IMG/VR virus record: IMGVR_UViG_3300042519_004024
Span: 149,925-213,924 of that record
Length of the DNA: 64,000 bases
Reading direction: 5' to 3' (one strand)
In this document: piece after piece, positions 1 through 64,000 of the stretch
How the letters are laid out: each line of letters starts with the position of its first letter
Position numbering within the stretch: the first letter of the stretch is position 1
Notes under the pieces: generated by a model
Databases searched by the model: none
Told to the model about the DNA's origin: nothing
Seen by the model: only the letters and a program-made list of their open reading frames with translations
Translations under genes and position numbers: made by a program

Positions 1-630
1 GGATGTTACTCCAAGTACGTTTCTTTCAGGTAAAAAGAAATTAAAAAACGGAACAACGTCAGCAGGATTAATAACCCTTTTGAATACCTTTGTTGTACCA
101 TTAACAACCACTTCCCTTTTTGTTATAATATAATTTATAATTTTATTATTAGCATCAAAAGTAGGTACTTTTGTTCTATTTACGAAACCTTCTTGATTAT
201 ACTGTGTTGAGAAGTCGATATCGTAAACAGTCTCAAAGGATGTCCCCGCACCATTAAATTGTGATCCGGCCCTTAAAATACCTAAATATCTATAATCCTC
301 ACTATCACCTAATGGTGGTACTGTAATAGATATGTCAACAACTGCAACTGATGGGCGATAACCTGGTATTTTTAAACCATAAGTTCTTGCAATATTGTAA
401 ATTGATGATCTTTGTTGAGCATACTGTAGAACAGTTTCTTGTATACTTCTATCAATATGAAAATGTAAATTATCAGCAACCGCAGCATTCAAATCCATTA
501 GAACTGAAAACACCGATGCGTCATTAAAATTTTGTACTAATTCAGGGTAATACTGTTTAGTATAATTTATCAAGTCTTGTCTTATCCCTTGAAAGTCCCT
601 CGTTGTATAATTTATCTTTTGGTTAGCCAT
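1..630 (-). CDS. Baseplate wedge protein, T4 gp6/baseplate J-like (N-terminal part; runs off window start)
   Basis: Not in ORF track; ATG at 630, open to position 1: MANQKINYTTRDFQGIRQDLINYTKQYYPELVQNFNDASVFSVLMDLNAAVADNLHFHIDRSIQETVLQYAQQRSSIYNIARTYG..., typical gp6 N-terminus; directly follows gp25-like gene. Confidence 0.85.
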   Translation of the reverse strand, partial: MANQKINYTTRDFQGIRQDLINYTKQYYPELVQNFNDASVFSVLMDLNAAVADNLHFHIDRSIQETVLQYAQQRSSIYNIARTYGLKIPGYRPSVAVVDISITVPPLGDSEDYRYLGILRAGSQFNGAGTSFETVYDIDFSTQYNQEGFVNRTKVPTFDANNKIINYIITKREVVVNGTTKVFKRVINPADVVPFFNFFLPERNVLGVTS

Positions 631-632
631 AA

Positions 633-1097
633 TTAAATATTAATAATTACGAATTCTCTACTTCCGAATGCTTTATTTTCGTCAGTATAATCGATTTTTA
701 GTTTTGCTGTGTATTCCGCAGTATTTGCCCCCGGTATTTTATATATACTTGCTTGACCCAATAATTCATAATCTAATTGCCCAACAACTTCGTCGGTTTC
801 GGTGTAGGGTTCTATAGTAATACTATTAATTAACAAATTTGGTATATATTTTGCAACTTGTTCTTCAATGTCAGATTTTATATTTTCAAACGTTTCACCA
901 TCTAATGGTTCAAAAATAAATTCATAAATTCTAGTTCCAAAATCGGGCAAATAATATCTACTTCCCTTTCTTGTTAATATTAAATGCAATAAGTCTGTCC
1001 TAATCTCTTCATCTGATTGTTGAGTTAGTAACAAATAATCTCCTACATTACTTTGTCTAAACGGAAAACTTATTCCATATGTTCTACCATCTGCCAT
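633..1097 (-). CDS. Baseplate wedge subunit, gp25/GPW-like
   Basis: LILTRKGSRYYLPDFGTRIYEFIFEP matches the gp25 'lLlT.kGER...PdFG..l..llFEp' motif. Confidence 0.9.
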   Translation of the reverse strand: MADGRTYGISFPFRQSNVGDYLLLTQQSDEEIRTDLLHLILTRKGSRYYLPDFGTRIYEFIFEPLDGETFENIKSDIEEQVAKYIPNLLINSITIEPYTETDEVVGQLDYELLGQASIYKIPGANTAEYTAKLKIDYTDENKAFGSREFVIINI

Positions 1098-1140
1098 ATT
1101 AAATAAATATAATGTTGTGAATTTTTGAATAAATAGATAT

Positions 1141-1171
1141 AAAATAAAAAATCACCGATTTCTCAGTGATT
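1141..1171 (-). terminator. Intrinsic terminator closing the replication block
   Basis: Minus strand AATCACTGA-GAAA-TCGGTGATT (9-bp stem incl. one G:U, GNRA loop) followed by TTTTATTTT. Confidence 0.8.
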
Positions 1172-1382
1172 CTTTTAAATTTATATTTCCTTTTTCGTAA
1201 CTTGGTTCGTAAGGACAATGTAAACACCTGTTACCACAACATTTACCTCTCTTCTTATGATATTCTTCAGTCATAACCATTCTACCTTGTTTATCATAAT
1301 AAAAATCGTCTTGTTGTAATTTAGGTCCAAATTCTCTAACATATAATTGTTGTACCCAATCCTTAGATGCTCCTACATTCAT
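1152..1382 (-). CDS. Small Cys-rich protein, DUF5522-like
   Basis: DFYYDKQGRMVMTEEYHKKRGKCCGNRCLHCPY motif. Confidence 0.75.
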   Translation of the reverse strand: MNVGASKDWVQQLYVREFGPKLQQDDFYYDKQGRMVMTEEYHKKRGKCCGNRCLHCPYEPSYEKGNINLKESLRNR

Positions 1383-1383
1383 T

Positions 1384-1464
1384 TTAATTAGTTTTTCTTT
1401 GGTTATAAAACGCTAACAAAACTTGGTATGTTATCGTTATATTGTTTCCCCATTGTACTTTCAT
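1384..1464 (-). CDS. Unannotated 26-aa small ORF
   Basis: MKVQWGNNITITYQVLLAFYNQRKTN*; fills the gap between nrdJ stop (1468) and next ATG (1382) with 3-nt and 1-nt spacers. Confidence 0.55.
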   Translation of the reverse strand: MKVQWGNNITITYQVLLAFYNQRKTN

Positions 1465-1467
1465 AAC

Positions 1468-3327
1468 TTAAACGATTTCACATGCGCCACCCGCACACGC
1501 AGCTTCTCCTCGTAGATCGGTGTTATCTTGTAACTCAATTACTTTTGTAAGATTAACATCTGATAATGTTTTAACCAATCTTTCAAAATCTTCTTTTGTA
1601 CAATCTTCAAAAGGGGCTTGTGTGTAAGTTCCTCCGTTGTAAGGTAGTACTGACAAACCGTTATAGAAATCTCTATTGTTCCACATCCAATCACCAACTA
1701 AACTCCACTCGTCTTCTTTAATTGATACTGTAGCAGATACGTTGTGTGTGTTTTGTCCGTTTCTATGTCCAGGTTTAATCCATTCTTGAGATACTTTCTT
1801 AACTCTTTCCAACATTTGGAACACTGATTCATGTCTTACGATTGAACCTTCAGGTGCTCTTTGTGGGATAGTAATTACCGCAGTATCGTGAGGACGGAAA
1901 AACTCATCTTCAATCAACTCAGGATGATTAATCGCCAAGTATGAATAGATTGATTCGTTTTTACCAACACGGATTCTTCTTAGGTAATAATCATTATGCC
2001 ATGCGTGGATTCCTGATGATGTACCCAATACCAATGATGAGGTACCTGATGGTTTAACTGTTGTTGTTCTTGCGGATTTGTTGATTCCAATAAGACCAGC
2101 AACTCTTTCGTTTTCTTCTTTAACCATCTTAGCCGCTTTTTTCATATCATAACCCAACACAACACCTGAACCAATTCCTGTCATACCTACACCGATAAGT
2201 GCATCTTTTTCAGTTGTTCTTTTCCAAATATCTCTTAAATAATGGAAGTCTGTGTATCCTGCCTGTAGTGTACCAATGAACGATGCCGCCCTAACTCTTG
2301 CATCAAAGTCTTCTTGTGATTCAATATCTGAAGCGTTAACCTCACATAAGTTACAGAATTGGAATGGACGAAGTGCGATTTCACAACAAGGGTTTGTTCC
2401 CCAATCTTTATCGTTAGATAAGTAGATTCCAGGTTCACCTGCGCCTGACAACTCAATACGTTTCCACAAATCCATAAAAAATTCTTTTGTGATTTTGTGA
2501 CGAAGAAGAACCGCCGAGTTATTTGCTCTACCTCTTTGTGCGTTTTGTTCCCACCAACTTCCTGATTTACAAGAAATCATTTCTTCATCATCTGCCGAAA
2601 ATAATGAGATAAGAGCCGCACGTCTGATACCACCCGCTAGTACTGCATCCGCAATATGACATACGATATCGTGAGTTTCAATTGGTGTTAGTTTTTCTCC
2701 ATCTTTTTTGTTATCCAATACTTTTGTAATGTTATGGATACAATCTTTTAATGGTTGAGGGCCCGGAGCCTTTCCCCCTGATGTTACAAGCATCGCACCT
2801 TTTTGTCTAATATCTGAAAAGTCGAATATAGGTGTTGATGACTTATAACCTAAATATGATTCCATTAATACTTTAATGGCATCTGCCCACCCTTCAATAG
2901 AATCACCAATAAGGTATCTTCTTGTTCTTTCAGGATTTGGTTTTTTAATATCTGGTAGTTTTTCAACGTGGTGTTTTTGAACTGAGTAACCAACTCCTGT
3001 TCCACCTAAAAGTAAAAACATTGTTTCAGAAAACGAGTCAACGTGATCGATTGGCATATATGCACAATTATAAACTCTGTTTGGTGAGATTTCAATTGGC
3101 TTTCCACCAAATTGTAAAGATCTCATAGATGGTAAAACTTTCTTGTCGTACACCATTTTATATACCTCTTCAATCTCATCTTTGATGTGTGGGTACTTTC
3201 TTTGGTGCATCTCTTTGTTACGTGTTACCAACTCTTCCCAAGTCTCTCTCCGATTCTTTTCGGGTTGAAACTTAGCGTATTTCATAAAGACAGTAATGTC
3301 ACTTAATATTTTTTGCGAAATATCCAT
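1468..3327 (-). CDS. nrdJ: Class II (adenosylcobalamin-dependent) ribonucleotide reductase, monomeric RTPR-like
   Basis: LPSMRSL, YNCAY, GGTGVGYSV, NPCCEI..FCNLCEVN, TTVKPSGT, C-terminal CAGGAC redox pair; no beta-subunit gene adjacent. Confidence 0.92.
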   Translation of the reverse strand: MDISQKILSDITVFMKYAKFQPEKNRRETWEELVTRNKEMHQRKYPHIKDEIEEVYKMVYDKKVLPSMRSLQFGGKPIEISPNRVYNCAYMPIDHVDSFSETMFLLLGGTGVGYSVQKHHVEKLPDIKKPNPERTRRYLIGDSIEGWADAIKVLMESYLGYKSSTPIFDFSDIRQKGAMLVTSGGKAPGPQPLKDCIHNITKVLDNKKDGEKLTPIETHDIVCHIADAVLAGGIRRAALISLFSADDEEMISCKSGSWWEQNAQRGRANNSAVLLRHKITKEFFMDLWKRIELSGAGEPGIYLSNDKDWGTNPCCEIALRPFQFCNLCEVNASDIESQEDFDARVRAASFIGTLQAGYTDFHYLRDIWKRTTEKDALIGVGMTGIGSGVVLGYDMKKAAKMVKEENERVAGLIGINKSARTTTVKPSGTSSLVLGTSSGIHAWHNDYYLRRIRVGKNESIYSYLAINHPELIEDEFFRPHDTAVITIPQRAPEGSIVRHESVFQMLERVKKVSQEWIKPGHRNGQNTHNVSATVSIKEDEWSLVGDWMWNNRDFYNGLSVLPYNGGTYTQAPFEDCTKEDFERLVKTLSDVNLTKVIELQDNTDLRGEAACAGGACEIV

Positions 3328-3352
3328 TTTTAATTTATTTTAATAATTTATT

Positions 3353-4732
3353 TTAAGATTCTTGTTCTTTTTGTTTTTTTCTTTCCAACAGTTCTTTTAT
3401 TCTGTTCCTGTTCTTTTCTTCCTTTTGTTCTTCATGACCAAGGAAAGTAACACTTTGTTCAGTGTCTATGTCTAACATACCATTGTCAAACTTACAATTT
3501 TCAAAGATAATTCCATCTTTACCGATTCTTGATTTAGTTATTGCAATCGTTGCTAAATTCATTTCTTTTTGTTGTAACGATTTAGCCACTGTTATAATAA
3601 CGTGTCCAACTTGTGCTTTCTTGATTGAACCCCCCATTTGATCTGTGGTTACAACTTCAGATGAAATTGAATTTCTATTACCCTGCGTTGCTGTCCATCC
3701 TGCGATATCCAACTCGTGACACATTGCTTCAAATCCTCGCATTACTGATCCTTCACTCTTCCATTCATCACCTAACATTTTGTCCGGTACAACACAATCA
3801 ATATAATCTAAAATAATAATATCAACCTTTATCCCTTCGGCAATCATTTTTCTAACCTGATTTTTAATCTGATTCATTGTTACAGTATCAGATGCCAATT
3901 TTTTCATAATCAACTTATTTTTTCTTGTTGATTGAATTTCTTTGACTCTTTCAGTAACTTCTTTTCTATTTTCAGAAAGGTCGTCGGGGTGTATTCCAGT
4001 CCAAAGTGTAAAGTGTTTTCTTTGGATAATTTTTGGGTTGTCCTCAAAAAATATTTGAAGAACGTTATACCCTAAGTTAAATGCGTGGTTAGCAATCTTT
4101 GTTGTAAACGTTGATTTACCAACACCGGTTGGTGCTAAAATTACACCGATTTCACCTTTAGCAAGTCCACCTTTTAATAGGTTATCTATGCCAGGTACTC
4201 CAATTGGAATTGGGTGTCTGTAATCATCATCCAATACCTCATCAAGGTTAAAAAACACATCCGTAGTTCCCTTATCTACTTCACCAACTTGAAGTGCTCC
4301 CCTAACCATTTCTTCTAACTTATCATAACTCTCGAAATCACCTTTATCGATGATTGATTGAGCCTTTGTCATTACTTTTTGGAGTTCTTGTTGTTTACAG
4401 AATTTAAGGGATTTTTCTTGAACAAAGATTGAACCTTCGTCAGATACGTTCTTAACCTGATTTAATGTGTCTAAAATACTCTTTTGAGCCATCGGTGAAC
4501 TGATTTCTGACTTAGTCAACTGTTCAAGGGTATCAAATGTCGGTGTATGCTCATACTTAGAATAATATTCTTTAATCATCTGACAAATGATTTTAAAATA
4601 TTGATTATCAAAGTAGTGAGGATCTATAACTTCTATGATGGAATTAGAGAAATCTTTGTAAGTAATAATGTTATTTAATAATTGAATTTGAAAAGTATTT
4701 CCTAAGTATCCGAAGTTTTTTTTGTCTGACAT
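3353..4732 (-). CDS. Replicative DNA helicase, DnaB/T4 gp41-like
   Basis: Walker A APTGVGKS, IILDYID, WTATQGNR, KSRIG. Confidence 0.92.
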   Translation of the reverse strand: MSDKKNFGYLGNTFQIQLLNNIITYKDFSNSIIEVIDPHYFDNQYFKIICQMIKEYYSKYEHTPTFDTLEQLTKSEISSPMAQKSILDTLNQVKNVSDEGSIFVQEKSLKFCKQQELQKVMTKAQSIIDKGDFESYDKLEEMVRGALQVGEVDKGTTDVFFNLDEVLDDDYRHPIPIGVPGIDNLLKGGLAKGEIGVILAPTGVGKSTFTTKIANHAFNLGYNVLQIFFEDNPKIIQRKHFTLWTGIHPDDLSENRKEVTERVKEIQSTRKNKLIMKKLASDTVTMNQIKNQVRKMIAEGIKVDIIILDYIDCVVPDKMLGDEWKSEGSVMRGFEAMCHELDIAGWTATQGNRNSISSEVVTTDQMGGSIKKAQVGHVIITVAKSLQQKEMNLATIAITKSRIGKDGIIFENCKFDNGMLDIDTEQSVTFLGHEEQKEEKNRNRIKELLERKKQKEQES

Positions 4733-4769
4733 ATTGTTGAGATTTTGTTCCTTGTTTTAATAAATATTG

Positions 4770-5222
4770 TTAAACTAATGAATAATTCATCATCTCAAAA
4801 GATAAATTTTTCTCTGATAAAATGTCAGTCAACTCTCTTAAAATGTTTTTTATGTCTGGGCGTACATCCAGCGTATATCTTACTTTTGGTGGGTACAGTT
4901 TCGCATCAATAATTCTATGACAAATTGTCTCATTTCCAACCTTTAAAATAATGTTAAATATTTCAGGTCCATCTGTATTTGACGTTTCAAGGATTGATGA
5001 GTCCTCTTCGATTTGGAATCTGTTCTCAAGCATATAAACAACACATTTGTTTCGTAGTTTTGTTTGTAGTGTGTTTGAAAGTGATTTTATAAAATCATAC
5101 AATTCTACACTACCTTTAACTTTAGGGTTATACCCTTTTACGTTAAAGAATCTTTGAACTACAAAGTTGTTGTTTAGCGTGATTAAGAACTCAACCTTTG
5201 TTACATCATTCTGCTCTTTCAT
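4770..5222 (-). CDS. Hypothetical protein in replication operon
   Basis: 150-aa ORF tightly packed between exonuclease and helicase; no motif recognised. Confidence 0.7.
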   Translation of the reverse strand: MKEQNDVTKVEFLITLNNNFVVQRFFNVKGYNPKVKGSVELYDFIKSLSNTLQTKLRNKCVVYMLENRFQIEEDSSILETSNTDGPEIFNIILKVGNETICHRIIDAKLYPPKVRYTLDVRPDIKNILRELTDILSEKNLSFEMMNYSLV

Positions 5223-5226
5223 AATT

Positions 5227-6234
5227 TTACTTTTTTGTTTTAAACTTTGTTTTTTCTTTTCTTGTTAACTTTAAAAATGGTTTTAAAAAATATACCCACT
5301 GTTCGTCTCCTTTAGGTAGGTATTTAAATAATCCATCATCCATCATCATTCTAATTAGATTCTTATACCCTCTTCCGTCAGGATCCAATGACTCAGAGTA
5401 ATATGCCATTACTAATTTTTTTCCTTCTTCACTAATTAGTGGTTCCGATAAATCTACAATCTTTTTATTGATTTCAAAAAACTCGTCACCAAAAATACCT
5501 TCTTTTGTTTTACCCGTCAGTAAATTTTTTAAAACCGTATTTTCTTTTTGTTCTTTTAAGAGTTCTTCACCCTTTGTTAAAATATCGGTAAAAGAAACTT
5601 CTTTTTCAAGTAGCTCAGGAAATAATTTGATAATGGTTTTTTCACCTAAGTAATAGATACCATCAATATTATCTGATTTGTCACCAGATATTATTTTAAA
5701 TGTTTTAACGTTATAGTGTGGGATTTCAATTTCTTTTAATTTAATTTTATCTCCCTTCTTATAATACTTCTTGGTATTAGGCGAATAGATAGTCACATCA
5801 TCTGTAATAAGCTGTGTAAGGTCTCTATCTCCACTAAAAATAGTTTTATCTTCTCCTTTAGATATTTGACAATAATATGCAATTAAATCATCAGCCTCTG
5901 AGTTTGGGAACTCGACTTGTCTTACAAACATTTCTTCAAGGTACTCCTTTACTCTATGTTTTTGTTTGTTAAATGATTCCTCCTTCATTTCATTTTCAGG
6001 AGACTTTCGGTGAAGTTTATATTTTGGGTAGATTAACCTTCTCTGTGAAGAGCTTGTTTCTCCGTCCCAAAATACAACTACCTTACAGAAGTTTTCTTCG
6101 TCTATGAACCTACGTAATGTATTTAGAAAGTGCCAAAGACCTCCAATATGTTCACCTTTGTTAAAGTAATCTTTAACACCGTGAAATCCAATTTTTAATA
6201 GGTTGTTACCGTCAACCAATAACGTCTTTGTCAT
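5227..6234 (-). CDS. 5'-3' exonuclease / flap endonuclease (T4 RNase H / PolI N-terminal-like)
   Basis: LLVDGNNL, YKLHR, EADDLIA, SGDRDLTQL, GDKSDNIDGI..LGEKT. Confidence 0.92.
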   Translation of the reverse strand: MTKTLLVDGNNLLKIGFHGVKDYFNKGEHIGGLWHFLNTLRRFIDEENFCKVVVFWDGETSSSQRRLIYPKYKLHRKSPENEMKEESFNKQKHRVKEYLEEMFVRQVEFPNSEADDLIAYYCQISKGEDKTIFSGDRDLTQLITDDVTIYSPNTKKYYKKGDKIKLKEIEIPHYNVKTFKIISGDKSDNIDGIYYLGEKTIIKLFPELLEKEVSFTDILTKGEELLKEQKENTVLKNLLTGKTKEGIFGDEFFEINKKIVDLSEPLISEEGKKLVMAYYSESLDPDGRGYKNLIRMMMDDGLFKYLPKGDEQWVYFLKPFLKLTRKEKTKFKTKK

Positions 6235-6255
6235 TTCTGTATTATTACAGGGTTC

Positions 6256-7263
6256 TTACTCTACTTCTTCTTTTTCTGATTTCAAATCAAAGTCACCATC
6301 AACTCCAATTATTTCTTTCCAATACTCAGCATATTCTTTTTTGTATTGTTCAATCGAAGCCTTCTCTTCGGAAGCTTCTTTTCCAGGTAAAAACCCGTGT
6401 GGTGTTACAATAATCTTTCCGTCTTCAAACCCAAGTCCATTAATGTGGTTTTTCATAACTGACACTTTTGTTCTTGATGCAAACTTTACTGTACGTTTGT
6501 CTTTAGTTGCAGTAATCTTTGTTGTTCCTGCCCCTTTTTGATTTCCAAATAAGAATACTAATGATGAATTTAACCAAATTGCTTCACCACCCTTTGCTTT
6601 AATTTTTGGTTGTCCAAATGGATTGTCAGGTAATTCTACCCAAGGTTGGTTTACGATAATCAAAGTATTCTCAAATTTTGAATCCGCTTTACGAGAACCT
6701 GAAATTCTTTGGTTGATTCCCATTCCTATCTTGTCCGCCAAAACACTTGCATTGTGTTGTTTACCTCCTTTACCTTCATAAGTCATCTTACAAGGAACTG
6801 AACCAACAGAATCCCACATGATACATAATGAATAGTCTAAATCGCCTTTTTCTTGTGCATCTAACAATTCATTAATGTAATCGGTAATTTGTTCAATGTA
6901 ATCAAAATTATTGTTAAAGATATAAAAACCATCCCACTCTAATTCACCCGTTTCAGTATCAACCACTTCATCACATTCAAACCCCATTAGTTTTGCGTGT
7001 TCAAAACTCCATTTTTGTTCCGTAATAATGAATACAGGAAGTATACCTTTCTTTTGAGCATCAACCGCAGTTTTAACTAAGGCAGTTGTCTTACCCGTAT
7101 CACTATGACCAAGAAACATATTTATGTGTCCCATCGCAGGACCAGGTAATCCAACTGCGTCTAAAAATGGTGCCCCAAGATCAAAAAATCTCTGTGGTTT
7201 ATATTTTGCAGACGTAGAAAATTTCTTTTTTAATGACCCAAAGTCAGTCTTTTTAATTGCCAT
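6256..7263 (-). CDS. recA: RecA/UvsX-like recombinase
   Basis: GHSDTGKTT Walker A, WDSVGS Walker B, IIVNQ, KGGEAI, KNHI. Confidence 0.88.
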   Translation of the reverse strand: MAIKKTDFGSLKKKFSTSAKYKPQRFFDLGAPFLDAVGLPGPAMGHINMFLGHSDTGKTTALVKTAVDAQKKGILPVFIITEQKWSFEHAKLMGFECDEVVDTETGELEWDGFYIFNNNFDYIEQITDYINELLDAQEKGDLDYSLCIMWDSVGSVPCKMTYEGKGGKQHNASVLADKIGMGINQRISGSRKADSKFENTLIIVNQPWVELPDNPFGQPKIKAKGGEAIWLNSSLVFLFGNQKGAGTTKITATKDKRTVKFASRTKVSVMKNHINGLGFEDGKIIVTPHGFLPGKEASEEKASIEQYKKEYAEYWKEIIGVDGDFDLKSEKEEVE

Positions 7264-7287
7264 ATATTGTTTGTTTTTTTAAAAGTT

Positions 7288-7320
7288 AAAAAAAGGTAGT
7301 GACTTTATCAATCACTACCT
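7288..7320 (-). terminator. Intrinsic terminator/attenuator after SSB gene
   Basis: AGGTAGTGA..TCACTACCT 9-bp inverted repeat (7294-7302/7312-7320) followed by T-run on minus strand. Confidence 0.75.
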
Positions 7321-7339
7321 ATCTTTTATAGGATTTTTA

Positions 7340-8197
7340 TTAGAATGGTAATTCCTCAGATGGTTCATCATTTGCTTGTGGATCAACGATTGGCGTTTCT
7401 TCTTTCGTTTCGTTTCCGCCACCTAATGAAATTTCCGCTTCATCTCCGTAAACATATTTTTTAAGTTCTGAACTCCACATTGGTGTTTCACCTACAGCAA
7501 CTGCCTCTAAATATTCAACAGGTTTTTTAGAGTAAACGTCTTTCCAAGTAAGTTCATCTATCATCCAACCTTCCATAATTTCACTATCAGTGTGGATTGG
7601 TGCTGGATCATCATACATAATAGTTTGTACTACAGTATACTCTTTTCCTTGTGGTGTTTTTGCTTTTATTAGTTCAATAATCAAATCACGTCCTTTTTCA
7701 GAATCAGTTAAGTCACCTTTTGCTTTCCAAATAGGAAGGATTTTATCCAAGACACCTTCTTGTTTGTAGTTATGTTTGAATCTCCAAAACTTAACCCCAT
7801 CTTGTTCGTTATCACGATCAATAACTTTTACGATGTAGAATAAACGTGAACGGTATTGAGACGCCAATTCTTTATCTTCTTTTTTCCCTGTAGCAATAAG
7901 TTCGTTATAAACTTCTGTAAGTGGGGAACGCTCGTTGTCGTTTTTTTCAGGATCATACAACTTAACCCATTGTCCATTAACTTGGATTTCGTGATACCAA
8001 ACTTCAACAAATGGTGAAGAACCATCTTTTGTAGGTAGAATACGAATTCTTCTTTGTGCTGATTTTTCATTTTTTTGAAGAATTGCTGAAAAATATCTTT
8101 TCATTCTGTCTTCTTGTGAGATGTTTTGTCTCTGTGAACTACTTGGTGTTGAGTTCTTTTCGTACTGTGCAAGTACTGCGTCAATTGAATTTGCCAT
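7340..8197 (-). CDS. Single-stranded DNA-binding protein, T4 gp32-like
   Basis: IRILP...PFVEVWYH, YIVKVIDR, GRDLII, acidic tail ending EELPF. Confidence 0.85.
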   Translation of the reverse strand: MANSIDAVLAQYEKNSTPSSSQRQNISQEDRMKRYFSAILQKNEKSAQRRIRILPTKDGSSPFVEVWYHEIQVNGQWVKLYDPEKNDNERSPLTEVYNELIATGKKEDKELASQYRSRLFYIVKVIDRDNEQDGVKFWRFKHNYKQEGVLDKILPIWKAKGDLTDSEKGRDLIIELIKAKTPQGKEYTVVQTIMYDDPAPIHTDSEIMEGWMIDELTWKDVYSKKPVEYLEAVAVGETPMWSSELKKYVYGDEAEISLGGGNETKEETPIVDPQANDEPSEELPF

Positions 8198-8236
8198 AGA
8201 TTTTTGTTTTTAATTTATACTCTTTTATCTATAACA

Positions 8237-8264
8237 ATTATAAGTGATTTTTAATAAATGTCAA
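8237..8264 (-). promoter_or_regulatory. Sigma70-consensus promoter for replication block
   Basis: Minus strand TTGACA-N16-TATAAT, 40 nt upstream of SSB ATG and just downstream of a terminator. Confidence 0.7.
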
Positions 8265-8265
8265 A

Positions 8266-8290
8266 TAAAAAAGGGACTTTTCAGTCCCTT
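8266..8290 (-). terminator. Intrinsic terminator
   Basis: AAGGGACT/AGTCCCTT stem with T-run on the minus strand, right after stop at 8295. Confidence 0.8.
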
Positions 8291-8294
8291 CTTA

Positions 8295-8951
8295 TCAAAA
8301 CGTTTGTTCGTCGTTTTCGTTGTAATTATTGAATGTTTTTTTAACTTCGTTTGGTGAAAAATTCTCAACTTCATCTGATGTTAGAATATATTCATTTTTA
8401 CCTGTTTCTTCCATCTCATCTTTTTTGTCATCAAAAAAATCAGTTAGTTTTTGATTGTATGGATAAGAATCTAATGATCTTAACATTAATTTTTCTTCAG
8501 GTGTTTTTTCTCTATATCTATCAAATTTAGTTTCTAATGAATTTATCTTATCCATTATACTATCCATGTGTTGTAGTTTTTTTTCTAAATCATCTAATTT
8601 AGTAAAAATCCCATCCATGAATTCGTCTTGTTTTGCTTTAATGTCCTGTTGTGCGGTAACTAAATCTGTGATGTCAACTTCCTCTGTTTCAGCATCACCT
8701 TCTTTGTCGTCAGTCACTTCTTCAACATCAGGATCATTTTCAACATCTATTGGTTCAGGTATTGGTGCTCCCGCTGCAGGTGCATCTCCTCCTGCCGCAG
8801 GTGGCGGTGGTACATCTCCCCCCGCTGCCGGTGGTGGCGGTGGAGCATCTCCTCCTGCCGGTGGTGGCGGTGGAGCGTCTTGTTCATTTATATAAGAATT
8901 AATATTATTAAATCTTCTTAATTCCTCTAAAATTTTATTATCTATACTCAT
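8295..8951 (-). CDS. Acidic Pro-rich coiled-coil protein, possible prohead core/internal protein
   Basis: Leader ending YINE, (PPPPAAGGD)n repeats, acidic stretch, heptad region LDDLEKKLQHMDSIMDKINSLE. Confidence 0.55.
   Translation of the reverse strand: MSIDNKILEELRRFNNINSYINEQDAPPPPPAGGDAPPPPPAAGGDVPPPPAAGGDAPAAGAPIPEPIDVENDPDVEEVTDDKEGDAETEEVDITDLVTAQQDIKAKQDEFMDGIFTKLDDLEKKLQHMDSIMDKINSLETKFDRYREKTPEEKLMLRSLDSYPYNQKLTDFFDDKKDEMEETGKNEYILTSDEVENFSPNEVKKTFNNYNENDEQTF
8767..8880 (-). repeat. GC-rich ~30-33-bp coding tandem repeat (PPPPPAGGDA x3-4)
   Basis: Repeated CATCTCCnCCnGCnGCnGGTGGnGG units on the plus strand. Confidence 0.85.
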
Positions 8952-8964
8952 TTTTTTTAGTTTT

Positions 8965-9192
8965 TTAACCGTTTAATAATGTTTTAACACCTGCTGGTGT
9001 CTCGACTCTTAATGTTCTATTAGTTTTAACGGTGTTGTCAAATCTTTCTATTAAACCGTCTTTCATTCTTATTGTATAACAGTCACCTGTATCTAGATCA
9101 CAAACTTGTTTGTGATCGGCATCTATTTGTTTTTCAGACACTCTAGTGTCTTTTCTCAAATAATCATCTAATAAATTTTTAACGTTACTCAT
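8965..9192 (-). CDS. Hypothetical late protein
   Basis: 75-aa ORF preceded by TATTTATA motif (9207-9214). Confidence 0.7.
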   Translation of the reverse strand: MSNVKNLLDDYLRKDTRVSEKQIDADHKQVCDLDTGDCYTIRMKDGLIERFDNTVKTNRTLRVETPAGVKTLLNG

Positions 9193-9218
9193 ATTTTTAT
9201 TTTTTATATAAATATATC

Positions 9219-12200
9219 TTAATTAGGATTAAGTACAAAATATTCGTAATATTCTGTAAAAACAACAACGTAATCATTATAAGTATTGATAACACCACTA
9301 CTTACATTATTAACAACTTCATTTTTAATTTCTTCTGCAGTTAGTGGTGGCGGTCCAAAAGCCACAGGAGTGTCCCAAGTAGTTAAATACAATTGTGATA
9401 ACGCTTTACCATATTGTTTATATTCATTTGTATCGGGGTTTATAGTTTTTAGTGATTCTATAAGTGGTACCATAGATTGATAGAATGATACCATAAAACT
9501 ACTAGATGTAGTATTTTCAGTAAAACTAGCAAATACTCTGGATGTTCCAGCAACATCAACACATGTTTGTTCTTTTAGGTAAGTGTCCAAACTTCCATTG
9601 TGTTTAGTCTCTGTTGATATCTCGTAAAAATTATTATTAATACTATTCAATTCTGTTGTTACCGGATCGTAAGAATTTAATGGTCTTGTTAACGCAATAC
9701 CTAAAAGTAATGTCCTTAATCTACTATCATTTGTTACTGATTTTATTATTGGTATAATTTCCTCTAAAGAGAATGGTGTTCGTTTAACTTCAACAAATGG
9801 TAATGTTGTGTATTTAGTTATTTCTCTACACTTATCTAAACCTGTTTTTGTTACCGTTATTGTTGGGTCAGTATTAACAAGTGTTTCTTTTTTTATTTCC
9901 TCATCAGTTTTTGTTTTCTTAATTTTTTCTTTATATGATTGTAGAATTTTTTGATTTACATTAATCAACAAATTATCAACATTTGGTAAACTATATTTTG
10001 GGATTCTTGTTCCTTTAAATTTAGTGGTAAATCCGTTTTCTGAAATGTTATGATCAACTTCATAAATCCAATATGGACCATAAAATAATGGTACGTGCCT
10101 TAAAACAAAATACATTGTTGGTTGTATCATAGCATTACCCATAGACTCGACCCCACAACTATAAGACCTAGATTTATAAATACTATACATCGATACTGAT
10201 TGTTGGGCAACTTTATCTCCAGACACCGAACCACCAATATCCGCAAACACTTTAAAAGACTCTGAAGTATTTTTCATTTCAGACATATCTAAATCTAAAT
10301 TTTTAAACATGTTCTGATTTTGTATACCAAAATCAACACTAAACCCAACTACTTTGTTTGTTTTAGAGTAATCCCTATTAGGGTCAGAAATTCTTAATGG
10401 GTTGTCAGGCATTCTTAAATCAAAACTATCATCATCAAATCTAATAAAAGAGTTTTCTTTTGGTTTTGGGTATTCTGAAGGATTACCCATGTAAAGACAT
10501 AAAAACTTAGGACTTGATTTTGTATAATCCACTTCTAGATATGTTCCAAACATTGAGTTGGGTATTTCAATATCTATTGGTTGTCCGTTTTTAACTGCCG
10601 ATTGTATACCATAAAAATTTATATATGCAGGCATTGGGAAAAACATAAACTGATTATCACCTAATATGTTGCTAACTAATGTCATCAAATTCATATCAGG
10701 GTTGTTTGTTGTGTCCATTCTTTTTATAACTTTATCTATGTCAACAACGTATGTATCACCAATATCACTATTAGCCCTATCCATAAATAAAAAGTCTTCA
10801 AACAAGGTTACATATTTTAAATCAGACCCTGCAATCCATTTATCATTAAACGCCTTTAATGTATTATAAAGGGTTAATTTACCAACATCTCCAGTTACGG
10901 CATTTGTTGTATTATTATTTACAGTAATATTACTTAAGTTTTTATTTAAATTTAAAAAAGTTTGGTTTAATATTTTTTCTTGTATTGATTTTTGATCAGT
11001 TAAATACTGATTTATTAATGTTGTAAACGTTTGTTTATTTAAATTAGAATCTTCTAATTTTTTCTGCGAATATAATCTTATTAATGGGTACGTCAGTATT
11101 ATATTGTCAGATGTAAATTCAATATCATTATCAATAAAAAAATCTGCAACCGTCGATTTTGGTGTTCCCGGTAATGGTATAGTTGTTTGTGGTTGGGTTA
11201 CAGGTAATTGTTGTTGTACTGTTTGTGTTTGTTGTGGTTGTGGTTGTTGTAAACAATTTGAAGTTAATATCTCATTAGTAACACAAACAACCGCAGCATT
11301 AGGTTCACCAACATAATTATCATCATCAAAATCTAACGTATATGTTTTAATCGCATTTGCAGATTGATTTTGATTAACAGGATTAAAAGTTGAGGTATTT
11401 GCAATTTTTCTTGCACAAAACTGTACTCCGTTAGGAATATTAAATTCTTCAACTTCAAGATAGTAAACTTCTCCTTCTAAATATGTTGTACCTGTACCTA
11501 CAACGTTTGAAATAACATTATTTGGTATTACAACATTGAATATTTCATTTGAATTGCAACAACTTTGAAAAGTATAATGTGTTGATGGTGGTATAGTTAC
11601 ATTTGTAGTGGATGTAGGTGGTACCACAGTTGTTGCCAAAGGTGTAGCCGTTGGCGGTGTTGATGGGAATACGGGACTTGGTTGCCCTGGATAGTCAACT
11701 CCGGCAATCGATGAAAACCCTAAATATGTTCTTAATGTATTCCAAGCATCTTGGTTTTGAGTAACACTTTGTAGTAACGTAACATTTGTACCGTCACCAG
11801 GTAATGTTCCTTTTACGTATGGTTTAAATTCGTATTTATCAAATTCAGGGACAAACTCTTTAAGATTAGAAAACGAATTAAATAACCTTCTGTCAAAATT
11901 TCCTGGATTTCCTAATTTTAAAACACAATCAAAATTTAAAAATTCTTTTAAAGATGAGGTAAATGTTAATATCTGTTTTTGTCCTAATGTTTTACCATCA
12001 ACGTCCTCGTTAACAAAAGTAATACCTGTTTTATTAACTAAAAATAAATTAAGTATTTGACTGTATAATCTTTTTTGTGCGGAATTCGCAATTTTATTAC
12101 TTGACGTATAAGATGGATCAATTATCTCGTCTTTTAAAATTAAATTTTTAGAAAGTGGCTTATAATTACAAAACCCAATAAATTGTTCTTCAAACTTATC

Positions 12201-15200
12201 AAGGATTTCCGGTGTAAAAATTGCAAATATTTCTTCAATAGAAGAATACTCGGATTGTGCGGATTTTAAATCAAAAGGCGTTTGTTCGTCAGTATTTAAT
12301 TTTATAGCCTTTAAATACTGTGTAGGTGCCGGTTTTACTATTAATGAATTATCAAAATATCCAAAATGCGATGATGCCCATAAACTTCTTACAGAACCAT
12401 TGTAAACTGATTTATTATTAAATAATTCTTTTGTTAATATGTTATTTGGATTAACAGATTCATATATTGACTGATCTATTGGGATACCCCCCATAGATGG
12501 GAACAACATCATAAATTGTTGTGTTGTTGCACTTAATTCCGCATAACTATAGTAGTTTGTTTTTTGTAAAGATCTATTTGGGTTTGATGTATCAAATCCA
12601 AAGTTTAGATAAGTGTTTGATTGATTATTTTTACCTAACCTAAAATTATTTTGATTATATATGTTTTGAAAATTAGTTGTCGTATAACCAGTTAATAAAT
12701 CTTTACCTTCAATAAAATTATAAACCGCATTAATTACTTTAGGGTAAAATCCCGTACCTATATAGTCTTTAGATTGTAATGAAGGTAATGGGAAATTTTC
12801 AGTTTTTTGTAAAAGTACAGTTTGATTGTTACCACTATAATCAGGAATTATGTATTGTAATGTGGATGCTGAAGTTGCCGGATCATACGCACCAATATAG
12901 TCAAAATTTTTCCAAACAGAATCTAAAATATCAACCCCATCATTTACAAATTTTTTATATCTATACCAAATAGAACCATATTTTAATACCCAAGCATATG
13001 GTACTTGATGTATTGATGAATATTTTTTTAGTGTGGACGCCAAATAATCTAAATCAGTATATGAACCATTATCAATAGATTTAATTTTTTCTTTTGTTGT
13101 GATTAATGGTAATGAATTTAAATATAAGTAACCTAAAGTGGTAAATGCATTATCTGTGTTTGTTTTATTATCCTCAACACCTTTAATAAGTGCATTTACA
13201 AAATATGGTGTGTTTAATAATGAAGTTGTCTGTATTTGTGTACCAACATTACCAGAATATGAATTACCGTAATTGATATAACTTTCTGTTGGGTAAAAAT
13301 CTTTTATTTTTCTATCTTGATAGAAACTCTTAAGTATTAATTGATTGTTTATTGGTGCATTTAACGTTGATACGTAAGGTTGGTTTGCGGTTTCTAAAAT
13401 CCTAAAATCACTTAAAAGAGATAACTTTTGGTATTTTTCAGTTTCATTTATTCTTGCAATAGTTTTTTTATCATCTAAATAAATAAAGGTTTTTGTTGTA
13501 TCGTTGAATTGTTCTAAACTACTAACAGTATTACCGTTAGATGTGTTACCACTAATCCAATTTATATCAGTAAAAGGGTATGTATCTAAAAAATTCATTT
13601 TAGATGATTCGGTACTCTCTAAATATTCTTTTAGATTATTTGCCAATTCTAAATCAGAAGATATTTTAATGGATCTATTAGAAATTGTATCAATACTATA
13701 TATGTCGTTAGTAGTTTTTAATAAATTATCAATATATTCTGTCTTATATTTACTTCTAATATATGTTTGCCAACTTTCACCATTCCCGTCGTTTGATATT
13801 TTTTTAAGGTATGCGATAAAACTATTATAATCAAACTTATAATTTTTTAATATTTGGTTTAGTTCTATACTATTACCTACTGAGTTTTCAATATTTTTAC
13901 TTTCAATATTACCATAAAACTTATCTATTTGTTTTTTTGATATTTCATCATTAATAAATTTAGTATAAAATGACGATAGGTATGTTCTTTCAAATAATTC
14001 ATAAAAAAATGGTATAGCCCCTAAATCTTGATACGGAGTTGTTTTAAATGGAAATTCTATAGCATTTGCCGAAACATATTTACTATAATCGGAAGGATTA
14101 TTATAAACATTAGAACTAACCGGTTTTGACGTTTCAGTAGTACCTTTTAAGTATGCCTCAACAAATCCTATTTCAGGCCATAATCTATAATCATACCCTT
14201 TTGTTTGTTGTATTACTTTAGCATCACCAGGATATTGTATAGTATAAACTTCTCTACCGTCTTTTTGTTTTTCTTTAACAAAATATAACGGCCAAGGGTA
14301 AACCACATTATCTTTATTTAATTCACCGCTAGATGTTTGCAAAGTTCTCAAGGCATCCACTGAAAAGTTTTTTTCGGGTGGTATTACCGCAAGTAGTCTT
14401 GATGGGTCATTCCTAACGTCCCACGCCGATTCGTGAACTTCTTCCATTAACCTATAAAATGCATCTGCACCTGCAAAAATAATTGCAAAAACATTCCTTA
14501 TTGTTGGTTTAAACCCTAACCCACCTTCACTTGGATTTTTTAAAGCCCTGTCCGCCAATACTTGAGATAAAATGTTTTCTATCTCTTCTTCATTAGTTTG
14601 TAGTGATTTTTCAGCATCGTCTATATCATCCAAAAAACTATTTGGTACATAAGTTGAGTCTGCAACAATTTTATCACCAAAAACAAAATAGGTTACATTA
14701 TCTTCAACCCACTCACCTTTTTCATTTAAAACCTTTTCTTTTAGTAGTTTATTTTTATCTTCATCTAATTTGAATTTTTCAAATTCCTTTATTCCATTTT
14801 CAGTAGATAAGTCTACAGGTTTGTTAAACCTATAAAAAAAAGTATTTTTTAAATCTTCATCATTATTAATCCAAGACTCAAAATCTAATTTTTTTAACAC
14901 ATCACTTTTATCTTTTATTTTTAATGGTATTTCTCTTTTACCTCCTTTACCAAAAGTTGCGTTATCGTTTAATTTTTTAATGTAATATGTTATTCTTTCA
15001 TTAATTTTTGTTTTGTAGTCTTCTTTTGTCTGATCTTGTATATCTTTTTTAAATGGATAATAAATTAATTTTTGATTTCCACTTACATAAAAACTACTTT
15101 TATCTAAAAACTTATCTAATGAATTAGTGTACACACTTTTTCTTAACCCCGCTAATGAATCTCTATAATCTTGTATATCATTTAGTTGGGTGAAGTCCCC

Positions 15201-16181
15201 CTTTTTTTCTGCGTCTTTTTGTAGTTTAGAAGTATATCCATCTACTCTTTGTTTAAATTCGTCTATTGATAATTGTGGGAAATTTTGTGGTATTAACCCT
15301 TTTCTTTTATATATCTCATAAACCTCATCTAATTTTTGTCTGCCCTTATATGTGTTTATTGTTTGTACAGTACTGTTATTATTATTCTTATAGGTTATTT
15401 CAGTGTTATACATTTTAGGTGCCGTAACAGCATATTGTAAAGGAGTATCAAATAAAAGTGCCGTAAATTTACCGACAAGTTTTAAACTTATATCATAATT
15501 TCCTGTGTTAGCATCAAATCTAGCATTAAAAGATAATAAAGACAAACGATATCTAATCGCCTTCCCGTAATAACCTTTTAATGTTAAATAAAATAAAGGG
15601 TATGGAAAATTAAAAAATGCAGAGTATATTGAATTTTCCCCCTGTTCAAATAAAGCCCTCCCTTGAATATCAGTCATTTCAATATTAACTTCAGGTACTC
15701 CAGTTCCTTTTATATTAACTCTTATTGACTTAATACCTAACATTTGGGTATCTTCGTACTTAGCGACAGAGTTTTTAAATCTAGGTTTACCGTCTATTGT
15801 TACTATTTCTTCGGTTTTTTGATTTGCACCTTTACCTAATCTTGATTCAAACCCCGTTAGTTGATCCGACCAACTCGTATCAAATGCGGTTTTACCTTTT
15901 GGCTTTAAAAAGTTAATTTTTAAATCTTCTTCACCACCAAAAACAGTCGCTATGGTGGTATTGACAACGGGAGAGTCAAAAGTCTCACCAATAGCCAATT
16001 TTGTTCTTGGTATAATAAATGTTTCTAAATTTGCATAATAAACCAAGTCTTCGTGATCTACAAGTCTTGGTGCTCGTAAATTATTTGCGTCGTAAATCTC
16101 ATTAGGGTTTACAACGATAATGTTATCATACTCAGTTTCGACGTATATTTTTTTTGTTTGTTTTAATCTCTTATCTGCCAT
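9219..16181 (-). CDS. Giant baseplate hub-like protein (gp27/gpD/VgrG-type ends with very large insertion)
   Basis: Likely start MADKRLK at 16181 (overlapping upstream stop); N-term GIKSIRVNI..PEVNIEMTD and C-term MGNAMIQPTMYF..GPYWIYEVDHNISENGFTTKFKGTR resemble gpD/gp27 barrels; follows gp53-like gene. Confidence 0.65.
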   Translation of the reverse strand: MADKRLKQTKKIYVETEYDNIIVVNPNEIYDANNLRAPRLVDHEDLVYYANLETFIIPRTKLAIGETFDSPVVNTTIATVFGGEEDLKINFLKPKGKTAFDTSWSDQLTGFESRLGKGANQKTEEIVTIDGKPRFKNSVAKYEDTQMLGIKSIRVNIKGTGVPEVNIEMTDIQGRALFEQGENSIYSAFFNFPYPLFYLTLKGYYGKAIRYRLSLLSFNARFDANTGNYDISLKLVGKFTALLFDTPLQYAVTAPKMYNTEITYKNNNNSTVQTINTYKGRQKLDEVYEIYKRKGLIPQNFPQLSIDEFKQRVDGYTSKLQKDAEKKGDFTQLNDIQDYRDSLAGLRKSVYTNSLDKFLDKSSFYVSGNQKLIYYPFKKDIQDQTKEDYKTKINERITYYIKKLNDNATFGKGGKREIPLKIKDKSDVLKKLDFESWINNDEDLKNTFFYRFNKPVDLSTENGIKEFEKFKLDEDKNKLLKEKVLNEKGEWVEDNVTYFVFGDKIVADSTYVPNSFLDDIDDAEKSLQTNEEEIENILSQVLADRALKNPSEGGLGFKPTIRNVFAIIFAGADAFYRLMEEVHESAWDVRNDPSRLLAVIPPEKNFSVDALRTLQTSSGELNKDNVVYPWPLYFVKEKQKDGREVYTIQYPGDAKVIQQTKGYDYRLWPEIGFVEAYLKGTTETSKPVSSNVYNNPSDYSKYVSANAIEFPFKTTPYQDLGAIPFFYELFERTYLSSFYTKFINDEISKKQIDKFYGNIESKNIENSVGNSIELNQILKNYKFDYNSFIAYLKKISNDGNGESWQTYIRSKYKTEYIDNLLKTTNDIYSIDTISNRSIKISSDLELANNLKEYLESTESSKMNFLDTYPFTDINWISGNTSNGNTVSSLEQFNDTTKTFIYLDDKKTIARINETEKYQKLSLLSDFRILETANQPYVSTLNAPINNQLILKSFYQDRKIKDFYPTESYINYGNSYSGNVGTQIQTTSLLNTPYFVNALIKGVEDNKTNTDNAFTTLGYLYLNSLPLITTKEKIKSIDNGSYTDLDYLASTLKKYSSIHQVPYAWVLKYGSIWYRYKKFVNDGVDILDSVWKNFDYIGAYDPATSASTLQYIIPDYSGNNQTVLLQKTENFPLPSLQSKDYIGTGFYPKVINAVYNFIEGKDLLTGYTTTNFQNIYNQNNFRLGKNNQSNTYLNFGFDTSNPNRSLQKTNYYSYAELSATTQQFMMLFPSMGGIPIDQSIYESVNPNNILTKELFNNKSVYNGSVRSLWASSHFGYFDNSLIVKPAPTQYLKAIKLNTDEQTPFDLKSAQSEYSSIEEIFAIFTPEILDKFEEQFIGFCNYKPLSKNLILKDEIIDPSYTSSNKIANSAQKRLYSQILNLFLVNKTGITFVNEDVDGKTLGQKQILTFTSSLKEFLNFDCVLKLGNPGNFDRRLFNSFSNLKEFVPEFDKYEFKPYVKGTLPGDGTNVTLLQSVTQNQDAWNTLRTYLGFSSIAGVDYPGQPSPVFPSTPPTATPLATTVVPPTSTTNVTIPPSTHYTFQSCCNSNEIFNVVIPNNVISNVVGTGTTYLEGEVYYLEVEEFNIPNGVQFCARKIANTSTFNPVNQNQSANAIKTYTLDFDDDNYVGEPNAAVVCVTNEILTSNCLQQPQPQQTQTVQQQLPVTQPQTTIPLPGTPKSTVADFFIDNDIEFTSDNIILTYPLIRLYSQKKLEDSNLNKQTFTTLINQYLTDQKSIQEKILNQTFLNLNKNLSNITVNNNTTNAVTGDVGKLTLYNTLKAFNDKWIAGSDLKYVTLFEDFLFMDRANSDIGDTYVVDIDKVIKRMDTTNNPDMNLMTLVSNILGDNQFMFFPMPAYINFYGIQSAVKNGQPIDIEIPNSMFGTYLEVDYTKSSPKFLCLYMGNPSEYPKPKENSFIRFDDDSFDLRMPDNPLRISDPNRDYSKTNKVVGFSVDFGIQNQNMFKNLDLDMSEMKNTSESFKVFADIGGSVSGDKVAQQSVSMYSIYKSRSYSCGVESMGNAMIQPTMYFVLRHVPLFYGPYWIYEVDHNISENGFTTKFKGTRIPKYSLPNVDNLLINVNQKILQSYKEKIKKTKTDEEIKKETLVNTDPTITVTKTGLDKCREITKYTTLPFVEVKRTPFSLEEIIPIIKSVTNDSRLRTLLLGIALTRPLNSYDPVTTELNSINNNFYEISTETKHNGSLDTYLKEQTCVDVAGTSRVFASFTENTTSSSFMVSFYQSMVPLIESLKTINPDTNEYKQYGKALSQLYLTTWDTPVAFGPPPLTAEEIKNEVVNNVSSGVINTYNDYVVVFTEYYEYFVLNPN

Positions 16182-16488
16182 AATAAAAAATATGTGTATC
16201 CAATGCAGATTTGTAGTCTTGCAGTGCCGCAACTAGCGGAAAAGGTATAACTAATATTGTTCCATCAGGTATATTTGTTTCCAAACCACCATAAAGCGGA
16301 TTTGCCATCATAATTAACCAACCAAAATAAGGTGCTCCGTATTTTTCATAACTTATCTTATCCAATCTACTTTGATTTTTTCTATACACATATCTTTGAT
16401 CCGAAGACCTTAGTGGTAAGTTTAAGAATGGTACTACCGTTTGTTTACCATTTATTAAAAAGTTTTGGTATCTATCGTAATATTGCAT
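16171..16488 (-). CDS. LysM-like baseplate protein (gp53/tail X-like)
   Basis: RLDKISYEKYGAPYFGWLIMMANP...IPDGTILVIP. Confidence 0.85.
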   Translation of the reverse strand: MQYYDRYQNFLINGKQTVVPFLNLPLRSSDQRYVYRKNQSRLDKISYEKYGAPYFGWLIMMANPLYGGLETNIPDGTILVIPFPLVAALQDYKSALDTHIFYYGR

Positions 16489-16490
16489 TA

Positions 16491-19400
16491 TTAATTAAAT
16501 GTTTTTTTCAAATTAAATTTATTCCATCCTGAATTTTGATCTGACCACAGTTCTTTTAAGTTGTTATCATTTGGTGGTATGATTGGACTTTGTGTTTCAT
16601 AATTAAGTATTCTAGTTTTACTTTTATTATATGGATTATATGTGTTATATTTGTTTTTATAAAAATTGTCATTAAAACTTTTAAATCTATCATCCACAAT
16701 TTTCTTTGATTTGTTATAACTATCTACTAACCCTTCGTCTTTTACATAGAACGATTCGCCAAAATAAAATTTCCAATTTTCTTTAACTTGTGTATCTTCA
16801 TTTTTTAATGCCTCGTCAACAATGCTATTACTAAACCCTTCGGCATCAATCGCAATATCTTTACCAAATAACATGAAAAATCTATTTTCGGCGGGTGATG
16901 TAAGTGAAGGGTCACTTTCAATGTATGTATTAAACACAAATTGATCGTTATACTCATCTGTAGTTCCTGAGGCTATTATTTTATCTTGATAAAGTTTATC
17001 ATAATATTCATTTAAGTCTGAACGTACTTTAAGAAAGTCTTGTACTAATTCTGAATATGTATCCGTTACACCAACACTTGATGGGTCAACCCCAGTCCCT
17101 CCGCTTAAACTATATATAACGACATCACCATTTTTAGCGATGTAACCATCATTTTTACTTGTTACAAAATTTAACTTATCTATTGTAAAAATTAATTTAA
17201 GTTCTTCGTTTGCAATAGTTGAGTTACAATTTTCAAGTAACGCTAACATGTCGTTACCTTTTTTTTCAATTAAATCTTTAATTCGTTTTTTAATTTTTCT
17301 AATGTTTGCGTCCGTAAAATTTTGGTATTGTACTTCAGGTAATAATGGACAACTCCCGTCGTCAACATCTTTTTTCGCCTTTTCTACTAACAATTTAATT
17401 TTATCTTGTATCGTATCTGTCTTACCGTAAATGTTAGCATTATTAGATGTGTTACCGGTTAAGTAATCAAATAAACCTTCAGTATATTTTCTATCTTTAG
17501 TAGACATTAAAAGTCCCCCTAATAAGAAATTGTCGTTTATTTTTTGTAAATTACTTATAACGGTATCCGCATATGATTTTGTACCATCAGCCAATGTTTT
17601 CATTATTTCTTCATATGAAATAGTACCATAAGCCTTTTGAGTATTTAAATCATAACTATTAGTTTTTATAAGCCCTATAGTATCTCCAGCATCATTTGTT
17701 CTTTGTTTATTTGGATCGTCTTGTATACCAAGTTGGTTTTTAATGTCCGCTAAAATTTCTGCATCGTACTGTGATGTAACATCTTCAGTTACATCTGCCC
17801 TTTCATCATACATTTCAGTATTTGCATAAAAATTAAATGAAAGCGCATTTTGTAATTTAGCAACAGGTCCCGCTAATCCATGTCCACCAATAAAATTAAA
17901 TGAAATACTTACATCAGCAATCATTGGTTGAACTCCAATACCTTCAGGGTTAAGGTCAAACCTACCATCTTCGTATTTTATACTTAAAGAATCAATTACT
18001 ATTTTTGTATGGAAAAAGTCACCGATTCTTAAAACACAAACAGGTGGTGCACCAAATACACTATTTGTTACATCATTATACACTAACGTAAAGTTTTCCC
18101 CATCTTTAGAAACCGTAGGTATTGTATCGCCCGGACGCATACATTGTTGTAAAAACGTTAGTCTAGAATTTAAACCTTCAGGTGTTATAGAGTGGAAAAC
18201 AGGATGAAAATGTTTTAATTTACTTTTTAACCCGTCGTATATCATAGGGTCACTTTGTTTAACTAATTCAAAATAGTTACATTCTGTTAATAATTTTCTT
18301 GCAAGTCTTTTTGTTAAATCTGATCTCACTACTGTGGTTTTTTTAACTATAGGGTCTTGTTTTTGTCTTATTGTTGTATAACCAGCGGGATCAGCTTTAA
18401 TTGTTTCACCATTAGCTGTGGTTGTTGTTTCACTTCCTGGGTTTTCTTCAGGTTCTGTAAACGTTCTACCCTCTAATGGTTGTGATTCCTCACTACTTGG
18501 TGGCGGGGTGTCTATAGTTTCTGCAGGAGGAGCTTCGTGTTTAACGTCTAAAATTCTTACTCTTCTACAAGCCATAGCATTAACCGACACAGTTCCCTCA
18601 TTACTATTACTCTTATACTCTTTATTACAATTAATAAATTTATATTTTGGATCCAAAATACTTGTAGTTTCACCTTTAGGTTCTTGTTTTACTAATAAAT
18701 TTTTATTATATTCATTTTTTAATTTTACGCCGTCGTACTCAAAATTTAAAATATATTGTAGAGCAGCATCAATTCTTCTTTTTGAAAGGGTGACGTTATA
18801 CGCATCATCAGTAACTGCAGAAGCTGAAGATAATAGTGTGAATGATATTTTACCTCCCTGTTTTATTGCAATACAAACTTGGGTTAAAAATGTTTTTATT
18901 TCTTCAAATTCAGATTTTATATAATTAAAAAATTCAGATATTGATTCATCTCTTGTGTCAATATAAGAATCTAAATATTTTTCTTTTAGCTCATCACTAC
19001 CCGATAAAATAAAATTAGTATAGTCAACATATGTTCCGTCACCATATTTTATAATTTTATCTCTAGCACCTCCAAAGTTTCTTGTTCCGTCACTACCACC
19101 TGTTGTTAAATATTTTTCTTCTAAAGCTAAATAATCTGCCAACCATTTTTCATAAGATTTTGACGCATAAATTCTAGTCGTGTTAGGATCTGGAAAGTCA
19201 TTATGGAAAAAGAATAACGGTTCTTTAAAATTATAATCCTCAACTTCCGGTGGTTCAGTAAACACTTTTCCTCCTGTACCTGTAGGTGTTGGTGTGGGTG
19301 TTGGTGATGTCGTTGGTGGTAGTGTTACCGGTGGAATAGTATCTTCATCAATAAAATTGTCTACAACCTCGTTAGGTAAATTCTCAACAACAGTCACCAC

Positions 19401-22400
19401 ATCTTCAGGATATATTATTTCTTCCATTACTTGGAACACGTCGTTTGGTGTAAACATTGGGTATTTTTTTACCAAATCATATAAATCGTACTTGGTACAT
19501 CCAGCAAAAAACGAATCTAAAACTTTAGTTATTTGTGAGTCGGGTGTTGCGTTTTCTAACTCCCTATCTAAAATAACGTTCATTATTGACGGGTGATCAA
19601 CAACTATTTTAAAACTTACGTTACCTTTTCTACTTGTATTGTTATATGTATAAATTGGTTCAGGTCTACCTAAAAATGTATTATCTGTCCAATTGGTGTT
19701 AATGGATTCGTCAAAAGTTAAATCATATGGTGGAAACCACATTATTCTACCTCCATTAGGTCCTCTTTCACAATCAGGCAAATCTTCATAAGTATAACCA
19801 GGCCTATTAGATGTTCTCCATGATAAATTCTCTAAAGAGAACATATACTTTTTTACTTTTCCGTTTTGGATATTTGTTGATCCAGGATTTTGCCAAGGAG
19901 CAATATTCAAATTGTATGTGTTATCTAAAATTGAATTTGTGTATTTTCTAATATTACCGTCGGTTTTTTGTAATTCATCAAATGAATAATATGGTCTATC
20001 TTTTGTGAAAACCCTACAGTACTCATATCCTGTTGGTGTTGCGGTTCTTTCTCCTTCAGGTAAAGATGTTTTTGTTGTATATCTAACAACTCTTGAACCT
20101 TTTGTTAATTCAATATATCCGTCATTAAAAACTTTAGACACTTGATTAATGGCGTTACCAACATGTTGTAATTTATTATTAGAACGGTTACCGGCATCAA
20201 TTAATTTTTGAGTTACGTCTAAAATTGAATTTTCAGTAAATTCATAATTAGTCGACTTTGTTGGGTCATATGTAGAACTAAGATTTGAAAAATTAAATTC
20301 ACTGTTGTCTTGAAATATCGATGCTCCTGGACCAGCAAAATCCCCCGGTATCATCCAATTTTGTCCACCTTTACCTGCCTTAGATAACCATGTGAATCCC
20401 GCTTGTACACCATTTAAACCATCAAAATATGATCTACTATTTAGCCCTGTGTATAAATTACTAATTTTAGTTCCTTCATATTCTTCACCAATTTTACCAT
20501 AAGAAAAAACGGGACTTCTATCTGTTGCAACGCCTTTTATTTTACTTTCAGGTAATTCACCATCAGGTGAGACTATTTCTGTGATTGATGATTTTCTATT
20601 TCCAATATAATATTTACCTTGTGGTGCTAATAAATTATTACCTATCTTATAATCAGGCCTAAAGTTATTAAGCCTTAACTGATCATATAATAAATCTCTT
20701 GTTGCTATAGATGTGTACTCAACAAATAATTCAGATGCAGTTTGGTTTTTAGGTTGTAACATTCTAAATACCCCTCCAATAGCACCACCAATAGCAGACA
20801 ATGGATTATTAAATATTGCGGAACCTTTTTTATCGGGATAATCAAAATACTCACCAGGAATATATGAATATGGTGAGTATGTTCCTGCAAGTTTAGCGGC
20901 AAAATTAATTGCCTGCCCTAAAAATAAATCAGGATTTGTAATTGAATAATTTCTAGCAATGATTGGTACTTGTCCTGATAATAATCCTATCGCATTAAAT
21001 GGGTCTAAATTTGGTTCTGCAGATATTTCTCCCGTATCAGGATTAACATTAGAATTTAAAATATTAACTCTACCTAATGTTTGTTGTAGTAATTCTAAAG
21101 CAACTCTATGTTTAAATTCTTTTTGTAATTGTTTTGCTGCTAAATTAGCAAGAGAAGAATCTTGAGATAAAGTACCGTCTGAACCTGATGGGTCATTACT
21201 TAATAATATACTAACAGGACTATATGATGATGGTAAAAATATAAATGTATTGTCAGAATTAGCGTAAGGTAACCCTGTATTTGGTATTTCTAAATCGTCA
21301 ATAGTTACAAGTTCAGGGTCACCATAAGTACCACTTCCTGTAACGTACTTATTTATTACATAAGCATCGTTTTCTTTTATTTCACTAATATTTTCTAAAG
21401 GACTATTAATACTATCAGGGTACCCATACTCACCTTCATTAGAATTTGTTTGTAAATTTTGGTTAATGTTTACCGACCCGTTTACTATGTTTTGAGGACC
21501 ATATTGATTAATAGCAATTAATAATGGTCTGTCATTAACACCTTCAGTATATAAATCACTATTAACTGTGTCAGCATATGTATATTCACCTTCGTTTGAA
21601 CCTATAGTTAAAATATTATTTATATCGTATCTCGGTTCACCGTATTGTACACTATTTTCAGGTGTATATTTATTTTTTGTTATTAGTTGTATTTCTTGGG
21701 AATTACCTATTTGGTATAGGAAACTATTCAAGGTGTCTCCAATATCATATAACCCACTACCATTTGTTTGTAGTGTTTGATCGTTGTTAATATACCAAAC
21801 AGTGTTACCATAATCTAAAGGTGATCCAGGTTTGTATACGTTTCTTACTTTGTGTACAATTTCTTGATTATTACCTATTTGGAATAAATTACTATTAAGT
21901 GTATCTCCAATATCATAAATCCCACTACCGTTAGTTTGTATTGTTTGATCATTGTTAATATACCAAACAGTGTTACCATAATCTTGTGGGGATGCTGGTT
22001 TATAAATGTTTCTTACTTTATGTACAATTTCTTGACTATTACCTATTTGAAATAAAAAGCTGTTAAGGGTATCATCTATACCATAGATTCCTCCCCCCAT
22101 ACTTTGTATGTTTTGATCATTATTAATATACCAAACAGTGTTACCGTAATCTTCAGGTGTCGTTGGTTTGTATAAATTTCTTACTTTATGGTAAACTTCT
22201 TGTGTATTTCCAATCTGATATAAGTAACTATTTAAAGTGTCGGTAATGGTATATTCACCATCACCCATAGTTAAAATATTTTGATCGTTATTAATATACC
22301 AAACAGTACTACCAAAATCGCCTAACCCAAAAGGTTTATAAACGTTTCTTACTTTATGTATGACTTCTTGATCATCACCTATCGTTTCTAATTTACTACC

Positions 22401-22880
22401 AATAGTTAATGGGTAACCATAATTACCTAAATTAGCATTACTAAGTAATGTATTATTAATTGTAACCGTTTCACCATAGTTTGTTCCTAAACCAATAGGT
22501 CCATAAAGATTTTTTACATAAAGAAGAGTTTCTTGATTATCACCAATTCTTTCTAAATCACTACCTAAACTGTCAGGATATCCATATTCACCTTCATTAG
22601 TTTTTGTTCCTAAATCTAAATTAATTAATACCATGTCACCATAGTATGTTTTATTTTCGGGTGTATATTGGTTTTTTGTGTATAATGTTTTTTCTTGAAT
22701 GTCACCAACAACTTCTATTTTTGGTGAATCTATTATTGCGTAGTCCAATATTAAGAAGTCATTAACCCCAGGTACATCTCCTGTTGAAAATGCATTTTCT
22801 ACTTTATATGGTGGTAAATTTCTTAAAAGTAGTTTCTTTCTGAAATTTTCACTTGAATTGAATGATAAAGGACTCTCCAT
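16491..22880 (-). CDS. Giant baseplate/tube-initiator-like protein (gp48/gp54/gpU-type) with 56-aa repeats and OmpA-like insertion
   Basis: FPPYDLTFDES..NW....FLGRPEPIYTY.NTSRKGNVSF and FGAPPVCVLRIGDFFHTKIVIDSLSIKYE..PMIADVSISF; lies between tape measure and LysM gene. Confidence 0.65.
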   Translation of the reverse strand: MESPLSFNSSENFRKKLLLRNLPPYKVENAFSTGDVPGVNDFLILDYAIIDSPKIEVVGDIQEKTLYTKNQYTPENKTYYGDMVLINLDLGTKTNEGEYGYPDSLGSDLERIGDNQETLLYVKNLYGPIGLGTNYGETVTINNTLLSNANLGNYGYPLTIGSKLETIGDDQEVIHKVRNVYKPFGLGDFGSTVWYINNDQNILTMGDGEYTITDTLNSYLYQIGNTQEVYHKVRNLYKPTTPEDYGNTVWYINNDQNIQSMGGGIYGIDDTLNSFLFQIGNSQEIVHKVRNIYKPASPQDYGNTVWYINNDQTIQTNGSGIYDIGDTLNSNLFQIGNNQEIVHKVRNVYKPGSPLDYGNTVWYINNDQTLQTNGSGLYDIGDTLNSFLYQIGNSQEIQLITKNKYTPENSVQYGEPRYDINNILTIGSNEGEYTYADTVNSDLYTEGVNDRPLLIAINQYGPQNIVNGSVNINQNLQTNSNEGEYGYPDSINSPLENISEIKENDAYVINKYVTGSGTYGDPELVTIDDLEIPNTGLPYANSDNTFIFLPSSYSPVSILLSNDPSGSDGTLSQDSSLANLAAKQLQKEFKHRVALELLQQTLGRVNILNSNVNPDTGEISAEPNLDPFNAIGLLSGQVPIIARNYSITNPDLFLGQAINFAAKLAGTYSPYSYIPGEYFDYPDKKGSAIFNNPLSAIGGAIGGVFRMLQPKNQTASELFVEYTSIATRDLLYDQLRLNNFRPDYKIGNNLLAPQGKYYIGNRKSSITEIVSPDGELPESKIKGVATDRSPVFSYGKIGEEYEGTKISNLYTGLNSRSYFDGLNGVQAGFTWLSKAGKGGQNWMIPGDFAGPGASIFQDNSEFNFSNLSSTYDPTKSTNYEFTENSILDVTQKLIDAGNRSNNKLQHVGNAINQVSKVFNDGYIELTKGSRVVRYTTKTSLPEGERTATPTGYEYCRVFTKDRPYYSFDELQKTDGNIRKYTNSILDNTYNLNIAPWQNPGSTNIQNGKVKKYMFSLENLSWRTSNRPGYTYEDLPDCERGPNGGRIMWFPPYDLTFDESINTNWTDNTFLGRPEPIYTYNNTSRKGNVSFKIVVDHPSIMNVILDRELENATPDSQITKVLDSFFAGCTKYDLYDLVKKYPMFTPNDVFQVMEEIIYPEDVVTVVENLPNEVVDNFIDEDTIPPVTLPPTTSPTPTPTPTGTGGKVFTEPPEVEDYNFKEPLFFFHNDFPDPNTTRIYASKSYEKWLADYLALEEKYLTTGGSDGTRNFGGARDKIIKYGDGTYVDYTNFILSGSDELKEKYLDSYIDTRDESISEFFNYIKSEFEEIKTFLTQVCIAIKQGGKISFTLLSSASAVTDDAYNVTLSKRRIDAALQYILNFEYDGVKLKNEYNKNLLVKQEPKGETTSILDPKYKFINCNKEYKSNSNEGTVSVNAMACRRVRILDVKHEAPPAETIDTPPPSSEESQPLEGRTFTEPEENPGSETTTTANGETIKADPAGYTTIRQKQDPIVKKTTVVRSDLTKRLARKLLTECNYFELVKQSDPMIYDGLKSKLKHFHPVFHSITPEGLNSRLTFLQQCMRPGDTIPTVSKDGENFTLVYNDVTNSVFGAPPVCVLRIGDFFHTKIVIDSLSIKYEDGRFDLNPEGIGVQPMIADVSISFNFIGGHGLAGPVAKLQNALSFNFYANTEMYDERADVTEDVTSQYDAEILADIKNQLGIQDDPNKQRTNDAGDTIGLIKTNSYDLNTQKAYGTISYEEIMKTLADGTKSYADTVISNLQKINDNFLLGGLLMSTKDRKYTEGLFDYLTGNTSNNANIYGKTDTIQDKIKLLVEKAKKDVDDGSCPLLPEVQYQNFTDANIRKIKKRIKDLIEKKGNDMLALLENCNSTIANEELKLIFTIDKLNFVTSKNDGYIAKNGDVVIYSLSGGTGVDPSSVGVTDTYSELVQDFLKVRSDLNEYYDKLYQDKIIASGTTDEYNDQFVFNTYIESDPSLTSPAENRFFMLFGKDIAIDAEGFSNSIVDEALKNEDTQVKENWKFYFGESFYVKDEGLVDSYNKSKKIVDDRFKSFNDNFYKNKYNTYNPYNKSKTRILNYETQSPIIPPNDNNLKELWSDQNSGWNKFNLKKTFN
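21700..22400 (-). repeat. 168-bp (56-aa) coding tandem repeat, 4 well-conserved copies plus degenerate flanking copies
   Basis: TACCAAACAGT recurs at 21793, 21961, 22129, 22297; unit ~QIGNxQEIVHKVRNxYKPxxPxDYGNTVWYINNDQxIQTxGxGxYxIxDTLNSxLx. Confidence 0.92.
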
Positions 22881-22920
22881 TTAGTCTATTTTATTTATAA
22901 ATAGATAAATTTTTATTTTT

Positions 22921-24759
22921 TTATGCGATTACGCCTTGTTGTTTTTTGTAAGAATTAAGATTATATAATACGGTATCCATTATTTGTTTTTTAACTCTTG
23001 AGTCTTCAAACATTTTAGATATGTTATTTGCGGAATCTCCTCCAACAGTACCATTAATATTTATATTAATATCTAATTTTCCTGATCCACCACCAACTTG
23101 ATTTAAATAGTTTGATAAATTTGTTCCTACCGCAATTTGATCCTCAGGTAATGTTTTATACATTTCACCTCTACCTTTAATAATTGCAGCACCTGAAGAA
23201 GGGAAAAAACCATCTCCAACTTTTTTTCCTTCTTCCAATTCTTTTTTCTTCTTTTTTAACTCTTCTTTTCTATTTTCCATGTCCATTTCATCAGTAGCAC
23301 TAATAACTTCCGCAATTTTAGAAGCACCTGTTGCCGCCGCTTGATTAAGCCCTCCAAGTCCTTCTGCGGTTACTGGTGCCGCTTTGTCGGCTGCGGTTTT
23401 GAATGAATTGCCTAAACTCTCATTACTTGTTTTTATATCTTCAAGAAATTTATCTCTATCGGGTATATTTCTTATAACTGCCTCTTTAATAATATTAACA
23501 TCTTTTGCTTGATTTTCAGTTATAGTCATTTGTGCAGTAGCTAAATCTTTCTCTGACATCGCTGCTTTGTCTTGATAATCTTTTAATGCTTTTTGTGTGT
23601 CCGCATTTTGAAGTTGTGCCTTTAATTGTTCGGCACTATCCGCTTCTATTTTTTTAAACCCTGGAATATCAATAGATACCTTTCCGTCTTTACCAATTTC
23701 TGCTAACCCAGCAACTAATGATTGTGTGTCTTCAGACATTGATCCTAAATCAAATTTATCTTTTAAATAATCCATTTTTGATGCTTCTTTTCCTGCTTCA
23801 AGTAATTCATCAAAATTTTGTCCTGTTATTTGTGCTTGTTGTCTAAGTCTATATAAATCTTCTGTTGATGCCTCAAATCCTCCGGTAGCCTTATTAAAAG
23901 TAAATGCTGCTTTTGTTGAGTTTACAAGTTCTTTTTGAAGTCCTTCCATGTCACTCTGTGCCATGTGCATTAGTTGGAACGGGTCTGCTAATTTTCCAAC
24001 CGCACCTCCTAACATTTGCATATTTGCTGCAGCTTCAATTGCCTTTTCGGGATCCAATAAATTATTCGCAAACTGTTTAGCACCTATTTTATCTACGGTA
24101 GTTCTTAATAACATAGCTTGTTTAACCATATTTTTCATACCGTCAATACCGGTTTTAAACCCAAAACCACTAACTGACTTTACGTTTGATCCAATCTCTT
24201 TAAGATAACTTTTAGCACTTAATCCTGCCTGTCTAGCCTCAACCGATAATTCATGTATTTTTTTTGTTGCTTCTTCTTGAGTCCCCCCAAATCTAGTCAT
24301 TTCTGTAATTAAAGTTGAGATTTCTTTTGTAGATGCTCCTGTTCCTTTTGACAACTCTACGATATTTTCTAAAACTTGTGTGCTTGGGTTAACAATTCTA
24401 CCCATACCTTCAGCTAGTCCAGCAACAGCATCAGTTACGTCTTTAAATGATGAACCAAGTTCTAATGTTGCCTCATATGCGGTGTACATTCTTTCTCTAA
24501 AATTATTGGTTCCCATTGCAACTCCACCCATAGATCTTTGTAAAGACAATGCTTGATCATTCAAAGAAATCATTTCTTTGTTTGCATTCTCCAAAATGAT
24601 TTTCCAATTGGTACTTACTACAAAATTTGTTAGGGCAGACTTTAAATCTTCTATTTGATCAATTGTTCCTTGAACACTACTACCATATGCACTTGTAGAA
24701 CCTCCTGCGGTAGAATTTGTACTTGCATTTGGATCTGTTGTTACACCTTCTAAAAACAT
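22921..24759 (-). CDS. Tail tape measure protein
   Basis: Ala/Gly/Lys-rich helical 612-aa ORF downstream of tube and chaperone; C-terminal DGFF..MYKTLPEDQIAVGTNL; size close to T4 gp29. Confidence 0.75.
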   Translation of the reverse strand: MFLEGVTTDPNASTNSTAGGSTSAYGSSVQGTIDQIEDLKSALTNFVVSTNWKIILENANKEMISLNDQALSLQRSMGGVAMGTNNFRERMYTAYEATLELGSSFKDVTDAVAGLAEGMGRIVNPSTQVLENIVELSKGTGASTKEISTLITEMTRFGGTQEEATKKIHELSVEARQAGLSAKSYLKEIGSNVKSVSGFGFKTGIDGMKNMVKQAMLLRTTVDKIGAKQFANNLLDPEKAIEAAANMQMLGGAVGKLADPFQLMHMAQSDMEGLQKELVNSTKAAFTFNKATGGFEASTEDLYRLRQQAQITGQNFDELLEAGKEASKMDYLKDKFDLGSMSEDTQSLVAGLAEIGKDGKVSIDIPGFKKIEADSAEQLKAQLQNADTQKALKDYQDKAAMSEKDLATAQMTITENQAKDVNIIKEAVIRNIPDRDKFLEDIKTSNESLGNSFKTAADKAAPVTAEGLGGLNQAAATGASKIAEVISATDEMDMENRKEELKKKKKELEEGKKVGDGFFPSSGAAIIKGRGEMYKTLPEDQIAVGTNLSNYLNQVGGGSGKLDINININGTVGGDSANNISKMFEDSRVKKQIMDTVLYNLNSYKKQQGVIA

Positions 24760-24795
24760 ATTTTTTATTTTCTATATAAATAGACAGTTATAATG

Positions 24796-24951
24796 TTATT
24801 TATTATAGCTTTCAATCAATTTATCTATGAAGTACCTTCTTTCAAATGTTGGCATTGTCATAATATCACTATACGTAAAATGACACTTACTTACTAAATA
24901 AAAAATTTCATCTAGTAATGACTGTTTATATTGAGAAGAAAGGACGAAAAA
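24796..24951 (-). CDS. C-terminal extension of tail assembly chaperone (gp51/gpT-like), probably reached by frameshift
   Basis: QYKQSLLDEIFYLVSKCHFTYSDIMTMPTFERRYFIDKL; no convincing own start; overlaps chaperone end in +1 frame. Confidence 0.7.
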   Translation of the reverse strand, partial: FFVLSSQYKQSLLDEIFYLVSKCHFTYSDIMTMPTFERRYFIDKLIESYNK

Positions 24952-25684
24952 ACTCAACCCCAAAAGCGATGTCAACATCAACTCTTTCTCCAGACGGGGC
25001 TATAATACTTCTTTTAAGATTTATTGATGGTTCAGCTTCGTTTAAAAATTTTCTTAGATTTTTAGAGTCTGATATTGGCATTTGATTAACAAATGATGCT
25101 ATTTTCATTCTATCGGTATCACCATTTAATTCAACAATATGTTTTTCTAATCTTTTAGTCACTATTGGTGCAACCATACCTTGTGGATACGAATCTTTTA
25201 ATTTATCAATTTCATTAGTATCACCTAAAGTTAAAAGTTTACATTTAACTGTTGTTTTAGAAACCGGCAATACAAACTCAAATAATCCATTATCGTTAGG
25301 TTTATGGATTACTTCAGTAAAATTTATTTCATCTAATTTTAGATTATATTCAAATTTTCTATTTGTTTGTGGGTCTATTGCAGATATTAAATAATCTGAA
25401 CCAAAAGAAGTGTTTCTTAAAAACAATAATATTGCTTTAGCATCCGCATCTATTAATTGGTTCACGTCGAACCCCGGTTCATAGATTTTGTTTTTTAATA
25501 AAGTAGTGATTAATCCATCAATTGGTATATTTTGTGACATTAAAAGATTCTCGTCTGATGCGGTTAAATAACCAACTTTTACTGACTCTTTTCTTGGTTT
25601 ATAAAATATTCCTTTTGAAGGTAACTTGACTACGTCGTGTGGTAAGTTAAAATCTTGTTGTCCATAAATTGCTGATTGATCCAT
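24926..25684 (-). CDS. Tail assembly chaperone / baseplate hub assembly protein (T4 gp26-like)
   Basis: VKLPSKGIFY, YLTASDENLL, D.KAILLFLRNTSFGSDY, ends GVEFFRP; between tube and tape measure. Confidence 0.8.
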   Translation of the reverse strand: MDQSAIYGQQDFNLPHDVVKLPSKGIFYKPRKESVKVGYLTASDENLLMSQNIPIDGLITTLLKNKIYEPGFDVNQLIDADAKAILLFLRNTSFGSDYLISAIDPQTNRKFEYNLKLDEINFTEVIHKPNDNGLFEFVLPVSKTTVKCKLLTLGDTNEIDKLKDSYPQGMVAPIVTKRLEKHIVELNGDTDRMKIASFVNQMPISDSKNLRKFLNEAEPSINLKRSIIAPSGERVDVDIAFGVEFFRPFFSI

Positions 25685-25729
25685 AATAAATTTTTCTTAA
25701 AAAATAAAGGATAAATATTGTATGTAAAC

Positions 25730-25758
25730 AAAAAAACCCCACTTTGTTAGTGAGGTTC
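25730..25758 (-). terminator. Intrinsic terminator after tail tube
   Basis: Minus strand AACCTCACT-AACAA-AGTGGGGTT followed by T-run. Confidence 0.75.
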
Positions 25759-25781
25759 TTAAAATTATTTTTATATTTGTA

Positions 25782-26270
25782 TTAGTAAACTAAAATACAT
25801 CTATCAGGTCTAAGAGATGCTTTAACCGTGATTAATCCATCTTCACTATATCCTAATGAATCAAAGTCAACACTAGTTAAAAATACACCTTGTAGAATCC
25901 ATTTTTCAACCGCAACTCCTGTTGGGTCTAACATTTCTAAGTCAATATCTTTTTTATAACCAGCAGCATAACCCATACGTCCTGTTACTGATTCAGCATG
26001 TAAACGAACCCACTCCATAAGTGCTTGTGAAGCTGAAGGACCGATTGGATCACGAAAAGTAACATCCATAGCCTCCCAATTGAATCGTCCTGCAACATAT
26101 GTAGAAGTGTTTAAGAATGGAATCTCAACATCTTTAATTGTAACTTTAGGTCTTGTGGTTGACTCAACATACCACGAGTTAATCCCCAAAGAAGATGGGA
26201 ATGTCAATATAAACCTATTTTTTCTTTTAGGTTCGTACTGAAAGGGCATTTTCATTAATAAATCAGCCAT
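25782..26270 (-). CDS. Tail tube protein (gp19-like)
   Basis: EPKRKNRF, YVAGRFNW, GYKKDIDLEMLDPTG..VEKWILQG. Confidence 0.9.
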   Translation of the reverse strand: MADLLMKMPFQYEPKRKNRFILTFPSSLGINSWYVESTTRPKVTIKDVEIPFLNTSTYVAGRFNWEAMDVTFRDPIGPSASQALMEWVRLHAESVTGRMGYAAGYKKDIDLEMLDPTGVAVEKWILQGVFLTSVDFDSLGYSEDGLITVKASLRPDRCILVY

Positions 26271-26382
26271 GTCTTATTTTTTTAATTTGTTTTATTTATT
26301 TATAAATATCTATTGTTTTATTTTTTTTCTATTTACTTTTTTCTGGTTTAAAATTATCCTTCTACTAGACCGGACTTAATTA

Positions 26383-27258
26383 TTAAACTTCTTTTTTTTC
26401 TCCTCCTTTAGTTAAATATAATCTTATAGGTTTTTTTTCATATTCTTTTTCTACAAAATCTTTAATCTTTTCCATATTTCTAGGGTCATCATCTGAAAAA
26501 CCAATAATTGGGATTATTTCTTGGTTGATAACATCATTTTTAAAATAACTCTTCTTTCCAATTTCATTAGCCAACTCTATACAATATGAAACAAATTTTC
26601 TAATTGCAATTATTTTACCTTCTTCGGGACTCGCAGCACTACCCTTACCAAAAGTAACAGGTTCAAAACGACATAAATCAAGATACTCCATTATTATGTC
26701 TTTATCATTAAAATTTAAATTAACCGATTCATCAATTGGGTTATCTGCCCAATTTCTATATGTCTTTAAAGAATTAACGACTTCTTTACTATTAATACCA
26801 TTATGATTGGATAGTATATAATTAAGGACAGCTTCTTTTAATGTTTCAGGATTATGTCCCCTTGCTGTGATAATTGCAAATACAGAACCACCATTTATAC
26901 ACTCAACAAAATCATTCCAAGAAGGTCCTGGACTTGCCGACATTGCATCAATAATAAATCTCTTATCCCCTTTAATACCAAAATTTCTAAAAGGATCAGT
27001 TGCATAACCAACAACAGTTGTACCTTTATATGAAAAAGGTTCCTCACCTATTTGGTGTCTATGTTCCGCAAAATCTTCGGTAGACATAGGGATTTCTTCT
27101 TCATTTTCTGTCATTAAAATGATTGTAGTTGGCATAAAAACGATGTTGTCGTCCCAGTCAAAACCATAATATTTAGAATCGGGAGTACCTTCGGCGGTTA
27201 TCCCCTCATTAATATTTCTACGGTTAACATAGTTTAATACATGTTTTTTAATATCCAT
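26383..27258 (-). CDS. HAD-superfamily phosphatase with N-terminal leader
   Basis: Motifs I FDWDDNI, II IITARGH, III K (EEGK), IV FSDDD. Confidence 0.7.
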   Translation of the reverse strand: MDIKKHVLNYVNRRNINEGITAEGTPDSKYYGFDWDDNIVFMPTTIILMTENEEEIPMSTEDFAEHRHQIGEEPFSYKGTTVVGYATDPFRNFGIKGDKRFIIDAMSASPGPSWNDFVECINGGSVFAIITARGHNPETLKEAVLNYILSNHNGINSKEVVNSLKTYRNWADNPIDESVNLNFNDKDIIMEYLDLCRFEPVTFGKGSAASPEEGKIIAIRKFVSYCIELANEIGKKSYFKNDVINQEIIPIIGFSDDDPRNMEKIKDFVEKEYEKKPIRLYLTKGGEKKEV

Positions 27259-27395
27259 TATTTTTGAAGTTTTGACAAAAGTTTTTCAAGTTGTTTTTCG
27301 GTGATTATTATATTTTGTTTTTTAACCGAAAATGTTTTAGGACTTTTTTGATTGTCTCCAATAGATTCTTTAATAAGTTTTTTCTCTATTTTCAT
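27258..27395 (-). CDS. Unannotated 45-aa basic protein
   Basis: MKIEKKLIKESIGDNQKSPKTFSVKKQNIIITEKQLEKLLSKLQK*; TAATG overlap with HAD gene; TATTTATA at 27409-27416. Confidence 0.75.
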   Translation of the reverse strand: MKIEKKLIKESIGDNQKSPKTFSVKKQNIIITEKQLEKLLSKLQK

Positions 27396-27420
27396 AATTA
27401 TTTTATTTTATAAATATTAA

Positions 27421-27444
27421 GTGGGGAATATTTCTACTCCCCAC
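27421..27444 (-). terminator. Stem-loop after tail sheath
   Basis: GTGGGGAGTA-GAAA-TATTCCCCAC, 10-bp stem, weak U-tract. Confidence 0.65.
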
Positions 27445-27459
27445 ATTTTTATTTTTTAA

Positions 27460-30400
27460 TTATACATCATCAAAAGATGCTCCTGTTGGTGTAATAACGA
27501 ATTCGATATCAATGTATTCTAATGCTCTTGTAGGTTTTAAGAAAATTTTACCTGTTAAAGTATTTGAATCCAAATCTTCAGGAGTGTTTGATACTGTCAC
27601 ACGGAAATCTATCAAACCTCTATCTCTTCTGATTCCATCTAATATTGGGTTAACTGAATCCAAGAAGTCTTGTCTTACTTTGTTATCGTTTTGTTCGAAT
27701 AGTAATCTAATAGCCACTGCTGAAATCAACTTACGTGCTTGTAGTAACAATCTTCTAACGTTAATTCTATCAAGTGCAGACTCTCTAATTTGTAAAGTTT
27801 TGTTACCCCAAATCACTGTACCAACATCAGAGAAAGTTGCGATTGGGTTAATTCTACCTTTATAAAGTGTGTCTCTATCGTCTTGTGTCAATTTACGTCT
27901 TGCTCTAATTGCGTTTACCAAACCTCTTGTGTAACCTGCAGATGCGAACCAAGGGAATGCGATATTGTCTGTCAAAGCTAAGTTCTTAACAACTTCAGAA
28001 GTTGGTGGAATGTATATTTGTGTATTGTTAACCGAATCTCTTGTTAAAATCCAAGGGTAATAAGTGGCGGTATAGTTAGAGTCTATTCCTGTTGCTTCTA
28101 AGTTATCTACCGTCTGTTGAGGGAAAATTAACCCTTCCTCAATATCGTTATATGTTGGTAAAAACAAATCAAAGTCAGGTGTAGTACAGATATAAATAGA
28201 GTCCGCTCTATCAGTTTCAATCATATCAATAGCGTCCTCAACAAGATTTGAGTTATTAACATAATCAATACCAGGTGTTGCAAATACATTTATGTTTGTT
28301 GCTTCAGGGTTAGCAAAAGTACTTTGTCCCCATTTGTATGCGTAAAAGTCAGTATTTGCCCAATTTTCTTGGTTTGGTCCTGAAATCGCTTTAAATGCTC
28401 CCCAACCCGTTGCGGTAGGATAAGTTATACTTGCTTCTGCACCATATTTAAATCCTGTTTGTCCTAATGCGAATGAATCTGAATTTGTTCTATATTCTCT
28501 ATATATGTCCCATCCATCAAAACCACCATAAGCCATTACCGTAAATTTACGAGTATTAAGTCTATAATATGGACTTGAACTATCTGTAGGTTCAGAGTTA
28601 AATGACCCGGCACCTACTTCAAACGCCGACTGTCCTGATGTTACATAACCATTTGCGATTGTTACAACAGTTGCTCCGCTATCCATGTGGAAACCTTTTG
28701 TTAAATAACCCCAAGCCATACCTGTGGTATCAGTACCTAAATTTGCAGGTAACTGCTTTCCTTTGTATTCAAAGAAATCGTAATCAATTCCTGATATATT
28801 AGAAATACCTAAGTATGCCTTTCTTGGATTTTCACCACTTGAAATAACAGGGTTGTCACCTCCGTTAGATGAACCAAAAGGTGGGTTATACACAACGTCA
28901 CCAGGTTTGAAATATTTAGTTTTATATACTAAGAATGGTGGTGTTGCATTTGCGTATTCTCTTGAGATAAATCCTTCAAAACCACAAGGTAGTGCGTCTA
29001 TCGGGGCTTCATCACTCATTTCTAACATTACGTATTTAGACTTAACTTGGTATTCTCCGTTTGATGTTCCTATCTTATTTGCTACGTAATTATTTTGACT
29101 TGGGTCTAATGAACAATTAGTGAAACTTTCAATAACTCTTGGGTTTTGATCGGTATCATAAAAATCTCTAATAAATACGTCAAACGTACTACTATTAAAT
29201 GATATATTACCTATAGACATTTTTACAAGTCTATTAGCTGCGTTACCGTCAGAAATTAAAACAAACTTAAATAATTTATAAACTTTATTACCTCTAAGTT
29301 CTGAAACTAAATACGGTGTTTCAGGTGTTTGATATTGTTCTAAATAGAAACCTATTGAGTCGGTATCTAATGATCTCGCTCCTGGTAATTCGATAATATC
29401 ACAGTCTAATCCTCTAATTCTACCTAATCTATATCCACTTGTTAACAAACTAGTATACGTCTCCTCGACAAATAAAGGAACCTCATTTCTGTCTTTACCA
29501 AAATTACTTCTACCAAATACTTTAGAAATAAAGTTCTTATCAGTAGATAACATTGATGTTTGGAATTCAAAATTGTCCCCGTCATAGGTTACCCCTGAAA
29601 TAAGGAATGGTGAGTATGGGTTTTTAGTAACCGCAGAATAAGAACCTGTACAAATCATTTGTACATCAGTTGTACCCGTTACTTCATAATTCGGTCCTGC
29701 TTGTGTTGCACTGTAGTTAGATATACCTCTTGATCTTAAAGTTGCAACAACTAAATCATCATAATCTAAATAAGGCGTACCTGAATAGTTTGTGTTGTAA
29801 AAAACACAAGAACCTGAGAAATTACCTCCTGATCCCGATAGTGTGTTTACCGCGGCACCAAAACCTTGTCCGTAATAACTACTTACATCGTTTACTTGTG
29901 AGTAATTAAACAATGCGTAATACCAAGCATCGTTAGTAGATGCTGATAAGTTAGCCAAAGATAGATTAACATTATTAACCCCAAAGTTTTCAGTGTATGC
30001 AGTAATAGTACCCGTACCATTAAGTGTTGTACCCGTTACTAAGTTAAATGTTCCTGCACTAACAGTACCCCAAAAGACTGCCGATGAACCTGAAGAAGGT
30101 GAGCCAACGGCAAATAAATTTACTTGGTTTGATATATAAGTTCTTAAATCTTGATCAATAGTTGATGTACCACCATTAAATTCAGTATATGTATTATAAA
30201 AATTATTATTTACATTAATAATACCAGGGACTGACATATTATATGCAATATTTGAACTTGTTCCTGTTGTTCCTGTAAATGTTAATACTGTGGATGATAC
30301 TCCTGTTGCTGCGATTGTTGCCGGATTAACGTTACCTATTGTCGTTATTGACCAAGAAGGTCCTGCGTCATATCCTGATAAACCAAGAACTCTTGTAACA

Positions 30401-30675
30401 AATAATTGATTCGATTGTTGCAAATATGCCTTTGTAATATACGCTAATTCATATTTAGGTATTTGTGTATTAACAAATTTTTCAGGACTAGTTCCTCCAA
30501 AATATACTTGGAACTCGTCAAAATTAGTTATGAATATTGGTTCAAACGCCGGACCCTGAAGAGTTTCTCCAGCCAAACCTAAAGTTGTTACACCTACACT
30601 TTGTGCAACAAAAGTTAAATCTCTTTCTGACGTATAAACCCCAGGTGAAACGAAAACTTTGTTTGATGATGCCAT
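27460..30675 (-). CDS. Contractile tail sheath (gp18-like), enlarged to 1071 aa
   Basis: FVSPGVYTSERD; PWFASAGYTRG; LYKGRINPI; WGNKTLQ..SALDRINVRRLL; KPTRALEYIDIEF. Confidence 0.95.
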   Translation of the reverse strand: MASSNKVFVSPGVYTSERDLTFVAQSVGVTTLGLAGETLQGPAFEPIFITNFDEFQVYFGGTSPEKFVNTQIPKYELAYITKAYLQQSNQLFVTRVLGLSGYDAGPSWSITTIGNVNPATIAATGVSSTVLTFTGTTGTSSNIAYNMSVPGIINVNNNFYNTYTEFNGGTSTIDQDLRTYISNQVNLFAVGSPSSGSSAVFWGTVSAGTFNLVTGTTLNGTGTITAYTENFGVNNVNLSLANLSASTNDAWYYALFNYSQVNDVSSYYGQGFGAAVNTLSGSGGNFSGSCVFYNTNYSGTPYLDYDDLVVATLRSRGISNYSATQAGPNYEVTGTTDVQMICTGSYSAVTKNPYSPFLISGVTYDGDNFEFQTSMLSTDKNFISKVFGRSNFGKDRNEVPLFVEETYTSLLTSGYRLGRIRGLDCDIIELPGARSLDTDSIGFYLEQYQTPETPYLVSELRGNKVYKLFKFVLISDGNAANRLVKMSIGNISFNSSTFDVFIRDFYDTDQNPRVIESFTNCSLDPSQNNYVANKIGTSNGEYQVKSKYVMLEMSDEAPIDALPCGFEGFISREYANATPPFLVYKTKYFKPGDVVYNPPFGSSNGGDNPVISSGENPRKAYLGISNISGIDYDFFEYKGKQLPANLGTDTTGMAWGYLTKGFHMDSGATVVTIANGYVTSGQSAFEVGAGSFNSEPTDSSSPYYRLNTRKFTVMAYGGFDGWDIYREYRTNSDSFALGQTGFKYGAEASITYPTATGWGAFKAISGPNQENWANTDFYAYKWGQSTFANPEATNINVFATPGIDYVNNSNLVEDAIDMIETDRADSIYICTTPDFDLFLPTYNDIEEGLIFPQQTVDNLEATGIDSNYTATYYPWILTRDSVNNTQIYIPPTSEVVKNLALTDNIAFPWFASAGYTRGLVNAIRARRKLTQDDRDTLYKGRINPIATFSDVGTVIWGNKTLQIRESALDRINVRRLLLQARKLISAVAIRLLFEQNDNKVRQDFLDSVNPILDGIRRDRGLIDFRVTVSNTPEDLDSNTLTGKIFLKPTRALEYIDIEFVITPTGASFDDV

Positions 30676-30762
30676 TTTTTTCTGTATTTTTTATTTATGG
30701 TTTTATTTTTTTATATAAATACCTTGAAAAAAACCAAAAAACTTTACATTTAAATAATATTT

Positions 30763-30807
30763 ATTATGTGGTGAGAAAAAATTCTGCCTTTTTTCTACCC
30801 ACATAAT
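30763..30807. promoter_or_regulatory. Long imperfect palindrome (candidate operator) between sheath and RHH genes
   Basis: ATTATGTGG-TG-AGAAAAAA-TTCTGCC-TTTTTTCT-AC-CCACATAAT; 17 of 19 positions pair. Confidence 0.6.
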
Positions 30808-30816
30808 TTATTAAAA

Positions 30817-30972
30817 ATGAAAAAGATAAAAAACATAAAAATATCAGTAGAAACACACCAAATCCTAAAAAACTATTGTGATGACAATAATTTAAAGATG
30901 TATAAATTTTTAGAATCTTTAATTAAAAAAAATTGTGAAAAGAAAAAGGATATATATGGTGATGCTATTTAA
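30817..30972 (+). CDS. Unannotated 51-aa ribbon-helix-helix-like DNA-binding protein
   Basis: MKKIKNIKISVETHQILKNYCDDNNLKMYKFLESLIKKNC...; beta-strand (KNIKIS) plus two helices, CopG/Arc-like pattern. Confidence 0.75.
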   Translation: MKKIKNIKISVETHQILKNYCDDNNLKMYKFLESLIKKNCEKKKDIYGDAI

Positions 30973-32198
30973 ACTAAGTACGCTACCGTTTTTATTGATG
31001 ATGTTTTTGTGATATCATCTTTATACGCCTGTATTAATAATGTATCCCCATCATTAATTTGTATCACATCTAAGTCATCACCAACATAGTTACCATTGAT
31101 ATAAACTGAGTACCCCGATGCGCATGACGAACCTTGAGTTAATGTTCCTCCAGTAACGCCACTAAAATTAGGTACTGTTCCTCCTTTAACACATATTGTG
31201 TTTGAGTTTCCTGAGTTTAAAGATAATGTTATTGTATTTCCTGAACAATTGGTGTATGTTAAATTAGTATTTGTTATTGCACTATATGTTGTGTTATAAC
31301 AATTAATTAAATTTTCTTGTCCTGTAACTTTTAAATCTGCAGTGTATCTAAATACTTCACTTAACTGAGTTACACCACTTAAAAAAGTGATGTCCAAGTC
31401 AAAAAAGTTAGGTTTTGGTGGATTATTAATTACTTTTTTACCTCTTACTTTAGTGTCTACTTCAAACATAGTCACTTGTCTTGAAATTGCGGGTGATATT
31501 TGGAACTCTTCTTCATCAATTAATAATCCTTTCATTGTGAATTTATAATTCGCTATATAGTATTTTCTTTTTTCTAAGTCTTTAGCCGATTCATCCGAAA
31601 CGTCATCTAATATAATTGGTATGTAATGTCCTTTAATTTGTTGGTACGCCTGTTTCGATGTGAATGTTTGCATAACAATTTTATTAAATTGATTGATTTC
31701 TCTCATTCTATTACAGAACAATTTAACGTTATAAGTTATGTCAACGGGAATTGGTTGTGGTATTTTATAAACATCAGCCCCCTTTCTTTGTCCATCCCAA
31801 GTGGGTACGGTATAGTAAAAAAACTGTCTTCTATTTGGTATGTTAGCCGCTCCACCTTGGAATGTCCCATATTTTACTTCGGGCATTCTTACTGTAGCAA
31901 TAAACGGTAAAGAAATGTTTTTATCTAAATCTTGAAAATTCCAAGTCTCAACAAATTGACTCCAATTCTGATTGGTTATTATCTTATCAATTGTTGGAAC
32001 ATTTTTTTCACTAACAACTAGCTTTAATCTATCCTTTACAAAGTCTATCATTCCAAGATCCAAATCTTCATGTAAAACTCCTTTAGGTAAAAAAGTGCCG
32101 TCATCGGTAATATCATCAAGCATTTGTTGTCTTCTTTCCCTACCAACTTTTTCAGGAATTAAAGGTAAATGTTTTTTTATTTTTTTTGGTAACGCCAT
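30969..32198 (-). CDS. Tail completion/terminator protein (gp15-like) with C-terminal extension
   Basis: LPFIATVR, IPQPIPVDITYNVKLFC..MREINQF; adjacent to sheath and head-closure genes. Confidence 0.65.
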   Translation of the reverse strand: MALPKKIKKHLPLIPEKVGRERRQQMLDDITDDGTFLPKGVLHEDLDLGMIDFVKDRLKLVVSEKNVPTIDKIITNQNWSQFVETWNFQDLDKNISLPFIATVRMPEVKYGTFQGGAANIPNRRQFFYYTVPTWDGQRKGADVYKIPQPIPVDITYNVKLFCNRMREINQFNKIVMQTFTSKQAYQQIKGHYIPIILDDVSDESAKDLEKRKYYIANYKFTMKGLLIDEEEFQISPAISRQVTMFEVDTKVRGKKVINNPPKPNFFDLDITFLSGVTQLSEVFRYTADLKVTGQENLINCYNTTYSAITNTNLTYTNCSGNTITLSLNSGNSNTICVKGGTVPNFSGVTGGTLTQGSSCASGYSVYINGNYVGDDLDVIQINDGDTLLIQAYKDDITKTSSIKTVAYLV

Positions 32199-32200
32199 TA

Positions 32201-32716
32201 TTATATTCCTTTAAATTCGTTATCATTAACAGGAGCTCCTATTATTGAACGATAAAATGGTTTGTAACCACCATAAGTATGTTTATTATCTGATAGTACA
32301 CGACCATCATTTACTACTGAATAATATCTAACCCTCGTTTCCGTTTCGTAATACCCTATGTAATCACCATAGTTAATATCAACACCTAAATTATCCAATT
32401 CTTTTTGGTAAACACCAACCTTAACATTACCAGGCTCTGTTTGTGATAATTTTGATGATCCGTAATCCGCATTTGTAGGAGCCTCTACCTGAACATATCC
32501 TTTAAATTCTACCGGAGGTAAGAATTGTATTGCATTCTCTAACGCTTCCCCATAAACATCGTCATTATTTGTTCGTTGTCTATCAACTCTGTATAAAACT
32601 AAAGTAAAATTCATATCTCCACCAAGCCATTCCTCACCCATAGAAATGTCTAAGTCAAAATCTTCTTCAGAGAAGAATTTGTTTAATCTAGTAATTGGAA
32701 CTTTATTTTGTGTCAT
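32201..32716 (-). CDS. Head closure / neck protein (gp14-like)
   Basis: LYRVD...DDVYGEA....FLPPVEF; position next to gp15-like gene. Confidence 0.6.
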   Translation of the reverse strand: MTQNKVPITRLNKFFSEEDFDLDISMGEEWLGGDMNFTLVLYRVDRQRTNNDDVYGEALENAIQFLPPVEFKGYVQVEAPTNADYGSSKLSQTEPGNVKVGVYQKELDNLGVDINYGDYIGYYETETRVRYYSVVNDGRVLSDNKHTYGGYKPFYRSIIGAPVNDNEFKGI

Positions 32717-32775
32717 ATAATATAAATACTTTGATTGATTTTTTATTAATATTTACTATTTTTATTTATAATATA

Positions 32776-34539
32776 ATGGAAGAATTAATTTCAAAAACTC
32801 CCGAAACAAGGGCTCTTCAACTATTAGACGAATATGAAGGGTCAAATAACTATATCCTGTCGTTAAAACACAAAAAACAAAATAGTAAATCATTTACTCC
32901 CACAAGATCACAAGCAGAATACATAATCAACTTTCATGGAAGAACCCCAAAAGTGGCAAAAAAATGGGTAAAGCTGGATGCTTACTTTGGAAAAAAGATG
33001 ATGGAAGATAAAATGTACACAAAAGAACCATCAGAAATTTACGTTGAGAAGTTGTTGGTTGAAAAAGATAAATCATATCATATTTGGGGTAAAATATTTT
33101 CAGGTGATACTATACACGATTTCTGGGTTCCTAAATCTGCCCTTATTAAAGATAACGAAGTAAAAAATGTCGTTATTGAATACTCAAAGTATGATCATAG
33201 ATCACCTATGGAACACCAAAAAGAGGCTATCGAAAAACTTGTAAGAAACAAAAAGTTTATTTTGGCTGATGATATGGGACTTGGAAAAACTACATCAACA
33301 ATTATTTCTGCATTAGAGACGGGAGCAAAAAAAATATTAATTGTTTGTCCAGCATCTTTAAAAATAAATTGGCAACGTGAAATTGAAAATTATTCAGACA
33401 GAACCATTTATATTGCAGAAGGTAAAAAATTTTCAAGTGAACACGATTTTGTAATAATTAATTATGATATTTTAAAAAACTTTCACGACCCAAAAAAGAA
33501 AGACGAATCCATCATTTTAAATTCTAAATTTGATTTAGTTATTATGGATGAAGCCCATATGATATCAAACCCACAAGCACAAAGAACAAAAATAGTTAAT
33601 GACTTATGTGATAAGGTTGAAAGGGTTTGGTTACTAACAGGAACTCCGATGACATCAAGACCAATGAATTATTATAATCTTTTAAGTTTAGTTGAAAGCC
33701 CCGTTGCGGCAAATTGGATGGCTTACGCAAGAAGGTACTGTAACGGATTTCAATTTAGTGTAGGTAAAAGAAAAGTATGGAACGTAACAGGGGCATCTAA
33801 CTTAGATGAGTTGAGAGAACGAACACAATCTCACATTTTAAGAAGATTAAAAGAAGATGTTTTAGATTTACCTGATAAAATTATCACACCTGTTTATTTG
33901 AGACTAAAGTCTAAGGACTACGAAGAACTTATGGGTGAGTATTTTAATTGGTATGATAATAACTCAGAAGAGTCTTCATCTTTAACTATTCAGTTTGGTA
34001 AATTAATGAAAGTTAGAAAAGTAATTGCTGAAGAAAAAGTAAAAAATACAATTGAATTGGCTGAAAATATTATTGAACAAGGAAAAAAAGTTATCATATT
34101 TACAAATTTTACTGACACCTTAAGAACCATTTATGAACATTTTGGAAAACAGGCGGTATATTTAGACGGTAGTTGTTCAAAACCTCATAGACAAAAAGCA
34201 GTGGACGATTTTCAAGAAAACGATAAAATAAAAGTTTTTGTTGGTAATTTAAAGGCTGCGGGTGTGGGTATTACTTTAACATCTGCAGAAGCAGTAATCA
34301 TGAATGATTTATCATTTGTTCCTGCAGAACATGCACAAGCAGAGGATCGATCACACAGAATCGGACAGAAAAAATCAACGTCAGTTTATTATCCATTATT
34401 TGAAAACACAATAGAAGGTGCAATTTATGATATTTTAAATAGAAAGAAAAAAATCATATCAACAGTAATGGGAGATGATATGATGGACGACGCATCTTCA
34501 ATTGAAGAAATGTTAAATATGATTTCTAATAAGAGGTGA
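32776..34539 (+). CDS. SNF2-family helicase (SMARCAL1/HARP-like)
   Basis: LADDMGLGKT, VCPASLKINW, DEAH, LTGTP, GVGITLT, QAEDRSHRIGQ; likely ATG at 32776 rather than 32695. Confidence 0.92.
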   Translation: MEELISKTPETRALQLLDEYEGSNNYILSLKHKKQNSKSFTPTRSQAEYIINFHGRTPKVAKKWVKLDAYFGKKMMEDKMYTKEPSEIYVEKLLVEKDKSYHIWGKIFSGDTIHDFWVPKSALIKDNEVKNVVIEYSKYDHRSPMEHQKEAIEKLVRNKKFILADDMGLGKTTSTIISALETGAKKILIVCPASLKINWQREIENYSDRTIYIAEGKKFSSEHDFVIINYDILKNFHDPKKKDESIILNSKFDLVIMDEAHMISNPQAQRTKIVNDLCDKVERVWLLTGTPMTSRPMNYYNLLSLVESPVAANWMAYARRYCNGFQFSVGKRKVWNVTGASNLDELRERTQSHILRRLKEDVLDLPDKIITPVYLRLKSKDYEELMGEYFNWYDNNSEESSSLTIQFGKLMKVRKVIAEEKVKNTIELAENIIEQGKKVIIFTNFTDTLRTIYEHFGKQAVYLDGSCSKPHRQKAVDDFQENDKIKVFVGNLKAAGVGITLTSAEAVIMNDLSFVPAEHAQAEDRSHRIGQKKSTSVYYPLFENTIEGAIYDILNRKKKIISTVMGDDMMDDASSIEEMLNMISNKR

Positions 34540-34550
34540 TATTTATAGTT

Positions 34551-35270
34551 ATGATATTTAAAAACTTTAATCAAAAAATAACCCTTTTAGAAACAAAATT
34601 AAAAACACATTCGTTTTCAAATGAATTGTTAATTACTGAAATTAAAAAAATTTCAATAGAAAAATTACCTTATGAGTTTGATGATTTAGATATGTTTATT
34701 GACGGTGAAACTATGAGAACTCACTATAATAAACATTACAAAGGTTACGTTGAAAAATTAAATTCTGAATTAGAAAAAATAAAAGGTAAAGATTTAGATT
34801 TAGAAGAGATTGTAAGTAGTATCACAAAATTTAACACGAAAGTTAGAAATAACGGTGGTGGAGCATTTAACCACGCACTATTTTGGAAAATGTTAACACC
34901 TAAAAAAACAAAATTAGAAAATCCTTTATTATATAAAATAGAATCAACATTTGGTTCATTTGAAAAATTTAAACAAAAATTTGAAGAGGAAGCAAAATCA
35001 AGATTCGGTTCTGGTTGGGTTTGGTTAGTAATTACTAAAGCAAATAGATTAAAAATTATAACCACCGCAAATCAAGATAATCCATTAATGTTAAAAGGTA
35101 GTAATAAAGCGTACCCACTATTAGGATTGGATTTATGGGAACATGCATATTATTTAAAATATAAAAACGAAAGAGATAGATACATCCATAATTTTTGGAA
35201 AGTAGTTAATTGGGATTTTGTTTCCGATTTATATTCAACACAAGTAAAATTAAATAAAGTTAATCAGTAA
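34551..35270 (+). CDS. sodA: Fe/Mn superoxide dismutase (Mn-type signature) with ~30-aa N-terminal extension
   Basis: KLPY, HYNKHYKGY, NNGGGAFNH, FGSGWVWL, NQDNP, DLWEHAYY; ATG 34551 lies 3 nt after TATTTATA. Confidence 0.9.
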   Translation: MIFKNFNQKITLLETKLKTHSFSNELLITEIKKISIEKLPYEFDDLDMFIDGETMRTHYNKHYKGYVEKLNSELEKIKGKDLDLEEIVSSITKFNTKVRNNGGGAFNHALFWKMLTPKKTKLENPLLYKIESTFGSFEKFKQKFEEEAKSRFGSGWVWLVITKANRLKIITTANQDNPLMLKGSNKAYPLLGLDLWEHAYYLKYKNERDRYIHNFWKVVNWDFVSDLYSTQVKLNKVNQ

Positions 35271-35293
35271 GATATTTATATAAAAAATATCAT

Positions 35294-36415
35294 ATGTCAA
35301 CTACTGTTATTATCACAGAACCAGAAAGAAGTAAAATGTACAAAAGAATTAGAAATCTTTTGGGCGCACCTTTACGTGGTGTAGAATTGGAGGATGAAAT
35401 GATGGATTCATTATTAGAACTCTCAATAGAAGACTACGAACAAGCGGTTCAAGATTGGTTAATTGAGTCACAATGGGCTTCAGTTGCCGGATTAAATGTT
35501 GAAGAACAATCTATTGCTAGAGCACTCACAACAAGAGATATGAATTGGGAGACTCAGTATACTTACGCTTACTCAAAAATTGTTGGGTTACAAGCTGGTG
35601 GTGATTGGGTTTTAAAAAAAGATTATATCGACTTAGTACCTAATCAACAAATCTACGAAATACCAAAATGTAGAGAAATGAATGAACTACTTTGGTTTGC
35701 GAGATCAGAATTAGATGCTGCGTATTTCGATCCTTTTATGGGTGGATTTGGTGGATTTGGTGGTATTGGTTTAGGTGGTGGTGCTGGATTTTCACAAATG
35801 GGTACTACAGGTAACTATGCTATTACACCGGCGTTTGACATTCTTTTAAGAATGGCTGACATACAATTAAAAAGAAGAGTGATAACGGGTGATTTAACAT
35901 ATAGAGTTACTGCACTTCCTGATGGTAAAAAGGCGTTACACCTATACAATGTACCTGGCGGTAAGTTTGATTTTGGTAATTTAAAAAGAAATGAATCAAG
36001 AGTTTGGTATTGGTATTACGATACTTGTGATAGGGAGGATTGTTTAGCAAATAATCCAGATGTGATAAGACTACCATCTGATGTTACAGTTGAAAGACTT
36101 AGATGGGATAAGTTGAACTATCCTGCACAAACATGGGTAAGAAGATGGTTCACGGCATACTGTAAAGAAACATTAGCGAGAGTTAGAGGTAAATTTAGCG
36201 GTAATTTAAAAACCCCCGATTCTGAATTAACTTTAGAATATCAATCTTTACAAACTGAAGCTAAAGACGAAAAAACGCAACTTCAAGAAGAACTTAAAAC
36301 AAGACTTGAAAGATTAAGACCTGAAAAACTTATGGAAGCGAAAGCGATGCAGGCTGAGAATTTAAATAAATTATTAAAATTCAGAGCGTTTAATAGTCCT
36401 TATAATGTAATTTAA
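35294..36415 (+). CDS. Neck / head-tail adaptor protein (gp13-like)
   Basis: RNLLGAPLRGVELEDEMMD..LE; WVRRWFTAYCKETLARVRGKF. Confidence 0.8.
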   Translation: MSTTVIITEPERSKMYKRIRNLLGAPLRGVELEDEMMDSLLELSIEDYEQAVQDWLIESQWASVAGLNVEEQSIARALTTRDMNWETQYTYAYSKIVGLQAGGDWVLKKDYIDLVPNQQIYEIPKCREMNELLWFARSELDAAYFDPFMGGFGGFGGIGLGGGAGFSQMGTTGNYAITPAFDILLRMADIQLKRRVITGDLTYRVTALPDGKKALHLYNVPGGKFDFGNLKRNESRVWYWYYDTCDREDCLANNPDVIRLPSDVTVERLRWDKLNYPAQTWVRRWFTAYCKETLARVRGKFSGNLKTPDSELTLEYQSLQTEAKDEKTQLQEELKTRLERLRPEKLMEAKAMQAENLNKLLKFRAFNSPYNVI

Positions 36416-36419
36416 TTTT

Positions 36420-36752
36420 ATGGCAATATTTAGAAGTCAACCATCAAAAAGAATAATAAATGGAAATGAAATAATAACTTCAGACTCATCAGTTGTGACT
36501 AATCAAAAGTACACAACTGATGGTGAATATGTAATTGTTATTAAAGATGTTGAGTTTTGTGAACTAACATTAGATGAAAATAAAACCGATCACGTCGTAG
36601 TAAAATCTTTAACTCACGTTTTAGTTAAAACAGATAAACTAATCGATGATGAATACAATGAAGTAGAACTAGGTAAGGGTTCTTGTGTTGAATTTAAATT
36701 TATTGGCGGTAGATGGTATATACTATCATCTGATGGTTTAAAAAATTCTTAA
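36420..36752 (+). CDS. Hypothetical beta-rich protein, possibly structural
   Basis: Ends VELGKGSCVEFKFIGGRWYILS, resembling fibre C-terminal modules. Confidence 0.55.
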   Translation: MAIFRSQPSKRIINGNEIITSDSSVVTNQKYTTDGEYVIVIKDVEFCELTLDENKTDHVVVKSLTHVLVKTDKLIDDEYNEVELGKGSCVEFKFIGGRWYILSSDGLKNS

Positions 36753-39649
36753 TCAAACACTAAAGATATTAAATCCCCATCCACATCAAATTCGTAGAAT
36801 TCGTCTTCATCTACCTTAGATACCTTAGTTACTTTTTCCATTAATACCCTGTTATTGTTAACTCTACTGTCATCTACTAAATTGATAGTGTCATCAATAT
36901 ACATATAGTAAGGATCGATACCTACCGATTGCCAAAAATTAATTTCCATATCTGATAGGGTTAATACCTCATCTAAATTATCTTGATCCTTCTCTTTCAT
37001 TGGGTATCCTCTACCTAATTCTGTTTGTGATTTAGTAAATATTGGTTGATCGTTAGGATCCTCAATTAAAATATCTTTTCTAATGTCAGGACTATAAACA
37101 ACAAGTAATGGTTCGATTCTTTTATTAAATGCTGCTAATGCTCTTGATACATTATAATCACCTAATAAGTCAGGGTTATTTTCAATTTCCTTTTCATCAA
37201 TTAAATAACAATTTAAAATAACTTCACTTTTTGATAACATTTCAGGTGGTACCGCTCCGTGAATTTGGGTATACTCCTCGATTTGTTTTTTAGTCATTTT
37301 TGTGGTTTTTTTCTGAACATCTCCGTGAGATTTTTTTTCACCATTATTAACATAATAAATTGTATCACCTAAACCTGGAGTTTTGCCAGCATTAATCAAA
37401 AGTTCCATATGAGCTTGTCTTGACATTAAACTTCCCGATTTTGTTGTTTTTGTGACGTGAACTTTATAATCCTCTATAGATTGTTTAACACGAGCCTTGT
37501 TTGCCATCTTAGCCAACGGAATCTCTTTATTATAAATTTTACTAACATATTCGTAGTAGAAATCTAAAAACTCACCACCTTTACCGTCAAGTAACATTCT
37601 TAACCCTTTATCTAAAAACTCAGCAACATATGTTTGAAGTTTTTTAGATTTAATGGAGTTACCTGTAAGTTTAACTTTACCTTTATCTGTAAGAAGTGCA
37701 TAGTTTTTACGAGCCACATTTATTGTTGCCGGCCACACACCGTCAATATCAAGACCCATTTCATTTCTCATGAACAAATCGTTATACTCAGCAACATCAG
37801 CTTCAGCCCCTATATATTCTTTACCCTCTTTAACCAAACCATTAAGTCCTTTACCAATATACTTATAGTTTTCTCTATCTTTTGGTGTCTCAAAGTTCAC
37901 ACCATCCGTATCCATCACTAGAGGTACGTAACCTCTTTTCATGAAGTACATAATCATCTGACGAAGATATTGTCTACCCGTACAAGTAATCTGTTCACCC
38001 ATGTCGATATCACCCCAAGGGAAAACGTGAGGGGCAGATAATGAACCAAAGAATGCGTTGATAAAGATTTTAATTGGTAATTGTTTTCTATCGTAAGAAA
38101 TTGATGCTTTTAAATCTATTGATTTATATTCACTTGCTAAGTTTTTATATTTAATACGAGTATCACGGAAATACTTTAACATACTTTTCATCGCACCTGT
38201 AACATCACAAGCAGGAAACACATCATGTACCAACTGAATGGAAGGATATAGTGAAGAGTAGTCAAGTTTTAATACGTTTCTTGAATATCCAACCTGAACC
38301 AAACGAGAGAGTCCACCTGTAAATTTACGTTTTTCTTTCTTCTTAGGTAACGCCAAATTGTTTTTGTATGACCAAGCACACATAATCATTTTCCATAAAG
38401 TGGCGGTACCCATAGTTGAAAGTCTTTCATATGTTGTTGGTACAAGTTTAGAAAGTAGAAAGTTTGCTTGATTAAATTGCTCATCAACAACCATCGTTTC
38501 GTACAAGTCATCGTCAAGATAATCCTCAATAATTTTTGAACCTGATATTTGTTTATAAACATCCGTTCTTCTTGAACAAACCTCATCTATTTTTTCATTA
38601 ACACCAACCTTCTTATAGTTACCGTTTTCTATATTCATCCAATAGTCCTCATTGTCAAAATATATTTTACCAATCTTATCACCCTCAACGTAAACACGAT
38701 TTTCTTTTTCCGCTTCAATAAATTTGGTAATGTACTTCAAGGACCAACTCTTAATATCTGAGTTGATTGCTTGTGCCCTACGAACCGCATGTGCAATATC
38801 AATAATGTTATACCCCCACATCTGTGTTTGTGTGTAAGGCTCCATCTCATTTGCTAATTTTAGAATCCCTTCTTTTTGTTTTAAAGAATAATCAGGATTT
38901 AAAGTTTTTGCAATTTTTTTAATGTTTAACTTTAAAATTTCTGCACGTTTTAAAATAAATGGAAAATCAAAGAATGCTGAGTTGTACCCACCAACAAGAG
39001 ACGGTTTTAATTTATCGATTGTTTCAAAAAACTCAATAATCATTCGTCTCTCTTCGTCTTCATTTTGAGCCGATAATAATTTTATAAAACCACGATTGTC
39101 TTTCATCCCTATCAAGAATATTTTACTTGTTTTAGGATCTAAACCCGTGGTTTCAATATCGAATACAAACCTGTGGATTTCATCGTATTCGTCAAACCCT
39201 TTAAATAGTCTTTTACTTTTTTGGATGAGGTATTGTTCGACGGGGGAAAGGATGGTTATTGAGTCTGAATTATCCCTACCCCAAGGATCAAGCCCACCAC
39301 CTTTAAAAAAGTTAACAAGGTTTGAATATGATTTTGTGGTTTTAACCAAAAAGGTTAAACCGTTTTTTAATCTTTCATCTCCGTGATCTTCTAATTTTTC
39401 TATAATAATACCGTTTTCAGACATCGCTTTCTTTTGAAAGTCTTTGTTACCTTTATAAAAATTCTTATCACGCAAATCTCCAACCCAAGCAAATGGAATA
39501 AATGTGTCCATCCTCAAAAGTTTACCTTTGATTGGATCTTGAATTACTTTAAAAATTTTATCTGATTTATAATCGTATTCGAGAGCTACGATATATTTTT
39601 CGTCGTCTTCACCGTGTAAAAAACGTTCAATTTCTTCCTGTGGAACCAT
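36749..39649 (-). CDS. Family B DNA polymerase
   Basis: Exo FDIETTG, GYNSAFFDFPF; pol LDYSSLYPS, KIFINAFFG, MDTDG, KNYA. Confidence 0.95.
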   Translation of the reverse strand: MVPQEEIERFLHGEDDEKYIVALEYDYKSDKIFKVIQDPIKGKLLRMDTFIPFAWVGDLRDKNFYKGNKDFQKKAMSENGIIIEKLEDHGDERLKNGLTFLVKTTKSYSNLVNFFKGGGLDPWGRDNSDSITILSPVEQYLIQKSKRLFKGFDEYDEIHRFVFDIETTGLDPKTSKIFLIGMKDNRGFIKLLSAQNEDEERRMIIEFFETIDKLKPSLVGGYNSAFFDFPFILKRAEILKLNIKKIAKTLNPDYSLKQKEGILKLANEMEPYTQTQMWGYNIIDIAHAVRRAQAINSDIKSWSLKYITKFIEAEKENRVYVEGDKIGKIYFDNEDYWMNIENGNYKKVGVNEKIDEVCSRRTDVYKQISGSKIIEDYLDDDLYETMVVDEQFNQANFLLSKLVPTTYERLSTMGTATLWKMIMCAWSYKNNLALPKKKEKRKFTGGLSRLVQVGYSRNVLKLDYSSLYPSIQLVHDVFPACDVTGAMKSMLKYFRDTRIKYKNLASEYKSIDLKASISYDRKQLPIKIFINAFFGSLSAPHVFPWGDIDMGEQITCTGRQYLRQMIMYFMKRGYVPLVMDTDGVNFETPKDRENYKYIGKGLNGLVKEGKEYIGAEADVAEYNDLFMRNEMGLDIDGVWPATINVARKNYALLTDKGKVKLTGNSIKSKKLQTYVAEFLDKGLRMLLDGKGGEFLDFYYEYVSKIYNKEIPLAKMANKARVKQSIEDYKVHVTKTTKSGSLMSRQAHMELLINAGKTPGLGDTIYYVNNGEKKSHGDVQKKTTKMTKKQIEEYTQIHGAVPPEMLSKSEVILNCYLIDEKEIENNPDLLGDYNVSRALAAFNKRIEPLLVVYSPDIRKDILIEDPNDQPIFTKSQTELGRGYPMKEKDQDNLDEVLTLSDMEINFWQSVGIDPYYMYIDDTINLVDDSRVNNNRVLMEKVTKVSKVDEDEFYEFDVDGDLISLVFD

Positions 39650-39713
39650 AATGTTATAAATTTAAGTTTGGTCTATTAGCTGTCACATAAGGGCGACATT
39701 TACCTTCGTCTTA

Positions 39714-39742
39714 AATATAAGAGTAAAATGTACTCTTGTCAA
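39714..39742 (-). promoter_or_regulatory. Sigma70-like promoter of DNA polymerase with palindromic spacer
   Basis: TTGACA-N17-TATATT; AAGAGTA/TACTCTT inverted repeat spans the spacer. Confidence 0.65.
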
Positions 39743-40092
39743 ACAATATTAATATAAAGATTTTCTCTAATTGGAGATACCAATTCTCCATTTTCTAAAA
39801 TTATAGAAAACTGCCCTACAAACCTACCTTTTTTTGTTGTGTCTTTACTATTCCATTTATAATATATGTAATATTCTACAGGAGAATCAGGATTTCTTCT
39901 TTCCTTATTGACAATGTAAGCATTATCCATAAATATTTTTTGTATCCCATCATCTTCACAAACCATAGAAAATCTTAATGTCGCATTATCTAAGATTGAA
40001 TAAAAATCTTTCCATGATTCGGTTCTTCCGTCTCTGACAATGTCCATTTTTAATATGGGTATGGTTGCATTTTGATGAATAAAAAATTCCAT
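39739..40092 (-). CDS. BppU-N-like structural protein
   Basis: MEFFIHQNATIPILKM...YKWNSKDTTKKGRFVGQFSI pattern; downstream of fibre genes. Confidence 0.55.
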   Translation of the reverse strand: MEFFIHQNATIPILKMDIVRDGRTESWKDFYSILDNATLRFSMVCEDDGIQKIFMDNAYIVNKERRNPDSPVEYYIYYKWNSKDTTKKGRFVGQFSIILENGELVSPIRENLYINIV

Positions 40093-40150
40093 AGAATAAA
40101 ATTATTTTTTCTTATTTTCTAATAAATGTTTTATTTGTTTTATTTAAATA

Positions 40151-40738
40151 TTATACACCACGAGGAACTTTTGGTCCAACGGGACTAATTATTTCAGAAT
40201 CATTTTGTAATGTATTAAAATAATTTAAATTTCTTTTAGAGTACGTATTTTTTATCTCGTTATTTCTAAATTTTGAATTTAATAATTTTTGAACGTAAAT
40301 TTCAGCCGATATAGGAGTAACTTTATTTAAATCTTTTCCAATATATCCCTCAAGTTGTAGGTTATCTCTTATAGCATTTTCGGGATTTTTAACTTCAGTG
40401 TTTTTTAACGACATTATTATTTCTCTTGTGACAACACCACCCTCAAGACTTTCCTCATACTTTGTAAGGTCAGAGGTTTTTTTCTCAATATCGTTTCTTA
40501 ATACATCTTTTCTGTTTAAACTTGTTTCGTCTTCTTTTCCGTCTAAACCTTTTAACTCTTTTTGATCTGAATTAATAGATTTAATTTGTGAGTTATATTT
40601 TCTCACCTCTTCTTTTGCTAAATCATCGATTGTTTTTAAAACAATCAAATCAATCCCTGTTGTTGACAAACTAGGGTGTGTTCTTCTTGGTAATTCGGCG
40701 TCTGTAATGCCAGGTATCTTTGTTCTTGTAGTTGTCAT
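40151..40738 (-). CDS. Hypothetical protein (charged, coiled-coil)
   Basis: 195-aa ORF in fibre operon; no motif recognised. Confidence 0.6.
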   Translation of the reverse strand: MTTTRTKIPGITDAELPRRTHPSLSTTGIDLIVLKTIDDLAKEEVRKYNSQIKSINSDQKELKGLDGKEDETSLNRKDVLRNDIEKKTSDLTKYEESLEGGVVTREIIMSLKNTEVKNPENAIRDNLQLEGYIGKDLNKVTPISAEIYVQKLLNSKFRNNEIKNTYSKRNLNYFNTLQNDSEIISPVGPKVPRGV

Positions 40739-40757
40739 ATTATTAGTATTTTATTTT

Positions 40758-43700
40758 TTATAGATCGATTAATGAGAATGTCATAGTGTTTCCACTGTCA
40801 TAGTAATATAACCATTTATCGCCACCTAAGCCTCCACCTTCTCTTAAGAACATAGTACATGTGTATGGTTGATATACGTGTGTTGCAGGATTTAAGGTAA
40901 AATCGTATCCACTAATTACTGGTTGGGTAATATTTGATTGAAAATCATTCCCGACAGTATTCCCAATAAAATTGTTAAATATATTATTATTGTTAAAATT
41001 ATCTAAAACGTCATTGCCGTAAGTATGATTACCGAATCGATTATCGTAAACATTGTCCCCCCACGTGTTTCCTGCAACAAAGAATTGACCAAAGTAGTTA
41101 CCAATTGTGTTATGAGCAAAGTCATTACCTATAGTGTTCCCAAAGAAACTAACACCAGTTCTATTAGATTCAAATCCGGTACCTATAACATTAAACCAAG
41201 AAACTTCACCAATTCTATTATAACCAGCATTATCGTTAACTTCATTTAGATTAAAGAAGTACCCAATTTCATTACCCGCGAAATTTACCCCAAGTAAGTT
41301 TTCTTGGAATAAATCCCCGATTCTATTATAATTAAATCCGTCACCAAATGTGTTTGTATTACAACCCCAACCTATTTGATTATTATTATACCCACCACCC
41401 GAAGTATCGTATGTTACATTGTAAATAAAACTATCCCCAATTGTATTTTGAATAAAATTATTTCTAATTATATTTCCACCATCTCCAAGATTAGGAGCTT
41501 CATTATCAATACCAAAATAGTTACCTATTATATTTGAATTAAAATCATTTAAAATGTAGTTTGAAATTCCTGTATCGTTTAAACTACCAAAATAATTACC
41601 TATTTGGTTATTAGTAAAACCTGATCCTATGTTATTATTAATAAAATGATTACCTATGTGGTTATCCTCAAAAAAGGCATCACCTAACGTTACCTCAACG
41701 GAAGTAACATCGGCTAACGTATCAACCCCATTATCAATAGTATCTCCATTACTAAACCCACCAATATATAAATTAACCGTCATTGCACTAAAACCATCAT
41801 CAGTAACGACTTCTGCGGTACCACCTACACCATTATCAACAACATTCCCGACTTGAAAACTTGTAACTCCCGTTACATTAAATGTGGCATCATTTCCTCC
41901 TGTGGTTATTGTTATGGGATCAGTTACTTGATAATATGTTCCGGGATTATTAATTGTAACTCCTGTTATAACACCTAAACCGTCAGTTAATATATCTACA
42001 GTTAAAGAACTTCCAAGTCCTCCTGTTGTTGGGACATTCGTAGAGTCGGAGTACCCTGTACCCCCACTTGTTAATGTTATCCCTAAAACAGGTCCTTGTA
42101 AGTTTTCATAATAAACAGTAGTCACTATACCAATTTTATTACCTCCAGTTCCGTTAGAGTCCAAACCAAAATTATTACCAATTACGTTATTAAGAAAATA
42201 ATTACCAATTATATTTTTATTAACTTTATCAAAACTACCAAAGTAGTCCCCAATTACGTTACCTTCAAAACTATTGCCAATCACGTTGTTAGAAAAATAA
42301 TTTTTTATGTTATTATTTTCAAAATTATCACCAACAGTATTGTCGGTAAAATAATTCCCAACAACATTATTGTACATATATTTCCCAATCAAATTTCTCT
42401 CAAAAGAATCATTTATTACGTTACCCTGATTTTGTGAACCACCATAACCAAAATCATTATCAAATTTATTTTCTATGAAAAAATCACCTATTTTATTGCT
42501 TGAAAACCTAACACCGCTATTAGGTTCGGTATATACTGAATTCCATTCAGTGTCTTGTGGACTTACGGAACTATTCCACGATCCTTCTGTTGCAATATTA
42601 TAAATTGCCCCACTACTATCTCTAGCGATTTCCAAGACTCCTGGTATAATAATATCAATATCATTAACACCATTTCTTTTTGTAAATGTAACTGTAGGTC
42701 CTATGTTATTACCAAGTGAATCCATTTCAGTTCTTTCGTATTGGAAACCTCCTCCGTTACCATTTAATGTCCATTGATTAAATTTAATTTTAAAATACTG
42801 AGATGTGGATGTAACTTTCATTACGAATTCTTTACCTAAGATTGTATCATCAATAGAGCCATCTAAAGAATCATTAAAAATATCATAAGTTCTACCCGTG
42901 ATATTAGATAAATCACCCCAACCAAAAAGATCATTAATTGGTTGATTACTTTGAAAGTACTGACCTATTTTATTGTTGAAAAATTGATTAGGGATTATAT
43001 TCCCATTAAAATAATGTTTAGTTTCATTATTATAAAAACTATCATTAATTGTATTATTATTAAAACCATTACCAATAAGATTATGATTAAAATCAGACCC
43101 AATTTGATTTTGATTAAACCCATTAAGTATTGTGTTACCTTGAGATGATCCATTAATAGTATTCCCTTGGTAGTTTGTACCAATTTGATTGTTTTGGAAA
43201 TTTTGTCTTACTGTATTTCTGTTAAATCCGTTACGAATATAATTTCTATAAAATTCAAAATTATCTAAGTTACCAAAGTCACCAATTAAATTATCTTGAA
43301 AGTCATCTAATATTTCATTTTTATAAAACGCAGAATAAATAACATTACTATTAAACCCATTTCCAATAATGTTGTCTTCAAAATCAACACCATTCTCATT
43401 TAATAATTGGTTATATTTAAAATCATTACCAATATGGTTAGAGGTTAAATTTGCGTTTATTAAATTATCATAAAAGTAGTGACCAATAATATTACCATCT
43501 ATGTCGTTTACTGATACGTTTCCTGAACAATAATCACCCCAAACGTTATTTTGATTGTCAGTTCCAAATGTATTATTGTAACAGTAATCGCCAAATTTAT
43601 TACTTTCGTATTGCCCTTCTAAAAATACATTGTTTGGTAGTAAAAATGTTCCAGGAAATACATTTGTATAGTTATTTGTGTAATTACCTATATAATTATT

Positions 43701-44576
43701 TTTAGCATAATCGTTTGATATTGCGTCTCCAAATGTTGTATACTCAATAAAGTCAGAGGTTTTAACATTTGTTCTTTTGTAACTAAAGTAACCACCACCG
43801 TTTGTTTCTTCTATTGTACCATAAATTACTGCTCCAGCACCTGTGGTGTTAATAGTATCGCCCGAAACAGTCATTAGGGTATTACCCGTTATTGAAACAA
43901 CTTCAAAATAAGAAGGAGATACGTTGTTTGTATATATTACGTCACCAACAGTTAATGAACTAAAAGTTGTACTAGTACCACTTACAATTCCTCCTGATAA
44001 TATTTCTACAGTTCCGTTTAATCTTAACTTGTCTCTGTATGTAAATAATCTATATCTTTTAAATAAAATATTTCTGTGATCATAATCAGTTCTATTATTA
44101 AACTCATCAATTCTTTCATAAATTCTTCCGTAAGAAACACCACTAGTAACCTCTGTAATATTATATGTAATATCGTATTTAATAAAATCATTAGGGTATG
44201 TTGGTTGATACGCTACCGGACTAATGGTACTATTACTCGTTGATAACACAACAATAGGTTCAACAGGTCCTTGTTTGTAATTTCCTGTAGTTATTGGATT
44301 ACCGTCATAGTCAAAGTCTGGTTGATCGTAACAAGTTTGGAAGTCATCAATTGAGTAGAACGATCCTTGGGTTAGTCCACTATTACTTATTAATGTAACT
44401 AAACTTGAGTATGATGTTGGTGTTGCACTTAATATGTAAGATTGTAAATCACTAACATATGTGTGAACCGTATCTCCTGTTACAGAAGAAAAGTAAGTAA
44501 CTAAAGGTACTAAGTCTAAATTTCCTATATCTCCGTTACTTATGTATGGTAATTCCGATATTTTTTTATTTGCCAT
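40758..44576 (-). CDS. Tail fibre/spike-like protein with Asn-rich beta-helix repeats
   Basis: MANKKISELP start; dozens of ~11-aa N-x-IG-xx-F-xx-N repeats interrupted by globular inserts. Confidence 0.75.
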   Translation of the reverse strand: MANKKISELPYISNGDIGNLDLVPLVTYFSSVTGDTVHTYVSDLQSYILSATPTSYSSLVTLISNSGLTQGSFYSIDDFQTCYDQPDFDYDGNPITTGNYKQGPVEPIVVLSTSNSTISPVAYQPTYPNDFIKYDITYNITEVTSGVSYGRIYERIDEFNNRTDYDHRNILFKRYRLFTYRDKLRLNGTVEILSGGIVSGTSTTFSSLTVGDVIYTNNVSPSYFEVVSITGNTLMTVSGDTINTTGAGAVIYGTIEETNGGGYFSYKRTNVKTSDFIEYTTFGDAISNDYAKNNYIGNYTNNYTNVFPGTFLLPNNVFLEGQYESNKFGDYCYNNTFGTDNQNNVWGDYCSGNVSVNDIDGNIIGHYFYDNLINANLTSNHIGNDFKYNQLLNENGVDFEDNIIGNGFNSNVIYSAFYKNEILDDFQDNLIGDFGNLDNFEFYRNYIRNGFNRNTVRQNFQNNQIGTNYQGNTINGSSQGNTILNGFNQNQIGSDFNHNLIGNGFNNNTINDSFYNNETKHYFNGNIIPNQFFNNKIGQYFQSNQPINDLFGWGDLSNITGRTYDIFNDSLDGSIDDTILGKEFVMKVTSTSQYFKIKFNQWTLNGNGGGFQYERTEMDSLGNNIGPTVTFTKRNGVNDIDIIIPGVLEIARDSSGAIYNIATEGSWNSSVSPQDTEWNSVYTEPNSGVRFSSNKIGDFFIENKFDNDFGYGGSQNQGNVINDSFERNLIGKYMYNNVVGNYFTDNTVGDNFENNNIKNYFSNNVIGNSFEGNVIGDYFGSFDKVNKNIIGNYFLNNVIGNNFGLDSNGTGGNKIGIVTTVYYENLQGPVLGITLTSGGTGYSDSTNVPTTGGLGSSLTVDILTDGLGVITGVTINNPGTYYQVTDPITITTGGNDATFNVTGVTSFQVGNVVDNGVGGTAEVVTDDGFSAMTVNLYIGGFSNGDTIDNGVDTLADVTSVEVTLGDAFFEDNHIGNHFINNNIGSGFTNNQIGNYFGSLNDTGISNYILNDFNSNIIGNYFGIDNEAPNLGDGGNIIRNNFIQNTIGDSFIYNVTYDTSGGGYNNNQIGWGCNTNTFGDGFNYNRIGDLFQENLLGVNFAGNEIGYFFNLNEVNDNAGYNRIGEVSWFNVIGTGFESNRTGVSFFGNTIGNDFAHNTIGNYFGQFFVAGNTWGDNVYDNRFGNHTYGNDVLDNFNNNNIFNNFIGNTVGNDFQSNITQPVISGYDFTLNPATHVYQPYTCTMFLREGGGLGGDKWLYYYDSGNTMTFSLIDL

Positions 44577-44630
44577 CTTTTTATTTTATAAATAGTTTTT
44601 TATTGTAATAATTCTTTAAAAAAAATTAAT

Positions 44631-45503
44631 TTAGTTATATATCCTTATTTCTACAGGTAAATTTGAAAAATTTGGTGTTGATAACAACGTACCGTCATAA
44701 AGAAATATGTTTATTGAAATAAAATTTGATGTGGATTTTTGTCCTGTACATATGTAAAGTACCCCACCACCATTAATGTTTTCAACAGATATTAATATAT
44801 TAGAGGAGGTAAACGCACCTGTCTTAGTTGCTCTAATTATACCATTATTAGGGTTACTCCACTGAATATCATTTGGACTTACACCACTACCGTCTCCTAT
44901 AGTATTTTCTAATTGTGTTACAGTAAATATCCCACCACTTAATGAAACTAACGCTTTATAAATTGTGTAATTAACGGAAGGTGTTGTTGTAATACCAGTA
45001 ACGTTAAATGTTCCGCCTGTGGTATTTGTAAATGTTATTGTACCTGCAGAAAATGTTCCACCTGTAATATATACGTCTGTTAATCCCGTATAAAACCCTG
45101 TCACATTGAAAGTACCTCCAGTGTTATTTGTGAATATTGTTGTTCCGTTTGAATAGGTACCTCCTGTCACTCTTATGTCTGTTGGTAAATTCTGATATGT
45201 TGTTGCAGAAATTGTTCCATTTACAGTTAATCCTGTAACAGTATTAATTGTTGCACTAAAATTATTATTATAGTTGTCCGTAATTGTAAAAGTATTAAGG
45301 TTATTGTATGTAAACCCTGTAACCTTATTTATCGTAACAGATTTAGTACCTCCTGTTGGGTTGGTTATATTAATTGTTCCGTTTGAATATGAGAACCCAC
45401 TTACACCTAATTCTTGTAAGTAGTATAAATTCATATCCATATCATAAAATGATAGTTTTAAATTTTTTGCGTTTGGTCCGTATTGTCTTGTAACTAATGG
45501 CAT
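44631..45503 (-). CDS. Thr/Gly-rich fibre-like structural protein
   Basis: 34-aa repeat D..[VI]TGGT[YF]S.GT..FTN.TGGTFNVTG x2 plus degenerate copy. Confidence 0.65.
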   Translation of the reverse strand: MPLVTRQYGPNAKNLKLSFYDMDMNLYYLQELGVSGFSYSNGTINITNPTGGTKSVTINKVTGFTYNNLNTFTITDNYNNNFSATINTVTGLTVNGTISATTYQNLPTDIRVTGGTYSNGTTIFTNNTGGTFNVTGFYTGLTDVYITGGTFSAGTITFTNTTGGTFNVTGITTTPSVNYTIYKALVSLSGGIFTVTQLENTIGDGSGVSPNDIQWSNPNNGIIRATKTGAFTSSNILISVENINGGGVLYICTGQKSTSNFISINIFLYDGTLLSTPNFSNLPVEIRIYN

Positions 45504-45527
45504 TTTTTTATTTAATAAATATAAAGT

Positions 45528-47465
45528 TTATTCAAAATAATTAGGTTCAATATAATCAGCGTCCACATAACCGTTAGGTATTTCTGAATAACAGTTGGGA
45601 CACCAAAAATCAAATAAATCAAATCTATTTCGTAATATTCTAAAATTGTGTTGTATTTGAGGCGTAGTTAACGGTTCAACATACATCCTAAATTGAGATA
45701 TTCCTCCCATAAATGTTCCTCCAAATGTTTGTTCCATTAATATATTTGTGGTTAAAGAAGACAAAGATGTTGCTGACAATATATTATTTGGGAATAATTC
45801 AGGATCTTGAATATAAGGTCCGTTAGTCATAGTACTTGAGGAGAAAATTAAATGGTTGTGTAATCCTTGAGTCCCACCACCAAACGAAAAATTAAATGGA
45901 ACCCCTATTTGTTTTTCTTTTTCAGTATTTAATTCTCTTGGAATTATCTCTTCAAAATTTTCAATAACCATATATAGATATCCGTTTACATAAATTTTAA
46001 GCAATCCCATTCTATACCAAGTATCATCAAACCATTTCCTATCAAATTCAATTTTAAATATTTGACTTTCTTTTGGTGAACCTATGTGTGTTTGTGGTGG
46101 CATTATTAGATTATATGACGCCCCATCAAGTATTGATTGAAATGTTCTAATTCTTAAATCGCCCAATCCCCCTAAATGTAATAAGTCACAGTCTTCTATT
46201 GTTGTATATCTTTCGAAAACCGCACTTACCATAACCCATCTATCTTCAGTATCCGCAGAACAAGGAAGATTACAAACTTCATATATTGGTGGTCCACAAA
46301 CTTCAGTTATAGTGTACCCTGTTTGAAAAGTAACGCCAGTAACTTCACAAGTTCCTGTAGTTATACAATCTCCCGTAATTTTTAAATATTTTACACAGAT
46401 ACTTGGATTTACGGGACACCCACTAAATCTTATTGACATTGCGTTTGATAGTACGTCAAATTTAGGATCAATAGGTGGTTGCGGGACAATTTCACCACAA
46501 GCAGGTTGACCACAAGTACACCCAATATTATGTACCACTGTAGTAGCACTTTGTGGGTATACATAAACACAATTAGAATTAGTCACTCCCGTATCAGAAC
46601 ACGAACATGTTTTTAAACTTTTAGAAGTTGCCGTGACTCTTGTATATGTTGATGCCGTTGAAGGTTGCCCCTCAGCAATATGGTAATATTTATTTTCAGC
46701 TCTTGTACCAAAAAAGAAAAATGTACCAGCATTGTCAGGATATCTGTCATTAAGATACTCGTTTATATTTTTATCTATCGGGTATTGATCAACATTTCTT
46801 GGTTTTAAAATCATTTCAGCCGTCCACCCCTTATTTACTCTTTCAGGAAAAACTTCATAATTGTAACCAAATAATTTGTAAAATCCTTGATAGAAACCTC
46901 CGTACAATTGTTGATAATAACCTATGTTTGGTTCGTTTTTTGACAACACATTATATATAGTATTTTTAGGTATGCCTGAAAATCTAATATTCGGTGATTG
47001 GGTGTACCCCGTAACCAAATTCATTTTAAATCTTCTATCTCTATAGTACGGATCAAACTTATAATCGTTTCTTATACCCATAGAATAGTATAATGTTTGT
47101 CCAGACATTTTAGTATACAAACCATTATCGGTACCAACTAAACCAACATCACAAGCCCCTGTAAATGCCGAGTAACAACTTAAATCGTCATTATTTGGGT
47201 TATAATAATTTTTAGACACTAAAGTAGAACCTGAAGAATATTCATTAAAATCAATAACTAACTGTAATGAAGAATCCGAAGAACTTAAGTCCATGTAAAT
47301 TGGGAGTCTATTACCATCATTTTCAGCAATAATATCCGTAGAGAACACAACTTCTTCGTCGTAATCCCTTTCATCAGAAGCCAAAGTTAAATCAAAATAT
47401 TGTCCATAATTTAATTTAGCTCGGTATCTTGGGTAATAATAACTATTTAAATTTTGACTAGGCAT
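45528..47465 (-). CDS. Cys-rich structural protein, possible LamG/ConA-like fold
   Basis: GWTAEMILK, LKIYVNG, FMGGISQFRMY..PL..PQIQHNF; >20 Cys; late motif upstream. Confidence 0.55.
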   Translation of the reverse strand: MPSQNLNSYYYPRYRAKLNYGQYFDLTLASDERDYDEEVVFSTDIIAENDGNRLPIYMDLSSSDSSLQLVIDFNEYSSGSTLVSKNYYNPNNDDLSCYSAFTGACDVGLVGTDNGLYTKMSGQTLYYSMGIRNDYKFDPYYRDRRFKMNLVTGYTQSPNIRFSGIPKNTIYNVLSKNEPNIGYYQQLYGGFYQGFYKLFGYNYEVFPERVNKGWTAEMILKPRNVDQYPIDKNINEYLNDRYPDNAGTFFFFGTRAENKYYHIAEGQPSTASTYTRVTATSKSLKTCSCSDTGVTNSNCVYVYPQSATTVVHNIGCTCGQPACGEIVPQPPIDPKFDVLSNAMSIRFSGCPVNPSICVKYLKITGDCITTGTCEVTGVTFQTGYTITEVCGPPIYEVCNLPCSADTEDRWVMVSAVFERYTTIEDCDLLHLGGLGDLRIRTFQSILDGASYNLIMPPQTHIGSPKESQIFKIEFDRKWFDDTWYRMGLLKIYVNGYLYMVIENFEEIIPRELNTEKEKQIGVPFNFSFGGGTQGLHNHLIFSSSTMTNGPYIQDPELFPNNILSATSLSSLTTNILMEQTFGGTFMGGISQFRMYVEPLTTPQIQHNFRILRNRFDLFDFWCPNCYSEIPNGYVDADYIEPNYFE

Positions 47466-47475
47466 TCTTTTTTAA

Positions 47476-47503
47476 GATAAATACTTTGTTGCGAGTATTT
47501 ATA
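47476..47503. promoter_or_regulatory. Back-to-back late promoter motifs driving divergent operons
   Basis: AGTATTTATC on minus (47476-47485) and AGTATTTATA on plus (47494-47503). Confidence 0.65.
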
Positions 47504-47516
47504 GGTAAAAGACTCT

Positions 47517-48260
47517 ATGAAAACATATAAATACTCTACTAAAGAAAGAGCAGAAAGAGTTTCTAAAACATTAGGTTGTTCAGGATTTCACTACCACAAT
47601 GAGGATGGTAAAAGAAAATACATGCCATGCAAAACTCATGAGATATTTAAAACTAAAACTGAAAAGGGTAAAAAAACTAAAGAAGAAGAAGTAACTGAGT
47701 TGGTTGATGATGACGGTACGTGGACATCATCAAGTATCCCAATCCTTGATCCAGCATCAAGTATGCAAGGATCAACATTCACCGATAAGATAGTTCCAGC
47801 TGCAAGAAACCCAAGAGATCCATTATTAAGAGGTTGGTATGGTTACTATGGTGAATCTGAAATTAAAGAGGTAGATATGGAAGACGCTTTTGGTTTTGAT
47901 AAAACAAAATTCATGGACTACAAAGAAACCGTAAACTATTACCAAAAAAAATTAAAACTAGATAAAGAAGACGCAGTAGGAAGAGCAATCCAACAAGGAA
48001 AAAAACCAAATCTTCATAAAAGAGCACCTAAAAAAATTAAAAATAAAAAAAACTTTATAGATAGATTAATACTAAAAGAAAAAGGTATTGATGAAAATGA
48101 AGACATTATTGAAGATTTAGTATTAACAAATAAAAGTGATAATGAAAATATTGAGATAACAGATACTCTTAAAAGAAATGTTTCATCATTAAAGAATATG
48201 GCAAAAAAACAAGGGATATCTTTAAATCATTTAATTAAATTAATTAAAAATGAACAGTGA
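47517..48260 (+). CDS. Hypothetical late protein with N-terminal Cys/His metal-binding motif
   Basis: AERVSKTLGCSGFHYH...YMPCKTHE (DUF3721-like pattern). Confidence 0.6.
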   Translation: MKTYKYSTKERAERVSKTLGCSGFHYHNEDGKRKYMPCKTHEIFKTKTEKGKKTKEEEVTELVDDDGTWTSSSIPILDPASSMQGSTFTDKIVPAARNPRDPLLRGWYGYYGESEIKEVDMEDAFGFDKTKFMDYKETVNYYQKKLKLDKEDAVGRAIQQGKKPNLHKRAPKKIKNKKNFIDRLILKEKGIDENEDIIEDLVLTNKSDNENIEITDTLKRNVSSLKNMAKKQGISLNHLIKLIKNEQ

Positions 48261-48702
48261 TTTATACAATAATACAGCAGTATTGCCCGATACTTTGTTA
48301 AAACATCTAAATGATTGTTTTAACTCTGCACAAGGAGATTCAAATACTGAAGGATATAATAGAAATCAAGAATTAAGACAAACAAAGTCAGCAACATACC
48401 AACAAATAAAGAGAATAAAAAGTTGGTTTGATAGTTATAATGGTAATAAAGAAGATGCTCCTTTTATTTTAAATGGGGGTGATAGGATGAAAAATTGGTG
48501 TGATGAGGTTTTAAAGGTTTGGAGAAATAATTTAGATGGGGGTAAAAAAATAAAGAGTGATGCCGGTATGCAAAATCAATACAACGATTCACATGAAAAA
48601 AATAATTTTAATATGAATGCGTCACATTCATCTACCGCAGATAAATTATCTGTTAGTGAAGAAGTTATTAAAATAAATAAATTAATTAAAAAAATAATAT
48701 AA
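48250..48702 (+). CDS. Hypothetical, probable head-associated protein
   Basis: TYQQIKRIKSWF...LNGG..MKNW; C-terminal VSEEVIKINKLI. Confidence 0.6.
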   Translation: MNSDLYNNTAVLPDTLLKHLNDCFNSAQGDSNTEGYNRNQELRQTKSATYQQIKRIKSWFDSYNGNKEDAPFILNGGDRMKNWCDEVLKVWRNNLDGGKKIKSDAGMQNQYNDSHEKNNFNMNASHSSTADKLSVSEEVIKINKLIKKII

Positions 48703-48992
48703 TGTCAGTACAATCAGATAAGTTAGATTTTAGCCAACCTGAAAATAAGTTGTCTCAAATAGCAGAAGAACAAAGAAAAAAATTATTTGCAAGAAATGAT
48801 TTTAAAGAAGAAAACAAATACTCTTCAGTACATCCTGACGCGCTAGCAGATGGTGATAAAATTGGTAGAGGGACGGGTAATTTTGATCAGTACGATTTAA
48901 AGGCTGGAACATCCACCGATATCTTTGAAAGAAAAGATGATTTAAAGTCAAATAAATACTCGTCTAATAACCCATATTATACTGTTAAATGA
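48702..48992 (+). CDS. Hypothetical protein
   Basis: 96-aa ORF, TAATG/ATGA coupled to neighbours. Confidence 0.7.
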   Translation: MSVQSDKLDFSQPENKLSQIAEEQRKKLFARNDFKEENKYSSVHPDALADGDKIGRGTGNFDQYDLKAGTSTDIFERKDDLKSNKYSSNNPYYTVK

Positions 48993-49390
48993 AACTTTTA
49001 AATAATTTAAAAAATATTATTTCAGAGGCTGCGGCAATTTCAGATATCCAAGACTCAATTAAAAATAAAAAAGTTGTAATCATTTATTATGACGGTGATG
49101 ATAATGGAGGTAAGGGGTATAGAAAAATCGAACCCGTTTGTTTTGGGTTAAGTAAAAGGGGTAATCAAGTATTAAGAGCATGGGAAATTGAAGGTTCTTC
49201 TTGGTCTGAAAAAAATGAAGGGAATTATTTACCTGGATGGAGGTTCTTTAGAACAGATAAAATATTTACTTACAAACCGACATTCGATAACTTTACAGAT
49301 GTAAGACCTAATTACAACCCTAACGGGGATAAATCTATGGATAGGGTTTTTATAAACGCAAAATTCGATAATGAAGAAAATATAGCATAA
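48989..49390 (+). CDS. Stand-alone WYL-domain protein
   Basis: IQDSIKNKKVVIIYY...RKIEPVCFG...VLRAW...WRFFRTDKI. Confidence 0.8.
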   Translation: MKLLNNLKNIISEAAAISDIQDSIKNKKVVIIYYDGDDNGGKGYRKIEPVCFGLSKRGNQVLRAWEIEGSSWSEKNEGNYLPGWRFFRTDKIFTYKPTFDNFTDVRPNYNPNGDKSMDRVFINAKFDNEENIA

Positions 49391-49391
49391 T

Positions 49392-50021
49392 ATGGGAACA
49401 GCAGAAGATTTAATGCAAAGACTTGCAGTATCAAAAAAAATAATGGAAAGATCCGAACAAATTAAAAGTGTGGACACAAGAAAAATAAATACACCTATGG
49501 TTGAAGAATTTGAATCTGTAAACGCAACTTATAACCTACCACCTGAATTAATGTCTGAACAGACACAACAAAAACCGTTACACGATCCATCAAAACCATT
49601 AGATGAAAACAGAATATTAAGTTCAAAGTTACCTGATGAAATAAAAAGGTTAATGATTGAGCAACCAATAGTCCAACCAGGTTCGATGAATGGTTCGGTA
49701 AGTATATCAGATGAAGTAATACAAGGAGCACAAAGATTAATGAATATGGGTATAGATAAAACAACACCAAAACCAACCCAAAGAGTAAATGAGGTTATTG
49801 ATGCTACCCCCCCTTCAAAAAGTAATATTAATGTTTCAGAAATTAAAAATATGATAAGAGACGTTGTTAGAGACACGGTAAGAGATGTCATTAGAGAAGA
49901 ATTAAAAGAAGCAGGAATGCTTGTTGAATCAACAACTAATTCTAATGAGGTATTACAATTTAAAGTTGGTAATCATTTATTTGTTGGGAAAGTAACAAAA
50001 GTTAAAAAATTAGAAAAATAA
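49392..50021 (+). CDS. Hypothetical, possible prohead core protein
   Basis: IRDVVRDTVRDVIREELKE repeat; C-terminal FKVGNHLFVGKV. Confidence 0.55.
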   Translation: MGTAEDLMQRLAVSKKIMERSEQIKSVDTRKINTPMVEEFESVNATYNLPPELMSEQTQQKPLHDPSKPLDENRILSSKLPDEIKRLMIEQPIVQPGSMNGSVSISDEVIQGAQRLMNMGIDKTTPKPTQRVNEVIDATPPSKSNINVSEIKNMIRDVVRDTVRDVIREELKEAGMLVESTTNSNEVLQFKVGNHLFVGKVTKVKKLEK

Positions 50022-50041
50022 AAATTGAGTATCGTCGATTT

Positions 50042-50072
50042 AATCCACCCCAAAAAGGTGGATTTTTTGTTT
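50042..50072 (+). terminator. Intrinsic terminator
   Basis: AATCCACC-loop-GGTGGATT followed by TTTTGTTT. Confidence 0.8.
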
Positions 50073-50104
50073 TATTTATATTATAATTTAATAAAAGTTT
50101 ATAT

Positions 50105-51316
50105 ATGAGTAAAATCAAAGTATTAGTATTACCTTCAGATAAAACAGGTGTTGGTAAATTTAGAAGTGTCGATCCACATGTAATGTTACAAAATCTTTAT
50201 CCTGACGATTTTCATGTCGATATTGATTATGAACCAAAAATAAATGATGTTAATTATTGGAAACAATATCAGATAGTTCATTTTCACAGAAGTATTGGAC
50301 ATGACTATGATATGGCGGTTCAAATTATTCAGATGTTAAATAACATGGGAATAGTAACCATTATGGATTTAGATGATTATTGGTTACCAACAAAAGAGCA
50401 CCCTATTCATCAATTGATTTTACAAAATAAAATAAATCAAAAAATAATGGCGAACTTAAAAGTTGCTGGATATGTAACAACAACAACTTCTCTATTCGCT
50501 AAGGAAATTGAAAAACTTAATAAAAATGTTTTTGTTTTACCAAATGCGATTAATCCTAACGAACCACAGTTTAAGGCAAACACAGAACCGTCAGATAGAA
50601 TGAGATTTGGTTGGCTTGGTGGTTCATCACACTTACATGACTTAAAACTTTTAGACGGCACCTTTAACAGATTAAATAGTTTAAAAGATAAGTTTTCAGT
50701 TTATCTATGTGGATTTGATACAAGAGGTACGGTAACTGAAGTAAACAAACAAACGGGAGAACAAAAACAAAGACCAATTAAACCTGAAGAAACTGTTTGG
50801 GCAAGATATGAAGAAATATTCACAGATAAGTATAGATTAGTTACTAACGAACAAAAAGATGAACTAATAAAATTCAAAGAAGGTGATCTTGTTAACCCTA
50901 ACTTCCCAACATATAATCGTATTTGGACTAAACCTGTTACAAGTTACGCAGCAAATTATAGATGGTTTGACGTATCTTTAGCACCTATTAAAAATCATAT
51001 TTTTAACAGAGTAAAATCACAATTAAAAGTTATTGAAGCAGGTTTTTATAAGAAAGCGATTATTGCATCAAATGTGGGTCCTTACACAATAGATTTAAAA
51101 CACTCACTTAAAAATGGTGAATTTACTGATGGTAACGCACTTTTAGTTGATGAGGTTAGAAGTGGTGATTGGGCTAAGTATATGAAAAAATTAATAGATA
51201 ACCCTAATTGGGCACAAGACTTAGGAGAAAGACTATACGAAACGGTAAAAGATAGATACGATTTAAATATCGTAACAAAAGAAAGAGCAGAACTATATAA
51301 AACACTTATAAAATGA
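50105..51316 (+). CDS. GT-B glycosyltransferase (GT4-like)
   Basis: MDLDDYW, GWLGGSSHLHDL, DVSLAP, KSQLKVIEAG..IIASNVGPY. Confidence 0.85.
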   Translation: MSKIKVLVLPSDKTGVGKFRSVDPHVMLQNLYPDDFHVDIDYEPKINDVNYWKQYQIVHFHRSIGHDYDMAVQIIQMLNNMGIVTIMDLDDYWLPTKEHPIHQLILQNKINQKIMANLKVAGYVTTTTSLFAKEIEKLNKNVFVLPNAINPNEPQFKANTEPSDRMRFGWLGGSSHLHDLKLLDGTFNRLNSLKDKFSVYLCGFDTRGTVTEVNKQTGEQKQRPIKPEETVWARYEEIFTDKYRLVTNEQKDELIKFKEGDLVNPNFPTYNRIWTKPVTSYAANYRWFDVSLAPIKNHIFNRVKSQLKVIEAGFYKKAIIASNVGPYTIDLKHSLKNGEFTDGNALLVDEVRSGDWAKYMKKLIDNPNWAQDLGERLYETVKDRYDLNIVTKERAELYKTLIK

Positions 51317-52014
51317 TAAACATACCTATAACTAAAATTTTATTTTTGGACATCGAGACTGTTGGTGGTTGTCCTGATTACGAATCGTGCATAAGATTTA
51401 ATCCTGAACTTGCGGAACAATTTGAAAAGTATTTTGATTGGTTTCAAAAAAGGTTTCCTGAAGATAATGGTTTAGATAAAGATGAGGTGTTCGTTAAAAG
51501 ATCAGCACTTGTTCCTGAATTTGCAAAAATTATTTGTGTATCTATGGCATTTGTAATGGATAACGGGGAAGTTAAAAAACAAACATTTTCTGGTGATAAT
51601 GAAAAAGAACTTTTAACACAAGTAAGATCACTTCTTGATAGATGTCACAAATTAGACTTTTATCTTTGCGGACATAATCTAAAGAATTTTGATATTCCTA
51701 TGATGGCAAAAAGAATGATTATAAATGGAATTATGCCGTCAAAACTATTACCATCTTACGACACTAAACCTTGGGAGGTTAAAGCAATAGACACTAAAGA
51801 AATTTGGCAGTACGGTGCATACACATCTATCGGTTCCCTTGATTTAGTTTGTTCAACAATGGGGATACCAACACCTAAAGATGGTGAAGTAACTGGAGAC
51901 AAAGTACATCATTCGTATTGGGTAGAACAAAAATTAACACAAATTTCAGAATATTGTGAAAAAGATGTTGATGTTCTAATACAATTCATAAAAAAATTAA
52001 AAGACTTAAAATAA
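51313..52014 (+). CDS. Stand-alone 3'-5' exonuclease (PolB-exo-related, DEDDy)
   Basis: FLDIETV, GHNLKNFDIP, YCEKDV. Confidence 0.88.
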   Translation: MINIPITKILFLDIETVGGCPDYESCIRFNPELAEQFEKYFDWFQKRFPEDNGLDKDEVFVKRSALVPEFAKIICVSMAFVMDNGEVKKQTFSGDNEKELLTQVRSLLDRCHKLDFYLCGHNLKNFDIPMMAKRMIINGIMPSKLLPSYDTKPWEVKAIDTKEIWQYGAYTSIGSLDLVCSTMGIPTPKDGEVTGDKVHHSYWVEQKLTQISEYCEKDVDVLIQFIKKLKDLK

Positions 52015-52625
52015 TGATTGAAAAATTTAAAGATATTAAACAGCAAATGGATATTTTAAAAGGTTTGCAAGAAAATGTAAACGAACTTGATATGTCAAAC
52101 CCTGAGGCTTTATTAGAGTCAATGGGTGTAAGTATGGAAGACATGGAAAACCATTTTCTTCAAATGAATAGTCAAATTGAGTTTGAAAAAATTCCTCTAC
52201 AATATGTTAATGAAAGTGAGAATAAAAATCCTGAATACGCATATGAATCGGACTCAGGTTTTGATTTAAGATCAACTGAAGACATTTGGATTCAAGCAAA
52301 CAATAGAAAACTAATACCAACAGGTTTAAGATTTGATATTCCTGAAGGTTACGAAATACAAGTTAGAAGTAAAAGTGGATTGGCACTAAAACAAGGATTA
52401 ATGGTTTTAAATTCTCCGGGTACTGTAGATAGTGGTTACCAAGGTGAGGTTAAGGTAATCATGTTTAACACAACAAATGAAAGAATTAAAATAGAAAAAG
52501 GGCAAAAAATTGCACAGGCAGTTTTATGTCCTGTTATGTGCGGAAAATGGGTTAATTTAGTTAAAGTTGAGGAGATAGAAGAAAAGGATAGAAACGATAA
52601 AGGATTTGGGAGTACAGGATTATGA
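52014..52625 (+). CDS. dut: Trimeric dUTPase with N-terminal extension
   Basis: SGFDL, RSKSGLA, GTVDSGYQGEV, KIAQ, RNDKGFGSTG. Confidence 0.93.
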   Translation: MIEKFKDIKQQMDILKGLQENVNELDMSNPEALLESMGVSMEDMENHFLQMNSQIEFEKIPLQYVNESENKNPEYAYESDSGFDLRSTEDIWIQANNRKLIPTGLRFDIPEGYEIQVRSKSGLALKQGLMVLNSPGTVDSGYQGEVKVIMFNTTNERIKIEKGQKIAQAVLCPVMCGKWVNLVKVEEIEEKDRNDKGFGSTGL

Positions 52626-54046
52626 TAACAATAGGATTTTCAACTAGAAAACATAATCAAGAGTATATTGATTATCTACAAAAAACTTCAATGTATAAAG
52701 AAGTACAAATCATTGAGAAGGTTAATAATGGTGAAAAGTCTTTATCACAAGTTTATAATGAAATATTAAACGAATCTGAAAATGATATTGTTGTTTTATG
52801 TCACGATGATTTAGAAATAGACACCAAAAATTGGGGTGATAAGGTACTTAAACATTTTCAAAAAACACCTGAGTATGGTATTTTAGGTTTAGCAGGAACC
52901 AAATATTTGGACACAAACGCTAAATGGTGGGAAGTATTTAACACTATGTATGGTGTTGTTAATCATAAACACGAAGGTAAAAAATGGACTAGTACATACT
53001 CAAAAGACATAGGTAATAAATTAGAAGATGTTGTTTTAGTTGATGGGTTGTTTATTGTGGTAAACAAAAAAAATATTAAACATAATTTTGATGAGTCTAT
53101 TGATGGGTTTCACTTTTATGATTTAGGTTTTTGTTTACCTAACTTTTTAGACAATGTAAAAGTTGGGGTTATGTTTGACGTTAGAGTAACCCATCTTTCA
53201 ATTGGACAAACTAACCAACAATGGGAAGATAATAGGGCTAAATTTGCGGAAAGATATATGGATAGTTTACCAATAGACATTAATAAAAAAGACGAATCAG
53301 AAACTTTTATTTTTGTTCACGATCAAGATTTAATTATTGAATTTGAAAATAAAAAGAAATTTTCTAACCTATATAATTACAGATACGTTTTTTTAGGTAG
53401 TCGTCCAATTGATAAATTAGAAAATTTTAATAATGTCATTATCGCAAGAGACTATGAGGGTAATTTAGAACAATACCCATTGTTTACTTCATATACCGGA
53501 TGGTTCTGTCTTTGGAAAAATAATTTAATAAAAACAAAATATGTAAATTTATTTGAGTACGATACTCTTTTAAATAAAAATATAGATCAGTTTCACACCA
53601 AACTTTATAATAAAAATGTAGAAATGATTGGTTACGTACCTTTCCCAATATCACATTTTCAGTTTGTTCAAAATCCTGAATGGAACCAACACATTTTACC
53701 AATTATAAAAGAAGTAAACAAAATAGATTTAATTAGTTATTACTCTAAAGTACTTCAAAAAAATCCAAATGCGGTTTGGTCCTCAACTTCAAACACAACA
53801 TTCAGAACAGACATTTTCAATGAGTACATGAAATGGTTCGAACCAATAGCAGATAGGATTAAAGAAACAAAAACTTGTGGACATGCGCATGAAAGATCAA
53901 TCACATACTTTTCACATATAAAAAATAAAAAAATGTTAATTACAAATAACATTTTAAAACATCTACAATTAGATTCACACAAAACACAAGGACATAATGT
54001 AGATATGGATGTAAGTCTTAATAAACTTTATCAAAACATATTTTAA
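52622..54046 (+). CDS. Two-domain glycosyltransferase (N-terminal GT2-like plus second GT-like domain)
   Basis: VLCHDDL, GILGLAG, VDGLFI, GFHFYD; C-terminal NLFEYD and HAHERS. Confidence 0.75.
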   Translation: MITIGFSTRKHNQEYIDYLQKTSMYKEVQIIEKVNNGEKSLSQVYNEILNESENDIVVLCHDDLEIDTKNWGDKVLKHFQKTPEYGILGLAGTKYLDTNAKWWEVFNTMYGVVNHKHEGKKWTSTYSKDIGNKLEDVVLVDGLFIVVNKKNIKHNFDESIDGFHFYDLGFCLPNFLDNVKVGVMFDVRVTHLSIGQTNQQWEDNRAKFAERYMDSLPIDINKKDESETFIFVHDQDLIIEFENKKKFSNLYNYRYVFLGSRPIDKLENFNNVIIARDYEGNLEQYPLFTSYTGWFCLWKNNLIKTKYVNLFEYDTLLNKNIDQFHTKLYNKNVEMIGYVPFPISHFQFVQNPEWNQHILPIIKEVNKIDLISYYSKVLQKNPNAVWSSTSNTTFRTDIFNEYMKWFEPIADRIKETKTCGHAHERSITYFSHIKNKKMLITNNILKHLQLDSHKTQGHNVDMDVSLNKLYQNIF

Positions 54047-54705
54047 TGAATTATTTAAGTTATAGTTTATGGGGAGATAACCCACTATACAATGTCGGAT
54101 CAATTAGAAACTCAGAACAGGTAAAAGAAATTTATCCTGATTGGCAAATGATTTTATATTACGACAATAGCGTACCGTCAGAAACTATTAATTCTCTTTT
54201 GAATAACAATGTAATTTGTTTAGATATGTCTAATAGTGGTATACATGGTTCTTTTTGGAGATTTTTAGCTTCAGATATTGAAGATGCTGAATACGTTTGT
54301 TTTAGAGATTGTGACTCTAGATTATCGAACAGAGAGTTTCTGGCGGTACAAGATTGGATTGAGAGCAAAAAGACATTACACGTTATGAGAGATCACCCTG
54401 CTCATGTAATACCTTATGGTATAAGTGAACCAGGAATTCTTGCGGGTATGTGGGGAATAAAGGCTAAAACGATACCTATGACAGATTTAGTTAATAAATT
54501 TAATCTTGGCAGGACTTTAGAATATGGTCACGATCAAGTTTTTTCTAAAACCATATACCAAATATTTTTAAACGATCGTTGTACACACGATGAATTTTAT
54601 GAAAAAAAACCATTTCCTATTAAAAGAGAAAATGGTAGATTTGTTGGTGAACGAATTAGTATAAACGAAACTCCGGTAACAGAAGATTATAAAATATTAT
54701 TATGA
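54046..54705 (+). CDS. Putative GT-A glycosyltransferase
   Basis: SYSLWG..Y..G..N, WRFL, FRDCDSR, HVMRDHPAH, ILAGMWG, DQVF. Confidence 0.6.
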   Translation: MNYLSYSLWGDNPLYNVGSIRNSEQVKEIYPDWQMILYYDNSVPSETINSLLNNNVICLDMSNSGIHGSFWRFLASDIEDAEYVCFRDCDSRLSNREFLAVQDWIESKKTLHVMRDHPAHVIPYGISEPGILAGMWGIKAKTIPMTDLVNKFNLGRTLEYGHDQVFSKTIYQIFLNDRCTHDEFYEKKPFPIKRENGRFVGERISINETPVTEDYKILL

Positions 54706-55421
54706 AAATAGATTACGCAATTGTTAGTACAGATAATAACCAAATGTACTCTGAATTTTGGGAACCTGTAAAAAAACTTTGGTTTAATTTAGTCGGTATT
54801 AAACCCTTATTAGTGAAGATATCCGACAATAATGATGTTATTGAATATGATGATTGCGTTATTCACAATTTTAAAAAAATTGATGGGATTAATACGGGAT
54901 TTCAGTCACAAATAGCCAGAATGTATGTCACAAAATATTATCAAAATAGTGTATGTCTGACATCAGATATTGATATGTTACCATTATGTAAAAATTATTT
55001 TGTTAAAGATATTGAAACTATTAATAATGATAATTTAGTTATTTTTAGTTCTGACGCATACCAAGGAGTTGTTAGATACCCAATATGTTACAATGCGGCA
55101 AAAGGAAAGGTATTCAATGACATTATGAAATTTGAAGACACTTTTGAGGAGTACTGTATAAAATTAAATGATATGGGATTTGGTTGGGATACGGATGAGT
55201 TATATTTTGGAAAAATGGTTAACTTATATGAAAATCAATCAATAATTACTAAATTAAATCGTGGCTGGGAGTATGGAAGAGCAAAAAAAAGAATAGATAG
55301 AGTTTATTGGACATATGATGAAAACGAATTAAAAACTCAAAATTATGTAGATTCTCACTCTTTACGACCATATTCAAAATACAAAAATGAAATAGATAAA
55401 TTAATAAATTTTTTAATATGA
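54702..55421 (+). CDS. Putative GT-A nucleotide-sugar transferase
   Basis: SQIARMY, TSDIDMLP (DxD), YPICY, WDTDE, RIDR, DSH. Confidence 0.6.
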   Translation: MKIDYAIVSTDNNQMYSEFWEPVKKLWFNLVGIKPLLVKISDNNDVIEYDDCVIHNFKKIDGINTGFQSQIARMYVTKYYQNSVCLTSDIDMLPLCKNYFVKDIETINNDNLVIFSSDAYQGVVRYPICYNAAKGKVFNDIMKFEDTFEEYCIKLNDMGFGWDTDELYFGKMVNLYENQSIITKLNRGWEYGRAKKRIDRVYWTYDENELKTQNYVDSHSLRPYSKYKNEIDKLINFLI

Positions 55422-56065
55422 GAATATTAATTTTAGTTCTTTCATATGACGATTCAGGAATATATACTGAATTTTATAAAACACAAAAACAAACGTGGGA
55501 TAGTTTACCCGTTGAAGGTGTTGAAACATATTACTATTTTGGTAATAATAATGAAAATATAATAGTCGGTAATAATATTTTAACAGATGTCCCTGAGAGT
55601 TTAATAAATTGTGGTAATAAATCTATAGAAGCCTTTAAACTTATTTCTAATATGGATTTTGATTTTGTTTTTAGAACAAATTCAAGTTCGTATATTGATA
55701 AGAATCTATTAAAATTACATTTAGAAAATAAACCCAAAAACAATTTTTATTCTGGAATTTTAGGGAATCATTTTGGTATACCTTTTTGCTCAGGATCCGG
55801 GTTCGTTCTATCTAAAGACTTAGTGCATTTATTAATAGACAATAAAGAAAAATTAGATTTTAGTTTGATTGACGACGTTTGTTTTGGAAAATTTCTTTCT
55901 TCTAATAATATTCCTTTAATAAATTCATATAGATTTGATTTAACTTATAATACAAATGAAATTGATGAGGGATTTTTTCACTATAGACTTAAAACTAATA
56001 ATAGAATAAACGACATAAATAATATGATATTAATACACAAAAAAAAATTAAAATGGAAAAAATAA
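55418..56065 (+). CDS. GT31 (galactosyltransferase/Fringe)-like protein
   Basis: QTW, K...AFK, FDFVFRTNSSSYID, FCSGSGFVLSKDLV, IDDVCFG. Confidence 0.65.
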   Translation: MRILILVLSYDDSGIYTEFYKTQKQTWDSLPVEGVETYYYFGNNNENIIVGNNILTDVPESLINCGNKSIEAFKLISNMDFDFVFRTNSSSYIDKNLLKLHLENKPKNNFYSGILGNHFGIPFCSGSGFVLSKDLVHLLIDNKEKLDFSLIDDVCFGKFLSSNNIPLINSYRFDLTYNTNEIDEGFFHYRLKTNNRINDINNMILIHKKKLKWKK

Positions 56066-56637
56066 ATTTAATATACGAAAAACAATGTTCAACACCTTCA
56101 GATATAAATGAACATCTACCAACATTACTTAAATATGCTAATGAATGTGAACACATAACAGAAATGGGTGTTAGGTGGGTATCATCTACTTGGCCACTAC
56201 TTTTATCTAACCCAAAAAAAATGATTAGTTACGATATTGTTAGACATCCTAAAATTGAGGAGGTAATTGATTTATCTAAAAATTACAACATAGATTATCA
56301 ATTTATTCAATCGGATGTTTTAACTATAGAAATAGAAGAGACGGAATTATTATTTATAGATACATTACACACATATAATCAATTAATCTGTGAGTTGGAT
56401 ATTCATTCTGACAAATGTTCAAAATATATCATTTTACACGACACCACAACTTTTGGGGATGTCGATGAAAATGTATATAGTCACGCAAGTCCTCTAATTA
56501 TAAATGAATCAAAAAACAAACAAGGTTTATGGACAGCAGTGTTAGATTTTTTAGAATCGGAAAAAGGGAACCTTTGGAAAGTAAAAGAAAGATTTACAAA
56601 TAATAATGGATTAACTATATTAGAAAGAAAAAAGTAA
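56053..56637 (+). CDS. Class I SAM-dependent methyltransferase (Methyltransf_24-like)
   Basis: EMGVRWVSST, LLFIDTLHTY, IILHDT, NNNGLTIL. Confidence 0.8.
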   Translation: MEKINLIYEKQCSTPSDINEHLPTLLKYANECEHITEMGVRWVSSTWPLLLSNPKKMISYDIVRHPKIEEVIDLSKNYNIDYQFIQSDVLTIEIEETELLFIDTLHTYNQLICELDIHSDKCSKYIILHDTTTFGDVDENVYSHASPLIINESKNKQGLWTAVLDFLESEKGNLWKVKERFTNNNGLTILERKK

Positions 56638-57341
56638 TGTTAACAATTCATACTTTAACATATAACGAAGAATTAATGATAGAATTTTTTGTAAATCATT
56701 ATAGAAAATTATTTCCAAATTGTATTATTAAAATATATGATAATTATTCTACCGATAATACTGTAAATATTGCAAAAAATTTGGGGTGTGAAATTTTTTA
56801 TTATGACTCAAATAATAATTTGTCTGATTCTAAATATTTAGAGATAAAAAATAACTGTTGGAAAAATTCAAATACCGATTGGGTTATTGTTTGCGATTGT
56901 GATGAATTAATTCAAATAAACCAAGAAGAGTTAATTAATGAGGATAAAAACGGAACTACCCTTTTTAAATTTAAAGGTTATCATATTATGAATACAGATG
57001 ATGAATTAAATTTAAATAATTTATCATTTGGGTTTCCTGATACTATGTATGATAAAATTTTATTATTTAATAAGTCAAAAATTACTGATATAAATTATGA
57101 ACCGGGTTGTCATTCGGCATCTCCAATAGGAAGTGTAATATATTCTAAAAATATTTATAATCTTTTACATTACAAATATTTAGGAGTTAACTATACTGTT
57201 GATAGATATAAAATGTTTGCGGAAAGAATATCAGACGAAAATTTAAAATTTGGATGGGCAATTCATTATTTAAAAAAAGAAAACGAAATAGTTGAGGATT
57301 ACATAAAAAATAAAAAAAATTTAATAAAAGTTAAAAATTAA
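56637..57341 (+). CDS. GT2-like glycosyltransferase
   Basis: YNEE, YDNYSTDNT, DWVIVCDCDE, PGCH, LLHYK. Confidence 0.8.
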   Translation: MLTIHTLTYNEELMIEFFVNHYRKLFPNCIIKIYDNYSTDNTVNIAKNLGCEIFYYDSNNNLSDSKYLEIKNNCWKNSNTDWVIVCDCDELIQINQEELINEDKNGTTLFKFKGYHIMNTDDELNLNNLSFGFPDTMYDKILLFNKSKITDINYEPGCHSASPIGSVIYSKNIYNLLHYKYLGVNYTVDRYKMFAERISDENLKFGWAIHYLKKENEIVEDYIKNKKNLIKVKN

Positions 57342-57342
57342 A

Positions 57343-57906
57343 ATGAAAATAAACGAAAGAGGATATTGGGAAACCTTTGATTCTGAAGGACATATTTTTG
57401 ATTCTTCATTATCAAATAAAGTGATTGAATTTTCAATCGAAAATAATGTAAAAACATTTTGTGATTTTGGATGTGGAATGGGTGATTATGTATCAAAATT
57501 ATTAGACAATGGGTTTATATGCGAAGCTTACGATGGAAATCCGAACACAGAAAAATTAACTAATGGAATTGCTAAAACTTTAGATTTATCAATTCCATTT
57601 GAATTAAATAAAAAATTTGATTGTGTTTTAAGTTTTGAAGTTGGGGAACATATACCTTCTGAATACGAGAGCGTTTTTATTAATAACTTGTGTAATCACT
57701 CTGAAAATTTAATTATTGTGAGTTGGGCGGTAGAAGGACAACCAGGTCACGGACACGTAAATTGTAGAAATAATGATTATATTATAAAGGAGTTTGAAAA
57801 AAGAGATTTTATTTATGATGAAATCAATAGTACATCTCTACGTAATAGTCATTCAAATGCTTGGTGGTTTAAAAACACAATAATGGTATTTAAAAAAAAT
57901 AAATAA
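57343..57906 (+). CDS. Class I SAM-dependent methyltransferase
   Basis: DFGCGMG, FDCVLSFEVGEHIP, GQPGHGHVNC. Confidence 0.85.
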   Translation: MKINERGYWETFDSEGHIFDSSLSNKVIEFSIENNVKTFCDFGCGMGDYVSKLLDNGFICEAYDGNPNTEKLTNGIAKTLDLSIPFELNKKFDCVLSFEVGEHIPSEYESVFINNLCNHSENLIIVSWAVEGQPGHGHVNCRNNDYIIKEFEKRDFIYDEINSTSLRNSHSNAWWFKNTIMVFKKNK

Positions 57907-57907
57907 T

Positions 57908-58474
57908 ATGGAACATTTTTATAAAAAAATAGATGGATGGTTTAATATGGAAAACGAATATTCAGAATTATTAAACTTTTGCAATGATGGTTCTAATTTT
58001 GTTGAACTTGGAGCATGGAAAGGTAAAAGTACTTGTTATGCGGTTGTTGAACTATTAAACAATAATAAAAAAATAAATTTTTTTACTGTTGACACATTTG
58101 AAGGAGTGACTGCAGGATCAGATTTGAATGAAGTAAATGCTTACCTTAAAGAAGATAAAAATATACTCGATCAATTTATAAAAAACACTGAACCGATTAA
58201 AGAAAATTTTAAATATTTTATTTATGATAGTGCAACAGCATCTAATTTGTTTGAGGACTCGTCGGTTGATGCGATATTCATCGATGCGGGACATTCTTAT
58301 GAATCGGTTAAAAAAGATATAGAATCTTGGTTTAATAAAATGAAACCAGACAGTATTATGTCCGGTCACGACTACTGTGAATCTTGGCCTGGAGTTATTA
58401 AAGCAGTTGATGAATTTTTTGGTAAACCGGATAAGGTTATTAATAGATGTTGGTTTAAATACGTAAAAAAATAA
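57908..58474 (+). CDS. Class I SAM-dependent methyltransferase (Methyltransf_24-like)
   Basis: VELGAWKGKST, VDTF, IFIDAGHSYE, GHDY, WPGV..AVDE. Confidence 0.85.
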   Translation: MEHFYKKIDGWFNMENEYSELLNFCNDGSNFVELGAWKGKSTCYAVVELLNNNKKINFFTVDTFEGVTAGSDLNEVNAYLKEDKNILDQFIKNTEPIKENFKYFIYDSATASNLFEDSSVDAIFIDAGHSYESVKKDIESWFNKMKPDSIMSGHDYCESWPGVIKAVDEFFGKPDKVINRCWFKYVKK

Positions 58475-58478
58475 TAAC

Positions 58479-59510
58479 ATGAAAAAAATATTAATTTTAG
58501 GTGGTGGTGGATTCATAGGAGGACATTTATCTAAAAGATTATATGATGAAGGAAACTTTGTTAGGGTTGTTGATATTAAACAACATGAATATTTTAAACA
58601 AGAAGAATATTGTACAGAATTTATATTAGGTGATTTAAGAGATCAGAACTTAGTTTCAAGAGTTATGTTCGCACCGAACCAAACATCGTTAAATGATATT
58701 GAAAACTCATTTGATGAGGTATATCAGTTAGCTGCAGATATGGGTGGTGCTGGATATATTTTTACAGGGGAGAATGATGCAAATGTTATGCACAATTCAG
58801 CACTTATTAATTTAAATGTTGTTGATTATGCAACAAAATTTAATGTAAAAAAAGTATTTTATTCTTCATCCGCATGTATGTACCCTGAACATAATCAGCT
58901 TAATCCTGAAAATCCTAACTGTGAAGAATCTTCAGCATACCCAGCGAATCCCGATAGTGAATACGGTTGGGAAAAGTTATTTAGTGAAAGATTATACCTC
59001 TCATTCAAAAGAAATTACGGACTAAACGTAAGAATTGCAAGGTTCCATAATATCTTTGGGCCTTACGGAACTTGGGATGGTGGTAAGGAGAAGGTCCCTG
59101 CAGCGATGTGTAGAAAAGTTGCTGAATCAGATACAGAAATTGAAGTGTGGGGTGACGGTAAACAAACAAGATCCTTTCTTTATATAGATGAATGTATAGA
59201 AGCGGTATTAAGATTAATGGATAGTAATTTTGTTGGCCCGGTTAACATAGGTTCTGAAGAAATGGTAACAATAAATCAATTGGCTCAAATGGCTATTGAT
59301 ATTTCAGAAAAGAATATTAAAATTAAAAATATACAAGGAGACGAATTTCAACTCAAGTACGGTTTTAAATGTCCTGTTGGTGTGAGGGGTAGAAATTCAG
59401 ACAACAAGCTTTATGAAACAAAAATTGGTTGGTCAGTTTCTGAACCACTAATCGAAGGTATGAAAAAAACATACGAATGGATTAATAAACAAGTATTTTT
59501 AAATAAATGA
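58479..59510 (+). CDS. NAD-dependent epimerase, GDP-mannose 3',5'-epimerase-like
   Basis: GGGGFIG, LAADMGG, SSACMYPE, YGWEK, RFHNIFGPYGTWDGGKEK.PAAMCRK, GVRGRNSDN. Confidence 0.88.
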   Translation: MKKILILGGGGFIGGHLSKRLYDEGNFVRVVDIKQHEYFKQEEYCTEFILGDLRDQNLVSRVMFAPNQTSLNDIENSFDEVYQLAADMGGAGYIFTGENDANVMHNSALINLNVVDYATKFNVKKVFYSSSACMYPEHNQLNPENPNCEESSAYPANPDSEYGWEKLFSERLYLSFKRNYGLNVRIARFHNIFGPYGTWDGGKEKVPAAMCRKVAESDTEIEVWGDGKQTRSFLYIDECIEAVLRLMDSNFVGPVNIGSEEMVTINQLAQMAIDISEKNIKIKNIQGDEFQLKYGFKCPVGVRGRNSDNKLYETKIGWSVSEPLIEGMKKTYEWINKQVFLNK

Positions 59511-60241
59511 CAAGAAGAAAACCCCAACCTCAAAACGAAGAAAGTGAGTCTAAACCTTTTTCAAAAAAAGATTTTATAAATTCCGTCATAAAGAAAAAAG
59601 TTAAAAATAAATTTTTAACAGAAAATCAAGAACATTATTATAACCTTTTAAAAAATAATCAAATCACTATTTGTTCAGGACCCGCAGGTGTAGGTAAATC
59701 GTACATAGCAATGAAAGCTGCGGTAGACTTATTAATGGATACTAATAATTCATATGAAAAATTAGTTATTGTTCGTCCAGCAGTTGAAGCGGAAGAAAAA
59801 CTTGGATCTTTACCTGGTAATCTTGAAGAGAAATTAGATCCATATATTTTTCCATCTTATTACTTATTAAATAAAATTATAGGTAAAGATGCTCGCGAAA
59901 AATTAAAAGATGCCGAAATTATAGAAGTTTTTGCATTAGCATATATGAGAGGTATGAATATAGACAATACAATTTTAATTTTTGAAGAATCTCAAAATTC
60001 AAGTCCAAATCAAATGAAATTACTATTGACAAGAATAGGGTTCAATAGTAAATTTTTTATATCGGGAGATATCGAACAAACTGATAGGTATAAAGATAAA
60101 AAACATTCAGGACTTTACGACGCAATACAAAGATTTAAAAATATACATGATGTCGGTGTTTTTGAATTTGGTGACGGTGATGTTGTTAGAAATCCACTGA
60201 TAAGTAAGATATTAAAAAAATATGATGAGAATAGGGATTGA
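59507..60241 (+). CDS. phoH: PhoH-family ATPase
   Basis: GPAGVGKS, RPAVE, LGSLPG, YMRG, EESQN, LTRIG, GDIEQTD, VVRNPL. Confidence 0.92.
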   Translation: MTRRKPQPQNEESESKPFSKKDFINSVIKKKVKNKFLTENQEHYYNLLKNNQITICSGPAGVGKSYIAMKAAVDLLMDTNNSYEKLVIVRPAVEAEEKLGSLPGNLEEKLDPYIFPSYYLLNKIIGKDAREKLKDAEIIEVFALAYMRGMNIDNTILIFEESQNSSPNQMKLLLTRIGFNSKFFISGDIEQTDRYKDKKHSGLYDAIQRFKNIHDVGVFEFGDGDVVRNPLISKILKKYDENRD

Positions 60242-60872
60242 GATTAACGGAGTTTTAAGGGACACTATTGGGAAGTTTACTCAATTGTATGAAAAACATA
60301 TGATTGATGAAAAAGAAGACGGTAACAAAACTTACGAGCTGGATATGTCGGGTAATACAGAGGAATTAATCCCTAAAGAAGATTTTGAATACAGGATTTT
60401 AAGTGATGTAACGTCATTAAATTTAATGGATCATTTTAGATTTAATGATGAAAATGAATTATACTCTTTTATGTACGAAGATTTTGCAATGCAAATTTTT
60501 GGTCACGCAGGATCATCAGAAACTTTTTCATTTAATGACTTAAATGAATTTTATTTAAAATATAGAGATGAAAATGAATTGTTAATAGTTTCTGATGAAA
60601 TGGGTAAATCAAAACCCGCATCTTTATTCTTTCTTTCAAAGTTCGGATGTTTAGTAGAAAAAATAAAATTTTACTCAAATACCACAATTAATTCAATGTG
60701 GGATGAAATAGACATTTTACTTACGGCAAATCCTTCCTTATTATTAGAAAAACCAAATAATAAGATTGTCGTTAAATATAACACACCTTATAATAAAAAT
60801 GTCAATTGTGAATATGAGATTAGTTCATTGAAGGAGTTTGACGAAATTTTACAAAAAAACAAATTATGTTAA
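60222..60872 (+). CDS. 5'(3')-nucleotidase-like HAD fold protein with degenerate catalytic motifs
   Basis: MRIGIEINGVLRD (vs IGIDIDGVL), DILLTANP (vs lIDD), TPYN. Confidence 0.55.
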   Translation: MMRIGIEINGVLRDTIGKFTQLYEKHMIDEKEDGNKTYELDMSGNTEELIPKEDFEYRILSDVTSLNLMDHFRFNDENELYSFMYEDFAMQIFGHAGSSETFSFNDLNEFYLKYRDENELLIVSDEMGKSKPASLFFLSKFGCLVEKIKFYSNTTINSMWDEIDILLTANPSLLLEKPNNKIVVKYNTPYNKNVNCEYEISSLKEFDEILQKNKLC

Positions 60873-61150
60873 AATTTTTAGGAGAGAATTATTACCTAGA
60901 CATTAATGAGCTAGAGAAACAGGTTAGTTATGAAAAATCAGTACTACCTATAACTGGAGATACTGAGAACTCGGACCAACAAATTAGTGTTACAAGATAT
61001 GACACATTTAAAAGTCTAATTGAGGTATTACTAACTGAGAGAGAAGAGTTAGATGAAACTTTAGGTATTCATGGAGCGAAAGATTTAACAATACCATTTA
61101 AAATCGCATTCAATACTTTATTAATAAACAATATATTAAAAACACTTTAA
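60866..61150 (+). CDS. Hypothetical protein
   Basis: 94-aa ORF overlapping upstream stop. Confidence 0.7.
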   Translation: MLKFLGENYYLDINELEKQVSYEKSVLPITGDTENSDQQISVTRYDTFKSLIEVLLTEREELDETLGIHGAKDLTIPFKIAFNTLLINNILKTL

Positions 61151-61154
61151 AAAA

Positions 61155-62219
61155 ATGGAATTAGAAAAAATTCAAAAACTTGAGAAGTCATTAGAGAACC
61201 TAATTAATAAATCCGCAAGAATTTATTTTTTAGTACAGGACACAAAAGGTAACCCAAAAGCCGGAATAAAATACATTTATGACATGGCATTAACATTAAA
61301 AAATAATGGGTTTAACTCTATTATTATTCACGAAACGAAAGAATATAGTGGAGTTGCTGAGTGGTTAGGGGAGAAATACATGGAATTACCTCACCAACCA
61401 ATAGAAAATCAAAATTTGGCAATTTCACCTGAAGATTTTATTATTATACCTGAAATCTACGCACACGTAATGGAGCAATTAAAAAATTTCCCGTGTGGTA
61501 AAATTGTTTTGTGTCAAGCATACGACCAAATACTTGAAACGTTACCTCCAGGGATTACTTGGGCTCAGTATGGTTTTATTAAATGTATTACAACTTCTGA
61601 GACACAAAAAAAATACATTTCAGAAATTATGAAAAATGTAAATATCGATATGGTTGAACCATATATTTCAGAACATTTTACAAGAAAAGAAAAACCATCA
61701 AAGCCAATCATTTCTATTCACACAAGAGAACCTAGAGATACTGCCAAAATTATAAAAACTTTTTATTTGAAGTTCCCACAATATAGATGGATAACATTTA
61801 GAGATATGAGGGGTATTAAACAAGAAGATTTTTCTAAATTTTTGAAAGATTCATACGTTTCAGTTTGGGTTGATAACGAGTCGGCATTTGGAACATATCC
61901 TTTAGAGTGTATGATAACGGGGACACCGGTAATTGGTAAGGTGCCTAACTTAAAACCTGAATGGATGAACGAAGAGAATGGTGTTTGGACATACCAATTT
62001 AATGAGATTGTTGACATTATTGCTAACTATACACAAAATTGGTTAGAGGATAATATCTCTGATGAACTTTATAATAAAATGTATGAAACAGGTATGAAAT
62101 ATTCACAAAAAGACATGTTTGAAACATCAGTATTAGGTTTGTTTAATGAGTATTTTGAAAAAAGAACAAATTCGTTTTCTGAACAATTAGAAAAAATAAA
62201 AGTATCTGAAGAAAAATAA
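61155..62219 (+). CDS. GT-B glycosyltransferase (GT4-like)
   Basis: DFIIIPE, ESAFGTYPLECMITGTPVIG. Confidence 0.75.
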   Translation: MELEKIQKLEKSLENLINKSARIYFLVQDTKGNPKAGIKYIYDMALTLKNNGFNSIIIHETKEYSGVAEWLGEKYMELPHQPIENQNLAISPEDFIIIPEIYAHVMEQLKNFPCGKIVLCQAYDQILETLPPGITWAQYGFIKCITTSETQKKYISEIMKNVNIDMVEPYISEHFTRKEKPSKPIISIHTREPRDTAKIIKTFYLKFPQYRWITFRDMRGIKQEDFSKFLKDSYVSVWVDNESAFGTYPLECMITGTPVIGKVPNLKPEWMNEENGVWTYQFNEIVDIIANYTQNWLEDNISDELYNKMYETGMKYSQKDMFETSVLGLFNEYFEKRTNSFSEQLEKIKVSEEK

Positions 62220-62224
62220 AAAAA

Positions 62225-63028
62225 ATGGAAAAATTTAATGTATCAGTAATATTACCAATAAACTCATCAGCACATAGAGGTTTCGATGATTTATTTGACA
62301 GAGCAATAAAATCTTTATCAATACAAAGTTTACCAGTTAATGAACTAGTGATTGTACATTCAGGTGAAGATTCTCTAAAAAACTTTTTATCAAGTTATGA
62401 TTTTAGTGGACTAACCACAAACATAGTACAAAATGATGGTGATTTTGATTTTTGTACACAAGTTAATTTAGGTGTTGAAAACGCCAAAAGTGAATGGATT
62501 AGTGTGTTAGAATTTGATGATGAGTATTCAAGTATTTGGTTTAAAAATGTTAAAAGATTTGCCGATTCTTATCCTGAAGTAGATGCATTCCTTCCTTTGG
62601 TTGTCGATACTGACGATAAAGGTATGTTCGTAGGGTTTACAAATGAAGCCACGTTCGCAGCAAGTTTAAATACGGAAATCGGGTATCTAACTAACGATGT
62701 TTTACTTTCATACCAAAACTTCCAAACTAGTGGGATGGTTATTAAAAAATCAACATTTAAAGATAATGGAGGATTTAAAGCATCAATGAAACTTACTTTT
62801 GTTTATGAACTACTATTAAGACTTACTTATAATTCTACAAAAATAATGACTGTACCAAGAATTGGTTACAAACATATGAACCTTAGAGAAGGATCTATTT
62901 TTTGGAATTACAAAAATGGTGAAGAAAAAATTTCAGATAATGAGGTATCTTTTTGGATCGATTCAGCAAAAAAAGAACATTTCTTCACAAATGATAGAAA
63001 TATAAAATATGTAGCAGAACAACAGTAA
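62225..63028 (+). CDS. GT2-like glycosyltransferase
   Basis: VSVILP, AIKSL..Q, NLGVENAKSEWISVLEFDD, GGF. Confidence 0.8.
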   Translation: MEKFNVSVILPINSSAHRGFDDLFDRAIKSLSIQSLPVNELVIVHSGEDSLKNFLSSYDFSGLTTNIVQNDGDFDFCTQVNLGVENAKSEWISVLEFDDEYSSIWFKNVKRFADSYPEVDAFLPLVVDTDDKGMFVGFTNEATFAASLNTEIGYLTNDVLLSYQNFQTSGMVIKKSTFKDNGGFKASMKLTFVYELLLRLTYNSTKIMTVPRIGYKHMNLREGSIFWNYKNGEEKISDNEVSFWIDSAKKEHFFTNDRNIKYVAEQQ

Positions 63029-63030
63029 TA

Positions 63031-63780
63031 ATGTTTCTATCCGATGAAAGCAGTGGGAATACATATGAAACGAATAAGACGGTAAAAAAACAAAAAAGTA
63101 ATAACTATTTTGATGTCCGTGAAGAAGAGGCTGTTAGAGATTATATCTTAGCAGAAACAAAAGAAGAAAAAGAAAAAATTTATAATGAATATCTTCGTAT
63201 GCCGTTAGACAAAATGATTGAGTCTATCATACGAAGATATAAATTATATAGAAAAGACATGGAATACATTGATGTCCACCATGATACCCATTCTTTTTTA
63301 ATGACAAAAGTGGATAAGTTTAAGCCAGCAAAAAATAAAAAGGCGTATTCTTATTTTGGTACAATATGTAAAAATTATTTAATGGGTCAAATTCTAAAAG
63401 ACCAAAAAGAAACAAACAGAAAAATTTCATACGAGGATATATCGGCAACTTTAGAAAATCGTCCTGATATGGTTTATTATTTAGAGTTTGAAAAAATAGA
63501 TGCCGAAAGAATAATTGATGTTTTTTTAGTTGACTTAAGAGCTTATGTTTATGAAAACACTTTAGTTGAAAATGAATTTAAATTAGGACAAGCACTGATT
63601 GAGTTGTTTGATAATTACGGTAACATTTTTATAGGTAATGATAATAATAAGTTCAATAAAAATATCGTACTCTTATCCTTAAGGGAAATGACTAATATGA
63701 ACACAAAAGAGATTAGGACGTTTTTAAAGAAATACAAATTACTATATTTACAGACTATAAAAAAAATACATAATCAATAA
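63031..63780 (+). CDS. Late-transcription sigma factor, T4 gp55-like
   Basis: NYF...AV..Y; KFKPAKNKKAYSYFGTICKNYL resembles the gp55/sigma region-2 'kFdP.k...aFaYFt.I..n' motif. Confidence 0.7.
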   Translation: MFLSDESSGNTYETNKTVKKQKSNNYFDVREEEAVRDYILAETKEEKEKIYNEYLRMPLDKMIESIIRRYKLYRKDMEYIDVHHDTHSFLMTKVDKFKPAKNKKAYSYFGTICKNYLMGQILKDQKETNRKISYEDISATLENRPDMVYYLEFEKIDAERIIDVFLVDLRAYVYENTLVENEFKLGQALIELFDNYGNIFIGNDNNKFNKNIVLLSLREMTNMNTKEIRTFLKKYKLLYLQTIKKIHNQ

Positions 63781-63796
63781 TTAAATATTTATTGTT

Positions 63797-64000
63797 ATGA
63801 ATAGAACTAGAAAAAAAGAAATCTCACTTAATAAAGATTCGGTATTAGGTTTGATGCAGGAAATTTATAACGAGTTAGTCGAACAACGCTCCACGGCAAT
63901 TAGGATTCAAAATAAGATGTTAGCCATGCTAAAGGATCCTGAAGATATGACACTTATTGGTCCAGTAATTAAAGAACAACAAAAAATAATTAACGACTAA
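63797..64000 (+). CDS. Hypothetical coiled-coil protein (stop coincides with window end)
   Basis: 67-aa ORF preceded by TATTTATT (63786-63793). Confidence 0.6.
   Translation: MNRTRKKEISLNKDSVLGLMQEIYNELVEQRSTAIRIQNKMLAMLKDPEDMTLIGPVIKEQQKIIND

What the first reader, a model, noticed from the sequence alone, without database searches (positions are those of the whole stretch)
50105..63028. Phage-encoded glycan factory: ~8 glycosyltransferases, 3 methyltransferases and an L-sugar epimerase in one operon ending in the late sigma factor
Seen: 16 co-oriented genes, many translationally coupled (ATGA/TAATG overlaps at 51313, 52014, 52622, 54046, 54702, 55418, 56637, 59507), encoding two GT4-like, three GT2-like, one GT31-like and two further DxD GT-A-like proteins, three SAM methyltransferases and a GDP-Man 3,5-epimerase-like enzyme. 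No hydroxymethylase/thymidylate-synthase homologue, flippase, Wzy or membrane-anchored GT is evident in the window. Established: DNA glucosylation needs only 1-2 GTs plus a base hydroxymethylase; chloroviruses build O-methylated capsid glycans with their own GTs/MTases; some mycobacteriophages glycosylate virion proteins. Inference: a soluble pathway that builds a multi-residue, methylated glycan, most plausibly on the virion, in the style of a giant-virus glycosylation system. Co-location with dUTPase and an exonuclease keeps DNA hypermodification as an alternative.
Basis: partly seen in the sequence, partly recalled or inferred. Interest (0 to 1): 0.85.

Follow-up and report, generated by a model that had tools for sequence, protein, structure and literature searches.

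The report
Swappable sugar-chain gene island in phage
A large freshwater T4-like phage carries a block of soluble sugar-adding and sugar-methylating enzymes whose middle part is exchanged like a cassette between nearly identical phages; what the sugar chain is attached to (most likely virion proteins, possibly DNA) is still unproven.

Summary
Window 50105-63780 is one co-oriented, largely overlapping gene block that starts after a conserved terminator. It has 17 ORFs up to 63028, not 16. Seven glycosyltransferases are supported and an eighth is unverified. Two methyltransferases are supported and a third is unverified. There is a clear GDP-mannose 3,5-epimerase, plus an exonuclease, dUTPase, PhoH and a weak gp55-like ORF. 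No protein has a membrane helix.

Comparison with 47 related loci shows a conserved frame around a hypervariable island. The frame is GT-B, exonuclease, dUTPase and a GT-A domain on the left; PhoH, two unknowns, GT-B, GT2 and gp55-like on the right. Twenty-two complete islands give 15 architectures and 96 gene families, including fucosyltransferases, aminosugar enzymes, O-methyl- and pyruvyl-transferases. Genomes 96-99% identical in the flanks carry different cassettes. None of 489 island proteins is a flippase, polymerase, transporter or priming transferase.

No thymidylate-synthase-like, TET/JBP or dCTPase gene appeared in about 176 kb of this genome, which totals at least 300 kb.

Best reading (0.42): a cytoplasmic pathway builds a methylated, L-galactose-containing glycan on a phage-borne acceptor, most likely virion protein. 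DNA hypermodification and host-envelope remodelling remain live rivals. Similar clusters are already described in large cyanophages and "moraphages", with function untested.

The parts
47517..50021 (+). Conserved left-frame genes c10 (DUF3721), c8, c5, c9 and c6, function unknown. A separate short transcription unit upstream of the GT block.
   Evidence: Present in 34-37 of the related loci in the same order. Only Pfam hit is DUF3721.
50042..50064 (+). Intrinsic terminator (8-bp stem plus T-run) that separates c6 from the GT block.
   Evidence: A stem-loop plus T-run is kept in relatives with different, compensating stem sequences.
50105..51316 (+). GT-B glycosyltransferase (403 aa), part of the conserved frame.
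   Evidence: PHROG 7162 6e-44. Pfam Glyco_trans_1_4 2e-3. Present in 39 loci. 26% identity to paired GTs gp104/105 of Phapecoctavirus.
51313..52014 (+). 3'-5' exonuclease (PolB-exo-like), conserved frame.
   Evidence: PF10108 2.3e-14. PHROG 25228 2.4e-35.
52014..52625 (+). dUTPase-family enzyme with a 70-aa N-terminal extension, conserved frame.
   Evidence: PF00692 4.9e-27 and DCD-like 7.7e-8.
52622..54046 (+). Two-domain protein. The N-terminal GT-A (PF13712, residues 14-212) is conserved in all loci. The C-terminal 250-aa domain has no known family and is exchanged in relatives for GT4, GT2 or GT4 plus pyruvyltransferase domains.
   Evidence: The AF2 model was poor (pLDDT 55).
54046..54705 (+). 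GT-A, GT8-like glycosyltransferase (D88-C-D90 after strand 4). The last conserved gene before the swappable cassette.
   Evidence: AF2 pLDDT 85.9, pTM 0.86. Foldseek PDB hits to glycogenin, Skp1 alpha-GalT, LgtC and TarP at 6e-7 to 1e-5. BFVD hits in giant viruses at 1e-15. 587 unannotated homologs.
54743..58450 (.). Swappable cassette of 3.7 kb. It is replaced by a different 5.0-kb gene set in genomes whose flanks are 96-99% identical.
   Evidence: blastn of L001, L002 and L004 against the window. Gene tables.
54702..55421 (+). Unknown 239-aa protein with an invariant hydrophobic-strand-D-I-D motif. Possible GT-A, unverified.
   Evidence: No Pfam, NCBIfam or PDB hit. 484 unannotated homologs.
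55418..56065 (+). GT31-like GT-A (215 aa).
   Evidence: PF01762 1e-6, 29.1 bits. Shared with the alternative cassette at only about 70% nucleotide identity.
56053..56637 (+). Unknown 194-aa protein. A methyltransferase-like motif seen by eye is not confirmed.
   Evidence: No hits. No profile link to the methyltransferase families.
56637..57341 (+). GT2 glycosyltransferase.
   Evidence: PF13704 7e-11 and PF00535 2e-8.
57343..57906 (+). Class I SAM methyltransferase.
   Evidence: PF13489 2.7e-8.
57908..58474 (+). SAM O-methyltransferase, TylF-like.
   Evidence: PF13578 5.8e-19. hhalign links it to the TylF family x62 (x62 identified).
58479..59510 (+). GDP-mannose 3',5'-epimerase, which makes GDP-L-galactose and GDP-L-gulose.
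   Evidence: PDB 2c59 2.6e-90 over the full length. 62-75% identical to Bacteroidota enzymes.
59507..60241 (+). PhoH-like ATPase, the first gene of the conserved right frame.
   Evidence: PF02562 2.2e-63.
60222..61150 (+). Two conserved unknowns (216 aa and 94 aa).
   Evidence: No hits. Conserved in 20-23 loci.
61155..62219 (+). GT-B glycosyltransferase related to the soluble Agt/AmGGT glucan-elongating family.
   Evidence: Profile A1 against PDB 8xsg, 7.5e-14. PMC12159676.
62225..63028 (+). GT2 glycosyltransferase.
   Evidence: PF00535 3.4e-6, 27.5 bits.
63031..63780 (+). Possible T4 gp55-type late sigma factor (weak).
   Evidence: The only PDB hit of profile A2 is T4 gp55 (7d7c_F), E = 0.21. 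No annotated phage homolog.

Best explanation
The block is a cytoplasmic glycan-assembly island of a freshwater T4-like jumbo phage that probably infects Bacteroidota. It is built like a bacterial O-antigen locus but lacks every membrane component.

Proposed organisation:
- Conserved 'inner' enzymes are kept across the whole lineage: GT-B 50105, the GT-A domain of 52622, GT8-like 54046, GT-B 61155 and GT2 62225.
- A central cassette, together with the C-terminal domain of 52622, is exchanged by recombination in the conserved flanks.

Proposed pathway in this window:
- GDP-mannose 3,5-epimerase supplies GDP-L-galactose (or GDP-L-gulose).
- Seven or eight soluble GTs assemble an oligosaccharide.
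- Two or three SAM methyltransferases O-methyl-cap it.

Inference on the acceptor: the inner enzymes are conserved whatever the outer cassette and there is no export machinery. The acceptor is therefore taken to be phage-borne and cytoplasmic, most likely surface-exposed virion protein. Candidates are the G/S/T/P-rich insertion of the 624-aa gp23, the 27% Ser/Thr GEVED protein next to it, or the fibre proteins upstream.

Shown: the enzyme families, their solubility, the cassette swapping and the epimerase identity. Inferred: the order of steps, the sugar composition and the acceptor.
For: - Enzyme inventory.
- Own transcription unit after a conserved terminator.
- Conserved frame plus variable island in 47 loci. 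Twenty-two complete islands give 15 architectures and 96 families.
- Cassette swap between genomes with 96-99% identical flanks.
- Island repertoire typical of heteropolysaccharides. It includes GT10/GT11 fucosyltransferases, DegT aminotransferases, UDP-Glc dehydrogenase, acetyltransferase, FkbM, TylF and rhamnosyl O-methyltransferases, pyruvyltransferase and cytidylyltransferase.
- None of 489 island proteins has a credible membrane helix.
- No ThyS, TET or C5-MT family within 10 kb in any locus scanned, nor in about 176 kb of this genome.
- The nearest cultured homologs of the conserved GT-B are in Phapecoctavirus, a group reported as exceptionally restriction-sensitive; PMC8594841.
- GT-B 61155 belongs with the soluble Agt/AmGGT enzymes. 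ApAgt elongates protein-linked glucose; PMC12159676.
- The GT8-like 54046 has structural neighbours that act on protein-linked glycans (glycogenin, Skp1 GalT) and close relatives in giant viruses. A bacterial homolog carries an extra N-terminal region and is annotated as a SPINDLY-family OGT.
Against: - No glycosylated protein has been shown.
- The GT block is 7-17 kb from the capsid genes, not adjacent as in mycobacteriophages.
- It is translationally coupled to an exonuclease and a dUTPase, and it sits beside a gp55-like gene, where T4 has its alpha-glucosyltransferase.
- It has no T4-type late promoter (TATAAATA), whereas neighbouring structural genes do.
- GT8-like and GT-B enzymes also act on DNA in other phages (bioRxiv 10.1101/2023.12.21.572611).
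- About 140 kb of the genome was not examined.
- It is hard to name the selective force that would diversify a virion glycan in lake water.
Confidence: 0.42

Rival explanations
1. DNA hypermodification. The conserved GTs put a first sugar on a hydroxylated or hydroxymethylated pyrimidine in phage DNA and the cassette enzymes extend it. Cassette turnover is then driven by host nucleases and glycosylases that recognise particular DNA sugars.
For: - The block is translationally coupled to a 3'-5' exonuclease and a dUTPase-family enzyme, and it is next to PhoH and a gp55-like gene. In T4 the alpha-glucosyltransferase gene also lies beside gene 55 (own knowledge).
- Transcription is not of the late type.
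- Phage DNA glycans of up to three sugars made by GT-A and GT-B enzymes with epimerases are established (bioRxiv 10.1101/2023.12.21.572611; PMC13326640).
- An arms race with defence systems explains diversifying selection naturally.
Against: - No ThyS-like, 5mYOX/TET, C5-MT, MazG-type dCTPase or dNMP kinase was found within 10 kb in any of 47 loci, or in about 176 kb of this genome. That includes the helicase-UvsX-SSB and DNA-polymerase neighbourhoods, where T4 keeps gene 42 and beta-gt. Such pathways are usually clustered (Pyle et al.).
- The islands encode up to 15 genes with fucosyl-, pyruvyl-, acetyl- and O-methyl-transferases and use a GDP-sugar. This is far more than any known DNA glycan.
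- There is no sequence similarity to T4 AGT or BGT.
- Homologs of the conserved GT-B sit in restriction-sensitive phages (PMC8594841).
Confidence: 0.22
2. Remodelling of the host envelope. The soluble GTs and methyltransferases act at the inner face of the membrane on the host's undecaprenyl-linked O-antigen, capsule or O-glycan intermediates. The altered glycan is exported by host machinery. The result is blocked superinfection, or progeny that are not lost on cell debris. This is the usual reading of 'LPS genes' in large cyanophages.
For: - The gene repertoire is that of bacterial surface-polysaccharide loci.
- The epimerase is 62-75% identical to Bacteroidota genes. Bacteroidota make fucosylated and methylated O-glycans (own knowledge).
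- Comparable clusters in P-SSM2, S-SCSM1 and S-SCSM2R are interpreted this way (PMC12801897).
- Most O-antigen GTs are themselves soluble or peripheral.
Against: - There is no priming transferase, flippase, polymerase, ligase or ABC transporter in any of 489 island proteins.
- The inner GTs are conserved across a deeply diverged phage lineage (DUT identity down to about 57%), whereas host glycans differ between strains. This fits a phage-borne acceptor better.
- The lineage-specific GT families (54046, 54702, 61155) are absent from the bacterial neighbourhoods of the epimerase.
Confidence: 0.2
3. The product is a soluble metabolite, a glycolipid or a storage/secreted oligosaccharide. Alternatively the genes are a loosely selected collection of auxiliary genes with no common product.
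For: The closest solved relative of GT-B 61155, AmGGT, elongates free oligosaccharides rather than glycopeptides (PMC12159676). No acceptor has been identified.
Against: Tight translational coupling, a conserved frame and O-antigen-like modular turnover over hundreds of related contigs argue for one coordinated pathway under selection.
Confidence: 0.08

Closest known systems
'LPS' or cell-wall synthesis/modification gene clusters of large T4-like cyanophages (P-SSM2, S-SCSM1, S-SCSM2R, S-SRM01)
   Same: They are large myoviruses. They carry many soluble GTs (GT2, GT10, GT11, GT25 families), nucleotide-sugar epimerases, methyltransferases and a cytidylyltransferase in one region. The acceptor is untested. 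S-SRM01 gp306 is a homolog of ORF 54046 and lies inside a 17-gene cluster of this kind (PMC12801897).
   Different: The phage lineage differs and the host is probably Bacteroidota. The conserved GTs have no detectable homolog in cyanophages. The cassette structure with a fixed frame is shown here.
Giant-virus glycosylation systems (chlorovirus capsid N-glycans; Megavirinae fibril glycans with clade-specific gene clusters)
   Same: Virus-encoded soluble GTs, some multi-domain, occur together with sugar-nucleotide enzymes and O-methyltransferases, and gene sets differ between clades. ORF 54046 has 25-30% identical relatives in mimivirus-like genomes, Aureococcus anophagefferens virus and an iridovirus-like genome (LCIVAC01).
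   Different: This is a bacterial virus. Glycosylation of the virion has not been shown. There is no homology to the characterised chlorovirus enzymes that I could test.
Phage DNA glycosyl-hypermodification clusters (T4 a-gt/b-gt; RB69/DLP3 poly-arabinosyl-5-hydroxycytosine; TET/ThyS-associated GT clusters)
   Same: A T4-like phage with GT-A and GT-B enzymes plus a sugar-nucleotide enzyme, placed among DNA-metabolism genes and next to a gp55-like gene.
   Different: No base-hydroxylating enzyme, dCTPase or kinase was found. The enzyme repertoire is much larger and more decorated. The donor is a GDP-sugar.
Bacterial O-antigen and capsule loci
   Same: Conserved flanks surround a hypervariable centre made of GTs, sugar-modifying enzymes and capping methyltransferases, with exchange by recombination in the flanks.
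   Different: All membrane steps are missing: priming transferase, Wzx/Wzy or ABC transporter, and ligase.
Mycobacteriophage virion O-glycosylation (Freeman et al. 2023, cited in PMC12619734)
   Same: Phage-encoded soluble GTs that modify structural proteins in the cytoplasm.
   Different: There, 1-4 GTs lie directly beside the capsid gene. Here there are 7-8 GTs plus modifiers, 7-17 kb away and in a non-late transcription unit.
'Moraphages' (PMC12619734)
   Same: Freshwater jumbo phages of 200-307 kb with predicted Bacteroidota hosts. The core genome contains four GT orthogroups, PhoH, ClpA, T4-like structural genes and a peptidase. This genome has four frame GTs, PhoH, a ClpA/B-like ATPase and a weak Pfam match to Peptidase_M42 on one ORF.
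   Different: Membership was not tested by phylogeny. That paper does not describe a variable island.

Membership tests
Phage DNA glycosyl-hypermodification gene cluster | A thymidylate-synthase homolog (hmC, hmU or 5hoC synthase) or a 5mYOX/TET (with or without a C5-MT) encoded with the GTs | tested here: not met
   No such Pfam family in the window, within 10 kb of the island in 47 loci, or in the representatives of island families that were scanned.
Phage DNA glycosyl-hypermodification gene cluster | The same enzymes, plus a dCTPase and a dNMP kinase, anywhere in the genome | tested here: inconclusive
   About 176 kb was seen with no hit. A P-loop SKI-like kinase lies next to a lone GT2 in L219. 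About 140 kb is unseen.
Phage DNA glycosyl-hypermodification gene cluster | GT related to a proven DNA glycosyltransferase | tested here: not met
   No PDB sequence hit to T4 AGT or BGT for 50105 or 61155. Fold-level resemblance to TarP or GT8 is not specific.
Virus-encoded virion glycosylation system | Soluble virus-encoded GTs together with sugar-nucleotide and methylating enzymes | tested here: met
Virus-encoded virion glycosylation system | A structural protein that carries the glycan | not testable with these tools
   Only candidates can be named: the gp23 insertion, the GEVED protein and the fibre proteins.
Bacterial Wzx/Wzy- or ABC-dependent surface polysaccharide locus | Priming phosphoglycosyltransferase, flippase or ABC transporter, polymerase | tested here: not met
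   No credible transmembrane protein among 489 island proteins or in window ORFs 47517-63780.
GDP-mannose 3',5'-epimerase (ORF 58479) | Full-length similarity to characterised GME | tested here: met
   PDB 2c59, 2.6e-90, residues 3-340. Catalytic residues were not inspected.
T4 gp55 late sigma factor (ORF 63031) | Significant similarity to gp55 | tested here: inconclusive
   The only PDB hit is gp55 but E = 0.21 over 65 residues. There is no annotated homolog. TATAAATA motifs do precede several structural genes.
GT-A fold glycosyltransferase (ORF 54046) | Rossmann-like GT-A topology with D-x-D after strand 4 | tested here: met
GT-A fold glycosyltransferase (ORF 54702) | Detectable GT-A family or fold | tested here: inconclusive
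   An invariant D-I-D after a hydrophobic stretch, but no profile or PDB hit.
Moraphage lineage | Marker-gene phylogeny and shared core orthogroups | not tested
   Only gene-content resemblance (PMC12619734).

The most novel reading that the evidence does not exclude
The island writes a strain-specific glycan 'code' on the virion that the phage uses in adsorption. One possibility is that it acts as bait for the glycan-binding outer-membrane uptake systems (SusC/D-type) of its Bacteroidota host. Cassette exchange would then re-target or re-cloak the particle, so host range would be set partly by a sugar the phage makes, not only by its fibre proteins. The sugar types (L-galactose, fucose-type, O-methyl) resemble those of algal polysaccharides that Flavobacteria take up.
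Probability: 0.07. Interest if true: 0.9.

Novelty: new variant of a known kind. Interest (0 to 1): 0.6.

Why it matters
Multi-GT clusters in large aquatic phages have been noted for twenty years and dismissed as 'LPS genes' without a test. This locus gives the problem a sharper form in three ways:
- It has a fixed set of inner enzymes and an O-antigen-like swappable outer cassette.
- It has no export machinery at all.
- It belongs to an abundant lake lineage with hundreds of variants. One gene family is shared with giant viruses, and a cultured cyanophage (S-SRM01) carries the same kind of cluster.

If the acceptor is the virion, tailed phages would carry variable glycan coats comparable to those of giant viruses. 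That would affect adsorption, grazing, particle stickiness and phage serology. If the acceptor is DNA, these would be by far the most complex DNA glycans known. Either result can be reached with ordinary chemistry on one cultured phage.

Tried and rejected
- Nucleotide search of the block against GenBank phages found no match.
- tblastn of the 474-aa GT and of GT-B 61155 against phages found no match.
- PDB sequence or profile searches gave nothing usable for 50105, 54046, 54702, 56053, 60222 and the C-terminal domain of 52622.
- NCBIfam added only weak names.
- Local all-against-all hhalign of island families linked only the methyltransferase families. hhalign of 54046 against 54702 was not significant.
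- The AF2 model of the 474-aa protein was too poor to search (pLDDT 55).
- The sigma-70 promoter scan was uninformative in this AT-rich DNA: 101 sites against 104 expected.
- Rfam gave no hit in the window.
- One exact-protein look-up failed because the called start differs.
- I walked the genome for a hydroxymethylase and covered about 176 kb without a hit, but I could not finish.
- Rejected: wholesale capture of the cassette from the bacterial loci that hold the closest epimerases. Neighbours there share only generic sugar genes at 30-50% identity.

Full report
**What the window is.** The 64-kb window is about 30% G+C and has no tRNA. It encodes a gp18-like tail sheath, gp19-like tube, gp25 and other baseplate proteins, a family-B DNA polymerase, DnaB-like helicase, UvsX-like recombinase, SSB, a ribonucleotide reductase and an Fe/Mn superoxide dismutase.
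- It is identical to the last 64 kb of IMG/VR contig 3300042519_004024 (213.9 kb; JGI contig 224 kb) and overlaps a 128-kb contig that runs 116 kb further.
- Downstream lie gp23, a gp21-type protease, portal, terminase, a ribosomal protein S21 gene and a ClpA/B-like ATPase.
- The phage is therefore a distant T4-like jumbo phage of at least 300 kb from lake metagenomes.
- A Bacteroidota host is likely. The epimerase is 62-75% identical to Flavobacteriales and Saprospiraceae genes, and one phage protein carries a CHU_C (type-IX-secretion) domain.
- Gene content resembles the recently named 'moraphages' (PMC12619734), but I did not test membership.

**The observation.**
- The only intergenic gap nearby (50022-50104) holds a stem-loop with a T-run. 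Relatives keep the hairpin with different, compensating stems. The block therefore starts its own transcription unit.
- There is no TATAAATA in the right orientation before it. That T4 late-promoter motif does sit 19-54 nt upstream of several structural genes, including the fibre-like gene just upstream.
- Seven GTs, two methyltransferases and the epimerase are supported. One more GT (54702) and one more methyltransferase (56053) remain unverified.
- The epimerase is unambiguous: full-length match to plant GDP-mannose 3',5'-epimerase at 2.6e-90. This points to L-galactose or L-gulose in the product.
- ORF 54046 had no family by sequence but folds confidently (pLDDT 86) as a GT-A with D-C-D after strand 4. 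Its PDB neighbours are glycogenin, the Skp1 alpha-galactosyltransferase, LgtC and TarP. Its closest viral relatives include proteins of mimivirus-like genomes, Aureococcus virus and an iridovirus-like genome at 25-30% identity.
- No ORF in the block has a membrane-type hydrophobic segment.

**The main new finding.**
- Looking up the gp55-like protein by exact sequence returned genomes in which the segment between ORF 54046 and the epimerase is different.
- Against L001, the flanks are 96.5% identical up to window position 54742 and 98.6% identical from 58451. Between those points, 3.7 kb is replaced by 5.0 kb. The replacement encodes a hexapeptide acetyltransferase, an FkbM methyltransferase, a GFO/IDH/MocA oxidoreductase and other genes.
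- Only the GT31-like plus 194-aa pair is shared, and at about 70% identity.
- A scan with the 474-aa GT gave 41 more viral loci. I clustered their ORFs. Nearly all share a frame: a fibre-like gene of variable length on the opposite strand, five small unknowns, GT-B, exonuclease, dUTPase, the PF13712 GT-A domain, then a variable island, then (usually) the epimerase, PhoH, two unknowns, GT-B, GT2 and the gp55-like gene.
- Twenty-two islands that are complete on both sides fall into 15 architectures of 6-15 genes (5.5-12.2 kb). Ninety-six gene families occur in the islands. Content turns over far faster than the flanks diverge. For example, at dUTPase 88% identical, the island overlap (Jaccard) is 0.13.
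- The variable part begins inside the 474-aa protein. Its C-terminal domain is replaced elsewhere by GT4, GT2 or GT4 plus pyruvyltransferase domains, and it also occurs as a free-standing protein.
- Island families include GT10 and GT11 fucosyltransferases, GT2, GT25, a GT47-like protein, DegT aminotransferases, UDP-glucose dehydrogenase, an NAD-synthase-like enzyme, FkbM, TylF and rhamnosyl O-methyltransferases, a cytidylyltransferase, BKACE and a homing endonuclease.
- Among 489 island proteins, the only hydrophobic windows above threshold lie in three families of soluble enzymes. There is no flippase, polymerase, transporter or priming transferase anywhere.

**What is the acceptor?** The conserved inner GTs with a variable outer set resemble a core-plus-O-antigen layout. 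Combined with the lack of any export step, this argues for an acceptor that travels with the phage and sits in the cytoplasm, meaning virion protein or DNA.

Evidence against DNA:
- No thymidylate-synthase-like, TET/JBP, C5-MT, MazG or dNMP-kinase family was found in the window, within 10 kb in any locus, or in the roughly 176 kb of this genome I could read. Known pathways usually cluster (bioRxiv 10.1101/2023.12.21.572611).
- The repertoire (fucosyl-, pyruvyl-, acetyl- and O-methyl-transferases, a GDP-sugar donor) far exceeds the mono- to tri-saccharides known on DNA (PMC13326640).
- The nearest cultured homologs of the conserved GT-B are in Phapecoctavirus, a group described as exceptionally susceptible to restriction (PMC8594841).

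Evidence for DNA:
- The block is coupled to an exonuclease and a dUTPase.
- It is not expressed from a late-type promoter.
- It sits beside a gp55-like gene, as T4's alpha-gt does.
- About 140 kb of the genome is unseen.

Leads toward protein, none of which is proof:
- The solved relative of GT-B 61155 belongs to the Agt family, which elongates protein-linked glucose (PMC12159676).
- The fold neighbours of 54046 include enzymes that work on protein-linked glycans.
- A bacterial homolog of 54046 is annotated as a SPINDLY-type OGT.

Candidate acceptors are the G/S/T/P-rich insertion of the 624-aa gp23, the adjacent GEVED protein (27% Ser/Thr) and the fibre-like proteins upstream.

Host-envelope remodelling is the usual reading of similar cyanophage clusters (PMC12801897). 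It is weakened by the total absence of membrane steps and by the conservation of the inner GTs across a deep lineage, but it is not excluded.

**Comparison and novelty.** Multi-GT clusters are already on record for P-SSM2, S-SCSM1, S-SCSM2R and S-SRM01 (PMC12801897), and four core GT orthogroups are reported for moraphages (PMC12619734). In none of these is the function tested. What this analysis adds:
- the fixed frame with a swappable cassette, including swaps between near-identical genomes;
- the complete lack of membrane components;
- the L-galactose-type donor of Bacteroidota origin;
- a GT family shared with giant viruses.

I rate it a new variant of a known kind, of moderate to good interest. 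The acceptor question can be decided with standard chemistry on a cultured relative.

**Verdict.**
- The best explanation is virion-protein glycosylation by a cassette-variable soluble pathway (0.42).
- DNA hypermodification (0.22) and host-envelope remodelling (0.20) are the serious rivals.

Noticed in passing
window 34536-35270 (+): Phage-encoded Fe/Mn superoxide dismutase (Sod_Fe_C 9e-41, Sod_Fe_N 2.5e-22).
   Followed up: no
window 9219-16232 (-) and 16491-22880 (-): Two giant ORFs of 2337 and 2129 aa with essentially no family hits. The second is preceded by a TATAAATA late-promoter motif 19 nt upstream.
   Followed up: no
window 44631-45503 (-) and 45528-47465 (-): Fibre-like genes directly upstream of the conserved frame. 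The 290-aa protein is 26% Ser/Thr with repeats of the type TGGTFNVTG. The 645-aa protein has 18 Cys, a late promoter 38 nt upstream, and lengths of 645-1593 aa in relatives.
   Followed up: partly
L129:4646-4834 (about 15 kb past the window end): Ribosomal protein S21 gene between the portal and prohead-protease genes.
   Followed up: no
L214:4063-6240: A 725-aa protein with PKD and CHU_C (type IX secretion sorting) domains, a Bacteroidota signature inside the phage genome.
   Followed up: no
L219:543-3217: Several otherwise unrelated neighbouring ORFs share the N-terminal leader MNLQEQI(S/N)RIQSMMGL. A P-loop kinase-like ORF has the shorter form MKSMMGL. This may be a targeting or processing signal like the capsid-targeting sequence of T4 internal proteins.
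   Followed up: no
L219:2141-4709: A further lone GT2 (234 aa), far from the island, sits between a SKI-like P-loop kinase (211 aa) and an LpxH-like metallophosphoesterase (237 aa).
   Followed up: partly
L013:6569-7468 and L038 (cluster x43): A NUMOD3 homing-endonuclease gene is inserted between c6 and the conserved GT-B in some relatives.
   Followed up: no
window 53282-54043 (C-terminal half of ORF 52622): A 250-aa domain with no known family. It also occurs free-standing and fused to PF13712, GT2 or GT15 domains in metagenomic proteins. Invariant residues include H-D, E-Y-D, G-H..E-R and H..H.T.
   Followed up: partly
L023-L047, intergenic region upstream of the conserved GT-B: In the more distant relatives the terminator is missing. 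A conserved motif cTTATA(T/C)TTT lies about 20-25 nt before the ATG and is reminiscent of the Bacteroidota -7 promoter element TAnnTTTG.
   Followed up: no
L216 (GenBank CAKLQH020000005.1): A record filed as 'Acinetobacter phage MD-2021a' looks like bacterial chromosome (recN, type II secretion, coaE, rlmB).
   Followed up: no
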